From positions 1 to 64,000 of the forward strand of contig JAOPTX010000034.1 of the NCBI GenBank assembly GCA_051532055.1: a stretch of 64,000 nucleotides of DNA. Direction: 5' to 3'. The notes under the pieces are model-generated. The model saw only the letters and a program-made list of their open reading frames with translations, made no database searches and was not told the origin of the DNA. Below are positions 1 to 64,000 of this stretch, piece by piece (the stretch's first letter is position 1; every line of letters starts with the position of its first letter). Both the position numbers and the translations under genes were made by a program. Origin of the DNA: Fibrobacterales bacterium. Its GTDB lineage: Bacteria; Fibrobacterota; Fibrobacteria; Fibrobacterales; JAOPTW01.

Positions 1-231
1 TCAACTCAGCTCTCATAATCTAGTATCGGCATAAAAAACCGCACTATACCTTCATTATCTGATACTTTCGTTAAAAAGGCAAATATCTCTCGTAAAACTG
101 GATAAATATGCGTAATTCTTAATCTCTCAACCTATGCTCAATTTATTTTACTTCGCTACTCACAAAATGCTCAATTGCCTTGCATATTCCCTTTTTTCAG
201 GATATACTCAATAGATGGAAAGGAGGCACAA

Positions 232-1095
232 ATGGCCAAAAAATCAAAAAACACTACACCAATTCTTGCACATCAGAATCCTAATTTTATCGAAAAAAGA
301 GCGGGAAGAACGGTTCGTGTACTTGCAGAGTTTGAATCACCAAGAGAGCAATTCAATAAGTACAATGTAGATCATACAATCGCCTTTTTTGGATCAGCTC
401 GTACCCTTGCAACTCGAGATGTCAATAGTCAACTTAATAAGCTTAAAAAAGCCAATAAAACCAAAACCAAAGAATATAAACGGCTCGAAGGACTCAAAAA
501 AGTTGCCCGCTATTATGATGAGTGCCGTGAGCTCGCTAAAAGAATCTCGATCTGGTCAGAAAAACAGAAAGAGAATTACTGTATTGTTACTGGTGGTGGC
601 CCTGGTATCATGGAAGCAGGAAATAGAGGCGCCCATGATGCAAAAGCACCTAATATCGGTCTCAATATTGAGCTCCCTTTTGAACAGAGTCCCAACCCGT
701 ATATCACCCCAGAGCTTAATCTCAATTTTAACTACTTCTTTATCAGAAAGTACTGGTTCCTCTACCTTGCAAAAGCACTTGTAGCATTTCCAGGTGGCTT
801 TGGTACCATTGATGAACTTTTTGAAACACTCACCCTTATCCAGACAAAAAAAATAATTAAGCCAATCCCAATTATTCTGTATGGCAAAGAGTTTTGGGAT
901 CAGTTAATTAATATTGATTTCCTTGCAGAGACCGCAATGATAAATACAGAAGACCTTGACCTTTTCCACGTAGTCGACTCTGTAGATGAGGCATTTGACA
1001 TTATCACCAGTCAAATCACCAAAAATGCCAAAGAGATGAAAAAAATGATGGAGAATGATGACCTTCCCATAAATCTCTATGGAAAGGGTAATTAG
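232..1095 (+). CDS. LOG family (TIGR00730-type) nucleotide phosphoribohydrolase
   Basis: GGGPGIMEAGNRGA and PGGFGTIDE (PGGxGTxxE) motifs. Start moved to ATG 232, which follows an AAGGAGG SD. Confidence 0.9.
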   Translation: MAKKSKNTTPILAHQNPNFIEKRAGRTVRVLAEFESPREQFNKYNVDHTIAFFGSARTLATRDVNSQLNKLKKANKTKTKEYKRLEGLKKVARYYDECRELAKRISIWSEKQKENYCIVTGGGPGIMEAGNRGAHDAKAPNIGLNIELPFEQSPNPYITPELNLNFNYFFIRKYWFLYLAKALVAFPGGFGTIDELFETLTLIQTKKIIKPIPIILYGKEFWDQLINIDFLAETAMINTEDLDLFHVVDSVDEAFDIITSQITKNAKEMKKMMENDDLPINLYGKGN

Positions 1096-1103
1096 TCTCG
1101 ACT

Positions 1104-1889
1104 ATGTCGGACGTTTCGTTACCAAAGAGCACTATTATCCCTGGAGCGGAGGCATTTGCCTTCGGTTCAGGTAATTCTGCAATACTTTTTATACATGGCT
1201 GGTCTTCGAGCCCTCGTGATTTGAAGTTTCTCGCTGAAAAACTTTCTCCCAGCTTTTATTGTAAAGGGGTACGTCTCAATGGCCATGGGGAAGACACGTA
1301 TACTGCAATGAGTTCCTATACATGGAATGACTATTATACTACAGTGTCGAATGCCTATGATTCATTAAAAAAGGAGTATTCAACGATTTCAGTCATTGGA
1401 CTGAGCTTTGGTGGCGCACTCGCACTACAACTTGCAAAAGAGCGTACGATCAAAAATCTCATACTCATTGCCCCCTTTATTAGAACTCCCAAAATCCCTA
1501 TCCCCTTTATATGTATCAGAGACCTTGTACGAATATTCCCCCCTTTTAATTTTGTATTTACCAAAAACAAGCATAGTGCAATTAGCAACCCCGTTGCCCG
1601 CCAAGAGCACATTACTTATCAAAAAATGCATATTCATGCCCTTAAAGAGCTTTTCAAAGGAGTTAAAGTATTTAGTAGTGATTTAAATGCAATCACTTGC
1701 CCCACACTTTTACTCCATAGTACCAAAGACAAAACAAGCAGCTTTTCTAACTCATATTTTATACTCAAACATTTAAGCTCTCTCGACAAACAACTCAACG
1801 CATTTACCAACAGTAACCACATCATCACTCTCGACTATGAACGAGAAGCCGTAGAAAAGGCAATTTTAAGTTGGTTTTCAACACATTAG
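1104..1889 (+). CDS. alpha/beta-fold carboxylesterase
   Basis: FIHGW oxyanion region, GLSFGG nucleophile elbow, C-terminal catalytic His (NHIITLD). Confidence 0.85.
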   Translation: MSDVSLPKSTIIPGAEAFAFGSGNSAILFIHGWSSSPRDLKFLAEKLSPSFYCKGVRLNGHGEDTYTAMSSYTWNDYYTTVSNAYDSLKKEYSTISVIGLSFGGALALQLAKERTIKNLILIAPFIRTPKIPIPFICIRDLVRIFPPFNFVFTKNKHSAISNPVARQEHITYQKMHIHALKELFKGVKVFSSDLNAITCPTLLLHSTKDKTSSFSNSYFILKHLSSLDKQLNAFTNSNHIITLDYEREAVEKAILSWFSTH

Positions 1890-2010
1890 ATCCATTTTAT
1901 CATCAAATAGGCAAAAAATCATTAAAACTTGTACTTTTTCCTCGGAATTTCCTTCTACTTATTTTTACATTTCTTTTAAACAATAACGCCGTGCTCTATA
2001 AGGACATCTC

Positions 2011-2160
2011 ATGGGTAGAAAAGAGAGAAGAAGCAGACAGAAACAAGCAAAGAATAACCCTCTTAAAAAAGATGCAATTGCTAATCCAAAAGTACTTTGG
2101 GTCATTGCTATCGTTTCAATTTGTCTGGTTGCAGCTACTTTTTATATCCGTAACGCATAG
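2011..2160 (+). CDS. small 49-aa membrane protein (not in the ORF track)
   Basis: AAGGA SD at 2000-2004, ATG at 2011. Translation MGRKERRSRQKQAKNNPLKKDAIANPKVLWVIAIVSICLVAATFYIRNA*: basic N-terminus and one C-terminal TM helix. Confidence 0.65.
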   Translation: MGRKERRSRQKQAKNNPLKKDAIANPKVLWVIAIVSICLVAATFYIRNA

Positions 2161-2334
2161 TTCAACTCTGCAAGAGAACCATAGCTCGCGAAACAGTTAA
2201 ATATACTCCACATTCAGCTCTTATAAGATAGTGCTGAATAGATAAAACTGTATTACTACTCTCAGTTTTTAAGGGGTTAGAGACAATTTATGTCTATATT
2301 TTTAACTACTAAACAATAAAGGTAAAGGCAAGTA

Positions 2335-3444
2335 ATGAAATTTGAAGTTCAACGAAGTGATTTTTTAGATGCTTTGCAGACTGTATCTTATGCAGTACCC
2401 AACAAATCTACTCTGCAGATCCTCAATAACTTTCTTTTGAGACTTGAAGGGAACTTCCTAGAGATTTCAGCAACTGACCTCGACCTCGGAATCAGCGTCA
2501 AGCTCGAAGTTAACGGGTCACAAAATGGTGATATTGTTGTAAATGCAGCAATCCTTCTTAACCTCGTTAAAACTCAAGAAGAGCTCCCCCTTACATTTAC
2601 TGTTTCTGATAACAATGTATCGCTCCAATCTCCTTCTGGATACACCGCGAATATCACAGGTTTTGAGGCATCCGAATTCCCACGCTTCCCTGAGATACAC
2701 TCAGATAAAGAGCTCCATGTTATGAATTCAGAGCTTCAATACCTGAGTGAAAAAACACTCTTTGCCGTATCAAACGACATTACTCGCTTGAGCTTAAACG
2801 GCGTATTCTGCCAACTTGAAGGCGGGAAACTAATCTTTGTTGCAACAGACGGGCATAGACTGGGTAAAGCTTTTATCGAAAAAGAGGGCGAGAATTGGAA
2901 TGCGGGAGTCATTATTCCCCGGAAAACACTCTCCTTTGTTTCTAAAGTACTTCCGGGCGATGCTGAAGTTGATGTAAAGATTGATGAAACACACATCTGC
3001 TTTTCAAATGATAAAGTTCAAGTAGTTTCAAAGCTTATTGAAGGACCCTATCCAAATTATCAGAATGTAATTCCTGCTGAATTTACTAAAACCTGTACCT
3101 TTGATCGCATGGATTCAATTGCAAAAATCAACCGACAGGCTGCTCTCGCAAATGCGCGTACGCGTCAAATTAAAATGCATTTCGAGTCTGAACAACTCAC
3201 TTTTTCAACATCAAACCAAGACGTTGGTGGTAATTCAGACGAATCACTTCTCGTAACATTTGAAGGTGAAGTACCTTTTGACATTGGTATCAATGCTAAC
3301 TATCTTCTAGAGATCATCAAAATGTGCCCTTCTGATCAGGTGATTGTTAAAATGAACACTGCCGTAGGTGCAACAATAATTGAGCCCGTTGGCGATGGAC
3401 TTGACTTTTTCTTCCTTCTCATGCCGCTCCGTTTAACAGAGTAA
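2335..3444 (+). CDS. dnaN: DNA polymerase III beta sliding clamp
   Basis: SATDLD, VATDGHRL, LIEGPYPNY and C-terminal LLMPLR motifs; 369 aa. Confidence 0.97.
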   Translation: MKFEVQRSDFLDALQTVSYAVPNKSTLQILNNFLLRLEGNFLEISATDLDLGISVKLEVNGSQNGDIVVNAAILLNLVKTQEELPLTFTVSDNNVSLQSPSGYTANITGFEASEFPRFPEIHSDKELHVMNSELQYLSEKTLFAVSNDITRLSLNGVFCQLEGGKLIFVATDGHRLGKAFIEKEGENWNAGVIIPRKTLSFVSKVLPGDAEVDVKIDETHICFSNDKVQVVSKLIEGPYPNYQNVIPAEFTKTCTFDRMDSIAKINRQAALANARTRQIKMHFESEQLTFSTSNQDVGGNSDESLLVTFEGEVPFDIGINANYLLEIIKMCPSDQVIVKMNTAVGATIIEPVGDGLDFFFLLMPLRLTE

Positions 3445-3445
3445 T

Positions 3446-4681
3446 ATGGATCGAACTCGTTTTTCACTTATATTTAAGAGTACAACGACTGCGGTCTTTG
3501 TACTCTCAACCTTATTAAGTGCCCATAAAACGGACAACAATCTCTACGGTTTTGACGCAATATCACTTGGTGGTGGCGGTCGAGCACTTGACCTAGAGAC
3601 CTCAACAAACTCAGGGAACCCTGCTCCACTTTCCACTAAACACACTGACACTTTTGAGTCAGGTATGTCAGGATTTGGAGTAGACCCTTATTACTACCTA
3701 TCCTGGATGCGTGCTGTTAGTGAAAATAGCGCAATGAATCTTGCCTACACTATAGACCCTCTTCTCGATTTTGAAGTGCAGACCATCTCCTTTGCAATTT
3801 CCTTAGCTCCTCTAAAAAAGATTTCTATAGGTTTTTCCGGAATTGGTCGTCGGTCAGAGCAAGAAGAATTTTCGATGGATTTTTCAGCCGGTATTCAATA
3901 TCGACACAACAATTTTCTGAAGTTTGCACTCGATTCCCGCTCAATCTTCGAAACTCTTGACAGCACCAAAAGCAACCCCGACATTACTCGATCATTTGGA
4001 CTCGGGAGTGCAGTACACCTTGGCAAAACAAGAACCTATGCCCTCATTGATGTAGAAACCCATTCACTCACCCTTAAAAACCCAATTACTACTTTGGGGC
4101 TTGGTACAATAGCAGGCACCAATGACAACCTAAAAGTACAAGGCGGCATTGCGCTTTTCAATCGCGACTCTCAATTGAATGCTTCACTTGCTTTCGGACT
4201 CAAAATGCAGGAACGGTTTTTCAATACCCTTATTAGTACTCATTATGCCATCAAAGATGTCGCGGTCACAGGGCAAAACTTTAAATCGATGTCACATACT
4301 ATTGGCTTTGGAATGGTTCTTGACGCTTTTATCGACACTGACCTTCCCGCTATATCTGCACAGCTAGACCGCAGCATTTTATTGCTCACCCCAACAGACC
4401 CTACAACACGGGGAATACATTTCCAACTTAAAGCAAGTGATCTTTCGAGTAACCTCAAAGAGTGGTACTTAGTTATTTGCACTGTCAGCAATGACTTTTC
4501 AGCCAAAGAAGCTGTTAAAAGTTTTAGCGGCCGTGGCATCCCCCCAAAGACTATCCAGTGGGAAGGGAGAGGGGATGACAATGAACGCCTCCCCAGAGGC
4601 TACTACACCTATCGATTTATTGTCACCGATACTGCAGAAAACGTCAACTCAACCAAATGGCAGTTGCTGGAAATACAATAG
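3446..4681 (+). CDS. exported protein: PorV/FadL-like beta-barrel region plus C-terminal FlgD-type Ig domain
   Basis: Signal peptide, AISLGGG...NPAPL N-terminal plug-like segment, amphipathic beta strands, then IQWEGRGDDNERLPRGYYTYRFIVTD (FlgD-Ig-like WDGxD..G.Y.Y). Confidence 0.55.
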   Translation: MDRTRFSLIFKSTTTAVFVLSTLLSAHKTDNNLYGFDAISLGGGGRALDLETSTNSGNPAPLSTKHTDTFESGMSGFGVDPYYYLSWMRAVSENSAMNLAYTIDPLLDFEVQTISFAISLAPLKKISIGFSGIGRRSEQEEFSMDFSAGIQYRHNNFLKFALDSRSIFETLDSTKSNPDITRSFGLGSAVHLGKTRTYALIDVETHSLTLKNPITTLGLGTIAGTNDNLKVQGGIALFNRDSQLNASLAFGLKMQERFFNTLISTHYAIKDVAVTGQNFKSMSHTIGFGMVLDAFIDTDLPAISAQLDRSILLLTPTDPTTRGIHFQLKASDLSSNLKEWYLVICTVSNDFSAKEAVKSFSGRGIPPKTIQWEGRGDDNERLPRGYYTYRFIVTDTAENVNSTKWQLLEIQ

Positions 4682-4690
4682 CGAGTCCTT

Positions 4691-5776
4691 ATGTATATCG
4701 AGCGGTTATCCCTCACTCAATTTAGAAATTACTCATCAGTAACAGTTCCTCTGACCCGTGGTATTAACACCATTATTGGCCCCAATGGGCAGGGTAAAAC
4801 GAATCTTCTTGAGGCGCTCTACACCGTCACACAAGGCCACTCCTTTCGCACCTCGAAAATCCTAGAATGCATTGGCTGGGATGAACCGCACTGTGTTGTG
4901 AGAGCAGAAGGGTTTGTGGGTAACCGCGCTCTAGCGCAATCCTATAAACTAACCACTAAAAACAAAAAGCAAGTTAAGGTGAACAATCAAGAGTCAGCCC
5001 AACTTTCACAGCTTATTGGATCCTTTTGTGTTATACCAATAGTCAGTAACGATATCGAGATGGTTCAAGGGGCCCCTACACACCGACGGAAATTTATGGA
5101 TTCAGTGATATCACAACACTCTCTTCCGTTTTTACAAACTCTCAAGGATTATAATCGAACTCTGAAACAGCGTAACGCCCTTCTCAAAACAGAGCGAGAG
5201 CGAACCCCTTTATGGGAAACGTTGACTGAACAACTCGTTAAACTAGGCAGCGAAGTTATTCTTACCCGAAAGAGATTTATCGACACCCTCTCCCCTACTT
5301 GTAGTGGATTTTATGAAACAGTATCTGGCGCTGCAGAAGAACTTACACTAGGATATCATACATCAATTACCCAAGACATTGATGAAGAGTCACTCAAACA
5401 ACTCTTTTTTGATAAACTCACTGCAAAATCTCGAGTTGAATTTGAACTAGGCAGCACGCTTTATGGCCCCCACAAGGATGACCTCACCCTTCAGCTGAAT
5501 GGACATGACGCTCGGAATTTCGGTTCCCAAGGGCAATGTCGATCCATTGCTCTAACGTTGAGATTTGCAGCCGCCCACATGCTCGAAGACCGCGTTGGAG
5601 AGGCACCTATACTTCTTTTAGATGACATTTTTGCAGAACTTGACAATAATCGGCGCCTCGCTGTGGGTGAATTAATATCTCACCACGCTCAGGTTCTTGT
5701 TGCCACCCCACACAGAGAAGATCTTCCATTCGCCACTGATAGCGTTATCGAAATAGCCAAAGGAGACCTCGCATGA
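4691..5776 (+). CDS. recF: DNA replication/repair protein RecF
   Basis: GPNGQGKTNLLEA Walker A, GPHKDDL, GSQGQCRS, LLLDDIFAELD. Confidence 0.96.
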   Translation: MYIERLSLTQFRNYSSVTVPLTRGINTIIGPNGQGKTNLLEALYTVTQGHSFRTSKILECIGWDEPHCVVRAEGFVGNRALAQSYKLTTKNKKQVKVNNQESAQLSQLIGSFCVIPIVSNDIEMVQGAPTHRRKFMDSVISQHSLPFLQTLKDYNRTLKQRNALLKTERERTPLWETLTEQLVKLGSEVILTRKRFIDTLSPTCSGFYETVSGAAEELTLGYHTSITQDIDEESLKQLFFDKLTAKSRVEFELGSTLYGPHKDDLTLQLNGHDARNFGSQGQCRSIALTLRFAAAHMLEDRVGEAPILLLDDIFAELDNNRRLAVGELISHHAQVLVATPHREDLPFATDSVIEIAKGDLA

Positions 5777-6069
5777 TGCGAAAAAAGCAAACAATGCACC
5801 CCGTTTCGGGAATAATAGGCAAAGTTCTTAAAGACCCTGCATTTTCTGGGGTAAAATCTGACACTCTCGTTAGAGACAACTGGAGTCGTATTTTAGGGCC
5901 TCAATTAAGCGCGTCCATAGCCTTTATTGGACTTCAAGGTGAGACTATTTTGATTTCTGGCAGTTCTACAGCGAGCAAAAATGAGTTTATATTTATGCAA
6001 TCCGATATACTGGATAAAATCAGAGTCCTTATTGCACCAACAGAGGTAAACGCCTTCAAATTTTTCTAA
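5773..6069 (+). CDS. dciA: DUF721/DciA family helicase loader
   Basis: About 98 aa, W..ILG..L pattern, in the canonical slot between recF and gyrB, overlapping the recF stop. Confidence 0.6.
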   Translation: MMRKKQTMHPVSGIIGKVLKDPAFSGVKSDTLVRDNWSRILGPQLSASIAFIGLQGETILISGSSTASKNEFIFMQSDILDKIRVLIAPTEVNAFKFF

Positions 6070-6199
6070 GGGAAACCAATCCATTCGCCCCCAGTCAGCT
6101 CCCATTTTAGGGCAAAAAATGGTGATTTAATGGTAATTTCCAGTTAGATTCACGCCAATTTTTACTACTTTTAGATGGTCTTAGTTTTAAGGATTTTAG

Positions 6200-8134
6200 A
6201 TGTCTCAAGAAAATTATAGTGGAAGTAATATCAGTGTTCTCGAAGGGCTTGAAGCAGTTCGAAAACGTCCGGCTATGTACATTGGATCAACCGACGGCCG
6301 CGGCATTCACCACCTTGTGTGGGAAGTTGTCGACAACTCGGTGGACGAAGCCCTTGCAGGATTCTGTACCGATATCGATGTAGTCATAACCAAAGAAAAT
6401 GGTATTACTGTCCGAGATAATGGACGAGGAATCCCTACAGACTATCACCCTACTGAAAAAATGGGCACACTCGAAGTAGTGATGACTAAACTACACGCTG
6501 GTGGTAAATTTGATAGTGACACCTATAAAGTGTCTGCTGGACTCCACGGTGTGGGTGTCAGTTGTGTCAATGCACTCTCAGCACATGTTATCGTTGATGT
6601 ACACCGCGGTGGAAAAATTGTACACCAAGAATTTAGAAGAGGTGAACCACAAGGTGATCAAGTCGAACTTGGCGAAACGGACCTCAACGGAACCCACCTT
6701 ACCTTTTTCCCTGACCCAGAAATTTTTACAGAGCTTGAATTTCACTTTGATACTCTCGCTGCTCGCTTAAGAGAGCTTGCATTCCTCAATGACGGCCTTC
6801 GTTTTGTACTCACTGACCTTCGCGATGACGCTGCAGATGAAGAAGGAAACCCACGTACAGAAAACTTTTATTACCCAGGTGGCATCGCTGCATTTGTTGA
6901 GTATCTTGACCAAAATAAAAAACCTCTCTTTGAGAAACCTATACACATCATGAAAGAAGAGGGCGCGTGTCCTGTTGAGATCGCACTTCAATACAATGAG
7001 TCTTACCAAGAAAACCTCATGTCTTTTGTAAATAACGTGAATACCCACGAAGGGGGAACACACGTATCAGGTTTTAAAGCAGCTCTTACTCGTGCTATTA
7101 ATAAATTTGCTGGCGACCACCTTGCTAAAGGGAAAAAAGATGTCAGCCTTACCGGTGAAGACATCCGAGAGGGACTCACTGTAATCATCTCTATTAAATT
7201 AGCTGAGCCACAGTTTGAAGGTCAAACCAAACGTAAACTTGGTAATGCTGAAGTGAAAGGACTTGTTGAACAAGTTACTGGAGATATGCTCAACGAACTT
7301 TTTGAAGAGCAACCGGCCATCATTAAAAAAATAGTAGAAAAAGTATACTATGCTGCAATCGCTCGCGAAGCAGCTCGTAAAGCAAAACAACTTGCACGAC
7401 GTAAAAATGTTCTCGAAGGCGGTGGCCTTCCAGGAAAACTTGCTGACTGTTCAAGTAGAAATGCAGAAATATGCGAACTCTTCATTGTGGAAGGTGACTC
7501 AGCGGGTGGATCGGCAAAACAGGGCCGTGATAGAGAATTCCAAGCAATTCTCCCTCTTAAGGGTAAAATCTTAAATGTTGAAAAATCTCGCATAGATAAA
7601 ATTCTGGGTAATGAAGAGATCAACACTATCATATCTGCACTTGGGTGTGGCATTGGCGATGAAGACTTCAATCTTGATAAACTTCGTTATCACAAAATTA
7701 TCATTATGACGGATGCTGACGTCGATGGATCACACATTCAAACACTGTTACTCACATTCTTTTTCCGCCACATGAGACCTCTCATAGAAACGGGTATGCT
7801 CTACATGGCACAACCACCACTCTATAAGATTAAGGCGGGACGATTTGAGAAATATGTCTATAGTGACGAAGAGAAAGATTCAGTAGTTGCAGAGCTTGGC
7901 GTAGATGTCAAAGGTTTGTATGTACAGCGGTACAAAGGTCTTGGTGAGATGAATCCTGAGCAACTTGCCAATACGACTATGGAACCAGATAGTCGTATGC
8001 TCAAACAGATTACCATGGAAGATTATGTCGCCACTGACTTAATCTTTACCATGCTTATGGGTGATGAAGTTCCCCCACGTAGAAAATTTATTGAAGATAA
8101 TGCGCATCTTATTCTTGATAAGATTGATGTTTAA
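6200..8134 (+). CDS. gyrB: DNA gyrase subunit B (short type, 644 aa)
   Basis: LEAVRKRPAMYIG, EVVDNSVDE, LHAGGKF, VEGDSAGGSAKQ, MTDADVDG, RYKGLGEMNP. Confidence 0.97.
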   Translation: MSQENYSGSNISVLEGLEAVRKRPAMYIGSTDGRGIHHLVWEVVDNSVDEALAGFCTDIDVVITKENGITVRDNGRGIPTDYHPTEKMGTLEVVMTKLHAGGKFDSDTYKVSAGLHGVGVSCVNALSAHVIVDVHRGGKIVHQEFRRGEPQGDQVELGETDLNGTHLTFFPDPEIFTELEFHFDTLAARLRELAFLNDGLRFVLTDLRDDAADEEGNPRTENFYYPGGIAAFVEYLDQNKKPLFEKPIHIMKEEGACPVEIALQYNESYQENLMSFVNNVNTHEGGTHVSGFKAALTRAINKFAGDHLAKGKKDVSLTGEDIREGLTVIISIKLAEPQFEGQTKRKLGNAEVKGLVEQVTGDMLNELFEEQPAIIKKIVEKVYYAAIAREAARKAKQLARRKNVLEGGGLPGKLADCSSRNAEICELFIVEGDSAGGSAKQGRDREFQAILPLKGKILNVEKSRIDKILGNEEINTIISALGCGIGDEDFNLDKLRYHKIIIMTDADVDGSHIQTLLLTFFFRHMRPLIETGMLYMAQPPLYKIKAGRFEKYVYSDEEKDSVVAELGVDVKGLYVQRYKGLGEMNPEQLANTTMEPDSRMLKQITMEDYVATDLIFTMLMGDEVPPRRKFIEDNAHLILDKIDV

Positions 8135-8176
8135 CAAAACCGCCGCTGGTTGAGATACCGGGGGCAAGTTGGAAAT

Positions 8177-9460
8177 ATGCCAAATAGAGTAATAATCGGT
8201 TCGCAATGGGGCGACGAAGGGAAAGCAAAAGTAGTAGACTTTCTCACATTTGAAGCAGATATCATTGTCCGCTTTCAAGGTGGTGCAAATGCAGGCCACA
8301 CAGTTTTAGTTGGGGATCAGGAATTTGTATTTCACCTCATTCCATCTGGGATCATGCATGAAGATAAAGTATGTGTCATCGGCAACGGTGTGGTACTCGA
8401 TCCAAAGCAAATGTTAATTGAACTGGAAGATATCAGACAAAAAGGTATCAATCCAGATGGTCGATTCAAAATTGCAGATAATGCCCATGTGGTCCTCCCC
8501 TTTCATACCAAACTCGACCAATTAAAAGAGATCGCAGCTGGTAAAAATGCCATCGGAACAACCGGACGTGGCATTGGTCCTTGTTATAGTGACAAAGTAA
8601 ACCGCCTTGGTCTTCGTGTGGGAGAGCTTCTGGACAAAGAAGGTCTTGCTGAAAAAATTAATGCTATTGCAGATGTAAAAAATGAGCAGTTTAAAGTTCT
8701 GTATAACGCAGAACCACTCGACCCGGCAGCAATTGTCGAAGAGTATTATGACTATGGTCAACAACTCAAAGCATTTATTTGCGATACCAGTACCTACCTC
8801 AACCAAGAGTGGAAAAAAGGTGGACAAATCATTTTTGAAGGTGCACAAGGTACTATTCTTGACGTGGACCATGGCACATACCCTTATGTAACTTCATCAA
8901 ATACAGTATCAGGTTCTGCATGTTGCGGTTCTGGGATTGGCCCTACTGCTATTGACCAGGTTATTGGAGTTGTAAAGGCCTATACAACACGTGTAGGTAA
9001 TGGACCATTCCCAACAGAGCTCAATGATGATAATGGACAACGTCTTGGTGAAATTGGACATGAATTTGGTGCAACGACTGGTAGACAACGTCGCTGTGGT
9101 TGGTTTGATGCTCCCGTTGTAAGAAAAGCAGCTCAAATCAATGGCTTAACTCATCTTGCTATCACTAAACTCGATGTACTTGACACATTTGATACTATTA
9201 AAATATGTACAGACTACGAATTAGACGGTGAAACACTCACTGTGATGCCAAACCAACTCACTAAAGTATCACTGGCTAAACCAGTATATATAGAGGTTGA
9301 AGGGTGGAACTGCGACACAACAGAATGTAAAACCTGGGATGCGTTACCCGAGAATGCAAAGAAGTATCTCGTAACCCTTTCAGAACTCATAGATGTAAAA
9401 ATTGGTATGGTCTCTGTCGGTCCGCGCCGTGATCAGAGCATTACTGTAGACCTTAAATAA
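8177..9460 (+). CDS. purA: adenylosuccinate synthetase
   Basis: QWGDEGKAK, GGANAGHT, GATTGRQRRCGW, TKLDVLD. Start moved to ATG 8177 (MPNRVII). Confidence 0.97.
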   Translation: MPNRVIIGSQWGDEGKAKVVDFLTFEADIIVRFQGGANAGHTVLVGDQEFVFHLIPSGIMHEDKVCVIGNGVVLDPKQMLIELEDIRQKGINPDGRFKIADNAHVVLPFHTKLDQLKEIAAGKNAIGTTGRGIGPCYSDKVNRLGLRVGELLDKEGLAEKINAIADVKNEQFKVLYNAEPLDPAAIVEEYYDYGQQLKAFICDTSTYLNQEWKKGGQIIFEGAQGTILDVDHGTYPYVTSSNTVSGSACCGSGIGPTAIDQVIGVVKAYTTRVGNGPFPTELNDDNGQRLGEIGHEFGATTGRQRRCGWFDAPVVRKAAQINGLTHLAITKLDVLDTFDTIKICTDYELDGETLTVMPNQLTKVSLAKPVYIEVEGWNCDTTECKTWDALPENAKKYLVTLSELIDVKIGMVSVGPRRDQSITVDLK

Positions 9461-9470
9461 AGAGGCGTAC

Positions 9471-10166
9471 ATGATTAAAGACAAGCTGGAACTACTCAAA
9501 GGGGTCGATCTTTTTTCGTCCCTTGATAATGCACAGCTCGCACTAATTTCCGAATTGGTGCTTTCACGATCATATAAGAAAGACGAGAATATCATTCTTG
9601 AGGATGACTCTGAAGATCAAGCTCTTTTTATTATTGTAGATGGAGACGTCAAAGTCTACATCTCAGGGCTTGATGGCAGGGAAACCATTCTCGCAATGCT
9701 TGGTACAGGAGACTTTTTTGGTGAGATGTCCCTTATTGATGGTGAACCACGGTCCGCATCGGTTAAGTCTGTCACTAATACTGAGATTCTTGTGCTCCGC
9801 CGTTCTGACTTTAGAGAAGAGATGGTAAAATTTCCTGATCTCGCAATGTCACTTCTCGAGGAGATGTCGCGTCGATTAAGAAAATCAAACAAACAAGTTG
9901 GTTCTCTTTCACTCATGACGGTATATGGTCGTATAGCAGCGACAATTCTAAACCTTATGGAAGAGAAAGGTGTACGAATACATGCCCAAAATGGCCAAAT
10001 GATAGTAGCGATTAAGAACAAGCCAACTCAACAGCAACTTGCCGAAATGTCAGGTACCACTCGTGAAAGTGTTTCTCGAGTATTAAAAACCCTTCAGAAG
10101 AAAGGTTGCATAAGTGTTGCCGGTAAAGATCTGCTTATTTTACAAGAAGAAGAATTGAGATCATAG
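9471..10166 (+). CDS. crp: Crp/Fnr-family regulator, cAMP-receptor type
   Basis: cNMP pocket FFGEMSL...PRSASV; HTH TQQQLAEMSGTTRESVSR with the R-E-x-x-x-R recognition helix; no FNR Cys cluster. Confidence 0.85.
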   Translation: MIKDKLELLKGVDLFSSLDNAQLALISELVLSRSYKKDENIILEDDSEDQALFIIVDGDVKVYISGLDGRETILAMLGTGDFFGEMSLIDGEPRSASVKSVTNTEILVLRRSDFREEMVKFPDLAMSLLEEMSRRLRKSNKQVGSLSLMTVYGRIAATILNLMEEKGVRIHAQNGQMIVAIKNKPTQQQLAEMSGTTRESVSRVLKTLQKKGCISVAGKDLLILQEEELRS

Positions 10167-10903
10167 TGAACAGAAAAATAATACGTGATATAGTTTACGG
10201 AGCTGGATTTTGGTCTATACTTATCGTCATTGGCTTCATTATTATAAACAGCATAATAATGCCTTATGTATCCGGGCAGTATAAAGAAACTGTTTTTGTT
10301 CCAGATGTCACCGGCCTTACTGCTGATGAAGCAGAGGCGCTCTTACATTCAAAGGGTCTCAAATTTTCTTGGCACAGTGAAGGGCAATACTCTGCAACAA
10401 TAGCCAAGGGTGCAGTAATGCTACAGACGCCTATTGCTGATAAAAAAGTTAAAGAAAACCGCACTATCTCACTCAAAGTCAGTAAAGGCCTTAGAGAAGT
10501 AATAATCCCAGAGCTCAGGGGTAAATCTCGAAGACAAGCTGAAATATCTCTTCACCAGCTGGGTCTAAAGGTTGGTGAAACTGTTCGAAGCTCACATTCA
10601 CTCATCCCTTGGGGAGTTATAATTAGAACTGAACCCTCCTCACGTTCGCTCATAACAATCGGTTCGCAAGTTAATCTTGTAGTATCAGCTGCACGAAAAT
10701 CGGGTACACGAGTATTACCAAACGTTATTGGCCTCTCATATCATAAGGCTCAACAAATTCTCGATTCTCTTGAGTTTACTGTCGGCGATACAACGATTAT
10801 CTCTGATACAACAAAACTACCCCATACTATTGTTAATCAACAGCCGCGCTCCGGAGAATACCTCAAAAAGAATACTCAAATACACTTAACCATTGCCCAA
10901 TAA
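10166..10903 (+). CDS. membrane-anchored protein with three PASTA domains and no kinase domain
   Basis: N-terminal TM, then VPDVTGLT, IPELRGKS and LPNVIGLS repeats with Q.P..G motifs. GTG start overlaps the crp stop. Confidence 0.88.
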   Translation: MNRKIIRDIVYGAGFWSILIVIGFIIINSIIMPYVSGQYKETVFVPDVTGLTADEAEALLHSKGLKFSWHSEGQYSATIAKGAVMLQTPIADKKVKENRTISLKVSKGLREVIIPELRGKSRRQAEISLHQLGLKVGETVRSSHSLIPWGVIIRTEPSSRSLITIGSQVNLVVSAARKSGTRVLPNVIGLSYHKAQQILDSLEFTVGDTTIISDTTKLPHTIVNQQPRSGEYLKKNTQIHLTIAQ

Positions 10904-12690
10904 TGAAACTATTCAATTATATTGCACTGTGCATAGCCTTAGCAACAGTAACTACTACTGCCGCCCCACAAGCCCTTACCGGCGATGAGAATACAATTGG
11001 GATATCCAGTTTAACTGGACGCCAAAATAGAGTCATTGCATCAAAATATTTTATTCGAGGCCTCCACTATAATAATATTGATAGACCCGATTTCGCGTCT
11101 CTCTTTTATGAAAAGGCATACCAATACGACACCTCTAGTACTTTTCTGATTTTAGAACTCGCTAAGCTCTATGCTCAACAGAGTCAATATCTCAAATCCT
11201 TAGAAACGTACACCAAAGCTTATGCAAATCTTAAAAACCCAACATCATCGCAAGAACAATTTTACGGATATCTCTATCAGTTCAACAACAAAACTGATTC
11301 AGCAAAAATTCATTACAGCCTCTCAATACAAAAAGACTCAAGCAATGTTGAAGCACTGTATCAATACTCAATTATTCTTGAGGAAACCAAAAGTTATGAT
11401 GAATTAAGAGCTATTTACTCACTCTTTATTCCACAAATACAATTCCCAGAAAACTATGTTGAACGACTCTCACTCCTCAACACTATTTACGGAGACTCAA
11501 CGGCAAATGTATCTCTATACACTGAAGCATGGGAACAAACAGGTACTGAGTCATTTGGATTTCAACTAGCAAACCTCCTTTCAAAGCAAGGGAACAACGA
11601 AAAGAGTATCGAAATATTAATAGACCTTATTGGGCTAAATCCAGAAAATAAAAACGCCCTTTACGAGACGAGTCGTATCTACATAGAAAATGGAGATTTT
11701 TCTAGTGCAGCCCCATATCTCTATAAACTCTATGCCCTCGACACTACTAACATAACCTACCTACAGAAGCTAGCACAATTAGAATATGAAATTAACGACC
11801 TTGACTCTTCACTTAAACATTTTAAAATAGTAACTGAAAAAGACCCTAAAAACGACCTTTCGTTCTACTATATGAGTTCAATATACGCAGTTTCAAAAGA
11901 CCTCGAAAATGCAATATCTAACATTGAGAAATCAATTTCCCTTAAGCCAAGTTCACTCCTCTACAAGAATCATCTAGCGACACTGTACTATACCGACAAA
12001 CAATGGAACGCTGGTTTTGTAATTATCGACACCCTTATAGCTCAAAACCCTGACAAGCTCAGACCTCTTGAATATAAAATTAGTGCACTGAAATACAAAA
12101 TTCTTTCACTCACAGAAGAGCCAAGAAATGATACCCTCATAGCCCCCTTAAAAGAAGAGATCATTTCATTACTCCTATCCATTCACAAAAGTGACCCTCT
12201 AAATACGGATTTACTTTTTGAAATTGCAGCAAGCTTTGAGCGAATTAAAAAGTTTGAACAGTGTGAGCAATACTTCAGCAAGCTTCTGGCCCTAGATTCT
12301 AACAACCATGCCGCAATGAACTACCTAGGCTACACTCTCATTGAACAAAATATAGATCTGCCGAGGGGTAATGCTCTTATCGATAAAGCACTCTCATTTG
12401 AACCGAAGAACATTGCGTATCTCGACTCTAAAATATGGTACTACTATCTTGAAGGGAACTATAAAAAAGCGCTCGAATACATCAACAGAGTCCCTAAAGG
12501 TTCTGTACACGATGAGATCATTTTTGAACATTTTGCTCAAGTCTACCACAAACTCTCTTTGATTGATAAAGAAAAAGAGTGTTGGATTGAGGTACTCTCT
12601 ATAGCTCCAGAAAGTAAAAATGCACATCACTTTTTTATTCAAAATAAAATTCCCCTACCAAAAAATACTGCCCCATTAAAAGACCAATAA
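10903..12690 (+). CDS. exported tetratricopeptide-repeat protein
   Basis: Signal peptide, many TPR-like helices, C-terminal AMNYLGY...AL..EP.N.AYLDS motif. Confidence 0.85.
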   Translation: MKLFNYIALCIALATVTTTAAPQALTGDENTIGISSLTGRQNRVIASKYFIRGLHYNNIDRPDFASLFYEKAYQYDTSSTFLILELAKLYAQQSQYLKSLETYTKAYANLKNPTSSQEQFYGYLYQFNNKTDSAKIHYSLSIQKDSSNVEALYQYSIILEETKSYDELRAIYSLFIPQIQFPENYVERLSLLNTIYGDSTANVSLYTEAWEQTGTESFGFQLANLLSKQGNNEKSIEILIDLIGLNPENKNALYETSRIYIENGDFSSAAPYLYKLYALDTTNITYLQKLAQLEYEINDLDSSLKHFKIVTEKDPKNDLSFYYMSSIYAVSKDLENAISNIEKSISLKPSSLLYKNHLATLYYTDKQWNAGFVIIDTLIAQNPDKLRPLEYKISALKYKILSLTEEPRNDTLIAPLKEEIISLLLSIHKSDPLNTDLLFEIAASFERIKKFEQCEQYFSKLLALDSNNHAAMNYLGYTLIEQNIDLPRGNALIDKALSFEPKNIAYLDSKIWYYYLEGNYKKALEYINRVPKGSVHDEIIFEHFAQVYHKLSLIDKEKECWIEVLSIAPESKNAHHFFIQNKIPLPKNTAPLKDQ

Positions 12691-12692
12691 TT

Positions 12693-13418
12693 ATGGTAAA
12701 AATATGGCATTACTTCCTATCACTAATATTACTCATGGTCATTAACGCCTGTGCTCCTTCACACCCAAAGATAGAACACTATCTTACAGGAATATCACAA
12801 GAAGTACCGCCGTTTATTAAAGCAAAGTTTTCACTAACAATAGTCTCACAAGGTGAAAATAATTCCATTGATGCTGTCGCATTACTCGTTCCAAATGAAC
12901 GCTATAGAATCGAGTTTTATGGCCCCCTGGGTATTCATGTCGGATCTTTTCTCTGGAAAAAAGATCAATGGCAGCTATACATCCCCGATGAAGAAAAGGT
13001 TATGATAGGCTCTGGCCCCATTATCGCAATCCCTAATATCCCGGCAATTGACGTACATATACTCATGGGACTCTTTTGGAATCAACTTCTCCCAGAGGGC
13101 TGGAATACAGCAGGTAGCGAAAGAAATGGTGATCATCAAATTCTCACTTGGTCAAATAACGGATACCAACATTCAGCAACCATTAATCAAAATAACGGAG
13201 AAGTAGTCAACACACAGGCAGAATACAATGGAGCAAGGGAATCAATACACTATACTGATTACACTCAGGTAGCATCATATATTATCCCAAAAACTACTCG
13301 ACATTCATTATCAAATGGGTCATCACTTACAATACATCTTTCAACTATTAATCTTTCTAAAAAAGAGAAAGAAAAGTATTGGACTCTCAAGTTACCAGAA
13401 AATGTAACAATCAATTAA
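12693..13418 (+). CDS. LolB/DUF4292-like lipoprotein
   Basis: Lipobox INAC, RIEFYGPLG motif, position directly after a TPR gene. Confidence 0.6.
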   Translation: MVKIWHYFLSLILLMVINACAPSHPKIEHYLTGISQEVPPFIKAKFSLTIVSQGENNSIDAVALLVPNERYRIEFYGPLGIHVGSFLWKKDQWQLYIPDEEKVMIGSGPIIAIPNIPAIDVHILMGLFWNQLLPEGWNTAGSERNGDHQILTWSNNGYQHSATINQNNGEVVNTQAEYNGARESIHYTDYTQVASYIIPKTTRHSLSNGSSLTIHLSTINLSKKEKEKYWTLKLPENVTIN

Positions 13419-13448
13419 ACTGCATCACACTATAATACATAGGCTTTT

Positions 13449-16400
13449 ATGCGCTTTTTAGTTTCTCTTTTTTTGTCACTCATATTATTTGAACCTCTAT
13501 TTGGTCTACCTCTCTTTAAGACAACCATTGAGAACCAACCAGACACCCTTGAAGTAATCGTATTGAAAGTTGCCTTCCAAGAAAGTGACTCAAAATATAT
13601 AACCGGTAACGGGTCGTTTAACTCCGATATAGTATTTGAAGGATATAATCTAGAGAAACCTGGTACAAGAGATACTGAAACTTATTGGCTTCAACAATTT
13701 TCTACAACAAATAAATGGTTACATTCTGTATCTAATAACCAACTCACTATTAAGGCTGATATTTACCCCAAGGATAGTTCTGCTTATGTGCTCCCTAGAC
13801 AGATGATTGGCTATGGAAGAACACAGAAAACTGATGACGAAAAGTCTGCTCAATTTGATTCTACTCGGGCGTTGCTCTATATGGAGTTCATAGCAGATGC
13901 AGTACAATCAGTGGCTCAATCAACAGAAAACCCCTTTCTAAAAGCCCCTCCTCTATCTAATGTCCATAGGGTATACCTACTTCTTCATGCCGGTTCATCT
14001 CGGTACTCAGACGGCGGATCTCTCGGTCTCAGCAATGCCGATAGCCCAGGAGATTTCATCGATTTTTTTATTGCGCGAGAAGACTTTGCATATCTTAAAG
14101 ATTCAAAAGACCACGGGAATAGTACCAATGGAATCACGGTAGCCTCACCAAGTATCGACACCATAACGTCTATTATGGTTGTAAGTGAGCACGCTTCTCA
14201 AGATAGTCTCAATTGGGGTATTCAAGGAATTCTTACCAATCAACTTCTGAGAAGTATGGGACTCCCCAACACCTATGATATTGTAGCAGGAGAATCACGC
14301 CTAGGATTTTTTGATGTAATGGATTTTGCGGGTCACAATGCAATCAATGGCTTTTTTCCGACCCTACCCTCTGCATGGCTTCGTTCATTTATGGATTGGA
14401 CCCCAACTCTTACCCCTAAAAAAACCGGTTCATCAGACACAATATGGGTAGCAGCACATAATCAATCCAACCTCTGTCCCACAAGTAATTGTGGAGAAAT
14501 TATTAAAATCCCCATAAATAGTGGTGAATATCTTCTCATTGAAAATAGACAACGATCGTGGACCTATGACAATCAACTCGTTATTCAAACTATCGTCAAT
14601 GGTCTCCCAACCCCCTACTCATTACCTTTTGACTCTTTAGCGAGTCACCTTAATACCGTTTTCAAAGGTACAATTGACTCAACTAACTCACTTGATATGG
14701 GACTGCCTGGCTCTGGTATTGTTATATGGCATATTAATGAATGGCTCATTGAAGAGACTCTTGCGCTAGGGTATGTTAATGCTACTAATGGCGACACTCT
14801 TGCAGATCACTACCCTGGTATTCAGCTCCTAGAATCTGATGGAAATGCAACCACAGGAAGAGCCGTCTCAGGTTCAGGATTTGGAAGCCCGAGTGACCTC
14901 TATCCTCACATAAATGCTAAAGGCGACACGATCACTACCCTTTCTAATTCAGGCTTTACTAGCACACAATCAATCAATGGGGGGCACTCTAATATTACAC
15001 TGACTATCAATGTACCCAGTACACATGTTCAAGAAAAAAACCTCATCCCTCGTAGTCCAACTGAAACCGATACCATTATTAATTTTGAATCGCCTATAAT
15101 TTCCCTCACTATAGAATGGAATCCACATAAGGCAGTTGATAGTCAATGGCCTCGCAATACAAGAGGCAATGCATTTCCAGCAGCAATCACTTTTTTAAAC
15201 CACCCCTACAATGACTCTTTAGCACTTGTTCGTGCCACATCTAATGCACTTTTTCAACTATTTTCATTACCAGGCGACACCATTACATCATTTGTTACAC
15301 AAGGCATTAATCCTACCGAAAATAAAATCAGACGGCAAATTCCCCTTGCAGATTCAGTCATTAACGAAATAATTTTCTCTTTCAATGATGGCTCAACACA
15401 GTCCACTTCACCTATCAAACATGTCGTTTCTCAAAAATCAACTATCTATACTCAAGCAGCTGATGGTCAAACAAAAGCCTTCCACTTTTCTTCCGACTCC
15501 ACTCTACAGTTAGATAGCCTCACAATACCAGAGTCTAGTGGACTGATGAGTATAGACTCACTCCTCTTTTCACTCACCTTAAGCGGTATTGTTTCCTTAA
15601 ACCAATCGTTAGATACGGTAGCGCATTACCGATTCCCGGTTCTTGACAACGCATTCGTCCCCCAATCTTTTGCACAGGGAGCCACTCAATCATCAAATAA
15701 CTTACCAACTATTGTAGTGGTTGGTTCCCAGGGTGTAGTTCTACTCTTTAATCCACTAGACAAATTATTTATTCAAATCAATACCCCTCTTTCCTCTCAG
15801 CCTGATAGTTATTCAATAGCAGTGAGTGACTTTAATAGGGATGGTATTGATGATTGTTTTATCTTAGGCTCACGAGGAGATGCTACCATAATCCCCCTTA
15901 ATAGCTCCTCTACTGAACCTCGCCCCCTCAAATTCGAACGCAGTGATAGCAGTAGTGTTGCACTTGGAGATTTAAATAACGACGGTTACATCGACATTAT
16001 TTTTACAGGACATAACGCTCTCTATGCTATTGATTATAATGGTGCGCCCTTAGACGGATTTCCTTTTTATTTTTCTAAAACATACACTCAAAATTTTCTC
16101 GGCTATTCTCAGTATCTCCCCGGTACTATTCAGTCAACACCAATTATTGTGGATATTACAGGAGATTCGATTCCAGAGATACTATCTGCAACACCTGAAG
16201 GATTACTCTATGCAGTTGCCCACAATGGGATACTTCTCACAGAGACGACAACACTTCCTGGAACTCCAACTACTCTATGGCCTCAAACCATAGCGCCCGT
16301 AAGTTATGCTGATTCTCTACGTTCTCCGTATGGAACTCTTGCTGCAACTCGATCAAACACATCAGGCCTTGAGCTCTATATTGCTTATGCCCATTCTACA

Positions 16401-16814
16401 ACTGAATTAGAGTTCCCTCTTTCGGTACCCTCTCATAATCAATGGTTAGAAGTTGGGGCTCAATCACAACGAACTCATTATTTTAATGCATCATTACTCA
16501 AAAATCCCAACAGTACCATTGGCATCCTCTCTATAGATTCATTTTATATCTATCCAAGCCCCATAACTCAGAATGAGGCATTTGTACATCTATCACTAGG
16601 AGATAATGCAACACATGCAGAAGTTATATTGTATGATGTGGCAGGATTTGTAGCGTATCGAACTACATTTGAACAATTAGTATTAGGCAAAAATCCTCGG
16701 TTACCACTTAATCTTAATCGATTAGGCAATGGGATATATGCAGCATCAATAACCGTAACCTTTGTAAATGGATCTCAAGTAACGTCTTGGGACAGAGTTG
16801 GAGTAGCGCAGTAA
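13449..16814 (+). CDS. secreted M6 (immune inhibitor A)-like protein with degenerate Zn motif, FG-GAP repeats and T9SS-type C-terminal domain
   Basis: HAG motif; GILTNQLLRSMGLPNTYD where HExxHxxGLPD is expected; EYLLIENRQ; GIVIWHI; DFNRDGIDD, DLNNDGYID and DITGDSIPE repeats; IYPSP...LYDVAG...GIY C-terminal domain. Confidence 0.7.
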   Translation: MRFLVSLFLSLILFEPLFGLPLFKTTIENQPDTLEVIVLKVAFQESDSKYITGNGSFNSDIVFEGYNLEKPGTRDTETYWLQQFSTTNKWLHSVSNNQLTIKADIYPKDSSAYVLPRQMIGYGRTQKTDDEKSAQFDSTRALLYMEFIADAVQSVAQSTENPFLKAPPLSNVHRVYLLLHAGSSRYSDGGSLGLSNADSPGDFIDFFIAREDFAYLKDSKDHGNSTNGITVASPSIDTITSIMVVSEHASQDSLNWGIQGILTNQLLRSMGLPNTYDIVAGESRLGFFDVMDFAGHNAINGFFPTLPSAWLRSFMDWTPTLTPKKTGSSDTIWVAAHNQSNLCPTSNCGEIIKIPINSGEYLLIENRQRSWTYDNQLVIQTIVNGLPTPYSLPFDSLASHLNTVFKGTIDSTNSLDMGLPGSGIVIWHINEWLIEETLALGYVNATNGDTLADHYPGIQLLESDGNATTGRAVSGSGFGSPSDLYPHINAKGDTITTLSNSGFTSTQSINGGHSNITLTINVPSTHVQEKNLIPRSPTETDTIINFESPIISLTIEWNPHKAVDSQWPRNTRGNAFPAAITFLNHPYNDSLALVRATSNALFQLFSLPGDTITSFVTQGINPTENKIRRQIPLADSVINEIIFSFNDGSTQSTSPIKHVVSQKSTIYTQAADGQTKAFHFSSDSTLQLDSLTIPESSGLMSIDSLLFSLTLSGIVSLNQSLDTVAHYRFPVLDNAFVPQSFAQGATQSSNNLPTIVVVGSQGVVLLFNPLDKLFIQINTPLSSQPDSYSIAVSDFNRDGIDDCFILGSRGDATIIPLNSSSTEPRPLKFERSDSSSVALGDLNNDGYIDIIFTGHNALYAIDYNGAPLDGFPFYFSKTYTQNFLGYSQYLPGTIQSTPIIVDITGDSIPEILSATPEGLLYAVAHNGILLTETTTLPGTPTTLWPQTIAPVSYADSLRSPYGTLAATRSNTSGLELYIAYAHSTTELEFPLSVPSHNQWLEVGAQSQRTHYFNASLLKNPNSTIGILSIDSFYIYPSPITQNEAFVHLSLGDNATHAEVILYDVAGFVAYRTTFEQLVLGKNPRLPLNLNRLGNGIYAASITVTFVNGSQVTSWDRVGVAQ

Positions 16815-18670
16815 TGGCAGAAGTAATAGTTAATGTACAGGGTCTTTGTAAAGCATGGGGTGAAAAAGTTCTCTTTGAAACCATGGATGTCAGTATTTTA
16901 AAAGGACAGAAAACAGCCTTTCTCGGCATTAACGGGTGTGGAAAATCAACACTGATGAGAATTATCGCGGGCCTCGAAGACGACTATGTAGGTGAAGTAG
17001 TCATGCGTAATAATTTACGTGTCCACTATCTTCACCAAGATGCAGACCTTGCACAAGGCAACTCTATCATTGCCTATATCTGTAGCAGTAAAGGCGAGGA
17101 TGGTGATGCTGTTCTTCAATACCACGATGCGATTCAGAGTGGCGAAGGAATAGTTGAAGCAGAAGAAGAAATGAATAAATATCATGGCAGAGAACTCTAT
17201 TCTGAAATAAAGTCTCTTGCAGGTAGGTTAGATATAGACCTCGATGCAACCTTTAATGGGTCACACTCTGGTGGACAATTAAAAAAAATACAGCTTGTAC
17301 AAGCCCTTACTCATAAGCCCGACTTACTTCTTCTTGATGAACCAACGAATCATCTTGATGACGCTACCATTATTTGGCTTGAAAGCTATCTGAAAAATTT
17401 TAGTGGCACCCTCATGATGGTAACCCATGATCGATACTTTCTCAATCGTGTCGTAAATCATACTATTGAACTGTGGCGAGGGAGTGCATATGGCTATACT
17501 GGAAACTACGACTACTTTTTAGAAAAAAAATCTGAACTTGAGGCACAGCTCGCCCGTGAAGATCAAAAACGTCAGTCCTTTTTAAAAAAGGAAATCGACT
17601 GGATTCGACGTGGCCCTAAAGCCCGTGGAACTAAGGCGAAGTATCGTATCGATAAATTTAACGAGGCAGCATCAAAAGATCGTTTCCAAACCGATTCTGG
17701 TATGGCACTTAATCTTGACTCAACTGAACGCCTCGGCAAAACTATTTTAAAACTTCACAATATCAGTAAATCATTTGGCGATCATACACTCTTCTCCAAC
17801 TTTTCTATGGAACTTATTAAAGGCGACCGTATCGGTATTATTGGCCCCAATGGTTGTGGTAAAACTACACTACTCAAAATAATATTAGAAAAACTCGAAA
17901 GCGATAGCGGTAAAGTAATTCACGGTGTTAACACCAAGATCGCCTACTTTGACCAAAAAAGGGACACTCTTGATCCTGAACAAACCGTTTGGAAACATAT
18001 TGGTGGGGATAGCGACCATGTCTATTGGGGTGATCAAAAAATCCATAAAAGAAGTTTTTTAGAAAAAATGCTTTTTAGCTCTGAACTGCAAAACACCAAA
18101 ATTGAGCGGCTCAGTGGTGGAGAAAAAAACAGACTCCAATTAGCTGAAGTAATGCTCACACCATCAAATGTATTGATTCTTGATGAACCTACAAATGACC
18201 TTGATATTTATAGTCTCCAAGTATTAGAAGAGACCCTTAGAGATTACCCTGGGTGTGTTATTATCGTTTCCCATGATAGATATTTTTTAGACAAGATTTG
18301 TACCTCAAGTGTTCTTTTTAATGCTGGTTCTGTATACTCTATGCCAGGAAGCCACAATTATTGCATGGAATGGTTAAAAGAGCAACAGAAAATTGCAGCA
18401 CCTATTAAAAACAGTTCACCTATAGCCAAATCAAAAAAAGAGTCACTCTCTTATACAGAAAAGAAAGACCTTGAAACCATTGAAGAGACTATTTTAGAAC
18501 GAGAAGAAGGTCTCGCCAATGCAGAAGCAAAACTCGCTGATGCTTCTGCAACCAATAACATCGACAGTATTCAAGAGTTTCATACATTAAGTGATACCCT
18601 CCGCGACGAAGTTACAGCACTCTATGAACGCTGGGACTATCTAGAGGAAAAAAAGAGTCGTATTGGTTAA
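16814..18670 (+). CDS. uup: ABC-F family ATPase (Uup-like)
   Basis: Two NBDs (GINGCGKST, GPNGCGKTT; LDEPTN twice), no TM segments, PKARGTKAK linker, C-terminal coiled coil ending LYERW. Start at ATG 16814 (TAATG overlap). Confidence 0.88.
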   Translation: MAEVIVNVQGLCKAWGEKVLFETMDVSILKGQKTAFLGINGCGKSTLMRIIAGLEDDYVGEVVMRNNLRVHYLHQDADLAQGNSIIAYICSSKGEDGDAVLQYHDAIQSGEGIVEAEEEMNKYHGRELYSEIKSLAGRLDIDLDATFNGSHSGGQLKKIQLVQALTHKPDLLLLDEPTNHLDDATIIWLESYLKNFSGTLMMVTHDRYFLNRVVNHTIELWRGSAYGYTGNYDYFLEKKSELEAQLAREDQKRQSFLKKEIDWIRRGPKARGTKAKYRIDKFNEAASKDRFQTDSGMALNLDSTERLGKTILKLHNISKSFGDHTLFSNFSMELIKGDRIGIIGPNGCGKTTLLKIILEKLESDSGKVIHGVNTKIAYFDQKRDTLDPEQTVWKHIGGDSDHVYWGDQKIHKRSFLEKMLFSSELQNTKIERLSGGEKNRLQLAEVMLTPSNVLILDEPTNDLDIYSLQVLEETLRDYPGCVIIVSHDRYFLDKICTSSVLFNAGSVYSMPGSHNYCMEWLKEQQKIAAPIKNSSPIAKSKKESLSYTEKKDLETIEETILEREEGLANAEAKLADASATNNIDSIQEFHTLSDTLRDEVTALYERWDYLEEKKSRIG

Positions 18671-18750
18671 AATTATGTACTCCCCTAATTTTGGGTGTCT
18701 TGCAATTTTTAATATTGTATACTTAGACAAACCCATCATCAGTAGTAATT

Positions 18751-19773
18751 ATGCTTTTTAGACGAACACAGACCAGCAATATGTATTTGGGTATTATCGC
18801 ATTATTTTTGGTATTTGCATTTTTGAAAATAGCACAAACCATCACCCTTCCTCTTGTGCTCTCTATATTACTTGCCTTTTTACTCCGTCCCGTTATTCAG
18901 TTTTTACGAGTACGTAAAGTACCACCAGCTTTAGCATCTATAATTTCTTTAAGTCTCGTATTTTTAATCTTAGTCATTTGTAGCTCAATGCTTATAGTAC
19001 CCATTAATGACTTTGTTTCAAAAATCCCCTTCTATAGTGACCGCCTCCAAGCAATTTTGGGCCAATTTTCCGAAACACTTTCTTCTTTTGGCATAGCAAC
19101 AGATATGAGTGGAATTCTTAGTCAAATTGATCACAAAGCAGTGGCATCTCTATTTGGTCAAGGAATGGCATCTATCATGGTCTTTTTTAAATATGGTCTT
19201 CTCGTTTTTTTCCTCACACTCTTCTTACTCATCGAGTCCGAAAGGTTGAGTCAAAAAGCAATCACCATATTTGGAAGTGCAAGTAAAATCCCCGAATCAA
19301 TCATCAACATCAGCAGTCAGATTCAACAATACCTCTTTTACAAAACATTGATCAGCCTTGCTACTGGTTTTTTAGTGTACATATTACTTTCTGCAATAGG
19401 GATACATTTTGCAATTGTCTGGGCCCTTGCTACCTTTTTACTCAATTTCATTCCATCAGTTGGATCTATTATAGCTGGAGTACCACCAATTCTTTTGGCA
19501 CTCGTTCAATTTGAAAGCCCTCTTAAATGGGCTCTCATAACAATGCTTGGCATTCTTACGATTCAGCTTGCAATAGGAAGCTACCTCGATCCCCGTATCA
19601 TGGGTGAGTCCCTCAACATTTCTGCTTTTGTGGTGTTTTTCTCAATGGTCTTCTGGGGCTGGATATGGGGACCTGTCGGAATGCTCATTGGCGTCCCCCT
19701 TACTGTCTGTGCAAAAGTGATTCTAATGCACAACCAAAGTACCCGAAAAATTGCTCTTCTTTTAGAAGGCTGA
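18751..19773 (+). CDS. AI-2E (TqsA/PerM) family transporter
   Basis: Multi-TM protein with LLNFIPSVGS, P.IMG.SL and FWGWIWGPVGMLIGVPLT. Confidence 0.9.
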   Translation: MLFRRTQTSNMYLGIIALFLVFAFLKIAQTITLPLVLSILLAFLLRPVIQFLRVRKVPPALASIISLSLVFLILVICSSMLIVPINDFVSKIPFYSDRLQAILGQFSETLSSFGIATDMSGILSQIDHKAVASLFGQGMASIMVFFKYGLLVFFLTLFLLIESERLSQKAITIFGSASKIPESIINISSQIQQYLFYKTLISLATGFLVYILLSAIGIHFAIVWALATFLLNFIPSVGSIIAGVPPILLALVQFESPLKWALITMLGILTIQLAIGSYLDPRIMGESLNISAFVVFFSMVFWGWIWGPVGMLIGVPLTVCAKVILMHNQSTRKIALLLEG

Positions 19774-19809
19774 CCTTATCAAATACCCACCAATACTCAT
19801 ACACACAAT

Positions 19810-19831
19810 AGCTACTAAAAAGTCAGTAGCT
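19810..19831. terminator. weak hairpin between convergent AI-2E and cheX
   Basis: AGCTACT-N8-AGTAGCT inverted repeat. Confidence 0.3.
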
Positions 19832-19866
19832 TAAATTAGATATTTTATTAATGAGACCTGAAACTT

Positions 19867-20337
19867 TTAGTCTTTAGATTTAAGACTCACCCCGACATCA
19901 AACGTTCCTAAATCACTTTCAAAAGGCACGATAAAAGAGAATACATCCCTAGGCTCTTTCAAGGTAAGATCATCTCCTTTGATAATAGTAGGTAATGAAA
20001 TACTAATATCAAAATCTCTCAGAAATTTTTTCGCATAGCCCGCCACAATATTTGCCAGCTCACCAATTGCATCCATAGCATCATCATCTAGGGTATCAAC
20101 CTTTTCGCCTAAAAATGCTGATATGGATTTTAATGCGGTATCTTTAGGAAAACTCATGGATACTGAGCCGAGCACATCTCCCGTTAAACCAATGATACCT
20201 GAAATGTCATATTTAATACCACTTCCCTGATTTAATACAGGTTTACCTGGTCTTGGTTCAACACCCAACATTGTCTTATAGGTCTCAACCGTCGCCTTTA
20301 AAAATGGATTAACATGCTCAATACTTATCTTTGCCAT
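19867..20337 (-). CDS. cheX: chemotaxis phosphatase CheX
   Basis: VNPF, DISGIIGLTG, DAIGELANIVAG (E-x-x-N active site), ISLPTII. AGGAG SD upstream. Confidence 0.92.
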   Translation of the reverse strand: MAKISIEHVNPFLKATVETYKTMLGVEPRPGKPVLNQGSGIKYDISGIIGLTGDVLGSVSMSFPKDTALKSISAFLGEKVDTLDDDAMDAIGELANIVAGYAKKFLRDFDISISLPTIIKGDDLTLKEPRDVFSFIVPFESDLGTFDVGVSLKSKD

Positions 20338-20432
20338 AGAGTACTCCTAAAAAGTTCTCGTATTTTGGACTGATTAATATTATAATGAAAATAAATTGGG
20401 ATAACCACCCTTTTCGAAGGTGACGACAGATT

Positions 20433-21809
20433 ATGAGTAATTATACCATTCTCATAAAAAATATCACAGTGGGTCATACTCCATTCTGCGACTATGTAGA
20501 TGAAGATAATACAGTGATTGCTGAAAAACAGAACGCTCTAAGTCATCAGGATATTCAAGAAATCAAAAAACGATTTGAAACACTTTACTTTAATTGGGAA
20601 AGTGCTCAAAGTTCTGTTCGAAAAATTAAACCCTATCGAGATACTAACACTATCCCAATTCCTCAAAATGAGTACAATGGCCTAGATGACGAACCTGAAG
20701 AGAGTGAAGCAGAACGTTTAGAACACATTATTGCCCCTGAAAGTCAATTCAGTAAAATGATGCTCGAAAATGAACACTTGACGAACAAACTCGATGAAGA
20801 ACCTGTAACCACCAACCTAACCTTTGACAACTCTTTTTCAAATTTCATAAAACAAGTTGGCTTTGGTGAGCGGACTGAAGAATACCTACAAAAGATGGAG
20901 TTCTTTCACGAAGAACTTATTGCTACAACTAAAAACATATATAGTAATATTATATCAGGTGATATCAGCCGTGCAGACCCCATTTCTGACACCATAAATA
21001 GACTTATCGACATAATGCGTACCGATAAAGACATACTACTCAACATATGTAATTATGATTATCCAGGAGATGAAGACCACCTTTTTCATCAGACTACCAA
21101 TACGACAATCAATACCTTAAATATTGCTGCAGCAATGGGTTTTGACTATGATGCCATTCTTGAAATTGGGCAAGGTGCTTTTTTAGCTGACATTGGAATG
21201 GCTGCCATTAATGATAAAATGCGCAATGTGGATAAAAAATACACCCAAAATGAGATTTTTGAAATTCAGAAACACCCTATATTTGCAGCTAATATCATTG
21301 ATTCTATACAAGGACTCAAACCTTCTGCAGCCATTATTGCATATCAACATCACGAAAGAGAGAATGGCCAAGGATACCCAAGGGGGCGCTCTAAAAATGC
21401 AATACACCCTTATGCGAAAATTTTTGCTATTGCTGATGTCTATTCTGCCCTTTCGAGTAACCGTAAACACCGGAAAGCTCAACGACCATTTTATGCTATG
21501 AAAAGTCTTATATCTATGGGTAAAGTAGGATTACTAGACCTTAAAACAATAGCCCATTTTATACAGTATTCCTCACTTTTCCCTATAGGTTCATTGGTTA
21601 AGTTGAATAATGGCGCCATAGCGAAAGTACTCTCATCCAATCATGATGATGTTACTGCGCCCATAGTAAGTGTGATGTCAAACTTCAAAGGTGAACTCAT
21701 CAAAGATCGACATTATTACGAATTAGACCTCCATAAAAGAAATGATATAAAAATTGTGGGTACATTAGATTCTTTTGAGTTTGAGAATGACCTTATGATG
21801 GGTTTTTAA
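20433..21809 (+). CDS. HD-GYP domain protein, degenerate (AD-GYP), paralogue 1
   Basis: FLADIG where HD is expected, QKHP, QHHERENGQGYPRG, IADVYSAL, RKHRK, FPIGSLVKL. Confidence 0.88.
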   Translation: MSNYTILIKNITVGHTPFCDYVDEDNTVIAEKQNALSHQDIQEIKKRFETLYFNWESAQSSVRKIKPYRDTNTIPIPQNEYNGLDDEPEESEAERLEHIIAPESQFSKMMLENEHLTNKLDEEPVTTNLTFDNSFSNFIKQVGFGERTEEYLQKMEFFHEELIATTKNIYSNIISGDISRADPISDTINRLIDIMRTDKDILLNICNYDYPGDEDHLFHQTTNTTINTLNIAAAMGFDYDAILEIGQGAFLADIGMAAINDKMRNVDKKYTQNEIFEIQKHPIFAANIIDSIQGLKPSAAIIAYQHHERENGQGYPRGRSKNAIHPYAKIFAIADVYSALSSNRKHRKAQRPFYAMKSLISMGKVGLLDLKTIAHFIQYSSLFPIGSLVKLNNGAIAKVLSSNHDDVTAPIVSVMSNFKGELIKDRHYYELDLHKRNDIKIVGTLDSFEFENDLMMGF

Positions 21810-21947
21810 TTTTTTAGTGGCGCCTCAATATCACTTTATAGTATCATTATATATACCGATAGTATAAAATAACATACTCTATCTTTAAAACACCCCCTTC
21901 ATTCATTGAAGGTTTATTAGGATGTTTGCGATATAACCAGGGAGTTT

Positions 21948-23324
21948 GTGGTGGAACACAAAGTAAAAACAGAACTGCTTAAACCTAATGATGAGGTATT
22001 TTGCGACCTGGTTACCAGTGATGGTGAAACTATATTTGCCCAAAAAACTTTGATTGAAACCGAAGAACTCCAGAAAATCATTGATTTGGGAAACGACCTC
22101 TATTTTGACTTTTCTAGTGTAAGGGCAGAAGCAAAAAAAATCTACAAATGGGACCCTAACCGCGAAACTGATACCGGATATCCTGAAGAATTAGTTGAAG
22201 AAGAGGACGAAGAACTGATTCCTCCTGATGATCTTAAGCCAGAAATAGATGACGATTCGTGCTTTAACCTTATGCAACTTGAGGACGAAGCGCCCCTTGA
22301 AAAAATAGATTCTATTATAGAGTTTGATGATCTTCCCAAGGGGCAACGTCTCAGCGAAAGTATCACCCAGGTTCAAGTAGGTGAGCGAAATGAAGAATAC
22401 AAAAACAACATGCAGACTCTTCACCGCGACCTTTGCACAGAAGCCGATATGCTTTTCAGGGGTATCGTTAATGGCACCATTACTAATGGCGATCCCGCAA
22501 AACGAATTGTTGAGAAATTTCTCGACATTATGATGACCGACAAAGATATACTCCTTAATCTTACCAACTTTGATTACCCTGCCGATGATGACCATCTCCA
22601 TACACACGCAGTGAACACCGTCATTACCGCACTCAATATCGCTACCGCCTATGGCTATGCAAAAGAAGAAATTGTTGAAATTGGCCTTGGAGCATTGCTC
22701 TCTGATATAGGGATGCGCTCTTTGAAGATAACAATGCGGAATTCACCGAAAAAATATACTACTCGTGAAAATTTTGAGATCCAAAAACACCCGATATTTT
22801 CGGCAAACATATTAGAAAAGATGGTTGGACTCAGAAACTCTACCAGTGTTATCGCTTATCAAGTTCATGAACGTGAAAATGGTAAAGGATACCCACGTGG
22901 CCGATCTAAAAATGCAATTCATAAATTTGCTAAAATTGTTGCTGTTGCTGATGTATTCTCTGCCATATCTAGCAATAGACCACACCGAAAAGGACAGCGC
23001 CCTTTTTTAGCTATGAAACAGTTAATTACCATGGGTAAAGTGGGAATGCTCGATATTAAAGTAGTTAGCCACTTTTTACAATATATGTCACTCTTTCCCA
23101 TTGGTTCACTCGTAAAATTAAATGATAATTCATATGCCAAAGTTATCTCATCTAACCAACAAAATATTACACGACCCAAAATAAATATCATCACTGACCC
23201 CGAAGGAAAGCTATTGAGTGAAGACGAGTTTAGACTTGTCGATTTGTCCGAAGATGAAGAAGTCACCATTATTGGAACAGTTGACAATAATGTCATCAAT
23301 TCTAAAAGTATGGAAGGTTTCTAG
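21948..23324 (+). CDS. HD-GYP domain protein, degenerate (SD-GYP), paralogue 2
   Basis: LLSDIG, QVHERENGKGYPRG, VADVFSAI, RPHRK. Start may be GTG 21948 or 21951. Confidence 0.88.
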   Translation: MVEHKVKTELLKPNDEVFCDLVTSDGETIFAQKTLIETEELQKIIDLGNDLYFDFSSVRAEAKKIYKWDPNRETDTGYPEELVEEEDEELIPPDDLKPEIDDDSCFNLMQLEDEAPLEKIDSIIEFDDLPKGQRLSESITQVQVGERNEEYKNNMQTLHRDLCTEADMLFRGIVNGTITNGDPAKRIVEKFLDIMMTDKDILLNLTNFDYPADDDHLHTHAVNTVITALNIATAYGYAKEEIVEIGLGALLSDIGMRSLKITMRNSPKKYTTRENFEIQKHPIFSANILEKMVGLRNSTSVIAYQVHERENGKGYPRGRSKNAIHKFAKIVAVADVFSAISSNRPHRKGQRPFLAMKQLITMGKVGMLDIKVVSHFLQYMSLFPIGSLVKLNDNSYAKVISSNQQNITRPKINIITDPEGKLLSEDEFRLVDLSEDEEVTIIGTVDNNVINSKSMEGF

Positions 23325-23332
23325 AAGGAACT

Positions 23333-24694
23333 ATGAGCTATCGATATACCATAAAACGGAATTTCTTCAAGGAACGACACGAAACTTTTTGTGACATTGT
23401 CACCGCAGAGGGTCGAGTTATATTCACCAAAGACACCACCCTCAGTGATAAAAATATTTTACGACTTAAAGCAAGTGATGATGCTCTCTTCTTTGACTTT
23501 GCAAGTGTTCACGCCACTGTCACCAAGCTTGTTGCTATTGACCGAAAAAGCGTTCTTAAAACACCAGTATCAGACACACCTCTTCCTCCTCAAGAGCCTG
23601 CCAAAGAAGTTGAACTTGCTGATGATATAAGCTTTACCCTTGAACAACTCTATGATAAAGACAATTTAACTGATGTCGACAACAACACTCTCTCTGATCC
23701 TATATCTCGAGCTCGATCTCATCGAATCAACATTACTCAATTGACTCATAATGAACGAAATCCAGGATACAAATCAAAAATTATTAAATATTATGAAGAG
23801 AGTTGTGATAAGGCTGAACGTATTTATCAAGATATTTTAAGCTGTACCCTCACGACATCGGATCCTATTGCAGAAATAGTTGAAAATTATATTCAGCTCC
23901 TGAGCAGTGATATGGATATCATGCTCAACTTACTCAATTACCAACATCCACCCTACAAAGATCATGTCTATTCTCATGCTGTAAAAAAAATGATTATGTC
24001 ACTCGCAATAGGTACTGGAGCAAACCTCTCAAGACAAGAACTTGCTGAAGTTGGTCTCGCTGCTTTCCTTGCTGACATAGGACTCTGCTCAATAAATAAT
24101 ACTATGCGTAATTCGAAAAGAAAATTTGATAAAGATGACAATCAAAATATTCGAAAACACCCTATCTTTGCTGCAAACATTGCACGCTCATTAACGGGAA
24201 CCTACAACTCTACCAACAGTGCTATTTATCAAGCCCATGAGCGTGAAAATGGTACTGGGTATCCAAAAAATAAAAAAGCAGAAGACATCCACCCTTTTTC
24301 AAAAATCATCGCCATTGCTGATGTCTACTGTGCGTTAATCAGTCATCGCCCCCATAGAAAAGCACTTCCTCAATTTGATGGCGTTAAAACAGTCATCAAC
24401 ATGAACAAACTCGGCCTTTTTAACCCGCAGCTTGTTAATGCCTTTTTTATTTACACCCCTCTCTTTCCTATTGGATCAGTAGTCAAACTTACCAATGGTA
24501 TGTATGCCAAAGTTGTATCATCAAATGTAAAAAGCATCACCCATCCTATGCTCAGGACACTATCAAATTCTATCGGAAAATCAGTTATTGAACGAGGGTA
24601 CGAGATTGTAAATCTTGCAAAATCACCCTCAATACGAGTCACCCACTCTGTTGACAGTATTGAATTTCATGCAGAGCTCCTGAGCGGATTTTAG
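23333..24694 (+). CDS. HD-GYP domain protein, degenerate (AD-GYP), paralogue 3
   Basis: FLADIG, QAHERENGTGYPK, IADVYCAL, RPHRK. GAAGGA SD. Confidence 0.88.
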   Translation: MSYRYTIKRNFFKERHETFCDIVTAEGRVIFTKDTTLSDKNILRLKASDDALFFDFASVHATVTKLVAIDRKSVLKTPVSDTPLPPQEPAKEVELADDISFTLEQLYDKDNLTDVDNNTLSDPISRARSHRINITQLTHNERNPGYKSKIIKYYEESCDKAERIYQDILSCTLTTSDPIAEIVENYIQLLSSDMDIMLNLLNYQHPPYKDHVYSHAVKKMIMSLAIGTGANLSRQELAEVGLAAFLADIGLCSINNTMRNSKRKFDKDDNQNIRKHPIFAANIARSLTGTYNSTNSAIYQAHERENGTGYPKNKKAEDIHPFSKIIAIADVYCALISHRPHRKALPQFDGVKTVINMNKLGLFNPQLVNAFFIYTPLFPIGSVVKLTNGMYAKVVSSNVKSITHPMLRTLSNSIGKSVIERGYEIVNLAKSPSIRVTHSVDSIEFHAELLSGF

Positions 24695-24812
24695 CATTAA
24701 TTGAAAAACATCACAAAAGCTCAACCTTTCATAAGCAACCTCATACCATTCTATTGGATTTCGATACATTTTCAATAGGCAGTTTGCCTCCAATTCTTTG
24801 TATATTTACCTC

Positions 24813-26009
24813 ATGCTTACAGTACTCGATTGTAATAATTTTTGGAGCCCATCGGGCGGTGGTGTCAGAAGATACCATCTCGAAAAGCTCGCCTACTATT
24901 CTAAACGAAACGATGTTCACTACATCTTTATGATGCAAGATTCATCAACCTATACAGAGGTGATTAATGAAACGACCGTTATTGAACATGTGGAAGCATT
25001 TAAAGTTCCAGGGAATTGGGAATACCGCTTTCTTATGCGCTCAAATCCTATTCTTACTATTATCAACAAATATGCCCCCCAAATTATAGAAGTAGGTTCG
25101 CCCTATCTCATGCCCTACCTTGTGACCAAAGCAGTAAAACGGTCACATTCACCAAAGGCCACCATTGTTGGTTTTTGGCACGCCGATTTCCCCGTGACCT
25201 ATGTGCAACGCTTTTTTAAAAAATTCAACACACATCTTGCCCGTATAATGGAAGCTCTTGCTTGGGCTTTTGCCCGGAAATCATATCATTCGATGCAAAT
25301 GATTTTATCGTCAAGTACTCTCGTTATCGAACGGATGATAAAACACGGGATGCAAAACATTAAACACCTTCCACTCGGGGTAGGTCTTGAGCTTTTTAAT
25401 CCGTCCAAAAGAGATAATGCATTAAGAGAACAGTATCAAGCAGGCGAATCCCAACGTCTCATTCTTTTTTTTCCTCATCGTTTCAGTGATGAAAAAGGGA
25501 TACGTACAATCCTTGATGCATATACAACAGCCTGTCAAACACTTCCCATCAAACCTGCACTCGTATTTGCAGGAACTGGCCCCGACCTTCCCTTAGTAAT
25601 GAAATATGTTGAAAGCCATAGCCACATTCACTATGTGGGTTTTATTAATTCAACAGAAGAGATGGCCCGTTGGCATGCCTCAAATGATATTGGCTTCGCT
25701 CTCTCAAGTGGTGAAACTTTTGGGCTCTCAATTGTTGAATCCTTAGCCTCTGGGGTACCTCTCATTGCAGTAAGAGATGGTGCAGCACTCGAACATGCAG
25801 AGCAATCACATGCAGGATTAGTGGTGTCTCCGTATAACAGCAGTGAACTCGCTGAAGCCATAATAGCACTCGTTACTATGGCTGATCGATCTCACCTGCA
25901 AAACAATGCACGAACCTATGCTGAAACTCTCAGTTGGGAACATTGTTTTACAAAACAGATTTCACTTTACCGACACGCATTAACCAGAGGCCTCAGTGAA
26001 ACAATATGA
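24813..26009 (+). CDS. GT4 family glycosyltransferase
   Basis: SPSGGGVRRY N-terminal loop, ETFGLSIVESLASGVP (E-x7-E). Start moved to ATG 24813. Confidence 0.88.
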   Translation: MLTVLDCNNFWSPSGGGVRRYHLEKLAYYSKRNDVHYIFMMQDSSTYTEVINETTVIEHVEAFKVPGNWEYRFLMRSNPILTIINKYAPQIIEVGSPYLMPYLVTKAVKRSHSPKATIVGFWHADFPVTYVQRFFKKFNTHLARIMEALAWAFARKSYHSMQMILSSSTLVIERMIKHGMQNIKHLPLGVGLELFNPSKRDNALREQYQAGESQRLILFFPHRFSDEKGIRTILDAYTTACQTLPIKPALVFAGTGPDLPLVMKYVESHSHIHYVGFINSTEEMARWHASNDIGFALSSGETFGLSIVESLASGVPLIAVRDGAALEHAEQSHAGLVVSPYNSSELAEAIIALVTMADRSHLQNNARTYAETLSWEHCFTKQISLYRHALTRGLSETI

Positions 26010-27132
26010 CGTCATTCTCACCTGTAATTACTCACCTTGGTCAAACTATAGTGGCGGTGGTCAAAAATCAACCCATATGGTTGCTACTGAACTTTGTAAT
26101 CAAGGAAATTCCGTATGCGTTGTCTATTCAAAAGGCCCCTTTGAGAAAGTAGAAGTACCCGATGTGCCTTATGATATTAAATGGGCATTTTTCTTTGCTA
26201 TAAAACCCGGTATTTCATCAATATTCAGGTTCCTCAATGGCATATCTTTTTATCGCATCATAAAGAAAATATCGACCTCCACGACAGTCATTCACTCAAA
26301 TGGCGATGAAGGTAGTCTTCTTGGATATATAGCCAACAAACAGAAATTTGTGTACACCAATCGTTACCCAAACTTTGATACTTATATGTTTGGCAATGAT
26401 TGGAGAAAAGCTTCTACTTGGGTTAAAATAACGTTAAGAGAACGGCGGTTTACTGCTATGGCTTTAGGGCTCTTTAAAGCTGATGTCATAACGTGTACAA
26501 GTAAACACTCCATTGACCAAATACATAACTGCTTTAATATTCCCAAAGAGAACCTTCATCTTGTATTTAATGGCCTTGACCCTGTATTTATGAACCAATC
26601 ACTCCCCAATTTTGATACCCAGTCAGGTATTCTTTTTTACGGAAGGCTCACGAAAAGTAAAGGGATTGATGTATTAGTAAAAGCCTACAAACAATTAAGT
26701 CATGAGATTCAACAAAAGCACCCTCTTACCATAATTGGACAGGGGCCCTTAAAGAATGATATTGAAAAAGAAGCGGCTCATTTCCCGATTACCATTATTG
26801 AATGGTCTTTTGGCCAAGAACTTGTTGACACTATTAAAAAAGCTTCACTTGTTGTACTTCCAAGCCTAGAAGAATCATTTGGGAACACTATGCTCGAAAC
26901 ACTCGCCCTTGGGCAGCGACTCATTACAACCAATAAAGGGTCTCTCCCTGAAGTACTTGGAAAATGGGGAACTCAAATCGACTCTATTACTACAGTATCA
27001 ATCGCACAAGCCATTTCTACTCAGTTAGATGAGGTACCCAATACCCAAAAACAAGAAATGCAATCTAATGATATTCAGTCCCAGTATTCTTGGGAAACAA
27101 CAACAATGGGATTCAAAGAACTCTACAAATAA
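25996..27132 (+). CDS. GT4 family glycosyltransferase
   Basis: SGGGQK, FYGRLTKSKG, EESFGNTMLE. Confidence 0.88.
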   Translation: MKQYDVILTCNYSPWSNYSGGGQKSTHMVATELCNQGNSVCVVYSKGPFEKVEVPDVPYDIKWAFFFAIKPGISSIFRFLNGISFYRIIKKISTSTTVIHSNGDEGSLLGYIANKQKFVYTNRYPNFDTYMFGNDWRKASTWVKITLRERRFTAMALGLFKADVITCTSKHSIDQIHNCFNIPKENLHLVFNGLDPVFMNQSLPNFDTQSGILFYGRLTKSKGIDVLVKAYKQLSHEIQQKHPLTIIGQGPLKNDIEKEAAHFPITIIEWSFGQELVDTIKKASLVVLPSLEESFGNTMLETLALGQRLITTNKGSLPEVLGKWGTQIDSITTVSIAQAISTQLDEVPNTQKQEMQSNDIQSQYSWETTTMGFKELYK

Positions 27133-27183
27133 CTTTTTTAAAATTATCTATACTTGTACTAACCCTTTATTCATGTTTTAGTT

Positions 27184-27906
27184 ATGACAATTCATCAGTA
27201 TACACACCTCGAATGGGATTCAAACTTTTTTGAATTCCCTATTGCCCAACTATCAAATCCAACTATTTCTGAACCTGAACTCTATGCTACCTTAGATCAT
27301 TTAAAAGCAGATGGCTACGTACTTATATATTTCCCAACTGACACGCCATACCACTTTACTCACCCAAAGTATACTATTGTCCCAGTTAATTCAAAGGTTA
27401 CCTTATCCCTCAAACTCTCTACAAAAGAGAATCATACCAATTTTCTAAACACCGTAATATCCGGTAAAAATTTAGACAAACAGAGAATTACAAATATCGC
27501 TCTACAGAGTGCCAAATTTTCGCGATTCTTTATTGACACGAAAATATCAAGTACAAAGGCCTCAGAACTTTACGCAATATGGATACGCAACTCATTTAAC
27601 CCATCGCCAAGCCATGACATTTTAGTCACCGAAGAAAATGGAATTATCACCGGTATTTGTTCATTATCTATGTCTCACATTAATGCGACTATTGAGTTAT
27701 TTGCTATTGATGAATTAAGCCGTGGAAAAGGTTATGGTAAAAAACTATTAAATGGTGCACTTGCTTGGCTAAATTCCAAAGGAATTCTACATTGCACTGT
27801 TGTTACACAAGGTCAAAACAGCGCTGCTTTACACCTTTATGAATCATGCGGGTTCAGAATGGACAAAGAAGAGTTTTACTATCATATATGGTTAAATAAT
27901 GATTAA
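27184..27906 (+). CDS. wecD: dTDP-4-amino-4,6-dideoxy-D-galactose acetyltransferase (GNAT)
   Basis: LEWDSNFF, SRFFID, LYAIWI, RGKGYG, VTQGQNSAALHLYESCGF; overlaps the start of wecE. Confidence 0.8.
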   Translation: MTIHQYTHLEWDSNFFEFPIAQLSNPTISEPELYATLDHLKADGYVLIYFPTDTPYHFTHPKYTIVPVNSKVTLSLKLSTKENHTNFLNTVISGKNLDKQRITNIALQSAKFSRFFIDTKISSTKASELYAIWIRNSFNPSPSHDILVTEENGIITGICSLSMSHINATIELFAIDELSRGKGYGKKLLNGALAWLNSKGILHCTVVTQGQNSAALHLYESCGFRMDKEEFYYHIWLNND

Positions 27907-29041
27907 ATCAATTCCTTTTAATAAACCGTACCTTACCGGCAAAGAGACCACCTATATTCAACAGGCAGTGGAGTCTGGTAAAATATCTGGTAATGGCATG
28001 TTTACTCAGAAGTGTCAAGACCATTTCTGTAAAACCTATGGATTTCATAAATCACTTTTAACGACATCATGTACCGATGCTTTAGAAATGTGCGCACTCC
28101 TTCTTAATATCAAACCAGGTGATGAAGTGATAATGCCTTCATACACGTTTGTTTCTACTGCACTCGCTTTTGTAAGGCAAGGGGCGACCATTCGCTTTAT
28201 CGATAGTTGTTCTGACCAACCTGGATTAGATCCACTTCAAATAGAACCATTAATAAATAAAAATACAAAAGCAATTGTTGTCGTTCATTACGCGGGTGTT
28301 GCATGCGATATGGATAAGATAATGAATATCGCTAATGATCACAACCTCTTTGTAGTAGAAGACGCCGCTCAAGCAATTGACTCATATTATAATGGCAAAG
28401 CACTTGGTAGCATTGGACACCTTGGTTGTTTCTCATTCCATGAGACTAAAAACATTATCTCTGGTGAAGGAGGCATGCTCACTATCAATGACCCTCAATT
28501 TGCAGAACGCTCTGAAATCCTTTGGGAAAAAGGAACCAACAGGTCTGCATTTTTTAGGGGAGAGGTTAATAAGTATGGCTGGGTAGATACCGGCTCATCA
28601 TTCTTACCTTCAGAAGTAATTGCTGCTTTTTTATGGGCCCAACTTGAATGTTTAAATGACATTCAAAATAAGCGTAAGGAGATTTGGAACTGTTATGAAA
28701 CTCATTTAGAGCCAAGCTTTTCAAAGGGTCATTTATCTAAAGGCATATTACCGAACTATGCTACAAATAATGCTCACATGTATTATGTCCTCTGCAAAAG
28801 CGAAAAAGATCGTCAAGACTTAATATCATACCTAAAAGACCGAGAGATTCTTTCAGTCTTTCACTATCTGAGCTTACATTCAAGTGAATATTATACCGAC
28901 AAACATGATGGGCGCTCCTTGCCTCTTTCTGATCACTATTCAGATTGTTTACTCAGGCTCCCTTTATACTATGAGTTATCTACTACCCAGTGTACCGAAA
29001 TAGCCAATCACATTAACACTTTTTTTACTACTATCAAATGA
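27899..29041 (+). CDS. wecE: dTDP-4-amino-4,6-dideoxygalactose transaminase (RffA/WecE)
   Basis: IPFNKP, SCTDALEM, EDAAQ, FSFHETKN (PLP Lys), EKGTNRS, GSSFLPSE. Confidence 0.93.
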   Translation: MIKSIPFNKPYLTGKETTYIQQAVESGKISGNGMFTQKCQDHFCKTYGFHKSLLTTSCTDALEMCALLLNIKPGDEVIMPSYTFVSTALAFVRQGATIRFIDSCSDQPGLDPLQIEPLINKNTKAIVVVHYAGVACDMDKIMNIANDHNLFVVEDAAQAIDSYYNGKALGSIGHLGCFSFHETKNIISGEGGMLTINDPQFAERSEILWEKGTNRSAFFRGEVNKYGWVDTGSSFLPSEVIAAFLWAQLECLNDIQNKRKEIWNCYETHLEPSFSKGHLSKGILPNYATNNAHMYYVLCKSEKDRQDLISYLKDREILSVFHYLSLHSSEYYTDKHDGRSLPLSDHYSDCLLRLPLYYELSTTQCTEIANHINTFFTTIK

Positions 29042-30204
29042 AAATAGCACATCTCACTGCAAACGAAAAGTTTACTGATCTTGCTGCACGACAATTTGAA
29101 GAGGCATCTCCTCACTCAAATTACTTTTACATCTTCTGTGATAATGAAATAGATAATCGTGCTCATTTTGCTCAAGAACACTGTAATGCTATTGCGATTT
29201 CTTCTCACATTTCACTCGAAAAACTCAGTCGTGAGCTAGCTGATTTCGATCTCATTGTCTTTCATTCGCTCTATTATAAATGTGCACGACTCGCTCTATG
29301 TCTTCCCAAAAAACAAAAACTATTATGGATATTTTGGGGAAGTGAAATATATAATGACATTACACAAGCAGATAAAGACTCTTGTGGCCCTATAACCTCA
29401 CGAACATGGCGTTACACTCCGCTTCAAGTTTTCTCTCGGAAAGCTAAGAGATTATCTGACACACTTTTAAAACCAATTACCAGAAAAAAACAGCAAAAAC
29501 TCTCTCTTGGAGAGCTCAAAGAAATTGTTCAGAGAATGAATTACATCGGCAGTTTTATCGATGAAGATATTGAGCGCATTAAGCAATATATCACGATTAC
29601 AGCCAAGCCATTCCGTTTTAGCTATTCAGATATCGAACAGATTACTACGGGGAGTAATGACCGAACAGCCTTGGGGACAAATATCTTTCTCGGAAATTCA
29701 GCTACCTACAGTAACAATCACCTCGAAACATTTTCAATTCTCTCCACACTAAATCTCAATGGCAAAAAAATAATTTGCCCCCTTAGCTATGGTGATGCTC
29801 AGTATAAAAAAATCATTTTACATAAGGGAGCAGAATTATTAGGGCAATCGTTTTCACCTCTTACCTCATTTATGACTTTAGAGGAATACAATGAGATCCT
29901 TCTTGGTTGTCCAATAGCTATTATGGGTCATTATCGTCAACAAGCGGTTACCAACATGGTATCTCTTCTCTGGTTTGGATGTAAATTATACCTCAGCAAC
30001 AAAAACCCGTGCTTTGACTATTTTAAAAGAATTGGTCTCGTTCTCTGCTCTATTGAGTATGACCTGACGCCCGCTAATACTCTATGGGACACCCCACTCT
30101 CTGAGGGAGAAATTACTACAAATAGAAATATATTGATAAGGGAACTCAGTCACTCAAATAATGTAAGCCAACTTAAACAAGAACTTGAGACTATCCAACT
30201 GTGA
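29038..30204 (+). CDS. wecF: TDP-Fuc4NAc transferase-like glycosyltransferase (WecF/RffT, GT56)
   Basis: IFLGNSATYSNNH, PLSYGD, FMTLEEY, HYRQQAV motifs; follows wecD-wecE. Confidence 0.75.
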   Translation: MKIAHLTANEKFTDLAARQFEEASPHSNYFYIFCDNEIDNRAHFAQEHCNAIAISSHISLEKLSRELADFDLIVFHSLYYKCARLALCLPKKQKLLWIFWGSEIYNDITQADKDSCGPITSRTWRYTPLQVFSRKAKRLSDTLLKPITRKKQQKLSLGELKEIVQRMNYIGSFIDEDIERIKQYITITAKPFRFSYSDIEQITTGSNDRTALGTNIFLGNSATYSNNHLETFSILSTLNLNGKKIICPLSYGDAQYKKIILHKGAELLGQSFSPLTSFMTLEEYNEILLGCPIAIMGHYRQQAVTNMVSLLWFGCKLYLSNKNPCFDYFKRIGLVLCSIEYDLTPANTLWDTPLSEGEITTNRNILIRELSHSNNVSQLKQELETIQL

Positions 30205-31640
30205 ATGAAGATAAAAAATATATCGTAAAAGGCTCCCTCATCAATTCTCTTGGAGTTCTTACGAATGCTATTTCTCCTCTACTTGTGTTACTCCTTGCAC
30301 GTTTTTTTCCCCAAGAAGAGTTTGGTCTCTTTATCTCTTTACAACTATTTGTACTCACAGCCTCTCGCTTTTTTGTATTAGGGCTCGACAAGGGCCTGAT
30401 GTGGTTTATTCCACAAAATCAACGGCACTCTAGGCCTGAAGGAACAGGAATATTCCCTGCATTAAACATCTCACTCATTAGTGCATGTATTGGCTTTGGC
30501 ATCGGTGCTCTAGCTATTAAACTGGGTGTTCTTACTAGTCTTCCCGAACTATCACGCCTTCCTCAATCCGTCATACTTCTCTGTATCTTTAATGTAATTC
30601 CTTACATGCTTCTCAATATCGGGGCAACATCTTTCGAAGGTATTCGTAAACCACAATACAAGATTCTCATTAATAGATTTGTCGTAAACTCTTTATTTCC
30701 AGTCTTTGCAATCATATGCTATTATGCTAGTTGTGGCATATATAGTTTAGCTATTGGATTCACTATAGCAAACTGCCTCGGCGCCTTCTGGTACTGTATT
30801 ATTCTTCAAAAACGGTTTCAATCATGGAGCTTCAGTCTTGCAATACCTAAAGAGCTTTTACAATATTCATTACCTCTCACCCTTTCAGATTTCATTTCAA
30901 GCATATTGTTACGTGTTGATATCTGGATGGTACTTGCATTGCTTGGGCCAGAAAAATCAGCCATCTATTCTATAATGGTAGTATTGTCAAACGGTGTAAA
31001 AACAATACGTCAAAACTTTGACTCTCTCGTAGTAACCGTTGTAAGTAAAATGAATAGAAAAGATATCAGCATCGAACTTAAACCTGTATTTTCTTACACC
31101 ATTAACATCGTTACTCTCATCCAATTATTTATTGCCCTCGCCATCCTCTTTCTTCCCAAAGAGATCCTTATGGTTGCAGGTAAAAACTACTCACACTCAC
31201 CACAAGCACTCTCAATTCTACTCATTGGCAATTTGATAAATGGAGTGCTTGGAGCAAATGGACTCGTGCTACTCGGTATTGGTAAAAGTAAACTTGCACT
31301 CTATATAAATGCAATTAGTCTAACAGTAAACATTGTCGGCAATCTAATCCTCATTCCATCCTACGGTATATTTGGCGCTGCCACAGCTTCTGTCATTGCT
31401 ATTCTCGTTCAAAATTCTCTCTGTTTTATTTCACTTTTTATTATTACCAAAAAACACTATTATGAAAAACATTTAATTATCAACATTGTATTGATCATGC
31501 TATTCTCATACACAGTATTTACACAGTTTACGGCCATTCAGCTACTCGATTTTGGAGATAGAATAGCCTATTTTGGACTTGCTACCCTCATTTGTGGTAG
31601 TATCGTTTACTTAAAAAAAGCATCACTGAAGCTATCCTAG
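30201..31640 (+). CDS. Wzx/MOP-family oligosaccharide flippase
   Basis: About 14 hydrophobic segments; LLARF...EEFG, RVDIWM, LIPSYGIFGAATAS. Confidence 0.85.
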   Translation: MNEDKKYIVKGSLINSLGVLTNAISPLLVLLLARFFPQEEFGLFISLQLFVLTASRFFVLGLDKGLMWFIPQNQRHSRPEGTGIFPALNISLISACIGFGIGALAIKLGVLTSLPELSRLPQSVILLCIFNVIPYMLLNIGATSFEGIRKPQYKILINRFVVNSLFPVFAIICYYASCGIYSLAIGFTIANCLGAFWYCIILQKRFQSWSFSLAIPKELLQYSLPLTLSDFISSILLRVDIWMVLALLGPEKSAIYSIMVVLSNGVKTIRQNFDSLVVTVVSKMNRKDISIELKPVFSYTINIVTLIQLFIALAILFLPKEILMVAGKNYSHSPQALSILLIGNLINGVLGANGLVLLGIGKSKLALYINAISLTVNIVGNLILIPSYGIFGAATASVIAILVQNSLCFISLFIITKKHYYEKHLIINIVLIMLFSYTVFTQFTAIQLLDFGDRIAYFGLATLICGSIVYLKKASLKLS

Positions 31641-31745
31641 TAAGGATCTATACCGGCCTTATGTTTACTCTTCGCGAGAGCAATAAATACTTAAGCTGAT
31701 CATATTTTACTATTTTTGCTCCAATGCATTTCTCAATAGCAATTC

Positions 31746-32864
31746 ATGAAAATACTCTTTATTACTCAAGATTATGCGCCCAAAATAGGTGGCATTGAGA
31801 CCTATTGTACTGAACTTACCAAAAACATTCATGAACTTGGAATCTCGATTGACGTTATTTGCCCCAGTCACAAAGATCAAAAAGAACTGGAACTCCCTTT
31901 TAACGTAACTCGAATACCCATACATTCATCATATCTTTTTCTCCCCCTCCTCTTTCTAATTCCTTTTGTACTCCGTAAAAAAGAGTATACCCACATTATT
32001 TATGGCCAATGGCAAAATGGGCTCTGGCACCTTTTTTATCCCTTTCTTGCGAAAAAATATTTTAAAGCTACCCTTGTTCATGGGCGGGAATTACTCACCT
32101 CAATCTTAAATCCTTTTACAACAGTACTCTACAATAAAGTATTTCGCACAATGGATCACGCACTCCCCAATAGTCAAGCCGTCCAAGAGCTCCTCAATGA
32201 AAAGCTCCACAACACAGGTCCCAATACTATTGCACATCCTGGGGCAAATACCGAAACATTTTTCCCTGTTGAAAGTATTGACCTACGAAAAAAGTATGGC
32301 CTAGAGCATAAAATTATAATCGGACACATTACTCGACTGGTAAAACGAAAAAACAGCGCCCTTCTTGTCTCTATCCTCCCTATACTTTTAGAAAAACAAC
32401 CAAATCTCCATCTCATTATAGGTGGAACAGGGCCAGAGCTCGATACCATTAAAGCAAAAGTAGCAGAACTACAATTAGAAGAACATGTCACCTTTCTTGG
32501 CTTTATACCAGATGATGCAATAAATAAGCACTTTAATCTTGCAGATCTGTTTGTCCTCCCCAGCACAATCTCAGAAAATGATATTGAAGGATTTGGTATT
32601 GTCTATATCGAAGCAAACTGTGCTGGAGTACCCGTTATCGGCTTCAAATGTGGTGGTGTAGTCGATGCAATTGCGCATAATGAAACGGGGATTTTATGTG
32701 ACCCAAATCAACCAGATTCGCTCACTACAGCAATACTTCAATTAACATCGAACCCAGAACTCAGAATAGAAATGGGACAAAAAGGAAGAGCACGTGCACT
32801 CTCTCACTTTACGTGGCGTGCCAATGCAGAAAAAATTATTGGGATATTACTTAAGAACCCCTAA
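31746..32864 (+). CDS. GT4 family glycosyltransferase (PimA/PimB-like)
   Basis: DYAPKIGGIE, TRLVKRK, EGFGIVYIEA..GVPVI. Confidence 0.9.
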   Translation: MKILFITQDYAPKIGGIETYCTELTKNIHELGISIDVICPSHKDQKELELPFNVTRIPIHSSYLFLPLLFLIPFVLRKKEYTHIIYGQWQNGLWHLFYPFLAKKYFKATLVHGRELLTSILNPFTTVLYNKVFRTMDHALPNSQAVQELLNEKLHNTGPNTIAHPGANTETFFPVESIDLRKKYGLEHKIIIGHITRLVKRKNSALLVSILPILLEKQPNLHLIIGGTGPELDTIKAKVAELQLEEHVTFLGFIPDDAINKHFNLADLFVLPSTISENDIEGFGIVYIEANCAGVPVIGFKCGGVVDAIAHNETGILCDPNQPDSLTTAILQLTSNPELRIEMGQKGRARALSHFTWRANAEKIIGILLKNP

Positions 32865-32871
32865 AGAATAG

Positions 32872-33432
32872 CTAAGGGAGTGTTGCCTCTGATGCTTCAC
32901 ATATAATATGCCCAATCAATATATGGCATTCTTGAATACGAGCAGTTACTGTAGAAGGCACTACAACATTAGTATCACAGAGTGAGACCATCTCCCCACC
33001 GTCACGGCCAGTCATTGATGCACAATGAGCACCTTTCTCTTTCGCCGCAACCAATGCAAGATTCACTCCACCACTATTTCCGCTTGTCGAGATCCCAATA
33101 ACAAGATCGCCGGGTCTCACCAACGCTTTTACCTGTCTTACAAAAACTTGGTCATAACCATAATCATTAGATATCGCCGTCAAGGCAGAAGTATCTGTCG
33201 TCAAGGCAATTGCGGCCATAGGTTCCCGCTCTTTCACAAACCTCCCCGTAAATTCTGCTGCAATATGCTGAGCATCACTTGCCGAGCCACCATTACCAAA
33301 AAGAAAAATAGTCCCACCATTTCGAATGGTTTCTACTGTTTGATCAGCAAGCTTTTGAATATCACTTTTAATAGTGTGAAGTGAATTTACTGCCTCAATA
33401 TGCTCTTTTATGGAATTTTCAACAATATTCAT
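32872..33432 (-). CDS. gmhA: phosphoheptose (sedoheptulose-7-phosphate) isomerase
   Basis: FGNGGSASDAQHIAAEF, ISNDYGY, ISTSGNS, RIQECH. Confidence 0.95.
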   Translation of the reverse strand: MNIVENSIKEHIEAVNSLHTIKSDIQKLADQTVETIRNGGTIFLFGNGGSASDAQHIAAEFTGRFVKEREPMAAIALTTDTSALTAISNDYGYDQVFVRQVKALVRPGDLVIGISTSGNSGGVNLALVAAKEKGAHCASMTGRDGGEMVSLCDTNVVVPSTVTARIQECHILIGHIICEASEATLP

Positions 33433-33626
33433 AGACTTTACAGGTGAGTGACTTATAAGACTAAATGTAAAAAGTTACGTCAAAAAAACGGCACATATAC
33501 TGCAAATCTTTGTCCGGTATTTTTAAAAATGCTACATTTGACATACATTATAATTCAAAACCCTTCCTGCAGTCAAAAAGCAGCACTCTCACCGAGACAA
33601 CAAAACTCTGGAAAGGAGCGTAACTT

Positions 33627-34565
33627 ATGGAATACAAAGTACCCAATCGACTCATTTTTATATGGTTTGGATCATCATTCCCCCTTGCGAATCAAATTGC
33701 CATTAAATCAGCTATTCACCACTGTAAGCCAGATGAGACCCTGCTGATACAAGAAGGGCTCACCTTAGACACTGAGGGCATTAGAGAACTTGTCGAAGAA
33801 CATGGCGTAACTCTCATGGATGCTGATGCATCATGGTTTACAGATCTCCCTCCCGGTGGAAACACAGCATTACAACTCTTTAACACCCTTACGTCACCCG
33901 CATCACGCGCGAACCTTCTGAGAATGGCCTCTCTCTTTAAATTAGGTGGTATCTACCTCGACATGGATACTATTACCACAAAAAGCCTCGACTCCCTTAG
34001 AACACTCGATGGTTTTATAGGTACCGAGACAGTCGCTCTGCCTGGTTCACTTTTTCATTCCAAAAATCCGCTCAAATGGATTGCTGCAGGTCTACGAATG
34101 GCAGCTCGAGAACTTTGTGTACGCATTCCCTATGGATACCAACTGTTTAAACTGATAGAACCACTTTACCATCAAGCGGTAAACAATGCGGTCATTGGTT
34201 CAAAACCTGGAAATCCTGTCTGGGTAACTGCCTTTGATACCATAGAACAGATGCCCCAGGACGAACGCCTTAAACGATTTAGACTGGGCACTCATCTCAT
34301 GCAAGGGCTCACAGGCAATCGCACAATACCGAATATGACGGTATTTAATTTTCGATATTTCTACCCTCTTGGACCTGAAATATCCGCCTTCTGGTTTAAG
34401 TCAGGCTATGCAAATCAACTCAACACCATGCTCCGTAAAGAAACCTATCTTATACATTGGTACAACTCTGTTGAAAAACGTTTTCTGAAACAGACCATTG
34501 ATAGAGAGTTTCTTGCCACTCACAATAACAGTCCTTTTTATACAATGGTAAAAACATACCTCTAA
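33627..34565 (+). CDS. GT32/DXD-motif glycosyltransferase
   Basis: IFIWFG, RANLLR...LFKLGGIYLDMD (DxD), NNAVIG, IHWY. GAAAGGAG SD. Confidence 0.82.
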   Translation: MEYKVPNRLIFIWFGSSFPLANQIAIKSAIHHCKPDETLLIQEGLTLDTEGIRELVEEHGVTLMDADASWFTDLPPGGNTALQLFNTLTSPASRANLLRMASLFKLGGIYLDMDTITTKSLDSLRTLDGFIGTETVALPGSLFHSKNPLKWIAAGLRMAARELCVRIPYGYQLFKLIEPLYHQAVNNAVIGSKPGNPVWVTAFDTIEQMPQDERLKRFRLGTHLMQGLTGNRTIPNMTVFNFRYFYPLGPEISAFWFKSGYANQLNTMLRKETYLIHWYNSVEKRFLKQTIDREFLATHNNSPFYTMVKTYL

Positions 34566-34644
34566 TAAATCTCTCACTCTATTGAAGCTGTGCCCATGGG
34601 GATTTTTGTATATTTCCTCAAACACATGACCTAGGAACTTTTTA

Positions 34645-37203
34645 ATGGCATCAAAAATTGACTTATTTGCCCAACGCTATATCGCATTTGCTGAAAGATT
34701 TCGCTTTCTCATTATTTTTATAGCCTTAATTTTGTTTGCTGCAACGGGTTACTACACGTTTAACAACTTAAAAATAAACAACGACCTGTCAGTGCTGCTC
34801 CCCCAAGACACCCCTTCGGTACTCGCACTCAACGAATCCAATGAGCGTTTTGGAAGCTCTGACAAATTCATTATCGTTATTCAAAATGAAGATCCTCAAT
34901 ACGTTGCAACTCTTCAAAAGAAAGTGAAAGAGATTATCGACACTGAGTGGAATGACATAGCCATCAGTTCAAACTACGAACGTGACAACTCATTTTTTGT
35001 AGACCATGCACTTCTCTATCTCCCTGTCCCACATCTTGAGCGCATTCGCGATAACCTTGAGACAATACAGGGCCGTATGGGCCGCAAAGCTGGACCGCTT
35101 ATTGTTAATCTTTTTGAAGACTCTGAAGAAGATGAAGAAGAACTTGTATGGTTTGACGCATCACTCCCCGATGAACTTGGCCTACCCGACGAAGCGGCAA
35201 CAGCCTTTGAAGGGTACTATAACACTGATGAAAAAAAGAGAAAACAAGAAGCGGGAGAAGAAATTGTCCCTGACTACGACCCTAAAGCAGAACTCCCAAC
35301 CGAACTTAAAACTCATCTTCTTGCAAAATCAAAAGGTGAAACAGTCTTCAATGGACTGGTACTGGTAAAACTCAATCAACCACCAACAAACATTAACTTC
35401 ACTACGGAAGTACTAGCGAAGGCAAGCACCCTTATTGATTCAATGACAGTGAAAAATCCAGGAATTCGCATGTCAGTTGAAGGATCATACGAAGGCCTCA
35501 AACAAGTTAAAGAGATGAAAAGCGACGGCATAACCTCTGCCATTATATCAATTCTCCTAATCTTCGGACTAGTCATCTTCTTTTTCAGAAGCTTTCTTTC
35601 AGCCCTCCTCCTCCTTGCACAGGTCTCTTTTGCTTCGGGCATCATGCTCTTTTTTACCACTATTGTTTATGGAGAACTCAATAACTACACGCTTTTTGTC
35701 GCAGCTATCATTCTCGGCATGGGTATCGATTTCTCTATTCATGTTATGGGTAATGTACAGCGATTTCAAAATGACCACCCCACTCTAAATGCTGCACTCG
35801 CCAATACCATCTCACATTTACTCTATCCCATGTTTCTCGCTGCACTTACAACGGTAGCCGGAATGCTTACACTCCTCATTGCTGAGTTTAATGGTTTTTA
35901 CGAATTTGGTGTTATTACTGCGACAGGGATTGCCCTCAGCTTTATTACAGCAATATTAGGGCTACCGGTGCTCGTCATGACTTTTGGCGGCCTCAATAAG
36001 CGTAAACCAACATCATTCTTCCCGAGCCACTGGGGTGATTCTCAGGTGGCTGCATTTATGAAAAAAGCAGCCATCACCGTTATAATCTTGACCGCTGTTC
36101 TCGCTATCTTTATTCCTTATGCAGAGTTTGAAAATGACTTTCGAAACCTCCGACCTAAAAAGAGTACAGAGAAAGTAGAAGAAAGCAAACCACGGTTTCG
36201 CTATGGCGACGCAATGTCTTCAAAGCGCAAATCGTCTCAACCCGCTGCGGTACTTGGTGATTCACGAGAAGACCTCGACAGACTCTATGACACTCTCATG
36301 GTCCGGAAAAACATTTCCAAAGACCCGTACCTTAAAAGCTTTCTCACTCTTAAAACATTCGTCCCTGAAGAAGGTGAGCAAGAGGACCGAATGGAGATGG
36401 TGGAAGAAATTGCAGAACTCATCAATGCACGCGCATTCAGCAAAGTAACGGGTGAAGATTCAGCAATGGTTGTGAAGCTTCGTGGCATGGTCGATGTCTC
36501 AGAATTTACTGCAAAGGACATTCCTGAATGGGCTATTGATGCCCTTAAAGAAAAAGATGGCTCTATTGGATCAATTGGTTTTATCTATGGTAAATACAAT
36601 AGCTGGGATGCAAACGACATGAAAGTATTTCAGGATAAATACGCCCATTGGAACTTCGGCAACAAAGACTTGCGAGTATTCTCATCCGCCTTTATTACAG
36701 CTGATGTTATTGAAGCAGTAAAAAGTGACAGTTTCAAGATGGCTATTTTCATCAGTATAGTCATCTTTCTTACACTCAGCTTATCACTCCGCAATACGAC
36801 AATGGTCATTATTAGCTTTTGTTCTCTTGGCTTTGGCGCCCTATGGACTATGGGACTCATGGGACTCACCAATAGTGCAATAGATTTGGGCAAGGTATGT
36901 ATTTTTAATGTGATAGTTATCCCCACCGCCCTTGGAGTCGGTATTGATTCTACTATACATCTCCTTGTAGCATTTGTGAAACATCGTGATGATGGCATTA
37001 AAACTATAATGGATACAACGGGAAAGATGGTAATCGCCTCATCACTTACAACCATTGCGGGCTTTGTTGGAGTGCTCTTTATCAATCATAGAGGCATGCG
37101 TACCATTGGCGAGCTTGCTGTAATTGGCATCATTGCTGCACTCATTACTTCGCTCTGTATCACCCCCTATCTTTCACATAAGTTTTTAGGCAAAAAGAAC
37201 TAG
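34645..37203 (+). CDS. MMPL/RND (HpnN-like) lipid transporter
   Basis: Two TM bundles with GMGIDFSIH and GVGIDSTIH, LTTVAG and LTTIAGF, and large periplasmic loops. Confidence 0.88.
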   Translation: MASKIDLFAQRYIAFAERFRFLIIFIALILFAATGYYTFNNLKINNDLSVLLPQDTPSVLALNESNERFGSSDKFIIVIQNEDPQYVATLQKKVKEIIDTEWNDIAISSNYERDNSFFVDHALLYLPVPHLERIRDNLETIQGRMGRKAGPLIVNLFEDSEEDEEELVWFDASLPDELGLPDEAATAFEGYYNTDEKKRKQEAGEEIVPDYDPKAELPTELKTHLLAKSKGETVFNGLVLVKLNQPPTNINFTTEVLAKASTLIDSMTVKNPGIRMSVEGSYEGLKQVKEMKSDGITSAIISILLIFGLVIFFFRSFLSALLLLAQVSFASGIMLFFTTIVYGELNNYTLFVAAIILGMGIDFSIHVMGNVQRFQNDHPTLNAALANTISHLLYPMFLAALTTVAGMLTLLIAEFNGFYEFGVITATGIALSFITAILGLPVLVMTFGGLNKRKPTSFFPSHWGDSQVAAFMKKAAITVIILTAVLAIFIPYAEFENDFRNLRPKKSTEKVEESKPRFRYGDAMSSKRKSSQPAAVLGDSREDLDRLYDTLMVRKNISKDPYLKSFLTLKTFVPEEGEQEDRMEMVEEIAELINARAFSKVTGEDSAMVVKLRGMVDVSEFTAKDIPEWAIDALKEKDGSIGSIGFIYGKYNSWDANDMKVFQDKYAHWNFGNKDLRVFSSAFITADVIEAVKSDSFKMAIFISIVIFLTLSLSLRNTTMVIISFCSLGFGALWTMGLMGLTNSAIDLGKVCIFNVIVIPTALGVGIDSTIHLLVAFVKHRDDGIKTIMDTTGKMVIASSLTTIAGFVGVLFINHRGMRTIGELAVIGIIAALITSLCITPYLSHKFLGKKN

Positions 37204-37266
37204 ATAATAATTCTGAATGACATCTATGATGGGAGTGATTCACTCTCTACATAGATTGACTCTTTG

Positions 37267-37821
37267 CTATACACTAATCAAAAGAGAAGCAAAAACCATT
37301 AACCATTGCAACACCCATGTTGTAGTGTCTGATTTTAATGCCTCAAAAAATGTTCTTTCAGGTGCCCCTTCTGAATATCCAGAAATTCCAGCAAAATACC
37401 GCGGCGTTTCACGAGCCCATTCATAATACATTTTAGAAAATTTCTCTTTGAGATATTCTTCTTCAATAGCAATCAACACTTTGTGATGCCAGACAAAGAG
37501 CAGAAAAATAACAACAACTCCAACCCCCCATATATTAAGTAAAAGAATAAGTCCTAAGCCGAAAAGTATATTCGATACGTACAGTGGATTACGCGATAAT
37601 GAATAAGGACCATTCTTTTGTAACAACGGTGCCTGTAACTGAGTTCCTCTACTATGCCCCCCAATGTAGGTACGCGACCAATTACGAATAAATTGAGAAA
37701 CCATAATTACACCAAGTGCGTAGGTATTGAGCTTATTATCAATATTCGCACCAATGTACCCTAAAGAGAGCAATAGGATAATTGGAGGAAGGCCTCGTAG
37801 TCTATAATAAAGGTTTTTCAT
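37267..37821 (-). CDS. ICMT/PEMT-family membrane methyltransferase
   Basis: GPYSLSRNPLY, EEEYL..KF...Y......PRY, several TM segments. Confidence 0.82.
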   Translation of the reverse strand: MKNLYYRLRGLPPIILLLSLGYIGANIDNKLNTYALGVIMVSQFIRNWSRTYIGGHSRGTQLQAPLLQKNGPYSLSRNPLYVSNILFGLGLILLLNIWGVGVVVIFLLFVWHHKVLIAIEEEYLKEKFSKMYYEWARETPRYFAGISGYSEGAPERTFFEALKSDTTTWVLQWLMVFASLLISV

Positions 37822-39442
37822 TCAAATTTATTCGAAAACAGCCAGTTAACTGATCAAGGGGTTCATGAGATACTATAATAATAGCTTTTTTATGGGCAAT
37901 GCAAAAATTTATCAGCACTGAAAGGAGGTTTAGTCGCTCACCAGCAGGGAGATATGACGTTGGCTCATCCAAAAGAAGCATTTGTGCCTGAGAAAAAGCT
38001 ACAATTCCCAAAGCCAATCGTTGACGCTGTCCCCCCGAAAGCTCAAATCCTAGGCTATCAAGCCCCTTCAACCCCCTATTATTTAATTTTTTTAGTATCG
38101 ACTCTATTCCTAAGGCCGTATAAAGATCCCTATCTTGTTGACACGTCAATTCAAATGAATACCCATTGAGTGATATAAAGGGGATCATCGGATCCTGATC
38201 TAAATATCCTATCATGGAAGGTGAAGCGGGGAGCTGGCACACTCCAGAAACTGGAATTTCAAGCCCTGAGCATAATTTCAACAGAGTTGATTTACCCGAC
38301 CCATTGTCACCTGACACCAACACAGGGGCACCCAGTGGAATCGTTAAACTCACCCTATTAAAGAGTGGCTCTGATTGATAAGAAAATACCACATCACTCA
38401 AAACAATACTAGCGTCAGACAACTCGAATGGAAGTATCTCTTGTTCTTGACTCAAGAGTTTTCGTACTCGACCCCATGTGATCTGAGCATCTTTATAGAG
38501 TGGCACAAGTCGCGCAAATTCTTTCACTGGTTTATAGAGCAAAAAAAGACATGCAAGATAGAGTATAACGTCGCTTGGTGTTATAGAGCCAGCAAGTATA
38601 AACCAACCCACCACTGAGAATACAAATACAGTCCCTACATTTGCTACAAATTCAGACCCCCCATAAATCAGGCTCTTCTTCTGGATGACCACAGTATCTT
38701 TGTATGCCATTTCACCAATCATACCATGTAAGTCACTTTGCATGGTTCTAAGAGATCGAGCATCAGTCCACTGCTGAATAAGGGTGAGGTATTGGGTGAT
38801 ACGCCTATGCACCACCCCTCGATACTCTAAGAGTTGCTCAATAGGCCTATTAAGCACTGACAGCCTTCCTTGAACAAATGCAACAAAAGGTACAGCCACA
38901 AAAAGGATGATAGCCGTAAGCTCCCACGAGAGCCAAAACAGAAGGGGAACAAATAATGCGAGCTGTATCAGAGCGTGTACTCCATAAAAAACTGCCTCAG
39001 CCCCTTTCTCTAGTATGCGAAAATCAGCAGTAAAATGAAACGCCTCCTCATCACTTGTATGAGTCCTCAAAAAGCGATTCCCCAATCTTGAGTAGCAAAG
39101 AAGGAGTTGTTGCTGAAAGTACTTTTCAAAAACAATAAAGAATTTCCCAGAGCGCATCATCTTTAAAAAAGAAACTATCAACTTAATAAGAGCTACGAGG
39201 GTCATAATCCATATCCAGTGGATGAAATCACCAGGAGTACAGGTTATCCCCCAAAAAAGATTTATGGACTCACCAGTAACAATTGCCGAAAAGAGACGGA
39301 TACCTCCAAGAAGAGCAGCATCAAGCAAACTAGCGAGAAGAGTAAGAGCCACAATAACCACCACAGCACGAACTCGAAAGTTCACTAATGATCGAGCAAA
39401 AGCAGGATTTATCTCTTTTTTAAGGTGTAATTGGGCACTCAT
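37802..39442 (-). CDS. ABC exporter, fused permease and ATPase (MsbA-like architecture)
   Basis: N-terminal TM domain; GDNGSGKST, LSGGQRQR, LLLDEPT, VSH. Confidence 0.85.
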   Translation of the reverse strand: MSAQLHLKKEINPAFARSLVNFRVRAVVVIVALTLLASLLDAALLGGIRLFSAIVTGESINLFWGITCTPGDFIHWIWIMTLVALIKLIVSFLKMMRSGKFFIVFEKYFQQQLLLCYSRLGNRFLRTHTSDEEAFHFTADFRILEKGAEAVFYGVHALIQLALFVPLLFWLSWELTAIILFVAVPFVAFVQGRLSVLNRPIEQLLEYRGVVHRRITQYLTLIQQWTDARSLRTMQSDLHGMIGEMAYKDTVVIQKKSLIYGGSEFVANVGTVFVFSVVGWFILAGSITPSDVILYLACLFLLYKPVKEFARLVPLYKDAQITWGRVRKLLSQEQEILPFELSDASIVLSDVVFSYQSEPLFNRVSLTIPLGAPVLVSGDNGSGKSTLLKLCSGLEIPVSGVCQLPASPSMIGYLDQDPMIPFISLNGYSFELTCQQDRDLYTALGIESILKKLNNRGLKGLDSLGFELSGGQRQRLALGIVAFSQAQMLLLDEPTSYLPAGERLNLLSVLINFCIAHKKAIIIVSHEPLDQLTGCFRINLNEKPLL

Positions 39443-39581
39443 TTGTTCAAATGTAGCTATTTGACTTTCTACAAACCATATTTCACCTTTTTTATCATTT
39501 TTTCATTTTTTTTAACCCCTTCTCTTTACACTAATTTCAGAAATACTTATCTTTAGCCTCGTTCTGAAAGGGACACCCTAA

Positions 39582-39654
39582 GCTCCCATCGTCTAGAGGC
39601 CTAGGACTCATGGTTTTCATCCATGCAACAGGAGTTCAAATCTCCTTGGGAGTA
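39582..39654 (+). tRNA. tRNA-Glu (anticodon TTC), CCA not encoded
   Basis: Acceptor stem GCTCCCA/TGGGAGT plus discriminator A; anticodon arm CATGG-TTTTCAT-CCATG; T arm AGGAG-TTCAAAT-CTCCT. Confidence 0.95.
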
Positions 39655-39657
39655 TTG

Positions 39658-39700
39658 AAAAGGATCTTAGCCTTATGGCTAAGATCCTTTTTTCGTTTTT
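39658..39700 (+). terminator. intrinsic terminator after tRNA-Glu (possibly bidirectional)
   Basis: AAAAGGATCTTAGCC-ttat-GGCTAAGATCCTTTT followed by a T-rich tail. Confidence 0.85.
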
Positions 39701-39770
39701 TCAAATCTACTTGGCAATCCCGACTCCCCAACAGCAAAAAAAAGTGACGATGCATATCTTTTATAAAGTA

Positions 39771-41237
39771 TTAAATATTAAAATCAATCCTTGGATTCCA
39801 AAATTCATTAGGAGGGGTCTTGATATTATTTTTGCAACGCTCCACATAAATCGTCAGCACCTTATCCGAACCGCAATCATTTAAACACTTTTCGAAAATC
39901 GATAATGCCATATCCCATTTATGGTTTCGATACAACCCCAAACCGACATGAAATTCATCCAGTATGCGTAACAATTTATTTTGCCGCTCTACGGGATTAC
40001 CTTCAATAACTTCAAAAATAATTTCCGGCTGCGACTTCCCCTTAACCACCACCATATCCAACTCTCTAAAGTGATATTCTGAGCCTGCACCCACTCCACC
40101 TTTTATTGCTGAAGAAACAATAATGCCCACGCCATAATAAGATGTTAGTGACTCTAATCGAGCCCCTACATTTACAACATCCCCCAATACCGTTGAATCC
40201 ATTCTATCACTACTCCCAACCGTACCAATTACAACTTCCCCTGTATGAAGCCCAACTCCCACATTAAAAAGCTCCGTCTCATGATGCTCCGCCCACTGAT
40301 TATACCGCCATTGAGCCTTTTGAATCATTATTGCCGAATCAAGCGCATTTTTAATACCGCCGCCTGTATCCCCATCAAACAAAGCCATAATCTCATCCCC
40401 AATAAACTTGTCCACAAATCCATTATAATTATGAATAATTGAACTCATTTTTTGAAAGTGAATATTCAACTGGTCAAGAAGCTCTTGAGGAGGGTAACGC
40501 TCTGATATTGTTGTGAAGTTTCTGATATCTGAAAAGAGTACGGTAAGAATCTCTGTCTTTGCTTTTCCAAATTCAATAGTTGAAATATCTCCATTAGCAA
40601 TTTTTGAGATAAACTGCTTCGGCACAAATTTCTCGAAAATGATTGTTAACTCCGATATTTTTTCAGACTCTGCAAGCCGTATCTTTGTCTGCTTCAACTC
40701 ATTAAACGTGTATTTACTTATAGATTGCACCCCTGCTAATGCATACATCAAAAAATATGAAGCCAAATTAATAATTAATACCCTCTTCAAAAGTTCACCA
40801 TCCAGATGCCCGAGCTCGAACAATACTCCTACTGCCACCCCTACGCCTAATGGATATAAAATAAGCGCCCATTTTGGCTGTGCAATCAGACCATATATCA
40901 CTGTCGACAAAACTAAAGAGACCCCCCAATACACATTTGCGTTATTCATAATAAGAAAAATATTAAACATTATTGGGAGTGTTATCGCAAAAGAAAGCTC
41001 AAAGTAACGCTTCACAGCCGTTGAATAAAATCCTTTTTTCAATATAAAAACATAGGATCCATAAATTGCTATTGCAGCGAGACGCAGATATACATTTTCC
41101 CAATAATCAGTCAGATACTCAAGAATAAAATAAAAGCCAATATGCCCGAAAAACCCCGTAAGAAATATGAACTTCATTAAATGCTGATGAAGTGAATAAT
41201 CTTCATAAGCCAAAATCAACTTTATCTTTTTAAACAT
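39771..41237 (-). CDS. class III adenylate cyclase with CqsS/LqsS-like 6-TM sensor anchor and C-terminal TPR-like extension
   Basis: Cyclase motifs LFSDIRNFT, DKFIGD, GLHTGEV, DSTVLGDVVNVGARLE. N-terminal 6 TM with YFILEY..WENVYLR, LP..F...LIMNN...YWGVS. Start is either ATG 41237 or the upstream in-frame start at 41291. Confidence 0.88.
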   Translation of the reverse strand: MFKKIKLILAYEDYSLHQHLMKFIFLTGFFGHIGFYFILEYLTDYWENVYLRLAAIAIYGSYVFILKKGFYSTAVKRYFELSFAITLPIMFNIFLIMNNANVYWGVSLVLSTVIYGLIAQPKWALILYPLGVGVAVGVLFELGHLDGELLKRVLIINLASYFLMYALAGVQSISKYTFNELKQTKIRLAESEKISELTIIFEKFVPKQFISKIANGDISTIEFGKAKTEILTVLFSDIRNFTTISERYPPQELLDQLNIHFQKMSSIIHNYNGFVDKFIGDEIMALFDGDTGGGIKNALDSAIMIQKAQWRYNQWAEHHETELFNVGVGLHTGEVVIGTVGSSDRMDSTVLGDVVNVGARLESLTSYYGVGIIVSSAIKGGVGAGSEYHFRELDMVVVKGKSQPEIIFEVIEGNPVERQNKLLRILDEFHVGLGLYRNHKWDMALSIFEKCLNDCGSDKVLTIYVERCKNNIKTPPNEFWNPRIDFNI

Positions 41238-41436
41238 TAGCACTATTGAGCTAAATATTTTTTGAGTATTTCGGAATGCCACCATGTACACAACATCAAA
41301 TTGTTTCTCTGACTATACCATAATAAATACCGAATTGCTAAAAATTGGTAGGAAGTTCCAACGGTAAGCCTAATGATGAAGGTGTGCGAAAAAAAAGCGC
41401 TTCTCGATTACTCATTATAATTCACGCAAGTCCAGA

Positions 41437-42165
41437 TTAACCTTCTGCATCTTCAGCCCCCTGATAGACCCCTTTGAGCATATGCCACTTAGGGCCAAAT
41501 CCATCCACTCTCTTAAGCTTAAAATTATTTGACCGTAACGCACGCTTCACCACACCCGCCGCAGTAAACGTTGCAATTGTTGAACCTTTTTTAGATTTTT
41601 GACCAATAGCCTCATATACAGAGTCAGACCACATATCTGGATTTTTTTTAGGATCAAACCCATCAAGATACCACGCATCTACTTCATCGGGGATGTCCTC
41701 CAAGCAATCAGCAACATCAGAAAAGATCAGTGTTAATTTTACTTTCCCATCGTCAAAATACAGTTCATATTTACCCGGCGCACAATCTGGGTAGACTTTA
41801 AGAAATTCATTTGAGAGTTCTTTGAGTTCACCCCATCGTTCAAGAATTGTGATTAAATCCTCTTTTCCAATGGGGAATTTTTCCATAGAAATAAAATGAA
41901 GTGGAGCAGTGGCTGTTTTACGCCATAAATCCCATGTTGCCAAAAAGTTGAGGCCCGTTCCAAAACCGAACTCAGTCACAACAAAGGGTTCAACACCAAT
42001 CCACCTTTCAATAAGGTCATTATGTTTTAGGAAAACATACCGCGACTCTTCGAGCCCATCTTTAATAGAATAGTATACATCATCAAAGGAATTTGAGATA
42101 AGTCGCCCCCCTTCTTCAAGGAGAAGATCAGGCTTTTCAATTGAATATTCTGAACGGTCAGTCAT
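41437..42165 (-). CDS. mnmD: stand-alone tRNA mnm5(s2)U34 methyltransferase (MnmC N-terminal domain)
   Basis: FDDVYYS, EFGFGTGLNFL, WYLDGFDPKKNPDMW, TFTAAGVV; no FAD oxidase domain. GAAGGAAG SD. Confidence 0.9.
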   Translation of the reverse strand: MTDRSEYSIEKPDLLLEEGGRLISNSFDDVYYSIKDGLEESRYVFLKHNDLIERWIGVEPFVVTEFGFGTGLNFLATWDLWRKTATAPLHFISMEKFPIGKEDLITILERWGELKELSNEFLKVYPDCAPGKYELYFDDGKVKLTLIFSDVADCLEDIPDEVDAWYLDGFDPKKNPDMWSDSVYEAIGQKSKKGSTIATFTAAGVVKRALRSNNFKLKRVDGFGPKWHMLKGVYQGAEDAEG

Positions 42166-42185
42166 ATTTTATCTTCCTTCGAGCA

Positions 42186-42219
42186 TGTGAACCTTATCAC
42201 ACTTGTGATAAACAACACA
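42186..42219. promoter_or_regulatory. tandem CRP-type boxes in the mnmD / small-ORF divergent promoter
   Basis: TGTGA-acctta-TCACA (42186-42201, perfect core) and TGTGA-taaaca-ACACA (42204-42219); TATAAT at 42241-42246. Confidence 0.65.
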
Positions 42220-42276
42220 CACAAATGGAATTGAATTTTGTATAATCACTAGTATAGATTTAACAAGCGCCTCAGT

Positions 42277-42510
42277 ATGAAACCGCTCACGACTAAATAT
42301 AAAAACATTGAGTATCTCAGCAAGAAGAGCTATCGCGATTTCAACAACTTTAGCTCGACACTAAAAAAAGAGATCGACTTTCTTATCGAACACCCTAAAG
42401 GGCATGTCCATATAAAACAGAAAACGTCTGAGCCCACCTACTCACCCATGTGGGCTTTTGTTGTTGCCGCCATCCCACTCGTTGCGATTATCGTCTTATC
42501 ACAACAATAA
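42277..42510 (+). CDS. small hypothetical protein with C-terminal TM helix
   Basis: 77 aa ending MWAFVVAAIPLVAIIVL; has its own promoter-like signals and a downstream terminator. Confidence 0.6.
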   Translation: MKPLTTKYKNIEYLSKKSYRDFNNFSSTLKKEIDFLIEHPKGHVHIKQKTSEPTYSPMWAFVVAAIPLVAIIVLSQQ

Positions 42511-42526
42511 CCTTTTGATTATATAA

Positions 42527-42572
42527 ATAGAAAGAGCCTCGTCCAAAAGACGAGGCTCTTTCTATAAAAAAA
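42527..42572. terminator. bidirectional intrinsic terminator
   Basis: ATAGAAAGAGCCTCGTC-caaaa-GACGAGGCTCTTTCTAT plus an A-run, between the convergent small ORF and folA. Confidence 0.85.
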
Positions 42573-42595
42573 TGTGTATAGTTCTTTTTTTTAAA

Positions 42596-43090
42596 TCAGA
42601 TATCACGTTCAAAGTTTACGAACGAATATTCACATTCATCTTTTTCACTCTTGGGAAAGGGACCATCACGATACACCTCTTTCCACCCATCACCAAGGTT
42701 GGTTAAGAATATATCTGCTTCAAATGATTGATGTACTTCCGTCAGATAGAGCTTTCCACAATAAGGAAGAGCCATATCATAGATCTGAGCCCCACCAATA
42801 ATAAACGCTTCACTTTCACCATTATCTTTAGCAACCTGGATCGCCTCATCTAGGGAATGAACAACAACACACCCTTCAGCCCTATAATCCTTTTGTCGTG
42901 TTATAATAACCGTTGTTCTATTGGGGAGTGGTCGTCCAATATCCTCATAATTTTTTCGACCAGTAATAATATGATGACCCGTCGTAATCTCTTTAAAGCG
43001 TTTCAAATCTTTAGAGAGGCGCCAAATGAGCGAATTATCTTTGCCAATAGCTCCGTTCTCCGCTATTGCCACAATCGTTGAGAGAATCAT
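42596..43090 (-). CDS. folA: dihydrofolate reductase
   Basis: [35 protein letters not shown]; overlaps the thyA stop. Confidence 0.95.
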
Positions 43091-43881
43091 ATAGCAACAG
43101 CACCTTTAATATGGGGGTGCGACTCATATCCGATGAGCTCAAAGTCATCGAAAGTGAAATCAAAAATGTCCATAATTTCCGGGTTGATTTTCATTTGGGG
43201 CAGAGGCTTTAGGTCACGACTCAATTGAAGCTCCACCTGCTCAAAGTGGTTCGTATAAATATGCGCATCACCAATAGTATGCACAAAATCTCCCACTTCA
43301 AGTCCACATACCTGAGCTACCATCATAGTGAGAAGGGCATAGGATGCAATATTAAAGGGGACACCGAGAAAGGTATCTGCAGATCGTTGATAGAGCTGAC
43401 ATGAAAGTTTACCGCTTGCCACATAAAACTGAAAAAACATGTGACACGGGGGGAGCGCCATATTGGGGATCTCAGCAACATTCCAAGCATTGACGATAAG
43501 ACGACGAGAATCAGGATTGCTTTTAATCTGTTCAATCACATCAGAAATCTGATCAATAGTTTCACCGTTGGCACCTTTCCATGAACGCCATTGCACTCCA
43601 TAGACTGGACCCAGATCACCATTTTCATCCGCCCACTCATTCCAAATACGTACCCCATTATCTTGGAGATACTTGATATTTGAATCACCCTTAAGAAACC
43701 AGAGCAGCTCATGCACAATTGATTTAAGGTGGAGCTTTTTAGTAGTCACCATTGGGAATCCTTGAGAGAGATCAAAACGCATTTGATGCCCAAAGACACT
43801 AACGGTTCCGGTACCGGTTCGGTCCTCTTTTTTCGCGCCTTCATCAAGAATTCTCTGAACTAAATCTAAATACTGTTTCAT
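43087..43881 (-). CDS. thyA: thymidylate synthase
   Basis: [43 protein letters not shown]. Start moved to ATG 43881 (MKQYLDL, 264 aa). Confidence 0.97.
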
Positions 43882-43994
43882 TTGGAGTCCTATTATTGAT
43901 AAAATCGTAAACACGCTACGACTCATACATAATTTTACAGATTATTTGGAAATGTAAAAAAAATCAGATCCCTGAATTCAGAATTCTCAATTTT

Positions 43995-44450
43995 TTAAGG
44001 GGCACCCTCTACCGTTGGCACCACTAAAACTGGCCTATCAGCTTTTTCAACTACTGATTTATAGATCATGCCTTGAAAACCACTCCGTTTATGACATCCA
44101 ACAATTATCAGATCTACATCCTGCTCACGAGCCTGTTTGAGTATTTCTACAACTGGCTCACCTCGAGTGAGCATCCCTGTGGCCATAAGACCCAGAGCCT
44201 TAAGGCGTTTAATTTCTGTATTAAGAAGTTCGCCCTGTTCTTCAAAGGCTCGTTCTTGTTGACGATACAGTTCAGTTTGATCAATGGCGACATTCCCTAC
44301 ACCTTCAGTGTCCCAGTAAAGAGTTTCAAACTCACTTCCCGAAACATGAATTAAAAATAGTTCGGCCCCTTTTGACCGCGCCCACTTTTCGGCTTCTACT
44401 AGGGATTGACTTTTTGGTGTAATGCTGTTATAGGCTACCACTATTTTCAT
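43995..44450 (-). CDS. universal stress protein (UspA family)
   Basis: KIVVAY, LFLIHV, G.P...I, DLIIVG, PVLVV. Start at ATG 44450 after a GGAGGA SD. Confidence 0.88.
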   Translation of the reverse strand: MKIVVAYNSITPKSQSLVEAEKWARSKGAELFLIHVSGSEFETLYWDTEGVGNVAIDQTELYRQQERAFEEQGELLNTEIKRLKALGLMATGMLTRGEPVVEILKQAREQDVDLIIVGCHKRSGFQGMIYKSVVEKADRPVLVVPTVEGAP

Positions 44451-44570
44451 TGGGTCCTCCACAAACTAAGCCTTAGCTTAATTCTATTGTAACTTTGGTA
44501 TTCTTTCAAGTAGTTCTTGATGATTAGAGAGAAGAAACTACCTTTCATTTGACCTTCAAATGGAGACACC

Positions 44571-45026
44571 ATGCCTCAAAAAGATAAACTCGAAGAGCTT
44601 TTCCGCCTTCAAACAGCCCTCAATAACCATGTTTTTAAAAAACAGGGACTCAAATCGGACGATGGTACCGAAATGACTATGGAAAAACTGTTAAGTGAGG
44701 GTCAAAGTACTGAAAAAATTGGTCCTAATACCAATACCAATACTTGGCTTAGAAAATTTCTTGAGGCTATGGATGATGAATCTCGTGAACTGAAAGATGA
44801 ACTTCTTTGGAAGTGGTGGTCTAAGGATAGCCTTGACATGCAGAACATTAGAGTTGAAATAGTAGATCAACTGCACTTTTGGATCTCCTTAGCCTTATCT
44901 TCAGGAATGGATGCCAATAAAGTATTCGACATCTATTATCAAAAAAATCTCGTCAATATTGAACGCCAAGAGAAAGGGTACAATAAGACTGATAAAACAG
45001 AAGCTGACAACAAAATCATAGAATAA
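44571..45026 (+). CDS. dimeric all-alpha dUTPase (dUTPase_2 / MazG-like)
   Basis: LQ..LN, E..EL..ELLWKWW, VEIVD.LHFWIS, YY.KN.VN.ERQ..GY. Confidence 0.85.
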   Translation: MPQKDKLEELFRLQTALNNHVFKKQGLKSDDGTEMTMEKLLSEGQSTEKIGPNTNTNTWLRKFLEAMDDESRELKDELLWKWWSKDSLDMQNIRVEIVDQLHFWISLALSSGMDANKVFDIYYQKNLVNIERQEKGYNKTDKTEADNKIIE

Positions 45027-45051
45027 CCGAGAGCTTCAGAAATATTAGCCC

Positions 45052-45088
45052 AAGGGTTTCCACTATATGAGAGGCAACCCTTTTTGTT
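45052..45088 (+). terminator. probable intrinsic terminator after dUTPase
   Basis: Imperfect hairpin AAGGGTT...AACCCTT followed by a T-run. Confidence 0.5.
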
Positions 45089-45181
45089 TACCCAAAAACT
45101 ACCTCATAGCCACTAAATAATTACTTTAATGGTGTACGGTCACCTTTTATTTAATCTTTTTTTCATTTTTTTTGAGTTTGA

Positions 45182-45224
45182 TGTGACACCTATCACTTAC
45201 ATAATCGTTTAACTCATGTACATT
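45182..45224 (+). promoter_or_regulatory. CRP box plus -10 element in class II spacing
   Basis: TGTGA-caccta-TCACT (45182-45197); TACATT at 45219-45224 puts the box centre at about -41.5. Confidence 0.55.
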
Positions 45225-45255
45225 AACAGTAATTATCAATGAAAACGAGGAAATA

Positions 45256-47271
45256 ATGAAATATTTATCCCTAATTGCCTTAACAGTCCCACTATTTTTT
45301 GGTGGCTGCTTACTCGATAAAGATGAACCGAGCTCAGCTACGGTATCTTCTTCAACTATAAATGGAACAACTTCTTCGGCCGCAAGCGGAACACCCTCTT
45401 CATCTTCACAAACCGGTAATTCAAGCCATACTGGCAACAATTCTTCGGGCACAAATCTATCAAGCTCTGACATGAATGTAACAAGCTCTGGCGACATTAT
45501 TGTTGATGTTGATACAGGTATTGATGGCACCCTCACCTGTGGCGATGTTCCTGCTGATAAGCAATCAGCTGCTGATGCCCTAGTGGAAAAAGCAAACAAT
45601 AAAGCAATCCGTGAGATGGAAGACATGTTTAATGCAGACAGTTGGGATGAAGCAACTATCAACGCCCCAACAGGTGCATTATCACTTTACAACCAAGCCC
45701 TTGAAATTGCTCCCAGCCATTGCGGTGCACTCTTTGGCAAATCACTTGCTTCGATGATGGTATTAACCCAAGATGATGACCTCAACGACTTTATTGACAA
45801 AATGGAAGCAACTCCGGTAATTGAACGAGGAAACACACAATTACCCACTATTACAGATGAAGTACAGATCAATTCTATTGGAAATCCTGCATTCAACATT
45901 ACCCCAGAGCAGTCACCAACCTTTTTACTTAAAGCCTCTGCTCAACTTTCAGAAGCTGACCCTGTGACAGTACAAGAGCTACAAAATGTTATTGCCCAGT
46001 CAATTCTCCCTGAAGTAAATGCTTCAATTTCACGTCTTTCGGCAATCCTTGAAGCAGGCAACTTTGAATTCAATTTTACAATACGCCCCGATACAAGAGA
46101 TGAAAAAACATTTCAAATTGATAATGGGGAAATAGGTCCAATGCTTGCGGGAATGAGAATTTTCAAATCATACCTTATAGTAGTTCTCGCTCATAACCTA
46201 GACTTTTCTGATAACGGTTCTTATGAATGGATCAATACCATCAGCGACTTGGAAGATGAAGACTATGCAAACCTCAATAACGAAGAACGCGCTGCCCTTG
46301 ATCATCTTACTGGCCTCTTTTCAAAAAGCTCTTCGTTTACTGCTATTAAACCAGACTATGCCCAAGCATTTGCTGCTATTCCAGATGAGCTTCTCCAAGC
46401 ACTTAGAGATGTAAAAACTGGACTTGAGTATGGGATCAAAGAAGCGCAGTCTTCTACAAACACTCAAGAGAACGACATCTATGTTGTTGGCACTGGCATT
46501 GATGCAGACGTTGATCCACAAGACCTTCAAACAGCCGTTGATCAAATGAAACATTTCGAAAAATACTTTCTAGGAACGGTACCAATCACCTATGCAAGAG
46601 GAACTAAAACACTCGAAGTAAACTTCCCCGCACTCTTTACACGCACCAGTAACATCCAGAGCTTTTTACCTTACTATGAGCTTAACCCATACGAAGAATG
46701 GAATGATGTCGTTGGCTCTGACACCATGTGGACAACCATTGAACTTGATAACTATACGTGGGATCAAGACGAACCATGTACTATTGAAGAAGATGATGGA
46801 CGCTATAAAGTAATGTGTACCCGTGATGGCAATGAACGAAGCTACTCTTCTTACGAATTCTGCAGAGCATCTTCTATACAAAATGAATGGAAATGTTTAT
46901 ACGACTCTCGCTGGGATATTGATGAACTCACAAAAGGTCCTTTCTATTTTACTGACGTTGCAGGAAACAAAACATACGGGCCCGGTGATGATGAACCAGA
47001 TGACATCACAGATCTAACTGGTAAAATTGTATTTCCAGACCCTACCTTTGGTGGCATATTCCCCAACCTTACTAATGACAATATTTTTGAATACATAGAA
47101 TCACTTGAAGATATCTCACCATACGACGCCCAAGATTGTGAAGATATTGAAGTACGCGATGAAGTATATGGCGGAAGCTACTACCGCTGGGAGTGTCATA
47201 CCAATCCTCTCCCTGCCAATCCTTCTGACCTCGACAGACTCCTCTTTATGTTTGCAAGCTTTGATGACTAA
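45256..47271 (+). CDS. acidic lipoprotein of unknown function with Ser-rich linker
   Basis: Lipobox FGGC, Ser/Thr-rich linker, paired Cys residues, GAGG SD. Confidence 0.8.
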   Translation: MKYLSLIALTVPLFFGGCLLDKDEPSSATVSSSTINGTTSSAASGTPSSSSQTGNSSHTGNNSSGTNLSSSDMNVTSSGDIIVDVDTGIDGTLTCGDVPADKQSAADALVEKANNKAIREMEDMFNADSWDEATINAPTGALSLYNQALEIAPSHCGALFGKSLASMMVLTQDDDLNDFIDKMEATPVIERGNTQLPTITDEVQINSIGNPAFNITPEQSPTFLLKASAQLSEADPVTVQELQNVIAQSILPEVNASISRLSAILEAGNFEFNFTIRPDTRDEKTFQIDNGEIGPMLAGMRIFKSYLIVVLAHNLDFSDNGSYEWINTISDLEDEDYANLNNEERAALDHLTGLFSKSSSFTAIKPDYAQAFAAIPDELLQALRDVKTGLEYGIKEAQSSTNTQENDIYVVGTGIDADVDPQDLQTAVDQMKHFEKYFLGTVPITYARGTKTLEVNFPALFTRTSNIQSFLPYYELNPYEEWNDVVGSDTMWTTIELDNYTWDQDEPCTIEEDDGRYKVMCTRDGNERSYSSYEFCRASSIQNEWKCLYDSRWDIDELTKGPFYFTDVAGNKTYGPGDDEPDDITDLTGKIVFPDPTFGGIFPNLTNDNIFEYIESLEDISPYDAQDCEDIEVRDEVYGGSYYRWECHTNPLPANPSDLDRLLFMFASFDD

Positions 47272-47291
47272 CATTCAGGTTTTATAACAAT

Positions 47292-47326
47292 AAAGCTGGC
47301 TCTTTCTGAGTCAGCTTTTTTATTTA
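47292..47326 (+). terminator. intrinsic terminator
   Basis: AAAGCTGGCTC-tttct-GAGTCAGCTTT followed by a T-rich tail. Confidence 0.75.
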
Positions 47327-47340
47327 ACTAATTTTATCAT

Positions 47341-48870
47341 ATGAAGACCTTAATCCTTTTACTCATACTGTTTAATAGCCACACACTCTTTGCTATTGTC
47401 CCCCTTTTGGAATCTCTGGCATTCCCTAAACAATTGATTCTCCCCCGCTATACTCTATCGTTAGATAACCCGCTCTATCATCTCTCTACATTTGATACTC
47501 TTCACTATGCATTTAAGTATCATGACGATAACATATTACACACAAACACCAGTCATATCAGCTCAACCTCATCGAGTCATACACTCTTTTTAACCATTGG
47601 AAAAATCGGTACCATTTATGGAGGTCTCAACTCATATTCATCTCGGTTGAGTTCTAGCACCCCTGATGTCGACTCTCTCTCACTTACTCACTACTCACAC
47701 AAAAAGTACATTGGGCTTTATCTGCAGGGATACACTCCATTTATTACCAAATTTGAGTACCAAAGCAATGGAACAATTACCGGAGGGCTCGGAATTGCTC
47801 AACACCTTCTTATTGAAGGGAGCTATCATTCAGAAATCAAAGAGGACTCTCTACACTTATGGACCGAAGCCTTTCGAACCAATAGCTATCCTGCGATAGA
47901 TGGTACTTACAGAGCACACTATAGAAAAGCAACGATTCAAGCACACGGAGCATATCATAGACATTTCATATCACTCATCTATGGTGAAACTCAATCAACC
48001 CCCTCTACAGCAACAATCGATTACAGCGCCCCTACACAGTCTCATTATTGGCTTGCTGACTCATCTTCAGCCAACCACTATGGAGCTACATATCACTACG
48101 CTCCTTTAAACTCCACCCCACACTACCATGCTTCAATTGAAATAAAAACAGGTACCACCACCACCATGGGTTTTAGACAAAATACTACTCACTCTTTTGG
48201 TATTAATACTAAAAAATATCATAATGCAGATTTTTATCACAACCTCATTGATAGTCGCCTGAGTGCAACATTTTTTTCCCCAACGGTTATTAACTCATTC
48301 TCCATCGGTGGAGAATACCTCTCATACCAAATTTCTACAAGCAATAACAATAGAAATAACCGCCTCAATGATTTTTTGCGCTACAACACACTCTTTCCCT
48401 CGCAGCTCAGTACAATCCTTGTGAGCAGCTACTTTAATCAGAGTGACTTTATTACCAGTTCCCTAAGAATACAGCGTTTAACACTGCCACTCTCAATTAC
48501 TCACTTAAATAGATATGGCTCTGTAACTCTAACCAGCCCCTTAGCCTACCATTCTATCAAGACATCCCTTATCCATGAGACCTATACCATACCTACATTT
48601 TTTCTCAGCGCACCAACACTCAATAGCGCCATGACATATACTGTTACTGGTAAACTCATTTCAATACCATTTCAAGTATCGTATACCTATTCAATGGGCA
48701 CCATCACCATGTCGATTACCGCAAATCAGATTATTCCTTTATGGAATTCAATAAAAGCCGTAAACACTCAAGAATCATCACCTCCTCAAAGCCTTAAAAT
48801 AAAAGAAAAAAACTATTCCTTAGCTAAAAACGGCTTTTCAATAGCTTACTCTACAAAAATCTCTTTTTAA
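47341..48870 (+). CDS. putative outer-membrane beta-barrel protein
   Basis: Signal peptide, alternating beta-strand patterns, C-terminal Phe (AYSTKISF). Confidence 0.55.
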   Translation: MKTLILLLILFNSHTLFAIVPLLESLAFPKQLILPRYTLSLDNPLYHLSTFDTLHYAFKYHDDNILHTNTSHISSTSSSHTLFLTIGKIGTIYGGLNSYSSRLSSSTPDVDSLSLTHYSHKKYIGLYLQGYTPFITKFEYQSNGTITGGLGIAQHLLIEGSYHSEIKEDSLHLWTEAFRTNSYPAIDGTYRAHYRKATIQAHGAYHRHFISLIYGETQSTPSTATIDYSAPTQSHYWLADSSSANHYGATYHYAPLNSTPHYHASIEIKTGTTTTMGFRQNTTHSFGINTKKYHNADFYHNLIDSRLSATFFSPTVINSFSIGGEYLSYQISTSNNNRNNRLNDFLRYNTLFPSQLSTILVSSYFNQSDFITSSLRIQRLTLPLSITHLNRYGSVTLTSPLAYHSIKTSLIHETYTIPTFFLSAPTLNSAMTYTVTGKLISIPFQVSYTYSMGTITMSITANQIIPLWNSIKAVNTQESSPPQSLKIKEKNYSLAKNGFSIAYSTKISF

Positions 48871-48893
48871 ATGAACAATGAGTCATTATATTA

Positions 48894-48946
48894 TTGATCA
48901 TCTTTAAATTCTATGATATATTTTAATTGACTGACTGGTTAATCAA
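48894..48946 (+). promoter_or_regulatory. promoter and probable TetR operator
   Basis: TTGATC-N17-TATATT (extended TGn), followed by the imperfect palindrome TTGACTGACTGGTTAATCAA (48927-48946). Confidence 0.6.
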
Positions 48947-48971
48947 AAATATTTTTGAAAATGAGATGAGA

Positions 48972-49565
48972 ATGGCCCCCCGCACTGAAGATCAAAATGA
49001 AGAGATACGACAACACTCACGACGCAAAATTCTTGATGCCGCATTAGAAGTCTTTGCGCAAAAGGGGTATGTAAATAGTACCATGGCTTCAATCGCAAAA
49101 CAGGCAGGCGTATCTAAAGGCCTTGCCTACAACTATTTTGAAAATAAAGAAGCCCTTCTTAAAGAGGTCTTCGAAGAGGGCTTTTCTGCTATTGAAGCAA
49201 TAATGAATGACTCTATATCCACTGACCCCCTTCAGTCGCTCATAAATGTCATTAATATTTCCTATTCCTCATTTAAAGAAAATCTCCCTTTTTGGATCCT
49301 CTACTTACAAACAACAATTCAACCTGATTCCCAGGCTATCATTTCGGAAGAAATTCAATCACGTATGCACACCGTAATGGGTAGTATTATCCAGCTTTTT
49401 ACTGCACTTGGTTCACAAGACCCAGAAACAGAAGCTTTCCTCTTTGGAGCTCACTTTGATGGAGTACTCTGTGACTATATGATGATGCCTGATGCCTACC
49501 CCATTGACAAAGTCCAGAATTTATTCATACAACGATACACCGATCTTTTTAAAGATCGCGCATAA
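48972..49565 (+). CDS. TetR/AcrR family transcriptional regulator
   Basis: ILDAALEVFAQKGY...IAKQAGVSKGLAYNYF.NKE. Start moved to ATG 48972 (MAPRTEDQ). Confidence 0.92.
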   Translation: MAPRTEDQNEEIRQHSRRKILDAALEVFAQKGYVNSTMASIAKQAGVSKGLAYNYFENKEALLKEVFEEGFSAIEAIMNDSISTDPLQSLINVINISYSSFKENLPFWILYLQTTIQPDSQAIISEEIQSRMHTVMGSIIQLFTALGSQDPETEAFLFGAHFDGVLCDYMMMPDAYPIDKVQNLFIQRYTDLFKDRA

Positions 49566-49576
49566 AAAGGAGCACC

Positions 49577-52480
49577 ATGCGCTACACCATTTATAAAAAG
49601 CTATCAGCCCTCATAGCACAGCACCCAGGTAAGATAATTCTGTCAGGAATAGTAATCACAATGATAAGTATTGTGTTAATGTCCCAAATTCAGATGAAGA
49701 CCAATTTTGCAGACATGATGCCCGACAACATTCCGCAGATCAAAGAGTACAAACAACTCATCGACAACTACGCTTCTGCATCAACTATTATGATTGCCAT
49801 TGAGAGCCCCGAAAAAGATGAGACCCTAATGAAGGCAGCTCTCCTCGAAATGGTCGGGAAATGGCAAACTATTCCATACGTAAGAAGGGATAAAGAACAG
49901 GAGCTCACCTTTAAACAAAACTGGGCCCTTGCGTCAGGCGAAACACAGGTTCCTGGTGTAAAATGGGACACCCTTAATCTTGTCAAACGTATTGACTTTG
50001 AAATGGATCATGAGTTCATTGAAGAACACGCCTTCATGTCCATGAAGAAAAAGGATTTGAAAACCGTTCTTAAAATGTACACAGACCTCTCAATTCCAGG
50101 CATGCTCACCAGTATCAATGATAATTTCGAAACAGAATATATCGATGACCAAGACAACATGGCCTCTCTTGACGGTGAAAACCAAGCAGTAAATGGCATT
50201 GATGGTGTGTTTGAATTTACGAAAAGCATCTCTACATGGATGCAAGAAGAAAACAGTAAGAAACTCGCCAATGCTGTTGATCGCATGATTATGGGTCCTC
50301 GGTATTTCTTTTCATCTGATAAAAAATTTCTCATGCTCATGATTCAACCCACCGTCAGCATGAATGAATGGGACGAGCTAATGGCACTGGGTCATGCAGT
50401 AGTTGATACTCTTGATACCACTATTAAAAAGAACTATCCGACTCTTACATTTCACCCAGCCGGTCTTGCTATCATGGCTGAATACGAAATGCAAATGCTC
50501 AAAGAGGACTTTGGATGGCCATCACTTGCAGCCCTAGCACTTATTCTCATCATACTCATTGGCTCTTTTCGCACATGGAAAAACCCATTTTACTCAGTAG
50601 TCAGTCTGGTCATAAGTATCATGTGGACTGGTGGTCTTCTCTTTCTTCTCCTCGACAACCTCAATCAAATGTCAGCAAGTTTTGGCATTATACTCATTGG
50701 ACTCGGTATTGATTTTGCCATACATTATATGTCTGGTTTTAAAGATGGAAGGGAGCAAGGCTTCTCAATTGAAGAGTCATTTTTTTACATGTATAGAAAA
50801 GTTGGCTCAGGGGTTGTCACTGGTGGACTCACCACTGCAGTGGTCTTCTTTACCCTTGCCGTCCCTCAATTTGACGCCCTAACCGAAATGGGTATCGCTG
50901 TCGGCTCTGGTATTATAGTCTGTCTCTTTGGCATTATGATACTCCTCCCCGCGATGATTGCCTGGGACCAAAAAGGATATTCACTCATTGGAAACACCTT
51001 AAGAAAAATGTCCCTCGCCGCTCTACCCAATACATGGAACAGTAGTATTGCATCACTGAAAAATGCCCAATTGACTCGCCCCTTAAGACCCATTGGAAAC
51101 TTCATGCAATTTTCTTGGATTGAAAGCCTCGGCACTGCGGTGCAAAAACCAGTAGTAACCGCTTCACTCCTTATCCTCACTGTAGTCACCCTCTACTTTT
51201 CTTATCTTGGGTTTTATTCAATTGAATTTGAATATGACATGACAAAACAGTACCCCGATGACACCCCATCGGTTGTCGCACAAAATAAAATTATTGACGC
51301 ATATGAGCTCTCACCCGATTACGCAATGTTTGCCTCTAATGACCTTGAAGAGGTACGCACTAAAACTGAAAAACTGAAAAAAATGGGAGAGCGAACCGGA
51401 CTTATTGGCCGCGTAGATGCGATCACCGAATTTATCCCCCCAATGAAAGAGCAACTCAATTATAACCGACCAAAAATTGAAGCATTCTCTAAAAAAATTA
51501 ATAGTATGAATGCAGAACCTCTTACCAAAGAAGACCTGGAAACAGTCTATACAGAGCTCAAGCGACTCCACCAAAACATTGTAGAGATGGGCGTTCTCTC
51601 GGTAATGGGTTCAGGAGAAAATAATAAAATCAAGCGTAAGGCCGATCAAATAGTGGGCAATGCTGATTCACTCAGTCTTATTCTTGGATACATTGAAGAG
51701 CTTAAACAAGAGCCTGCTGCTCTTAAGAAGCTCAATCACTATAATACGCTTCTGCATACACAGCTTAAAAATCGACTCGTAAAAATGTCAAACAGTGACA
51801 GTATTACGATTGAGACCCTACCCGAAAGCGTCTCTAAACGGTATCACCATAAAGAGAGCGGCGGAAATCTAATTACTGTTTATCCAAAAGACAATGTATG
51901 GGATGGTATTAAAATTCGTAATTTTTCTGAAAAAACTGCAAGTATCGATTCATCCATTACGGGCACCCCCATTATTAACCTCCTCTTTATCGACCTTATC
52001 TCTAAGTATGGGTCTCAAGCGCTATTGTATGGGTTTATTGCAATTATCATTTTCTTACTCATCGACTTTAAATCCATTAAATATACAATCATGGCTATCC
52101 TTCCACTTCTAGTTGGGTTCGCATGGATGGTGGGTATCATGGCACTCCTTGGAATGAAGTTTGATTATTCAAGTGTTATGGCACTCCCCCTCATTATCGG
52201 CATTGGCATTGATGACGGTGTCCACATTTTACATCGCTATAAAATAGAAGGGCGTGGAAACATTAAAACAGTGCTCCACTATACCGGTCGTGCAATTTTA
52301 CTCACCTCATTTACTACTTCAATTGGCTTTGGCTCCATGGGCCTTGCACAGCACCAAGGCATTGCCGCCATGGGTCAGACACTGTTTATTGGAGTTTGGA
52401 CCTGCTTCGTAAGCTCTGTTATTATCATGCCTGCACTCATCGCACTCGTTGAAAGGTTAACCCAAAAGAAAGGAGCATAA
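49577..52480 (+). CDS. MMPL/RND family transporter
   Basis: GLGIDFAIH and GIGIDDGVH, GLTT and SFTT..GFG, two TM bundles. AAGGAG SD. Confidence 0.9.
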   Translation: MRYTIYKKLSALIAQHPGKIILSGIVITMISIVLMSQIQMKTNFADMMPDNIPQIKEYKQLIDNYASASTIMIAIESPEKDETLMKAALLEMVGKWQTIPYVRRDKEQELTFKQNWALASGETQVPGVKWDTLNLVKRIDFEMDHEFIEEHAFMSMKKKDLKTVLKMYTDLSIPGMLTSINDNFETEYIDDQDNMASLDGENQAVNGIDGVFEFTKSISTWMQEENSKKLANAVDRMIMGPRYFFSSDKKFLMLMIQPTVSMNEWDELMALGHAVVDTLDTTIKKNYPTLTFHPAGLAIMAEYEMQMLKEDFGWPSLAALALILIILIGSFRTWKNPFYSVVSLVISIMWTGGLLFLLLDNLNQMSASFGIILIGLGIDFAIHYMSGFKDGREQGFSIEESFFYMYRKVGSGVVTGGLTTAVVFFTLAVPQFDALTEMGIAVGSGIIVCLFGIMILLPAMIAWDQKGYSLIGNTLRKMSLAALPNTWNSSIASLKNAQLTRPLRPIGNFMQFSWIESLGTAVQKPVVTASLLILTVVTLYFSYLGFYSIEFEYDMTKQYPDDTPSVVAQNKIIDAYELSPDYAMFASNDLEEVRTKTEKLKKMGERTGLIGRVDAITEFIPPMKEQLNYNRPKIEAFSKKINSMNAEPLTKEDLETVYTELKRLHQNIVEMGVLSVMGSGENNKIKRKADQIVGNADSLSLILGYIEELKQEPAALKKLNHYNTLLHTQLKNRLVKMSNSDSITIETLPESVSKRYHHKESGGNLITVYPKDNVWDGIKIRNFSEKTASIDSSITGTPIINLLFIDLISKYGSQALLYGFIAIIIFLLIDFKSIKYTIMAILPLLVGFAWMVGIMALLGMKFDYSSVMALPLIIGIGIDDGVHILHRYKIEGRGNIKTVLHYTGRAILLTSFTTSIGFGSMGLAQHQGIAAMGQTLFIGVWTCFVSSVIIMPALIALVERLTQKKGA

Positions 52481-52481
52481 T

Positions 52482-53219
52482 ATGCGCATTCTCTTTATTC
52501 TACTAATACTCGCTATCCTCCCCAGTTTTGCTCTCACTGTTGATCAGATTCTTGACAAGGTTGAGGCAAATGAAGAACCACAAAGTGCCAAAAGTGATAT
52601 GATACAAATCTCCTATCCATCAAGTGGAACTTCACGGGAATCAAAACTGATAAGTTATAGTGCAGACAAAGGCGATAAAGGTTTTATGGAATATACGAGT
52701 CCAAAATCAGTCAAAGGAATGAAAATGCTTTCTTTGAATGATGGTGATGAAATTTGGGTATACTTTCCACGCACAAACCGCAAACGGAAAATTGCTGGCT
52801 CTAGTCGTAAAGGCTCGATGAATGGATCTGATTTCTCCTATGAAGACATGAGTCAGTCTGATAAGAGAAAGGATTATACCTATAAGATTATTGGAGAAGA
52901 GAATAAGCTCAATCGAGAGTGCTGGAAAATTGAGGCCATTGCAAAAGATGCAGATGACGAGACATACAGTAAGCTAGTACAATGGGTTGATAAAGAACGA
53001 TTTATTGGACTCGTTGTCGAATTCTACGATGAAGATGGCGAGCTTTGGAAAGAGCTCACTATGAAAGGAGTGGCCAAACTTGGCAATTACTGGACTGCCT
53101 CCACCATAGAGATGAAAAATATTCAAAAAGGTTCTCGTACTGTGATAAAGACAAGTAAACAAGAATTTGATATTTCAATTCCAAAATCAATATTCACACA
53201 ACGTAATTTAGGTAAATAA
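52482..53219 (+). CDS. LolA-like outer-membrane lipoprotein-sorting protein (DUF1329-like)
   Basis: Signal peptide; SP..VKG...L, IWVYFP...RKI, GSDFSYEDM, YSKL..WVD, EFYD..GEL.K. Confidence 0.85.
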   Translation: MRILFILLILAILPSFALTVDQILDKVEANEEPQSAKSDMIQISYPSSGTSRESKLISYSADKGDKGFMEYTSPKSVKGMKMLSLNDGDEIWVYFPRTNRKRKIAGSSRKGSMNGSDFSYEDMSQSDKRKDYTYKIIGEENKLNRECWKIEAIAKDADDETYSKLVQWVDKERFIGLVVEFYDEDGELWKELTMKGVAKLGNYWTASTIEMKNIQKGSRTVIKTSKQEFDISIPKSIFTQRNLGK

Positions 53220-54475
53220 TGAGACCATTACTCCTCTTCACTTCTGTTGTGCTCTCTACATCAATAAGCTTTGCACAAAACATCGAGTTTGGTGGATACC
53301 TCAATGCAAAAATGCAGGTAATCGATTTTGTCGATACTGCATTTGTTGGGCATACTGAAACTTTTAGACTCGAAGCCAAACGTGAAATTGAATCGACCGC
53401 ATCGATCGAAGCACATCTTCTTTTTAGTAGTGCCTTTGAGGCAATCAACCCTTCTGCAAGCTTTAAAGAGGGTAGTTTTATGGCGAAGGCAAATAACGAC
53501 CTCATGGCACCTCTTCTTGGAGGTATTGCCCTCCCCTTTGATACCGCTGGAGGAGCCCTTCTCACCGATGACCCTCGCATAACCAACCTCTATTATAGTA
53601 GTTTACTCCCTAAGGATGCCGTTACCCTTGATAGAGCTGTACTCAAACTCTACTTTACACATGCCGACTTCTCTATCGGTAAACAAGTAATCTCATGGGG
53701 GACAGGCTACGCTTGGAACCCGACTGATTTTTGGAACATGAAAAGCCCTACAGACCCCGAAGCTGCCAAATTTGGCGTCACCGCACTCCGTACGGAAATC
53801 CCTATTGGTGATCTCAGCTCTATAGATCTCGTTGTAGCTCCCGGCCTGGGCTTTGATGAGGGTTCCGCAGGGGTACGTGTAAAATCAAATATTGCAGGCT
53901 TTGACTATTCACTCATGACGGCACGCCAAATGACCCCGGACAGAACCGTTTACGGGCTTCCAGCCAAATGGATCACAGGATTTGATCTTGCAGGTGATAT
54001 TTTCAATGGAATCGGTATATGGATAGAAGGCGCCTATAAGAACCGAATATTTAGTGGGCAGAGCATGTTTACTACTGACTCTGCATATGTCGATCTTGAT
54101 GCAGGCTTCAACTACACCTTTGATAATGGTATAATGGCAATGGTTGAATACTATTACAATGGACTTGGAAAGGAGAGCGCTTCAGAGTATAGCTCTGGTG
54201 ATTTCATGAATATGTTTAGTGGCGAGATGACAGGCCTTGGGCAATCATATACCCTTACATCATTCAGTTATGACTTTCTCGATTTTTACAAAGGGAGTAT
54301 CAATAGTATAATGAACATAAATGATCAATCATTCACCCTACTCCCCATGCTTAGTTACTCATGGAATAGTGATGTCACTTTATCTCTTGGAGCGAATATT
54401 TTTATTGGTGATCTTGATAGCGAATTTGGTTCATTAAAACCAACGCTCTATGGTGAAGCAAAAGGTTATTTTTAA
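53219..54475 (+). CDS. outer-membrane beta-barrel protein (DUF1302-like)
   Basis: Signal peptide; LDRA, IGKQVISWGTG..WNPTD, EYYYNG; C-terminal GYF. Confidence 0.72.
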   Translation: MRPLLLFTSVVLSTSISFAQNIEFGGYLNAKMQVIDFVDTAFVGHTETFRLEAKREIESTASIEAHLLFSSAFEAINPSASFKEGSFMAKANNDLMAPLLGGIALPFDTAGGALLTDDPRITNLYYSSLLPKDAVTLDRAVLKLYFTHADFSIGKQVISWGTGYAWNPTDFWNMKSPTDPEAAKFGVTALRTEIPIGDLSSIDLVVAPGLGFDEGSAGVRVKSNIAGFDYSLMTARQMTPDRTVYGLPAKWITGFDLAGDIFNGIGIWIEGAYKNRIFSGQSMFTTDSAYVDLDAGFNYTFDNGIMAMVEYYYNGLGKESASEYSSGDFMNMFSGEMTGLGQSYTLTSFSYDFLDFYKGSINSIMNINDQSFTLLPMLSYSWNSDVTLSLGANIFIGDLDSEFGSLKPTLYGEAKGYF

Positions 54476-54497
54476 AACCAACTTTTTTAAATTTTAC

Positions 54498-54534
54498 ATA
54501 ACAACGGTCCACTCATTGAACGGGCCGTTGTTAT
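54498..54534. terminator. bidirectional terminator between convergent genes
   Basis: ATAACAACGGTCC-N11-GGGCCGTTGTTAT (one G-U pair). Confidence 0.7.
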
Positions 54535-54553
54535 TGAATTAAAATTTTAAAAC

Positions 54554-56071
54554 TTAATCTTCAGCCTCTTCACAGAAGAGCTTCCCTTCTGCATCAGTAA
54601 GACACAGCTTAGTTCTTTTCTGTGCATACCGCACATTATCAATATAGAAAACTGGAGTGACTGGAGGTGTCCACGATTCAGAGCGATTTTTACCTTCGTC
54701 AATATACTCTCCATCAGCTATTTTTACGAAATTCACTACAATCCTCATCTCTTCAATTGATTTCTTTGTCATTAAATCACCGAAAGGAATTTCAATAGAA
54801 TACCATTTATCATCTGGCTTCATACCATAATCATTGAGCCACATTACCGCCGCCCCTGTTCCTGAAGCATTTGGCATTCCCCATTCCATTTTGAGTTGTA
54901 CATTAAAATTAGATTTAATATCGAACATTAATTTTGCATCATGCCAGTAACTCATGTCTACTAAATCGGGCAGAGTAACTTCTTCTCCAAATTGATAGAA
55001 TAACCCGCCCCAACTTGGTGTAGCTGTAATTTTAAATGCCTCATTTCCTTCTGAAGCTTCCGAACCAGTAACTGTTTCAAGTTCTACTTTCATCGGGTGC
55101 TTATCATCACTAAATACCCCCCAATCTCCTTCATACCCTGGTGACCCCGCAAACTGAGCAGAGTCAAGAGGAATACCCTCTTCTTTATATACTACAAACA
55201 TAGAATCACTAATTATCGTATCAGCCTTATTATAATCATCAGAAAGTAATACAAACTCAATAACATCCATATCCGAATCAACTTTTAGTTCACCCACATA
55301 ATTTTTGTACCCCTTTGCACGAAGCTCAATTTGACGAGTACCTCGTTGAATATTTCTGAGATTGAGTAACCCCTCATCTGTGGTTTCAATCTTTTGACCT
55401 GAGATATCACTTGCATCAGTAAGGTCATAAAATGAGACATCTTCTTCACTGAGTGGCAACGCATTAGCCCCCAATGTTTTACCAAGAATTTTAAGGGTTA
55501 TATCTCTCGTAGTAATTTCTGGTGGTTCAGGTGGATCAATACAAATACTGAAACCATCACAATCACTATCTTCACAGTCAATATCGCCATCAGCATCATT
55601 ATCGTTGTCATCATCACACTGACCTTCTGGAAGGCACACTGCAACACTTTCGCAACTTGGGTCTTCACAGTCTACTTTACCATCTTCATCATTATCTTTA
55701 TTATCAGCACAGGCTGCATTATTATCTTCTCTGTCAGTAACACATGGAAGAAAGTCACTACATGCAGAGTCATCACAATCTATGGCACCATCATTATTAT
55801 TATCAAGTCCATCATCACATATAGACTCTGGCATACAAACAGCAACAACACTACAATTTGGATCATCACAATCTGAAACGCCATTATTATCATTATCTCT
55901 TCCATCGGAGCAACGGAGGTTAGTATTTTCTCCATCAGGGTCTTCACGTTTTACTAAGGTATGATCTGAAGCCATCTCCATATTGAGATAATCGCTATTT
56001 TCAGAAATACACCCCTGAATAAAGAACACCATTATGATCGCAACGATTGCGCGAGTGATTTGAATAGCCAT
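54554..56071 (-). CDS. lipoprotein with four Cys/Asp-rich repeats, a PEGA/Ig-like domain and a C-terminal galactose-binding-like (CBM) domain
   Basis: Lipobox IQGC; CxDxxDNxxxGxxDCxDxxC four times; AKGYKNY (PEGA-like); LMFDIK...KWYSIEIPFGDL...YIDNVRY. Start at ATG 56071 after a G-run SD. Confidence 0.72.
   Translation of the reverse strand: MAIQITRAIVAIIMVFFIQGCISENSDYLNMEMASDHTLVKREDPDGENTNLRCSDGRDNDNNGVSDCDDPNCSVVAVCMPESICDDGLDNNNDGAIDCDDSACSDFLPCVTDREDNNAACADNKDNDEDGKVDCEDPSCESVAVCLPEGQCDDDNDNDADGDIDCEDSDCDGFSICIDPPEPPEITTRDITLKILGKTLGANALPLSEEDVSFYDLTDASDISGQKIETTDEGLLNLRNIQRGTRQIELRAKGYKNYVGELKVDSDMDVIEFVLLSDDYNKADTIISDSMFVVYKEEGIPLDSAQFAGSPGYEGDWGVFSDDKHPMKVELETVTGSEASEGNEAFKITATPSWGGLFYQFGEEVTLPDLVDMSYWHDAKLMFDIKSNFNVQLKMEWGMPNASGTGAAVMWLNDYGMKPDDKWYSIEIPFGDLMTKKSIEEMRIVVNFVKIADGEYIDEGKNRSESWTPPVTPVFYIDNVRYAQKRTKLCLTDAEGKLFCEEAED
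55541..55912 (-). repeat. intragenic tandem Cys/Asp repeats (4 copies, ABAB arrangement)
   Basis: CSDGRDNDNNGVSDCDDPNC, CDDGLDNNNDGAIDCDDSAC, CADNKDNDEDGKVDCEDPSC, CDDDNDNDADGDIDCEDSDC. Confidence 0.9.
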
Positions 56072-56379
56072 ACTATCCCCCCCAGGATAAAAAATCATTA
56101 TTGCCTTATCATATGTATCGAATACACTTTAGGCTGCCCGTATAAAATAGCTTTAAAGTAGGGGGTATGCAAAGTTAATTAGGAATTTACAGTTTACAAA
56201 CTGTTCACAAAAAAGGCCCCTACTGCAGTTTAAACGGCATATTTTATGGTTTCAGCAACAAAAAGCATCTATAATTCATTCGCAAAAAACCAAAAGTCAC
56301 TCCTCATTTTTCCAGAATGTATCCCATTTAATTATCTACATTTGGTACACTTATACAACTAATAACACTGACACTCTTT

Positions 56380-58074
56380 ATGTACTACCTTTTTATATTT
56401 GCCTGGATAGCCCTATTAACTCAATGTACTACTATTGAGTCATACTTCTCAAGAAGCGAACCCTGTCTCGAAACTCAAATTACCCCGACCCAATCAAAGG
56501 GAGATGGGGATATTGAGTTTAGTCATACACGAGGTTTGTATCATAGTTCATTTGATCTCTCTTTGAATAGTACTATTGAAGGCACTCTTTACTATACTCT
56601 CAATGGCGCCCTTCCGACACCTGAAAATGCAAACGTTTACACGCGCCCGATTCGAATACGAAACTCATCAAATATCCGTGCCGCAATTTACCATGATTGC
56701 GATAGGCTCTCAGACATTGTCACTCACTCTTTTATCTTCCCAAGACACGTGCTTGAACAAGATGACGACGATGCCCCTCCCCATGCACAATGGGGCAGAA
56801 AGGGCCCCGATTGGAGCATGGATAGCCGAGTGATCGACTCAGATAAACTTCCTTCAAATAAAACTGACATCCTTCTTGTTAATCCAACAGTTTCCGTCAC
56901 CATGAGCTGGGACTCCCTCTTTGGTGATAACGGAATCTATATATCAGGTGAAGGCGTAGAGCAAGAAGCTTCTATAGAATTTTTGTACCCCGATAAGCCA
57001 TCTCACAGAACCCGGGCATCAATAGAGGTCTTTGGTGGATCAAGCACGAGGCGTTGGAAAGTTGATAAGCTCTCCTTTAAGCTCACTTTCCGAAAAAAGA
57101 CGGGTTACAAAAAATTTAAACATCAACTCTTTGACGATACACCGATTAAAAAATTCAATCATATAATTTTAGATGCTGCACACAATAACACCTTTTTCTC
57201 AGTCAGTGAAAAACAACGGAGTAAAGCGAGTTATGCAAAAGACCAATTTGCGGCCGATCTTCACAATGCAATAGGTGGATACGCTCCGCATGGCTATTAC
57301 GCCCACCTCTATCTCAATGGCCTTTATTGGGGGCTTTACTATATTCATGAACGACCTGACCACCATTTTGCCCAATCCTATTTAGGTAAGAAAAGCAAAA
57401 ACTATAATGTTCTCAAGCATAAACGAAATCAACTTGTGCATGGTGATTCTGTCAGTTATATAGAACTCTGGAGAAGGGCTCAAAAAGACTTGAGTATTGA
57501 CTCTCACTACGAGAGTGTCAGTGAATTGTTAGATATACCTCAGTATATCAAATATATCCTTGTACATTTATACCTTGGCAACACAGACTGGGGAAACAAT
57601 AACTGGTATGCAACCCAACATAGAAAAGGGAAATGGATATTTCACACATGGGATGCGGAACACATAATGGAAAGCTATCTTTCCAATAGATTTAAAAAAC
57701 TTAACAATTCTGAAATAGGTTTTCACAAGCACCTCATGGCAAATAAAAGCTATCGAGTACTTTTCCAAGAAGTGGTAACAAAAGAATTTTATAACGATGG
57801 TCTATTTACTGTTGACCGCGCTAAAGCGATGTATGAGACTCGACTCAACGAAGTAGAGAGTTCTATAATCGCAGAATCAGCACGATGGGGGGACAATAAA
57901 ACACCAAAGCAACCTCAAACGAAATGGGACACTTGGGCTAAGAACCGCAGTTATGTCTTAAACCGTTGGTTCCCTAATAGAACAAAACAGGTCATTAAAC
58001 AAATTAACACTCACTTTAATGAATGGCCTCAATACCTGTTGGAGCAAGATTCTACAGCAAGTGATTCCCTCTAA
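56380..58074 (+). CDS. CotH kinase-family protein with N-terminal FN3-associated/chitobiase-like domain, probable lipoprotein
   Basis: LLTQC; FSH.RG.Y...YYTLNG..P; GGSST, KLSFKL, LYLNGLYWGLY...ERPD, NTDW..NNWY, WDAE, ESARWGD. Confidence 0.82.
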   Translation: MYYLFIFAWIALLTQCTTIESYFSRSEPCLETQITPTQSKGDGDIEFSHTRGLYHSSFDLSLNSTIEGTLYYTLNGALPTPENANVYTRPIRIRNSSNIRAAIYHDCDRLSDIVTHSFIFPRHVLEQDDDDAPPHAQWGRKGPDWSMDSRVIDSDKLPSNKTDILLVNPTVSVTMSWDSLFGDNGIYISGEGVEQEASIEFLYPDKPSHRTRASIEVFGGSSTRRWKVDKLSFKLTFRKKTGYKKFKHQLFDDTPIKKFNHIILDAAHNNTFFSVSEKQRSKASYAKDQFAADLHNAIGGYAPHGYYAHLYLNGLYWGLYYIHERPDHHFAQSYLGKKSKNYNVLKHKRNQLVHGDSVSYIELWRRAQKDLSIDSHYESVSELLDIPQYIKYILVHLYLGNTDWGNNNWYATQHRKGKWIFHTWDAEHIMESYLSNRFKKLNNSEIGFHKHLMANKSYRVLFQEVVTKEFYNDGLFTVDRAKAMYETRLNEVESSIIAESARWGDNKTPKQPQTKWDTWAKNRSYVLNRWFPNRTKQVIKQINTHFNEWPQYLLEQDSTASDSL

Positions 58075-58162
58075 GCAAGTCCTTTGAAGCTCTCTCTCTA
58101 CCCCACCGTCGCAAGTCAATTTACTACATTTTTCAATACATTAATTATCATTCTATAAACCT

Positions 58163-60457
58163 ATGAAAACTATTATTTCTTTTTTCAAACAAGACCACAA
58201 TCGATTTATTGCACTCCTTATCATTTTCGGTGCATTTATTAGGCTCATTCAACTGGGAAACCACCCCGCCGGCCTCAACCAAGAAGAGGCTGCTCTTGGA
58301 TATGACATTTGGGCTCTAATCCACTATGGAATTGATAGGAATAACATCCCATGGCCTATTCATTTTATTAGCTGGGGAAGTGGACAAAATGCTCTTTTAG
58401 GATACATCGCCCTCCCCTTTATTTGGCTCTTTGACCTGAGCACCTTTTCACTGAGGCTACCAAATGCCTTAATAGGAATCGCCTCTTTTATCGCCGCCTA
58501 TGGTATTGGCTGTAGGCTTCTCGACAAACGATTTGGAACACTCCTTCTTCTCCTAACGATAATCTCACCCTGGCATCTCATGATAAGTAGGTGGTCTCTT
58601 GAAGCCAATATCTATCCCTCAATAGTACTTGTTGCATTCTACTTTTTACTGCGCGCATCAGAGCACAAAAAATTCCTTTTCTTTTTTACAGCACTATTAG
58701 CTCTCTCTCTGTATGCATACGAAACCTCATATGCTTTTACTCCGCTCTTTTTGTTAGGGTTTGTAGTGTTTGCATTCCGAACAAAACAATTTTCTTTAAA
58801 GCCAGTGACAATCAGTGTTCTTATATTTTTGATCATTGCCACACCAATCATTATTTTTATTCTCATCAACGCCTTTAGTCTCCCAGAGATTATTACTCCT
58901 TACTTCTCAATTCCTCGCTACACAGGTAACCCTCAACTCCTAAGTATCACTGCTCTTCCGGCTAGTACTATTCTAAACACTCTACTCAAAAACATTGCAG
59001 ACCTTATCCTTCTCATTTTTGGAAGCCAAAAAGATATTTTGAGACTGACCACTCTTGATTATGCAGGTATCATCTTCCCAGTAACAATCCCCTTTACACT
59101 TATCGGCATCTACACCGCTTGTAAAAACTGGATTATACAGCGTAATAACATTGGATGGAGCATGCTTCTCTGTTGGGTCGTTGCCGGTTTTCTTACATCA
59201 CTTATTACAACCCCCAATATGACCCGCATTAACATTCTCGCGTACCCAATCATTATTTTTACTGCCTACGGTCTCTACCTTACCTCTACTCAATGGTCCA
59301 CTTTTTATAGACTCGCACTCTCTATGATTTTGATCTTTTTCTCAATTTTTATCATCTATTATTTTACTGGCTACCATACAGAGACCCAAGAAGAATTTCA
59401 CTATGGACTTGGAAATGCAATAATTGAGGCACAGGAGAAGTGTAACCCCAATGACACTATTTTGGTCCTTACAAGAGATTCAGCTGCGTATATACAAGCC
59501 CTCTTTTTTACTGAAGCCGACCCAAATCAATACCACACTACACGAATATTTGAAAAAATAAAAGTACCTTTCCAAGTTGTACGCTCATACAGTAATTACA
59601 AATTCAGCACAAACCAATCAGACTTTGTATTACCAAATATTTCAGTGGTAGAATCCTATAGGTTAGCCGACATCGACACTACGCACTACTATGTGAAACT
59701 ATTGCATAACTACACCTTACTCCTCAAAAAATCTGAATACCCCCCTTTCAAACTACAGAAATCTGAAACACCCTATTTCCATATTTATCCTACTTCTATA
59801 TCCTATCAAAATATGCTCACCATCCACACTAATCAAAATATAGGGCAAATTAAAGTCACTCTCTTTTCACCCTATATTAAAAAAAGGAGAAGAATCACTC
59901 TCTCTCCTTTTCAAACAGGAGTCTATCAGTTACCAATAGACTCTCTCTATCCAGGGTATAATAGACTTAATTTTTTCACCTTTGATAGTACTGCGAAGAA
60001 ACGAATTCGTCACACTAAAGAACTCTTTAATAAAAATCATGGTACAACCTTACCACTATCCTTTTCCTCACTTAACGGAACTCAAGACTGGCGAATACTC
60101 GTAGATAACTTGGCTGTAAATAGGTCGGCTATAACGGTTAATAACAAGATATACTCATTTGGCATGGGAACCCATGGTACCAGTCGCTATGCATTTACCC
60201 CTCCCAATAATGCCGACTCCCTCTTTGTAGCATTTGGAATGTCAGATGAAAAAACTTGTGGTGACGGTGTTTCAGTTTCTATAGTAGGGGGAACAACTAC
60301 TCTCTATCATCATAGCTCTGTGAGAAGGGGAAAGCTTTACACTACTAAAGTAGCTGTCCCCAAAGTCGACTCTCTCTTTCTTATATCAAAAAATAAAATA
60401 AATTCTCGTTGCGACCATCTCAACTGGATCTACCCCTATTTTTCTATACAGCAATAG
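58163..60457 (+). CDS. GT-C (ArnT/PMT_2-like) glycosyltransferase with C-terminal Ig-like and NPCBM domains
   Basis: P.GLNQEEA..GYD, SLRLPNAL.G, SPWHLMISRW.LE; multi-TM; C-terminal YSFGMGTHG...GMSDE..CGDGV...CDHLNW. Confidence 0.82.
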   Translation: MKTIISFFKQDHNRFIALLIIFGAFIRLIQLGNHPAGLNQEEAALGYDIWALIHYGIDRNNIPWPIHFISWGSGQNALLGYIALPFIWLFDLSTFSLRLPNALIGIASFIAAYGIGCRLLDKRFGTLLLLLTIISPWHLMISRWSLEANIYPSIVLVAFYFLLRASEHKKFLFFFTALLALSLYAYETSYAFTPLFLLGFVVFAFRTKQFSLKPVTISVLIFLIIATPIIIFILINAFSLPEIITPYFSIPRYTGNPQLLSITALPASTILNTLLKNIADLILLIFGSQKDILRLTTLDYAGIIFPVTIPFTLIGIYTACKNWIIQRNNIGWSMLLCWVVAGFLTSLITTPNMTRINILAYPIIIFTAYGLYLTSTQWSTFYRLALSMILIFFSIFIIYYFTGYHTETQEEFHYGLGNAIIEAQEKCNPNDTILVLTRDSAAYIQALFFTEADPNQYHTTRIFEKIKVPFQVVRSYSNYKFSTNQSDFVLPNISVVESYRLADIDTTHYYVKLLHNYTLLLKKSEYPPFKLQKSETPYFHIYPTSISYQNMLTIHTNQNIGQIKVTLFSPYIKKRRRITLSPFQTGVYQLPIDSLYPGYNRLNFFTFDSTAKKRIRHTKELFNKNHGTTLPLSFSSLNGTQDWRILVDNLAVNRSAITVNNKIYSFGMGTHGTSRYAFTPPNNADSLFVAFGMSDEKTCGDGVSVSIVGGTTTLYHHSSVRRGKLYTTKVAVPKVDSLFLISKNKINSRCDHLNWIYPYFSIQQ

Positions 60458-60478
60458 CACAATGTAAAAACCTGGGCT

Positions 60479-62782
60479 TTACTGAACAAATCCCCAGGTG
60501 ACAAAAAAGAGCAGTGAGCAAAAAGCAAAGAGAACAGGCACCCCTAAGAGTACTTTTTTAACACTGGTCTGTGTCTGTAGCTGAACCATCCTTCCATACA
60601 ATAATACTGCACCAATAAGTACAGGATAGATATAACGAAAGTCGGTATTGCATGATACTGGTGCTTTAATACGATATGCAAGAAGTGCACCCAGAGATGA
60701 CAATACGAGAAGAAGCGCGGGTGCCTCTTTATAAATACGTGCAATGCTCAGTTTTCTAATACCCCAAAAAGGCATAAGGAGCATAATAAGAAGGAGTACC
60801 CCTAATACCCCACCCACTACCATATGAAAAGGACTTCTAAATTGGTACTCTGAAAACAGCGATGATTTCAAAAAGAAGTTCCAAAAATACTGCCGCCCCC
60901 CCCAGTCAAACCATGTTGAAGTATACGGTTGGGATACAAACGTAGGAATATCAAGATAGATGTAATTTACTATGCCATTATCAACTTTCAATTTTTTATT
61001 GATTGAATTTCCAACATTCAGCAATAACCAATCGCTCTTCTCTTCTTGTGCAAAATAGATATTATCACCAATATTGACACCAGCCGCTATAATTACAACT
61101 ACCAAACTTAAGAGTGCAGGTTTAATAAACTGTTTGCGATTTTTCCGAATAAGTTGAATGAGAAGGAGTCCTGCAAAAACACCACCAAGAATCACCCCAC
61201 TTGATTTTGAAACCATACTCAAAAAGAGACAAACAAGCGCCCAATTGAAATAGATCTTTTTGTGAGACCTCCACCATCGTACAATCAAATAAAAACCTAA
61301 TACGGTAAAAAGGTACATTGGCATGTCATTACCAATTCTAATGGAATGAATAATTCCCGAAGGCCATAAAAGTATAACACACAGGAGTACTTTCCGAAGA
61401 AGTGGTGATTTTATAAGTTCTCTTACAGTAAGATACGATACCAATTGAAAAAGAACAAACATGAGAAGAGATATAAGTCGCATCGGTACATGCCAATCAA
61501 CAGTAAAAAGGTGTGTACTGACAAAAGCAACTACTGCCCCAATCAAATAATAAAGAGGTGGCTGATGATATTCCCAACCCTTAGCAGGATGTGGAAAAGC
61601 AAGGTTATCAATGAGATAAAAAATATAATCCCTGTGTCCCCCCCCTTCATATACATCAAATATACGAACTATAAGTGGTGTGTATATCAAATACCACACA
61701 AGTACCGCTATCCCAATTCCAAAAAGGATCATCTCGCTTTTAGAGAATGCAAAATAACTAAGTGCTGCGTATATGAAAAGCCAGATCCCTATACTATATA
61801 GAGTAAATGCTGCTATACGTTCTATCACACTGTAATTAGGGTACACCGTAACACCACCTTGGCCACCCTTATTTGTAATGACAATTTCAATACTGTTCAC
61901 TTCAGAAGTAAGGTAAGGACCAAAGTCATATAAAAATCCATTATGCCAATCGTTAAGTTGCGCTTTATTGAGGTGAGTCAGGTCAACACTCTCTCCATTA
62001 ACGCGCATCCCTACAAGCTTGTCATCAGGGATAATTTTAAAGAGATCACTACTCAGCAAACTGGGACTATAATCAAAGGTTAGAACATACGTTCCTTTAA
62101 CACTATGCTTTTGTACTGGCCACTGTTCTTCGACTTGTTTTCCATTGTAATTACTAAAAATATTGGTGATTTGGTTTCCTGATAATAGGCAGGTTATACC
62201 CAATAATATCAATCCGGCAGCCATAGTAAACGATTTTTTTCGTCCAATAGATCGCCATACTGGAGCCAATATTACTGCACCTGCAAAGAAGAAGCAAAGT
62301 ACCGCCATAAAAACAAGCAATGCTGATGTTCGATATTGATGTGTAGGAGGATTGTACCTAATATCCAAACCTCCTCTCCCCCCACTATTTACAACAACTA
62401 TCTCAACAGCATTTGAACCGATTTCTAAATGATCAATGAGTGAAATTCGAGCGCCATTTTTATAGTCTCGCAACTTCGATTTTTGAATAGTATCAAGCCT
62501 TACATCTGCCCCATTCACTTTCATTGAATACAAAAAATCATCGGGTATTACTGTCAGCCAATTAGAACCCTCTCGATCTCTTACATAATTAAAAGAATAA
62601 GCCATTGTATCTGCGAGTGTATCATGAGTATAATGCGGAAGCTCCACAACACTCGTAATGTCACCGTAAGTTACGGTCTGTGAATTAATTACTGGCTCTC
62701 TTAGAACAATACTGCTTATAAATAAAATGAGCGCTGAAATTAGTGCCAACGCCACAACAGCTATGCGTTGATTATTAGTCAT
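60479..62782 (-). CDS. GT-C (PMT_2-like) membrane glycosyltransferase with two duplicated extracytoplasmic sugar-binding-like domains
   Basis: Two copies of IPDD.L..M.VNG...NG...N..EIV..N.GG.GG; FDV...GH.DY, EYHQPPLYY, RIGND, SKSSG, DFRYIYP; many TM segments. Confidence 0.75.
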   Translation of the reverse strand: MTNNQRIAVVALALISALILFISSIVLREPVINSQTVTYGDITSVVELPHYTHDTLADTMAYSFNYVRDREGSNWLTVIPDDFLYSMKVNGADVRLDTIQKSKLRDYKNGARISLIDHLEIGSNAVEIVVVNSGGRGGLDIRYNPPTHQYRTSALLVFMAVLCFFFAGAVILAPVWRSIGRKKSFTMAAGLILLGITCLLSGNQITNIFSNYNGKQVEEQWPVQKHSVKGTYVLTFDYSPSLLSSDLFKIIPDDKLVGMRVNGESVDLTHLNKAQLNDWHNGFLYDFGPYLTSEVNSIEIVITNKGGQGGVTVYPNYSVIERIAAFTLYSIGIWLFIYAALSYFAFSKSEMILFGIGIAVLVWYLIYTPLIVRIFDVYEGGGHRDYIFYLIDNLAFPHPAKGWEYHQPPLYYLIGAVVAFVSTHLFTVDWHVPMRLISLLMFVLFQLVSYLTVRELIKSPLLRKVLLCVILLWPSGIIHSIRIGNDMPMYLFTVLGFYLIVRWWRSHKKIYFNWALVCLFLSMVSKSSGVILGGVFAGLLLIQLIRKNRKQFIKPALLSLVVVIIAAGVNIGDNIYFAQEEKSDWLLLNVGNSINKKLKVDNGIVNYIYLDIPTFVSQPYTSTWFDWGGRQYFWNFFLKSSLFSEYQFRSPFHMVVGGVLGVLLLIMLLMPFWGIRKLSIARIYKEAPALLLVLSSLGALLAYRIKAPVSCNTDFRYIYPVLIGAVLLYGRMVQLQTQTSVKKVLLGVPVLFAFCSLLFFVTWGFVQ

Positions 62783-62790
62783 AGGTATTC

Positions 62791-64000
62791 CTATTTAATT
62801 AAAAGTGGGTTCATCCAATTAGCATGATCACAATAGCTAGAACCCTCGCTATTAGATTTCAGGGCAAGTTTTTTAACCCCAGAAATATCTGTTTTAATAG
62901 TAATTGTTTTGCCTTGTTTAACAATGGACGACTTACTGAGCGACTTACCATCACCCAGCACTTCGAATGAGATGCCATCAGAACAGCTTACTTCATCATC
63001 AATTCCAACAACGGCTTCAAATGTACTATATGAACTCTTTAACTGATATCTCAGTTCACTAGGAGCATGAGTTCCGAGGCCTTCAGTATATTTTTTATCG
63101 CCAACAGTCAGTGGATGGTTATCAACACTCTTATTTATTTTGAGAGATTTATACGTTTGAGTACTGCTACCTTTCAATGTCGTCAAACGCTTCACTCCAT
63201 CTCCTTTACGAAAAATGGTATGCGTTTGAGTATCTATCAATATTTTTTGGTAGTATAGCGAAACGGAAATTTCGTTGTAGCCGACCTTTACTAATTCCCC
63301 TACAGAAGTTTTGACTTCATCTTTTTTGACTGTTATCTCTTTTTGCTTGCCGGTAAGAACATTTAAAATCGAGACACTAAATGAAACATCACTTTTTGAC
63401 TTAACTTTTAAGGTAATGCTATCACTCAAAATATTGCCTTTGGTGCTGTTAAAAGTACTGCTATATATTGATTGTTCTTCTTTTGATACAGCAGTGTAGA
63501 GTACAGGATTGAGCCAATCAGTATGATCACATGAGCCCCCATTACCCACATGAGTTCTCAACTCAAGTTTTTTCACTGAGGTGACCGGTACAGAAACATG
63601 TTTTACCGTATTTTGTTTCATTTTTTTTGATTTAAAGAGCCGTTTCCCATCGCCTAAAATTTCAAACAGTGCACCATCACCACATTTTGCACCATCATCC
63701 ATACCATACCATGTATGAAATACTCCATAATCCTTATCAAGAATAATAGTATTGGTACTTGTTGCATGGGTTCCCACTCCCATATCATATAAACGGGCAT
63801 CAATCTTTAAGTCAATCTCGCGTATAGATTTATTGATTTGGTATTTCTTATACCCTGCTTTACCAGTAATATTTAAATCAGTTATGAGCGTGGTATTCGG
63901 TGATTCAACATAAACACTCTTCCACTTTGTGAAAAGATACTCATCACCAAAATAAACCTTAAATTCCAAATCATTTATCCCTGGTTTAAAAAATTCTGCG
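62791..64000 (-). CDS. NPCBM/NEW2 domain protein (at least two NPCBM domains), 5' end outside the window
   Basis: Frame is open to the window edge (AEFFKPGINDLEFKVY); two copies of G.GTHA.S...G.DD..C.DG..FE.LGDGK.L..S...CDH..W.NP.L. Confidence 0.85.
   Translation of the reverse strand, partial: AEFFKPGINDLEFKVYFGDEYLFTKWKSVYVESPNTTLITDLNITGKAGYKKYQINKSIREIDLKIDARLYDMGVGTHATSTNTIILDKDYGVFHTWYGMDDGAKCGDGALFEILGDGKRLFKSKKMKQNTVKHVSVPVTSVKKLELRTHVGNGGSCDHTDWLNPVLYTAVSKEEQSIYSSTFNSTKGNILSDSITLKVKSKSDVSFSVSILNVLTGKQKEITVKKDEVKTSVGELVKVGYNEISVSLYYQKILIDTQTHTIFRKGDGVKRLTTLKGSSTQTYKSLKINKSVDNHPLTVGDKKYTEGLGTHAPSELRYQLKSSYSTFEAVVGIDDEVSCSDGISFEVLGDGKSLSKSSIVKQGKTITIKTDISGVKKLALKSNSEGSSYCDHANWMNPLLIK

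Follow-up and report, generated by a model that had tools for sequence, protein, structure and literature searches.

The closest described systems are CqsS of Vibrio, LqsS and LqsT of Legionella and JqsS of Janthinobacterium and Duganella, histidine kinases that act as alpha-hydroxyketone receptors, with a sensor of six short transmembrane (TM) helices spanning about 175 aa. The protein described here has a sensor of the same kind, with the common motifs G..G(H/F)..(F/L)Y, Y(W)E..LR, LP.FF and N......W..S, and in its relatives, as in those systems, an alpha-oxoamine synthase (AOS) gene adjoins the receptor gene; its output, however, is a class III cyclase and not a HisKA/HATPase kinase. For what purpose class III cyclases carry six-helix membrane domains has long been an open question. 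A 2025 review (PMC12414865), in its passages on the subject, terms the function of six-TM (6TM) cyclase domains a 'blind spot' and gives synthetic CqsS-cyclase chimeras as the sole proof of principle. An engineered chimera of this type is stimulated by CAI-1 (Beltz et al. 2016, PMC4821796), and the part of that paper that surveys 1616 6TM modules sets the CqsS cluster apart from the cyclase anchors, with links that are local and weak. We found no report of a natural fusion between a CqsS-type sensor and a cyclase in the full-text literature searched.

Such a fusion is predicted at 39771..41237 (minus strand, stop codon included) in the 64,000-nucleotide stretch of Fibrobacterales DNA analysed here, hereafter the window. 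The open reading frame is real, and the sequence strings quoted for it in the initial annotation are present in its translation. It codes for 488 aa from the ATG at 41237, or for 506 aa if an in-frame GTG at 41291 is the start; the database copy of the protein begins at M21, but the true start is upstream of this position because Y14 is conserved in at least 90% of the homologues in the family alignment. This alignment and the profile derived from it, referred to as A1, comprise the window protein and 27 phmmer matches (28 rows). The A1 profile finds one copy only in the genome, and a further locus considered as a second copy (L006) was thereby ruled out.

The sensor module occupies residues 15–170 (40728..41195, minus strand), as delimited by hydropathy, AlphaFold2, alignment A1 and hhalign. 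Six hydrophobic segments are seen by hydropathy (residues 23–39, 51–67, 79–98, 104–120, 122–145 and 149–170), and AlphaFold2, run on the 28-row alignment, predicts six helices with a long helix running from TM6 into the linker (mean pLDDT 96.1, pTM 0.89). The conserved motifs of the module are G..GH..FY, YWE..LR, LP.(M/F)F and N..N.YW..S, and the residues R52, P88, F91, N98 and W104, all within membrane helices, are invariant in the 28 sequences, which span four output domains. W104 and S107 lie at the start of TM4 (codons at 40917..40928, minus strand) and align with the W-x-x-S of kinases adjacent to CqsA synthases; S107 is conserved in at least 70% of the 28 rows. In V. cholerae CqsS the residues of the same numbers have a role in the choice of ligand head group, according to the section of PMC3376566 that treats them. 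Some relatives have S, H or Y at the W104 position, and LqsS has S there as given in the same source. TM6 keeps an aromatic pair, Y160 and F161, unlike the F160/F162/F166/C170 pattern reported for V. cholerae CqsS in that part of PMC3376566. The initial annotation had read several of these features from the letters (a six-TM anchor, a W/S pair at 104 and 107 if the ATG at 41237 is the start, and a divergent TM6), and each was borne out.

General family resources do not recognize the module. It has no match in Pfam, NCBIfam or PDB: Pfam gives no family at E≤10 for the window sensor, NCBIfam matches nothing in the 28 sensor modules, and neither the A1 profile against PDB sequences (E≤10) nor Foldseek with the predicted fold against PDB (E≤0.001) finds a match. 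The alternative that the initial annotation had set up for itself, a generic MASE anchor, was checked with the Pfam MASE models, which match 0 of 28 family members at the curated threshold; a single member matches MASE8 (E 0.0012). A protein language-model atlas returned only unspecific neighbours, namely hypothetical proteins and MASE2/6/7/8/11 clusters, and tblastn of the sensor against plasmids gave nothing at E≤1. A word-index search with the N-terminus recovered the protein itself only; the same kind of search run with A1 and longer lengths recovered seven proteins, including a Coxiellaceae hybrid kinase (E 1.5e-8). The names of 30 cluster representatives include CqsS in no case, and the organisms given for them are Methylococcales, Bacteroidota, Flammeovirgaceae, Leptospiraceae, Planctomycetota and Pseudomonadota. 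A dedicated CqsS sensor model was not found among the NCBIfam entries neighbouring the Vibrio LuxN and LuxQ models; the candidates there are LuxO, LuxU, a xylanase/esterase and an unrelated small family. With 27 kinase relatives NCBIfam reports generic kinase-core families only.

The relationship to quorum-sensing receptors is nevertheless clear when the comparison is made with kinases defined as CqsS/LqsS-type by their adjacency to a curated CqsA/LqsA-family synthase, a reference set to which the named receptors of V. cholerae and L. pneumophila do not belong. The A1 profile matches a 434-aa kinase of Pseudoduganella ginsengisoli (E 1.6e-13), and BLASTP of the window protein against this kinase gives 24% identity over 153 aa (E 4e-7); in four other genomes the profile has no match at E≤10. 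The P. ginsengisoli kinase gene sits between a synthase gene and a gene for an LqsR-like regulator (PDB 6sy9, E 6.5e-41). The synthase scores 550.7 bits (cut-off 428) with NF005526, the model for the 'alpha-hydroxyketone-type quorum-sensing autoinducer synthase', and matches CqsA in PDB at E 1.7e-102. A 400-genome sample of the class to which Pseudoduganella belongs (the gammaproteobacterial loci) yielded 11 further synthases above the NF005526 cut-off (482–593 bits), and the adjacent kinase is matched by A1 in ten of these loci (E 2e-16 to 1e-8), the contig of the eleventh ending 306 bp past the synthase; overall, A1 matches the sensor modules at 11 of 12 curated-synthase loci, Pseudoduganella included. 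Aligned with hhalign to 11 CqsA-adjacent sensor modules, A1 scores 99.4% (E 3e-21) over 151 columns and all six helices, and reversed or column-shuffled controls score at most 0.4%. As judged by these profile comparisons, the sensor match to CqsS-type modules is far above chance.

In a quick tree with SH-aLRT support and without bootstraps, two clades separate, each with SH-aLRT 99: one consists of the 11 CqsA-adjacent modules from Gammaproteobacteria, the other is the 55-row group containing the window module. The window module thus falls in a clade that is sister to the canonical CqsS/LqsS-type kinases and lies outside the canonical clade itself; the ligand class is not safely transferable from CqsS/LqsS. 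The initial description of the protein as having a CqsS/LqsS-type sensor holds as to homology but not as to membership of the canonical clade. Output domains across the sister clade include kinase, GGDEF, PP2C and cyclase domains. The only kinase of this clade whose surroundings were read, P0020 of a member of the Cyclobacteriaceae, has no synthase neighbour, and among 80 loci retrieved with it the module occurs only in its own locus.

A cytoplasmic helical linker at residues 171–226 (40560..40727, minus strand) continues TM6, with an AlphaFold2 helix predicted at residues 147–194. It contains the segment FEKFVP (201–206) ahead of the catalytic domain, and alignment with the handle region of photoactivated cyclases begins at residues 192–194. 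The catalytic domain itself (residues 227–405; 40023..40559, minus strand) matches Pfam PF00211 (E 5e-20, 72.3 bits versus a cut-off of 21.9), the only output domain found in the Pfam search, HisKA and HATPase_c being absent, with or without a receiver. Its closest PDB sequences, taken together with the preceding helix, are 5x4t (E 1e-26), 5mbh (E 5e-26) and 3r5g (E 2e-24); P. aeruginosa CyaB and OaPAC/bPAC are the nearest class IIIb enzymes in this part, but the window sensor is neither the MASE of the former nor the BLUF of the latter. The catalytic set is complete (D237, K277, D281, T349, N356 and R360, with spacings K+4=D, T+7=N and N+4=R) and is of the homodimer type: one chain carries the two metal Asp residues, the substrate Lys, the Asn/Arg transition-state pair and a Thr where class IIIa enzymes have Asp. 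These positions and spacings were assigned through the numbering of Rv1625c, which we take to be canonical. Two of its residues, D300 and R376, are named in PMC4821796. By its residues the domain is an intact class IIIb adenylate cyclase, as initially annotated together with the FEKFVP element, and formation of cAMP is predicted. The remaining 83 residues (406–488; 39774..40022, minus strand) form a C-terminal extension without a family match. The genome encodes 15 cNMP-binding domains above the Pfam cut-off.

The architecture resembles the engineered CqsS-Rv1625c and CqsS-AC2 chimeras, described in passages of PMC4821796 and, for later work, cited in PMC12414865, in that a CqsS-type 6TM module is joined near the exit of TM6 to a class III cyclase, a coupling that the chimera proves to be workable. 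The protein described here is a natural one, however, and its cyclase is of class IIIb type. Class IIIa-type domains occur in three metagenomic relatives, P0005, P0007 and P0019; P0005 has its best PDB matches in AC9, AC8 and AC5 of mammals and in mycobacterial Cya. The TM6 of these relatives is joined to segments of the form RSDELL, RSDSLL or RSEELL, and the chimera junction given in PMC4821796, in its account of the constructs, is at the same type of segment (RSEELL or RSEALL). Mycobacterial Rv1625c/Cya and the mammalian membrane cyclases are likewise built of 6TM module, helical linker and class III catalytic domain, but their anchors are without sequence similarity to the window sensor (A1 against PDB, E≤10). 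Structural alignment of the predicted sensor fold with VIA-align, which covers the entire fold, places the first 6TM bundle of AC9 at Z 11.3 (rmsd 4.3 over 180 aa), AC5 at Z 10.2 and the P. aeruginosa membrane diguanylate cyclase ImcA at Z 11.5, the next row being at Z 8.2, and for helical bundles Z values below about 13 may reflect no more than a common arrangement.

The receptor-cyclase fusion is a recurrent family and not a single case. A survey of the architecture in the phylum of the window found the module in 26 of 296 genomes, and of the 32 proteins of the phylum that were aligned, 31 keep all six catalytic residues. An AOS gene (CqsA-like or SPT-like) lies within 400 bp of 13 of the 38 family genes, in 13 of 25 genomes, and is divergently transcribed in 11 cases, on the same strand in one and convergent in one; seven more family genes have an AOS gene within 10 kb, and 18, the window copy included, have none in the stretch examined. 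These counts include kin genomes and therefore overstate the number of independent events. The partner synthases are CqsA-like, SPT-like or PRK07505-like. Nine of the 13 adjacent ones are SPT-like, with serine palmitoyltransferase as the top NCBIfam family (338–357 bits, below its cut-off). Three are CqsA-like, a type with NF005526 as top family (257–305 bits, below the cut-off of 428) and CqsA as best PDB match; as a group the CqsA-like partners are sister to canonical CqsA (SH-aLRT 98). Synthases of this type occur in the relatives G257, G262, G288, G247 and G076, all below the curated cut-off, and in G076 the genes for the cyclase, an acyl-AMP ligase, a radical-SAM enzyme, the CqsA-like synthase and a REC protein share one strand. 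As SPT-like partners outnumber CqsA-like ones, the ligand may be something other than an alpha-hydroxyketone.

The window copy differs from CqsS and LqsS, and from these relatives, in the lack of such a partner. As first stated for the window, a CqsA/LqsA-type synthase is absent, and the same holds for the 94%-complete genome when searched with NF005526 and a JqsA protein query; the sole AOS that the genome search adds is BioF (432 bits versus a cut-off of 426). With BioF only, the window receptor-cyclase is an orphan, although at 94% completeness a synthase could lie on unassembled DNA. The syntenic orthologue in a genome of the same genus, G238, has an SPT-like synthase gene (best PDB match SPT, E 1.6e-83) 139 bp downstream of the cyclase gene. 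Between the two loci the flanking genes are 85–97% identical and the receptor-cyclase as a whole 52%, with 36% for the sensor, 65% for the linker, 72% for the catalytic domain and 34% for the C-terminal extension.

We consider it probable, from sequence and gene context, that the gene encodes a one-component membrane receptor-cyclase that senses a lipid made by an AOS and responds through cAMP, and the interpretation first given is, as a whole, supported at this level; none of the computational checks proposed with it spoke against it. Class III cyclases are known to homodimerise, and by analogy we infer that the receptor-cyclase does so. The resulting 2x6TM sensor would bind a lipophilic AOS product, an alpha-amino- or alpha-hydroxy-ketone-type lipid, inside the membrane. 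A ligand-driven conformational change would pass along the continuous TM6-linker helix to the class IIIb cyclase dimer and alter cAMP synthesis, and the cAMP would then be sensed by the many cNMP-binding proteins of the genome. In the relatives the receptor-cyclase and synthase genes would form a paired synthase/receptor cassette; the window genome would have lost the synthase or never had it, and the orphan would respond, if at all, to the signal of other cells. What the sequences show is the architecture, the complete catalytic set, the homology of the sensor to CqsA-linked kinases, the adjacency of synthases in relatives and the lack of one in this genome; that a ligand binds, to which chemical class it belongs, in which direction it regulates and that the orphan eavesdrops are inferences.

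The module might instead monitor lipid homeostasis, reading an endogenous membrane lipid or intermediate, such as a sphingoid or ketosphinganine-like product of an SPT-like enzyme, with cAMP acting as feedback on the envelope. The neighbours of the window gene (an MMPL transporter, a PEMT-like methyltransferase and an ABC transporter) would fit such a role, and the SPT-like majority of the adjacent synthases could serve membrane-lipid synthesis instead of signalling. We think this unlikely, as the sensor shares its ancestry with the receptors for diffusible autoinducers, the three CqsA-like partners belong to the sister group of true autoinducer synthases, and the window genome is without any SPT-like or CqsA-like enzyme, so that an endogenous product to sense would be lacking; the low sensor identity between congeners also resembles shifting ligand specificity more than housekeeping. 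A further suggestion is that the sensor only tethers and dimerises the enzyme, activity being constitutive or set by the C-terminal extension or by other partners. According to the relevant passages of PMC12414865, no natural 6TM cyclase anchor has a known ligand, and the extension has no assigned function, but polar and aromatic membrane residues that are invariant across four outputs are the signature of a swapped sensor module, and with the homology to ligand-binding receptors and the adjacency of synthases they leave a passive anchor quite improbable.

Drift after loss of the partner synthase, leaving a decaying or non-functional gene, would account for a synthase that is present at the orthologous locus and absent here, and for the low identity of the receptor-cyclase compared with its flanks. 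We regard it as very improbable: the frame is open for 488 codons, the six catalytic and all family-invariant sensor residues are retained, and the catalytic domain has kept its 72% identity. Moreover, tblastn of the 328-bp gap at the window locus gave no match to a synthase remnant, so that the gap is not the scar of a recent deletion.

Returning to the receptor-cyclase reading, the family unites a CqsS-homologous sensor with intact IIIb and IIIa cyclases, and in 13 genomes a candidate synthase gene lies directly beside it. Since one locus supplies the receptor, the enzyme and the probable source of the ligand, the receptor hypothesis is testable by ordinary expression and assay, and the family is a natural system in which to ask whether the membrane anchors of cyclases act as receptors. 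If the reading is correct, cAMP would be added as a direct output of CqsS-type signalling, and the IIIa members with an RSEELL-type junction would be the missing natural precedent for hexahelical anchors as lipid receptors. We suggest only tentatively, and would not be surprised to be wrong, that this is a widespread natural lipid-signal system in which a neighbouring AOS makes a membrane-soluble amino- or hydroxy-ketone sensed by a CqsS-like 2x6TM module with cAMP as output, a precedent for anchors as lipid receptors, with the fast-diverged window copy, which lacks a synthase, as an eavesdropper on the signal of other cells.

Upstream of the gene there is a promoter-like -35/-10 pair (TTAGCA, 18 nt, TG-TATAGT; 41312..41341, minus strand) from a consensus scan, which is weak evidence because such pairs number seven in the scan versus 8.0 expected from shuffles. 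Beyond the 3' end of the cyclase gene is a 16-bp hairpin with T/A runs (39657..39692, no strand assigned), of a kind found once by consensus alone with 1.1 expected; it could be a terminator of both convergent transcripts, that of the cyclase gene and that of a tRNA-Glu(UUC) gene (39582..39654, plus strand). DNA similarity with the same-genus genome stops just beyond this tRNA gene.

The receptor-cyclase gene is an open frame on the minus strand that ends at 39771 and has 506 codons from a GTG at 41291 or 488 from an ATG at 41237. The initial annotation described it as a 6-TM anchor joined to an intact class III cyclase, and this description is confirmed: the amino acid strings it cited are found in the translation, residues 23–170 contain six hydrophobic segments by a hydropathy scan, the sole Pfam domain is a class III cyclase (PF00211, residues 227–405; E 5e-20, 72 bits, cut-off 21.9), and D237, K277, D281, T349, N356, and R360 are present with canonical spacing. 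By sequence, the solved proteins nearest to the cyclase part belong to class IIIb (the photoactivated OaPAC and bPAC, and also CyaB), and the alignments to these start at residue 192–194, within the FEKFVP-containing helix N-terminal to the catalytic core. The database copy of the protein begins at M21, a start that would remove Y14, which is conserved in at least 90% of homologues; this favors translation from 41237 or further upstream as the more likely choice.

The N-terminal module has no matches in Pfam, NCBIfam, or PDB sequence searches. Searching the full set of 1.84 billion representative proteins by HMMER, with residues 1–200 as query, identifies 74 proteins at E≤1e-3, including 34 at E≤1e-10. 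Of these, 67 were run against Pfam; those set aside are the database entry of the protein itself, four fragments no longer than 205 aa, a protein of 5690 aa, and a low-complexity match. The outputs are histidine-kinase domains in 31 (many of them HisKA-HATPase-REC hybrids), class III cyclases in 11, GGDEF in eight, SpoIIE/PP2C in three, and Hpt alone in one, with no domain found in 13; this spread identifies the 6TM unit as a portable sensor module. In A1, an alignment of the window module and 27 of its best matches, R52, P88, F91, N98, and W104 are invariant, and Y14, F35, L39, and Y103 nearly so.

AlphaFold2 run on A1 predicts, for residues 1–195, a confident six-helix bundle (pLDDT 96.1, pTM 0.89) in which helix six continues into the cytoplasmic linker. 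Foldseek finds no significant PDB match to the predicted fold. With a second, Foldseek-independent aligner the whole model is covered by the membrane domain of P. aeruginosa ImcA (top row, Z 11.5), bovine AC9 97–326 (Z 11.3), and human AC5 211–424 (Z 10.2), with the next row at Z 8.2; the aligned part of AC9 and AC5 is the first six-helix bundle, and Z 10.2–11.5 is within reach of chance for helical bundles. The fold comparison is thus suggestive of a design common to CqsS-type modules and cyclase anchors, being consistent with it and not decisive for helical bundles.

We define a CqsS/LqsS-type kinase by context and not by name, as a sensor kinase whose gene lies next to that of a CqsA/LqsA synthase, following the described adjacency of these genes (PMC3376566). 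Among 30 relatives with cluster names checked, none is named CqsS. A search of five named genomes with the A1 profile returns a 434-aa Pseudoduganella ginsengisoli kinase (E 1.6e-13) and otherwise nothing at E≤10. Its divergent neighbor scores 550.7 bits (cut-off 428) on NF005526, the NCBIfam model of alpha-hydroxyketone-type autoinducer synthases, and matches V. cholerae CqsA structures at E 1.7e-102, with the next enzyme family at ~1e-37; the gene after the kinase matches the response regulator of PDB 6sy9 (E 6.5e-41), which we take to be Legionella LqsR, the PDB file title being just 'Response regulator'. Used as query on 400 genomes sampled from the same class, this synthase finds orthologues in 12, including 11 new strong synthases (482–593 bits on NF005526). 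Right next to the synthase, ten of the 11 new loci encode a kinase with an N-terminus matched by A1 (E 2e-16 to 1e-8), and at the other the contig stops 306 bp beyond the synthase.

The profile comparison proposed in the initial annotation is significant with kinases so defined: A1 and A3, an alignment of 11 sensor modules of synthase-adjacent kinases, match with 99.4% probability (E 3e-21) over 151 columns across all six helices, and controls with a reversed and five column-shuffled versions of A3 give ≤0.4%. As single sequences, the window module and the Pseudoduganella kinase share 24% identity over 153 residues (E 4e-7). The motifs G..GH..FY, YWE(S/N)..LR, LP.FF, and N..N.YW..S of the window family pair with G..GFPLFY, PQPYENL.LR, LPFFF, and N.....VW.MS, respectively, of the synthase-linked kinases. 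Counting from the ATG at 41237, W and S do fall at 104 and 107, as had been claimed, and the shared motif alignment makes them equivalent to the W and S of the synthase-linked kinases. In V. cholerae CqsS, W104 and S107 are assigned to head-group discrimination, and LqsS has Ser where CqsS has the Trp (PMC3376566); among the window's relatives this position is S in the same-genus orthologue and H or Y in some others. Together, the A1 matches at synthase loci, the controlled profile-profile score, the BLASTP alignment, and the motifs make homology of the window sensor to CqsS/LqsS-type sensors well supported.

In a quick maximum-likelihood tree (66 sensor modules; SH-aLRT, no bootstraps) the 11 synthase-linked gammaproteobacterial kinases form one clade (SH-aLRT 99) and all 55 window-group modules the other (SH-aLRT 99), which places the window module in a sister family of the canonical CqsS/LqsS/JqsS sensors, outside their clade. 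The interpretation as a CqsS/LqsS-type receptor fused to a cyclase therefore stands for the sensor homology and the W/S pair and fails for membership of the canonical clade. With a cyclase as output, the protein taken as a whole is no CqsS.

The fusion recurs, in answer to the initial annotation's call for a survey of its frequency. The sensor module is present in 26 of 296 species genomes of the phylum, and 27 phylum ORFs include 19 with PF00211 (E≤1e-6), four kinases, and four without a Pfam match, three of which show all six catalytic residues on direct alignment; the D-K-D-T-N-R set is complete in 31 of 32 aligned phylum proteins. Three metagenomic members of the same sensor family (P0005, P0007, and P0019) have an Asp at the cyclase substrate position, and P0005 best matches, in the PDB, the mammalian cyclases AC9, AC8, and AC5 and mycobacterial Cya, which makes these domains class IIIa-type. 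Their TM6 exits lead into RSDELL, RSDSLL, or RSEELL. A segment of this type, RSEELL in CyaG and RSEALL in Rv1625c, served Beltz et al. as the fusion point between CqsS and Rv1625c (PMC4821796).

Alpha-oxoamine synthase (AOS) genes were sought with the Pseudoduganella synthase up to ~7 kb each side of every phylum family gene. The adjacency set has 38 family genes of ≥200 aa in 25 genomes, one 84–142-aa fragment in genome G005 being dropped. An AOS gene lies within 400 bp of 13 of the 38, each in a different genome, and these genomes represent three family-level groups; setting aside unpublished genome G253, which contributes one pair, leaves 12 of 37 genes and 24 genomes. Seven further genes have one within 10 kb, and the remaining 18, the window's gene among them, show none in the fetched stretch. 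The 13 pairs cover three partner types and three orientations (11 divergent, one same-strand, one convergent). CqsA-like partners, adjacent in G257, G262, and G288 and nearby in G247, G076, and G016, have NF005526 as top model (257–305 bits, below cut-off), and the best PDB match of two tested is V. cholerae CqsA (E 1e-53 and 2e-50). Nine partners are SPT-like, with serine palmitoyltransferase models on top (338–357 bits, below cut-offs), and one is PRK07505-like. A quick AOS tree without bootstraps joins the CqsA-like partners to the canonical synthases as their sister group (SH-aLRT 98), and the SPT-like group and the window genome's BioF fall outside this grouping. Chance adjacency would be roughly 0.1% per gene, given one or two AOS per several-thousand-gene genome; the genomes counted are kin, so independent events number fewer than 13.

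Some of these loci are more elaborate. In G076 (L143, G076:C5:46000-64000; 5781–12789, minus strand) a 6TM-cyclase, an AMP-binding acyl ligase, a radical-SAM enzyme, a CqsA-like synthase, and a REC protein form what looks like an operon, a putative lipid-signal pathway co-transcribed with its own receptor. In family-level group f7, conserved proteins of 222–238 aa, with ~100 N-terminal residues that match no assigned family and then a C-terminal receiver domain, flank the cyclase-synthase pairs (loci L140, L141, L142, L173, L176, L180, L188, and L193); no kinase lies within these clusters, and one such protein matches generic receiver domains alone in the PDB, not LqsR. Four f7 genomes have two tandem receptor-cyclase genes beside one synthase gene (L140 4927–8994, L173 5680–9985, L176 2181–6281, and L186 2–3412). 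In L144 (G288:C268; 291–4719) a hybrid histidine kinase with this sensor type lies convergent to, and 5 bp from, two tandem CqsA-like synthase genes, a kinase-type cassette within the window's phylum.

The window genome (94% complete) has a single AOS, which passes the BioF model (432 bits vs 426) and best matches BioF and Kbl in the PDB; searching it with NF005526 yields nothing else, extending to the genome the earlier observation that no CqsA/LqsA synthase is present. The same-genus genome G238 is collinear, with flanking proteins 85–97% identical, but the cyclases share 52% overall (sensor 36%, linker 65%, catalytic domain 72%, C-terminus 34%), and G238 has an additional gene for an SPT-like synthase, located 139 bp downstream of the cyclase, between it and a tRNA gene. 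At the matching position the window has nothing but tRNA-Glu (39582–39654) and a hairpin (39657–39692), with no synthase remnant detected there by tblastn. Compared with G238 (L146, G238:C29:32000-50000), the stretch 39443–41436 loses DNA similarity at 39698, shortly after tRNA-Glu, and regains it at 41436. The divergence and the synthase present only in G238 indicate that the receptor (and synthase) locus is a hypervariable island adjoining a tRNA gene, and that the window's copy is an apparent orphan, with no synthase partner in the 94%-complete genome. Downstream (34645–39442) are a transporter of the MMPL family (+) and genes for a PEMT-like methyltransferase and an ABC transporter (-). 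Upstream (41437–43926) are a Methyltransf_30 (MnmC-like) protein and, beyond it, an ORF that reads as a dihydrofolate reductase from its translation and a thymidylate synthase (PF00303); no signal synthase is among either set.

The best-supported reading is a homodimeric receptor-cyclase that would be controlled by a lipophilic AOS product, bound by the CqsS-like 2x6TM module and signaling via the TM6-linker helix to cAMP synthesis. Such coupling is feasible, as an engineered CqsS-Rv1625c chimera is stimulated by CAI-1 (PMC4821796). The CqsA-like partners point to hydroxy- or amino-ketones as possible ligands, and the SPT-like partners to longer sphingoid-type amino-ketones. An endogenous lipid-homeostasis sensor, favored by the SPT-like partners and disfavored by the CqsA-like ones, is unlikely. 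That the module is a passive anchor, against which the recurrent synthase adjacency counts, is more doubtful still. The window sensor is strongly diverged even from that of its congener and lacks a synthase, and its frame and catalytic residues are intact; a decaying relic is very improbable.

For the receptor-cyclase reading, the novelty lies in combining two parts of known kinds, a sensor of CqsS type and a class III cyclase as its output. When 1616 6TM modules were compared in 2016, cyclase anchors clustered apart from CqsS-type receptors, with links that were only local and weak, and the portion available describes no natural CqsS-cyclase fusion (PMC4821796). A 2025 review, in its available part, cites synthetic chimeras as sole examples (PMC12414865), and full-text literature searches for CqsS/CqsA with adenylate cyclase return no report of a natural fusion. 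The interest is high, as the receptor hypothesis for cyclase membrane anchors becomes directly testable, for which the synthase-keeping relatives are the best objects and the window's orphan a natural specificity variant. The window genome is rich in signaling genes, with nine class III cyclase matches, a single copy of this sensor, 112 receiver-domain-type matches to a LuxO model, and 15 cNMP-binding domains (one at 9567–9824 in the window), which could be readers of the cAMP.
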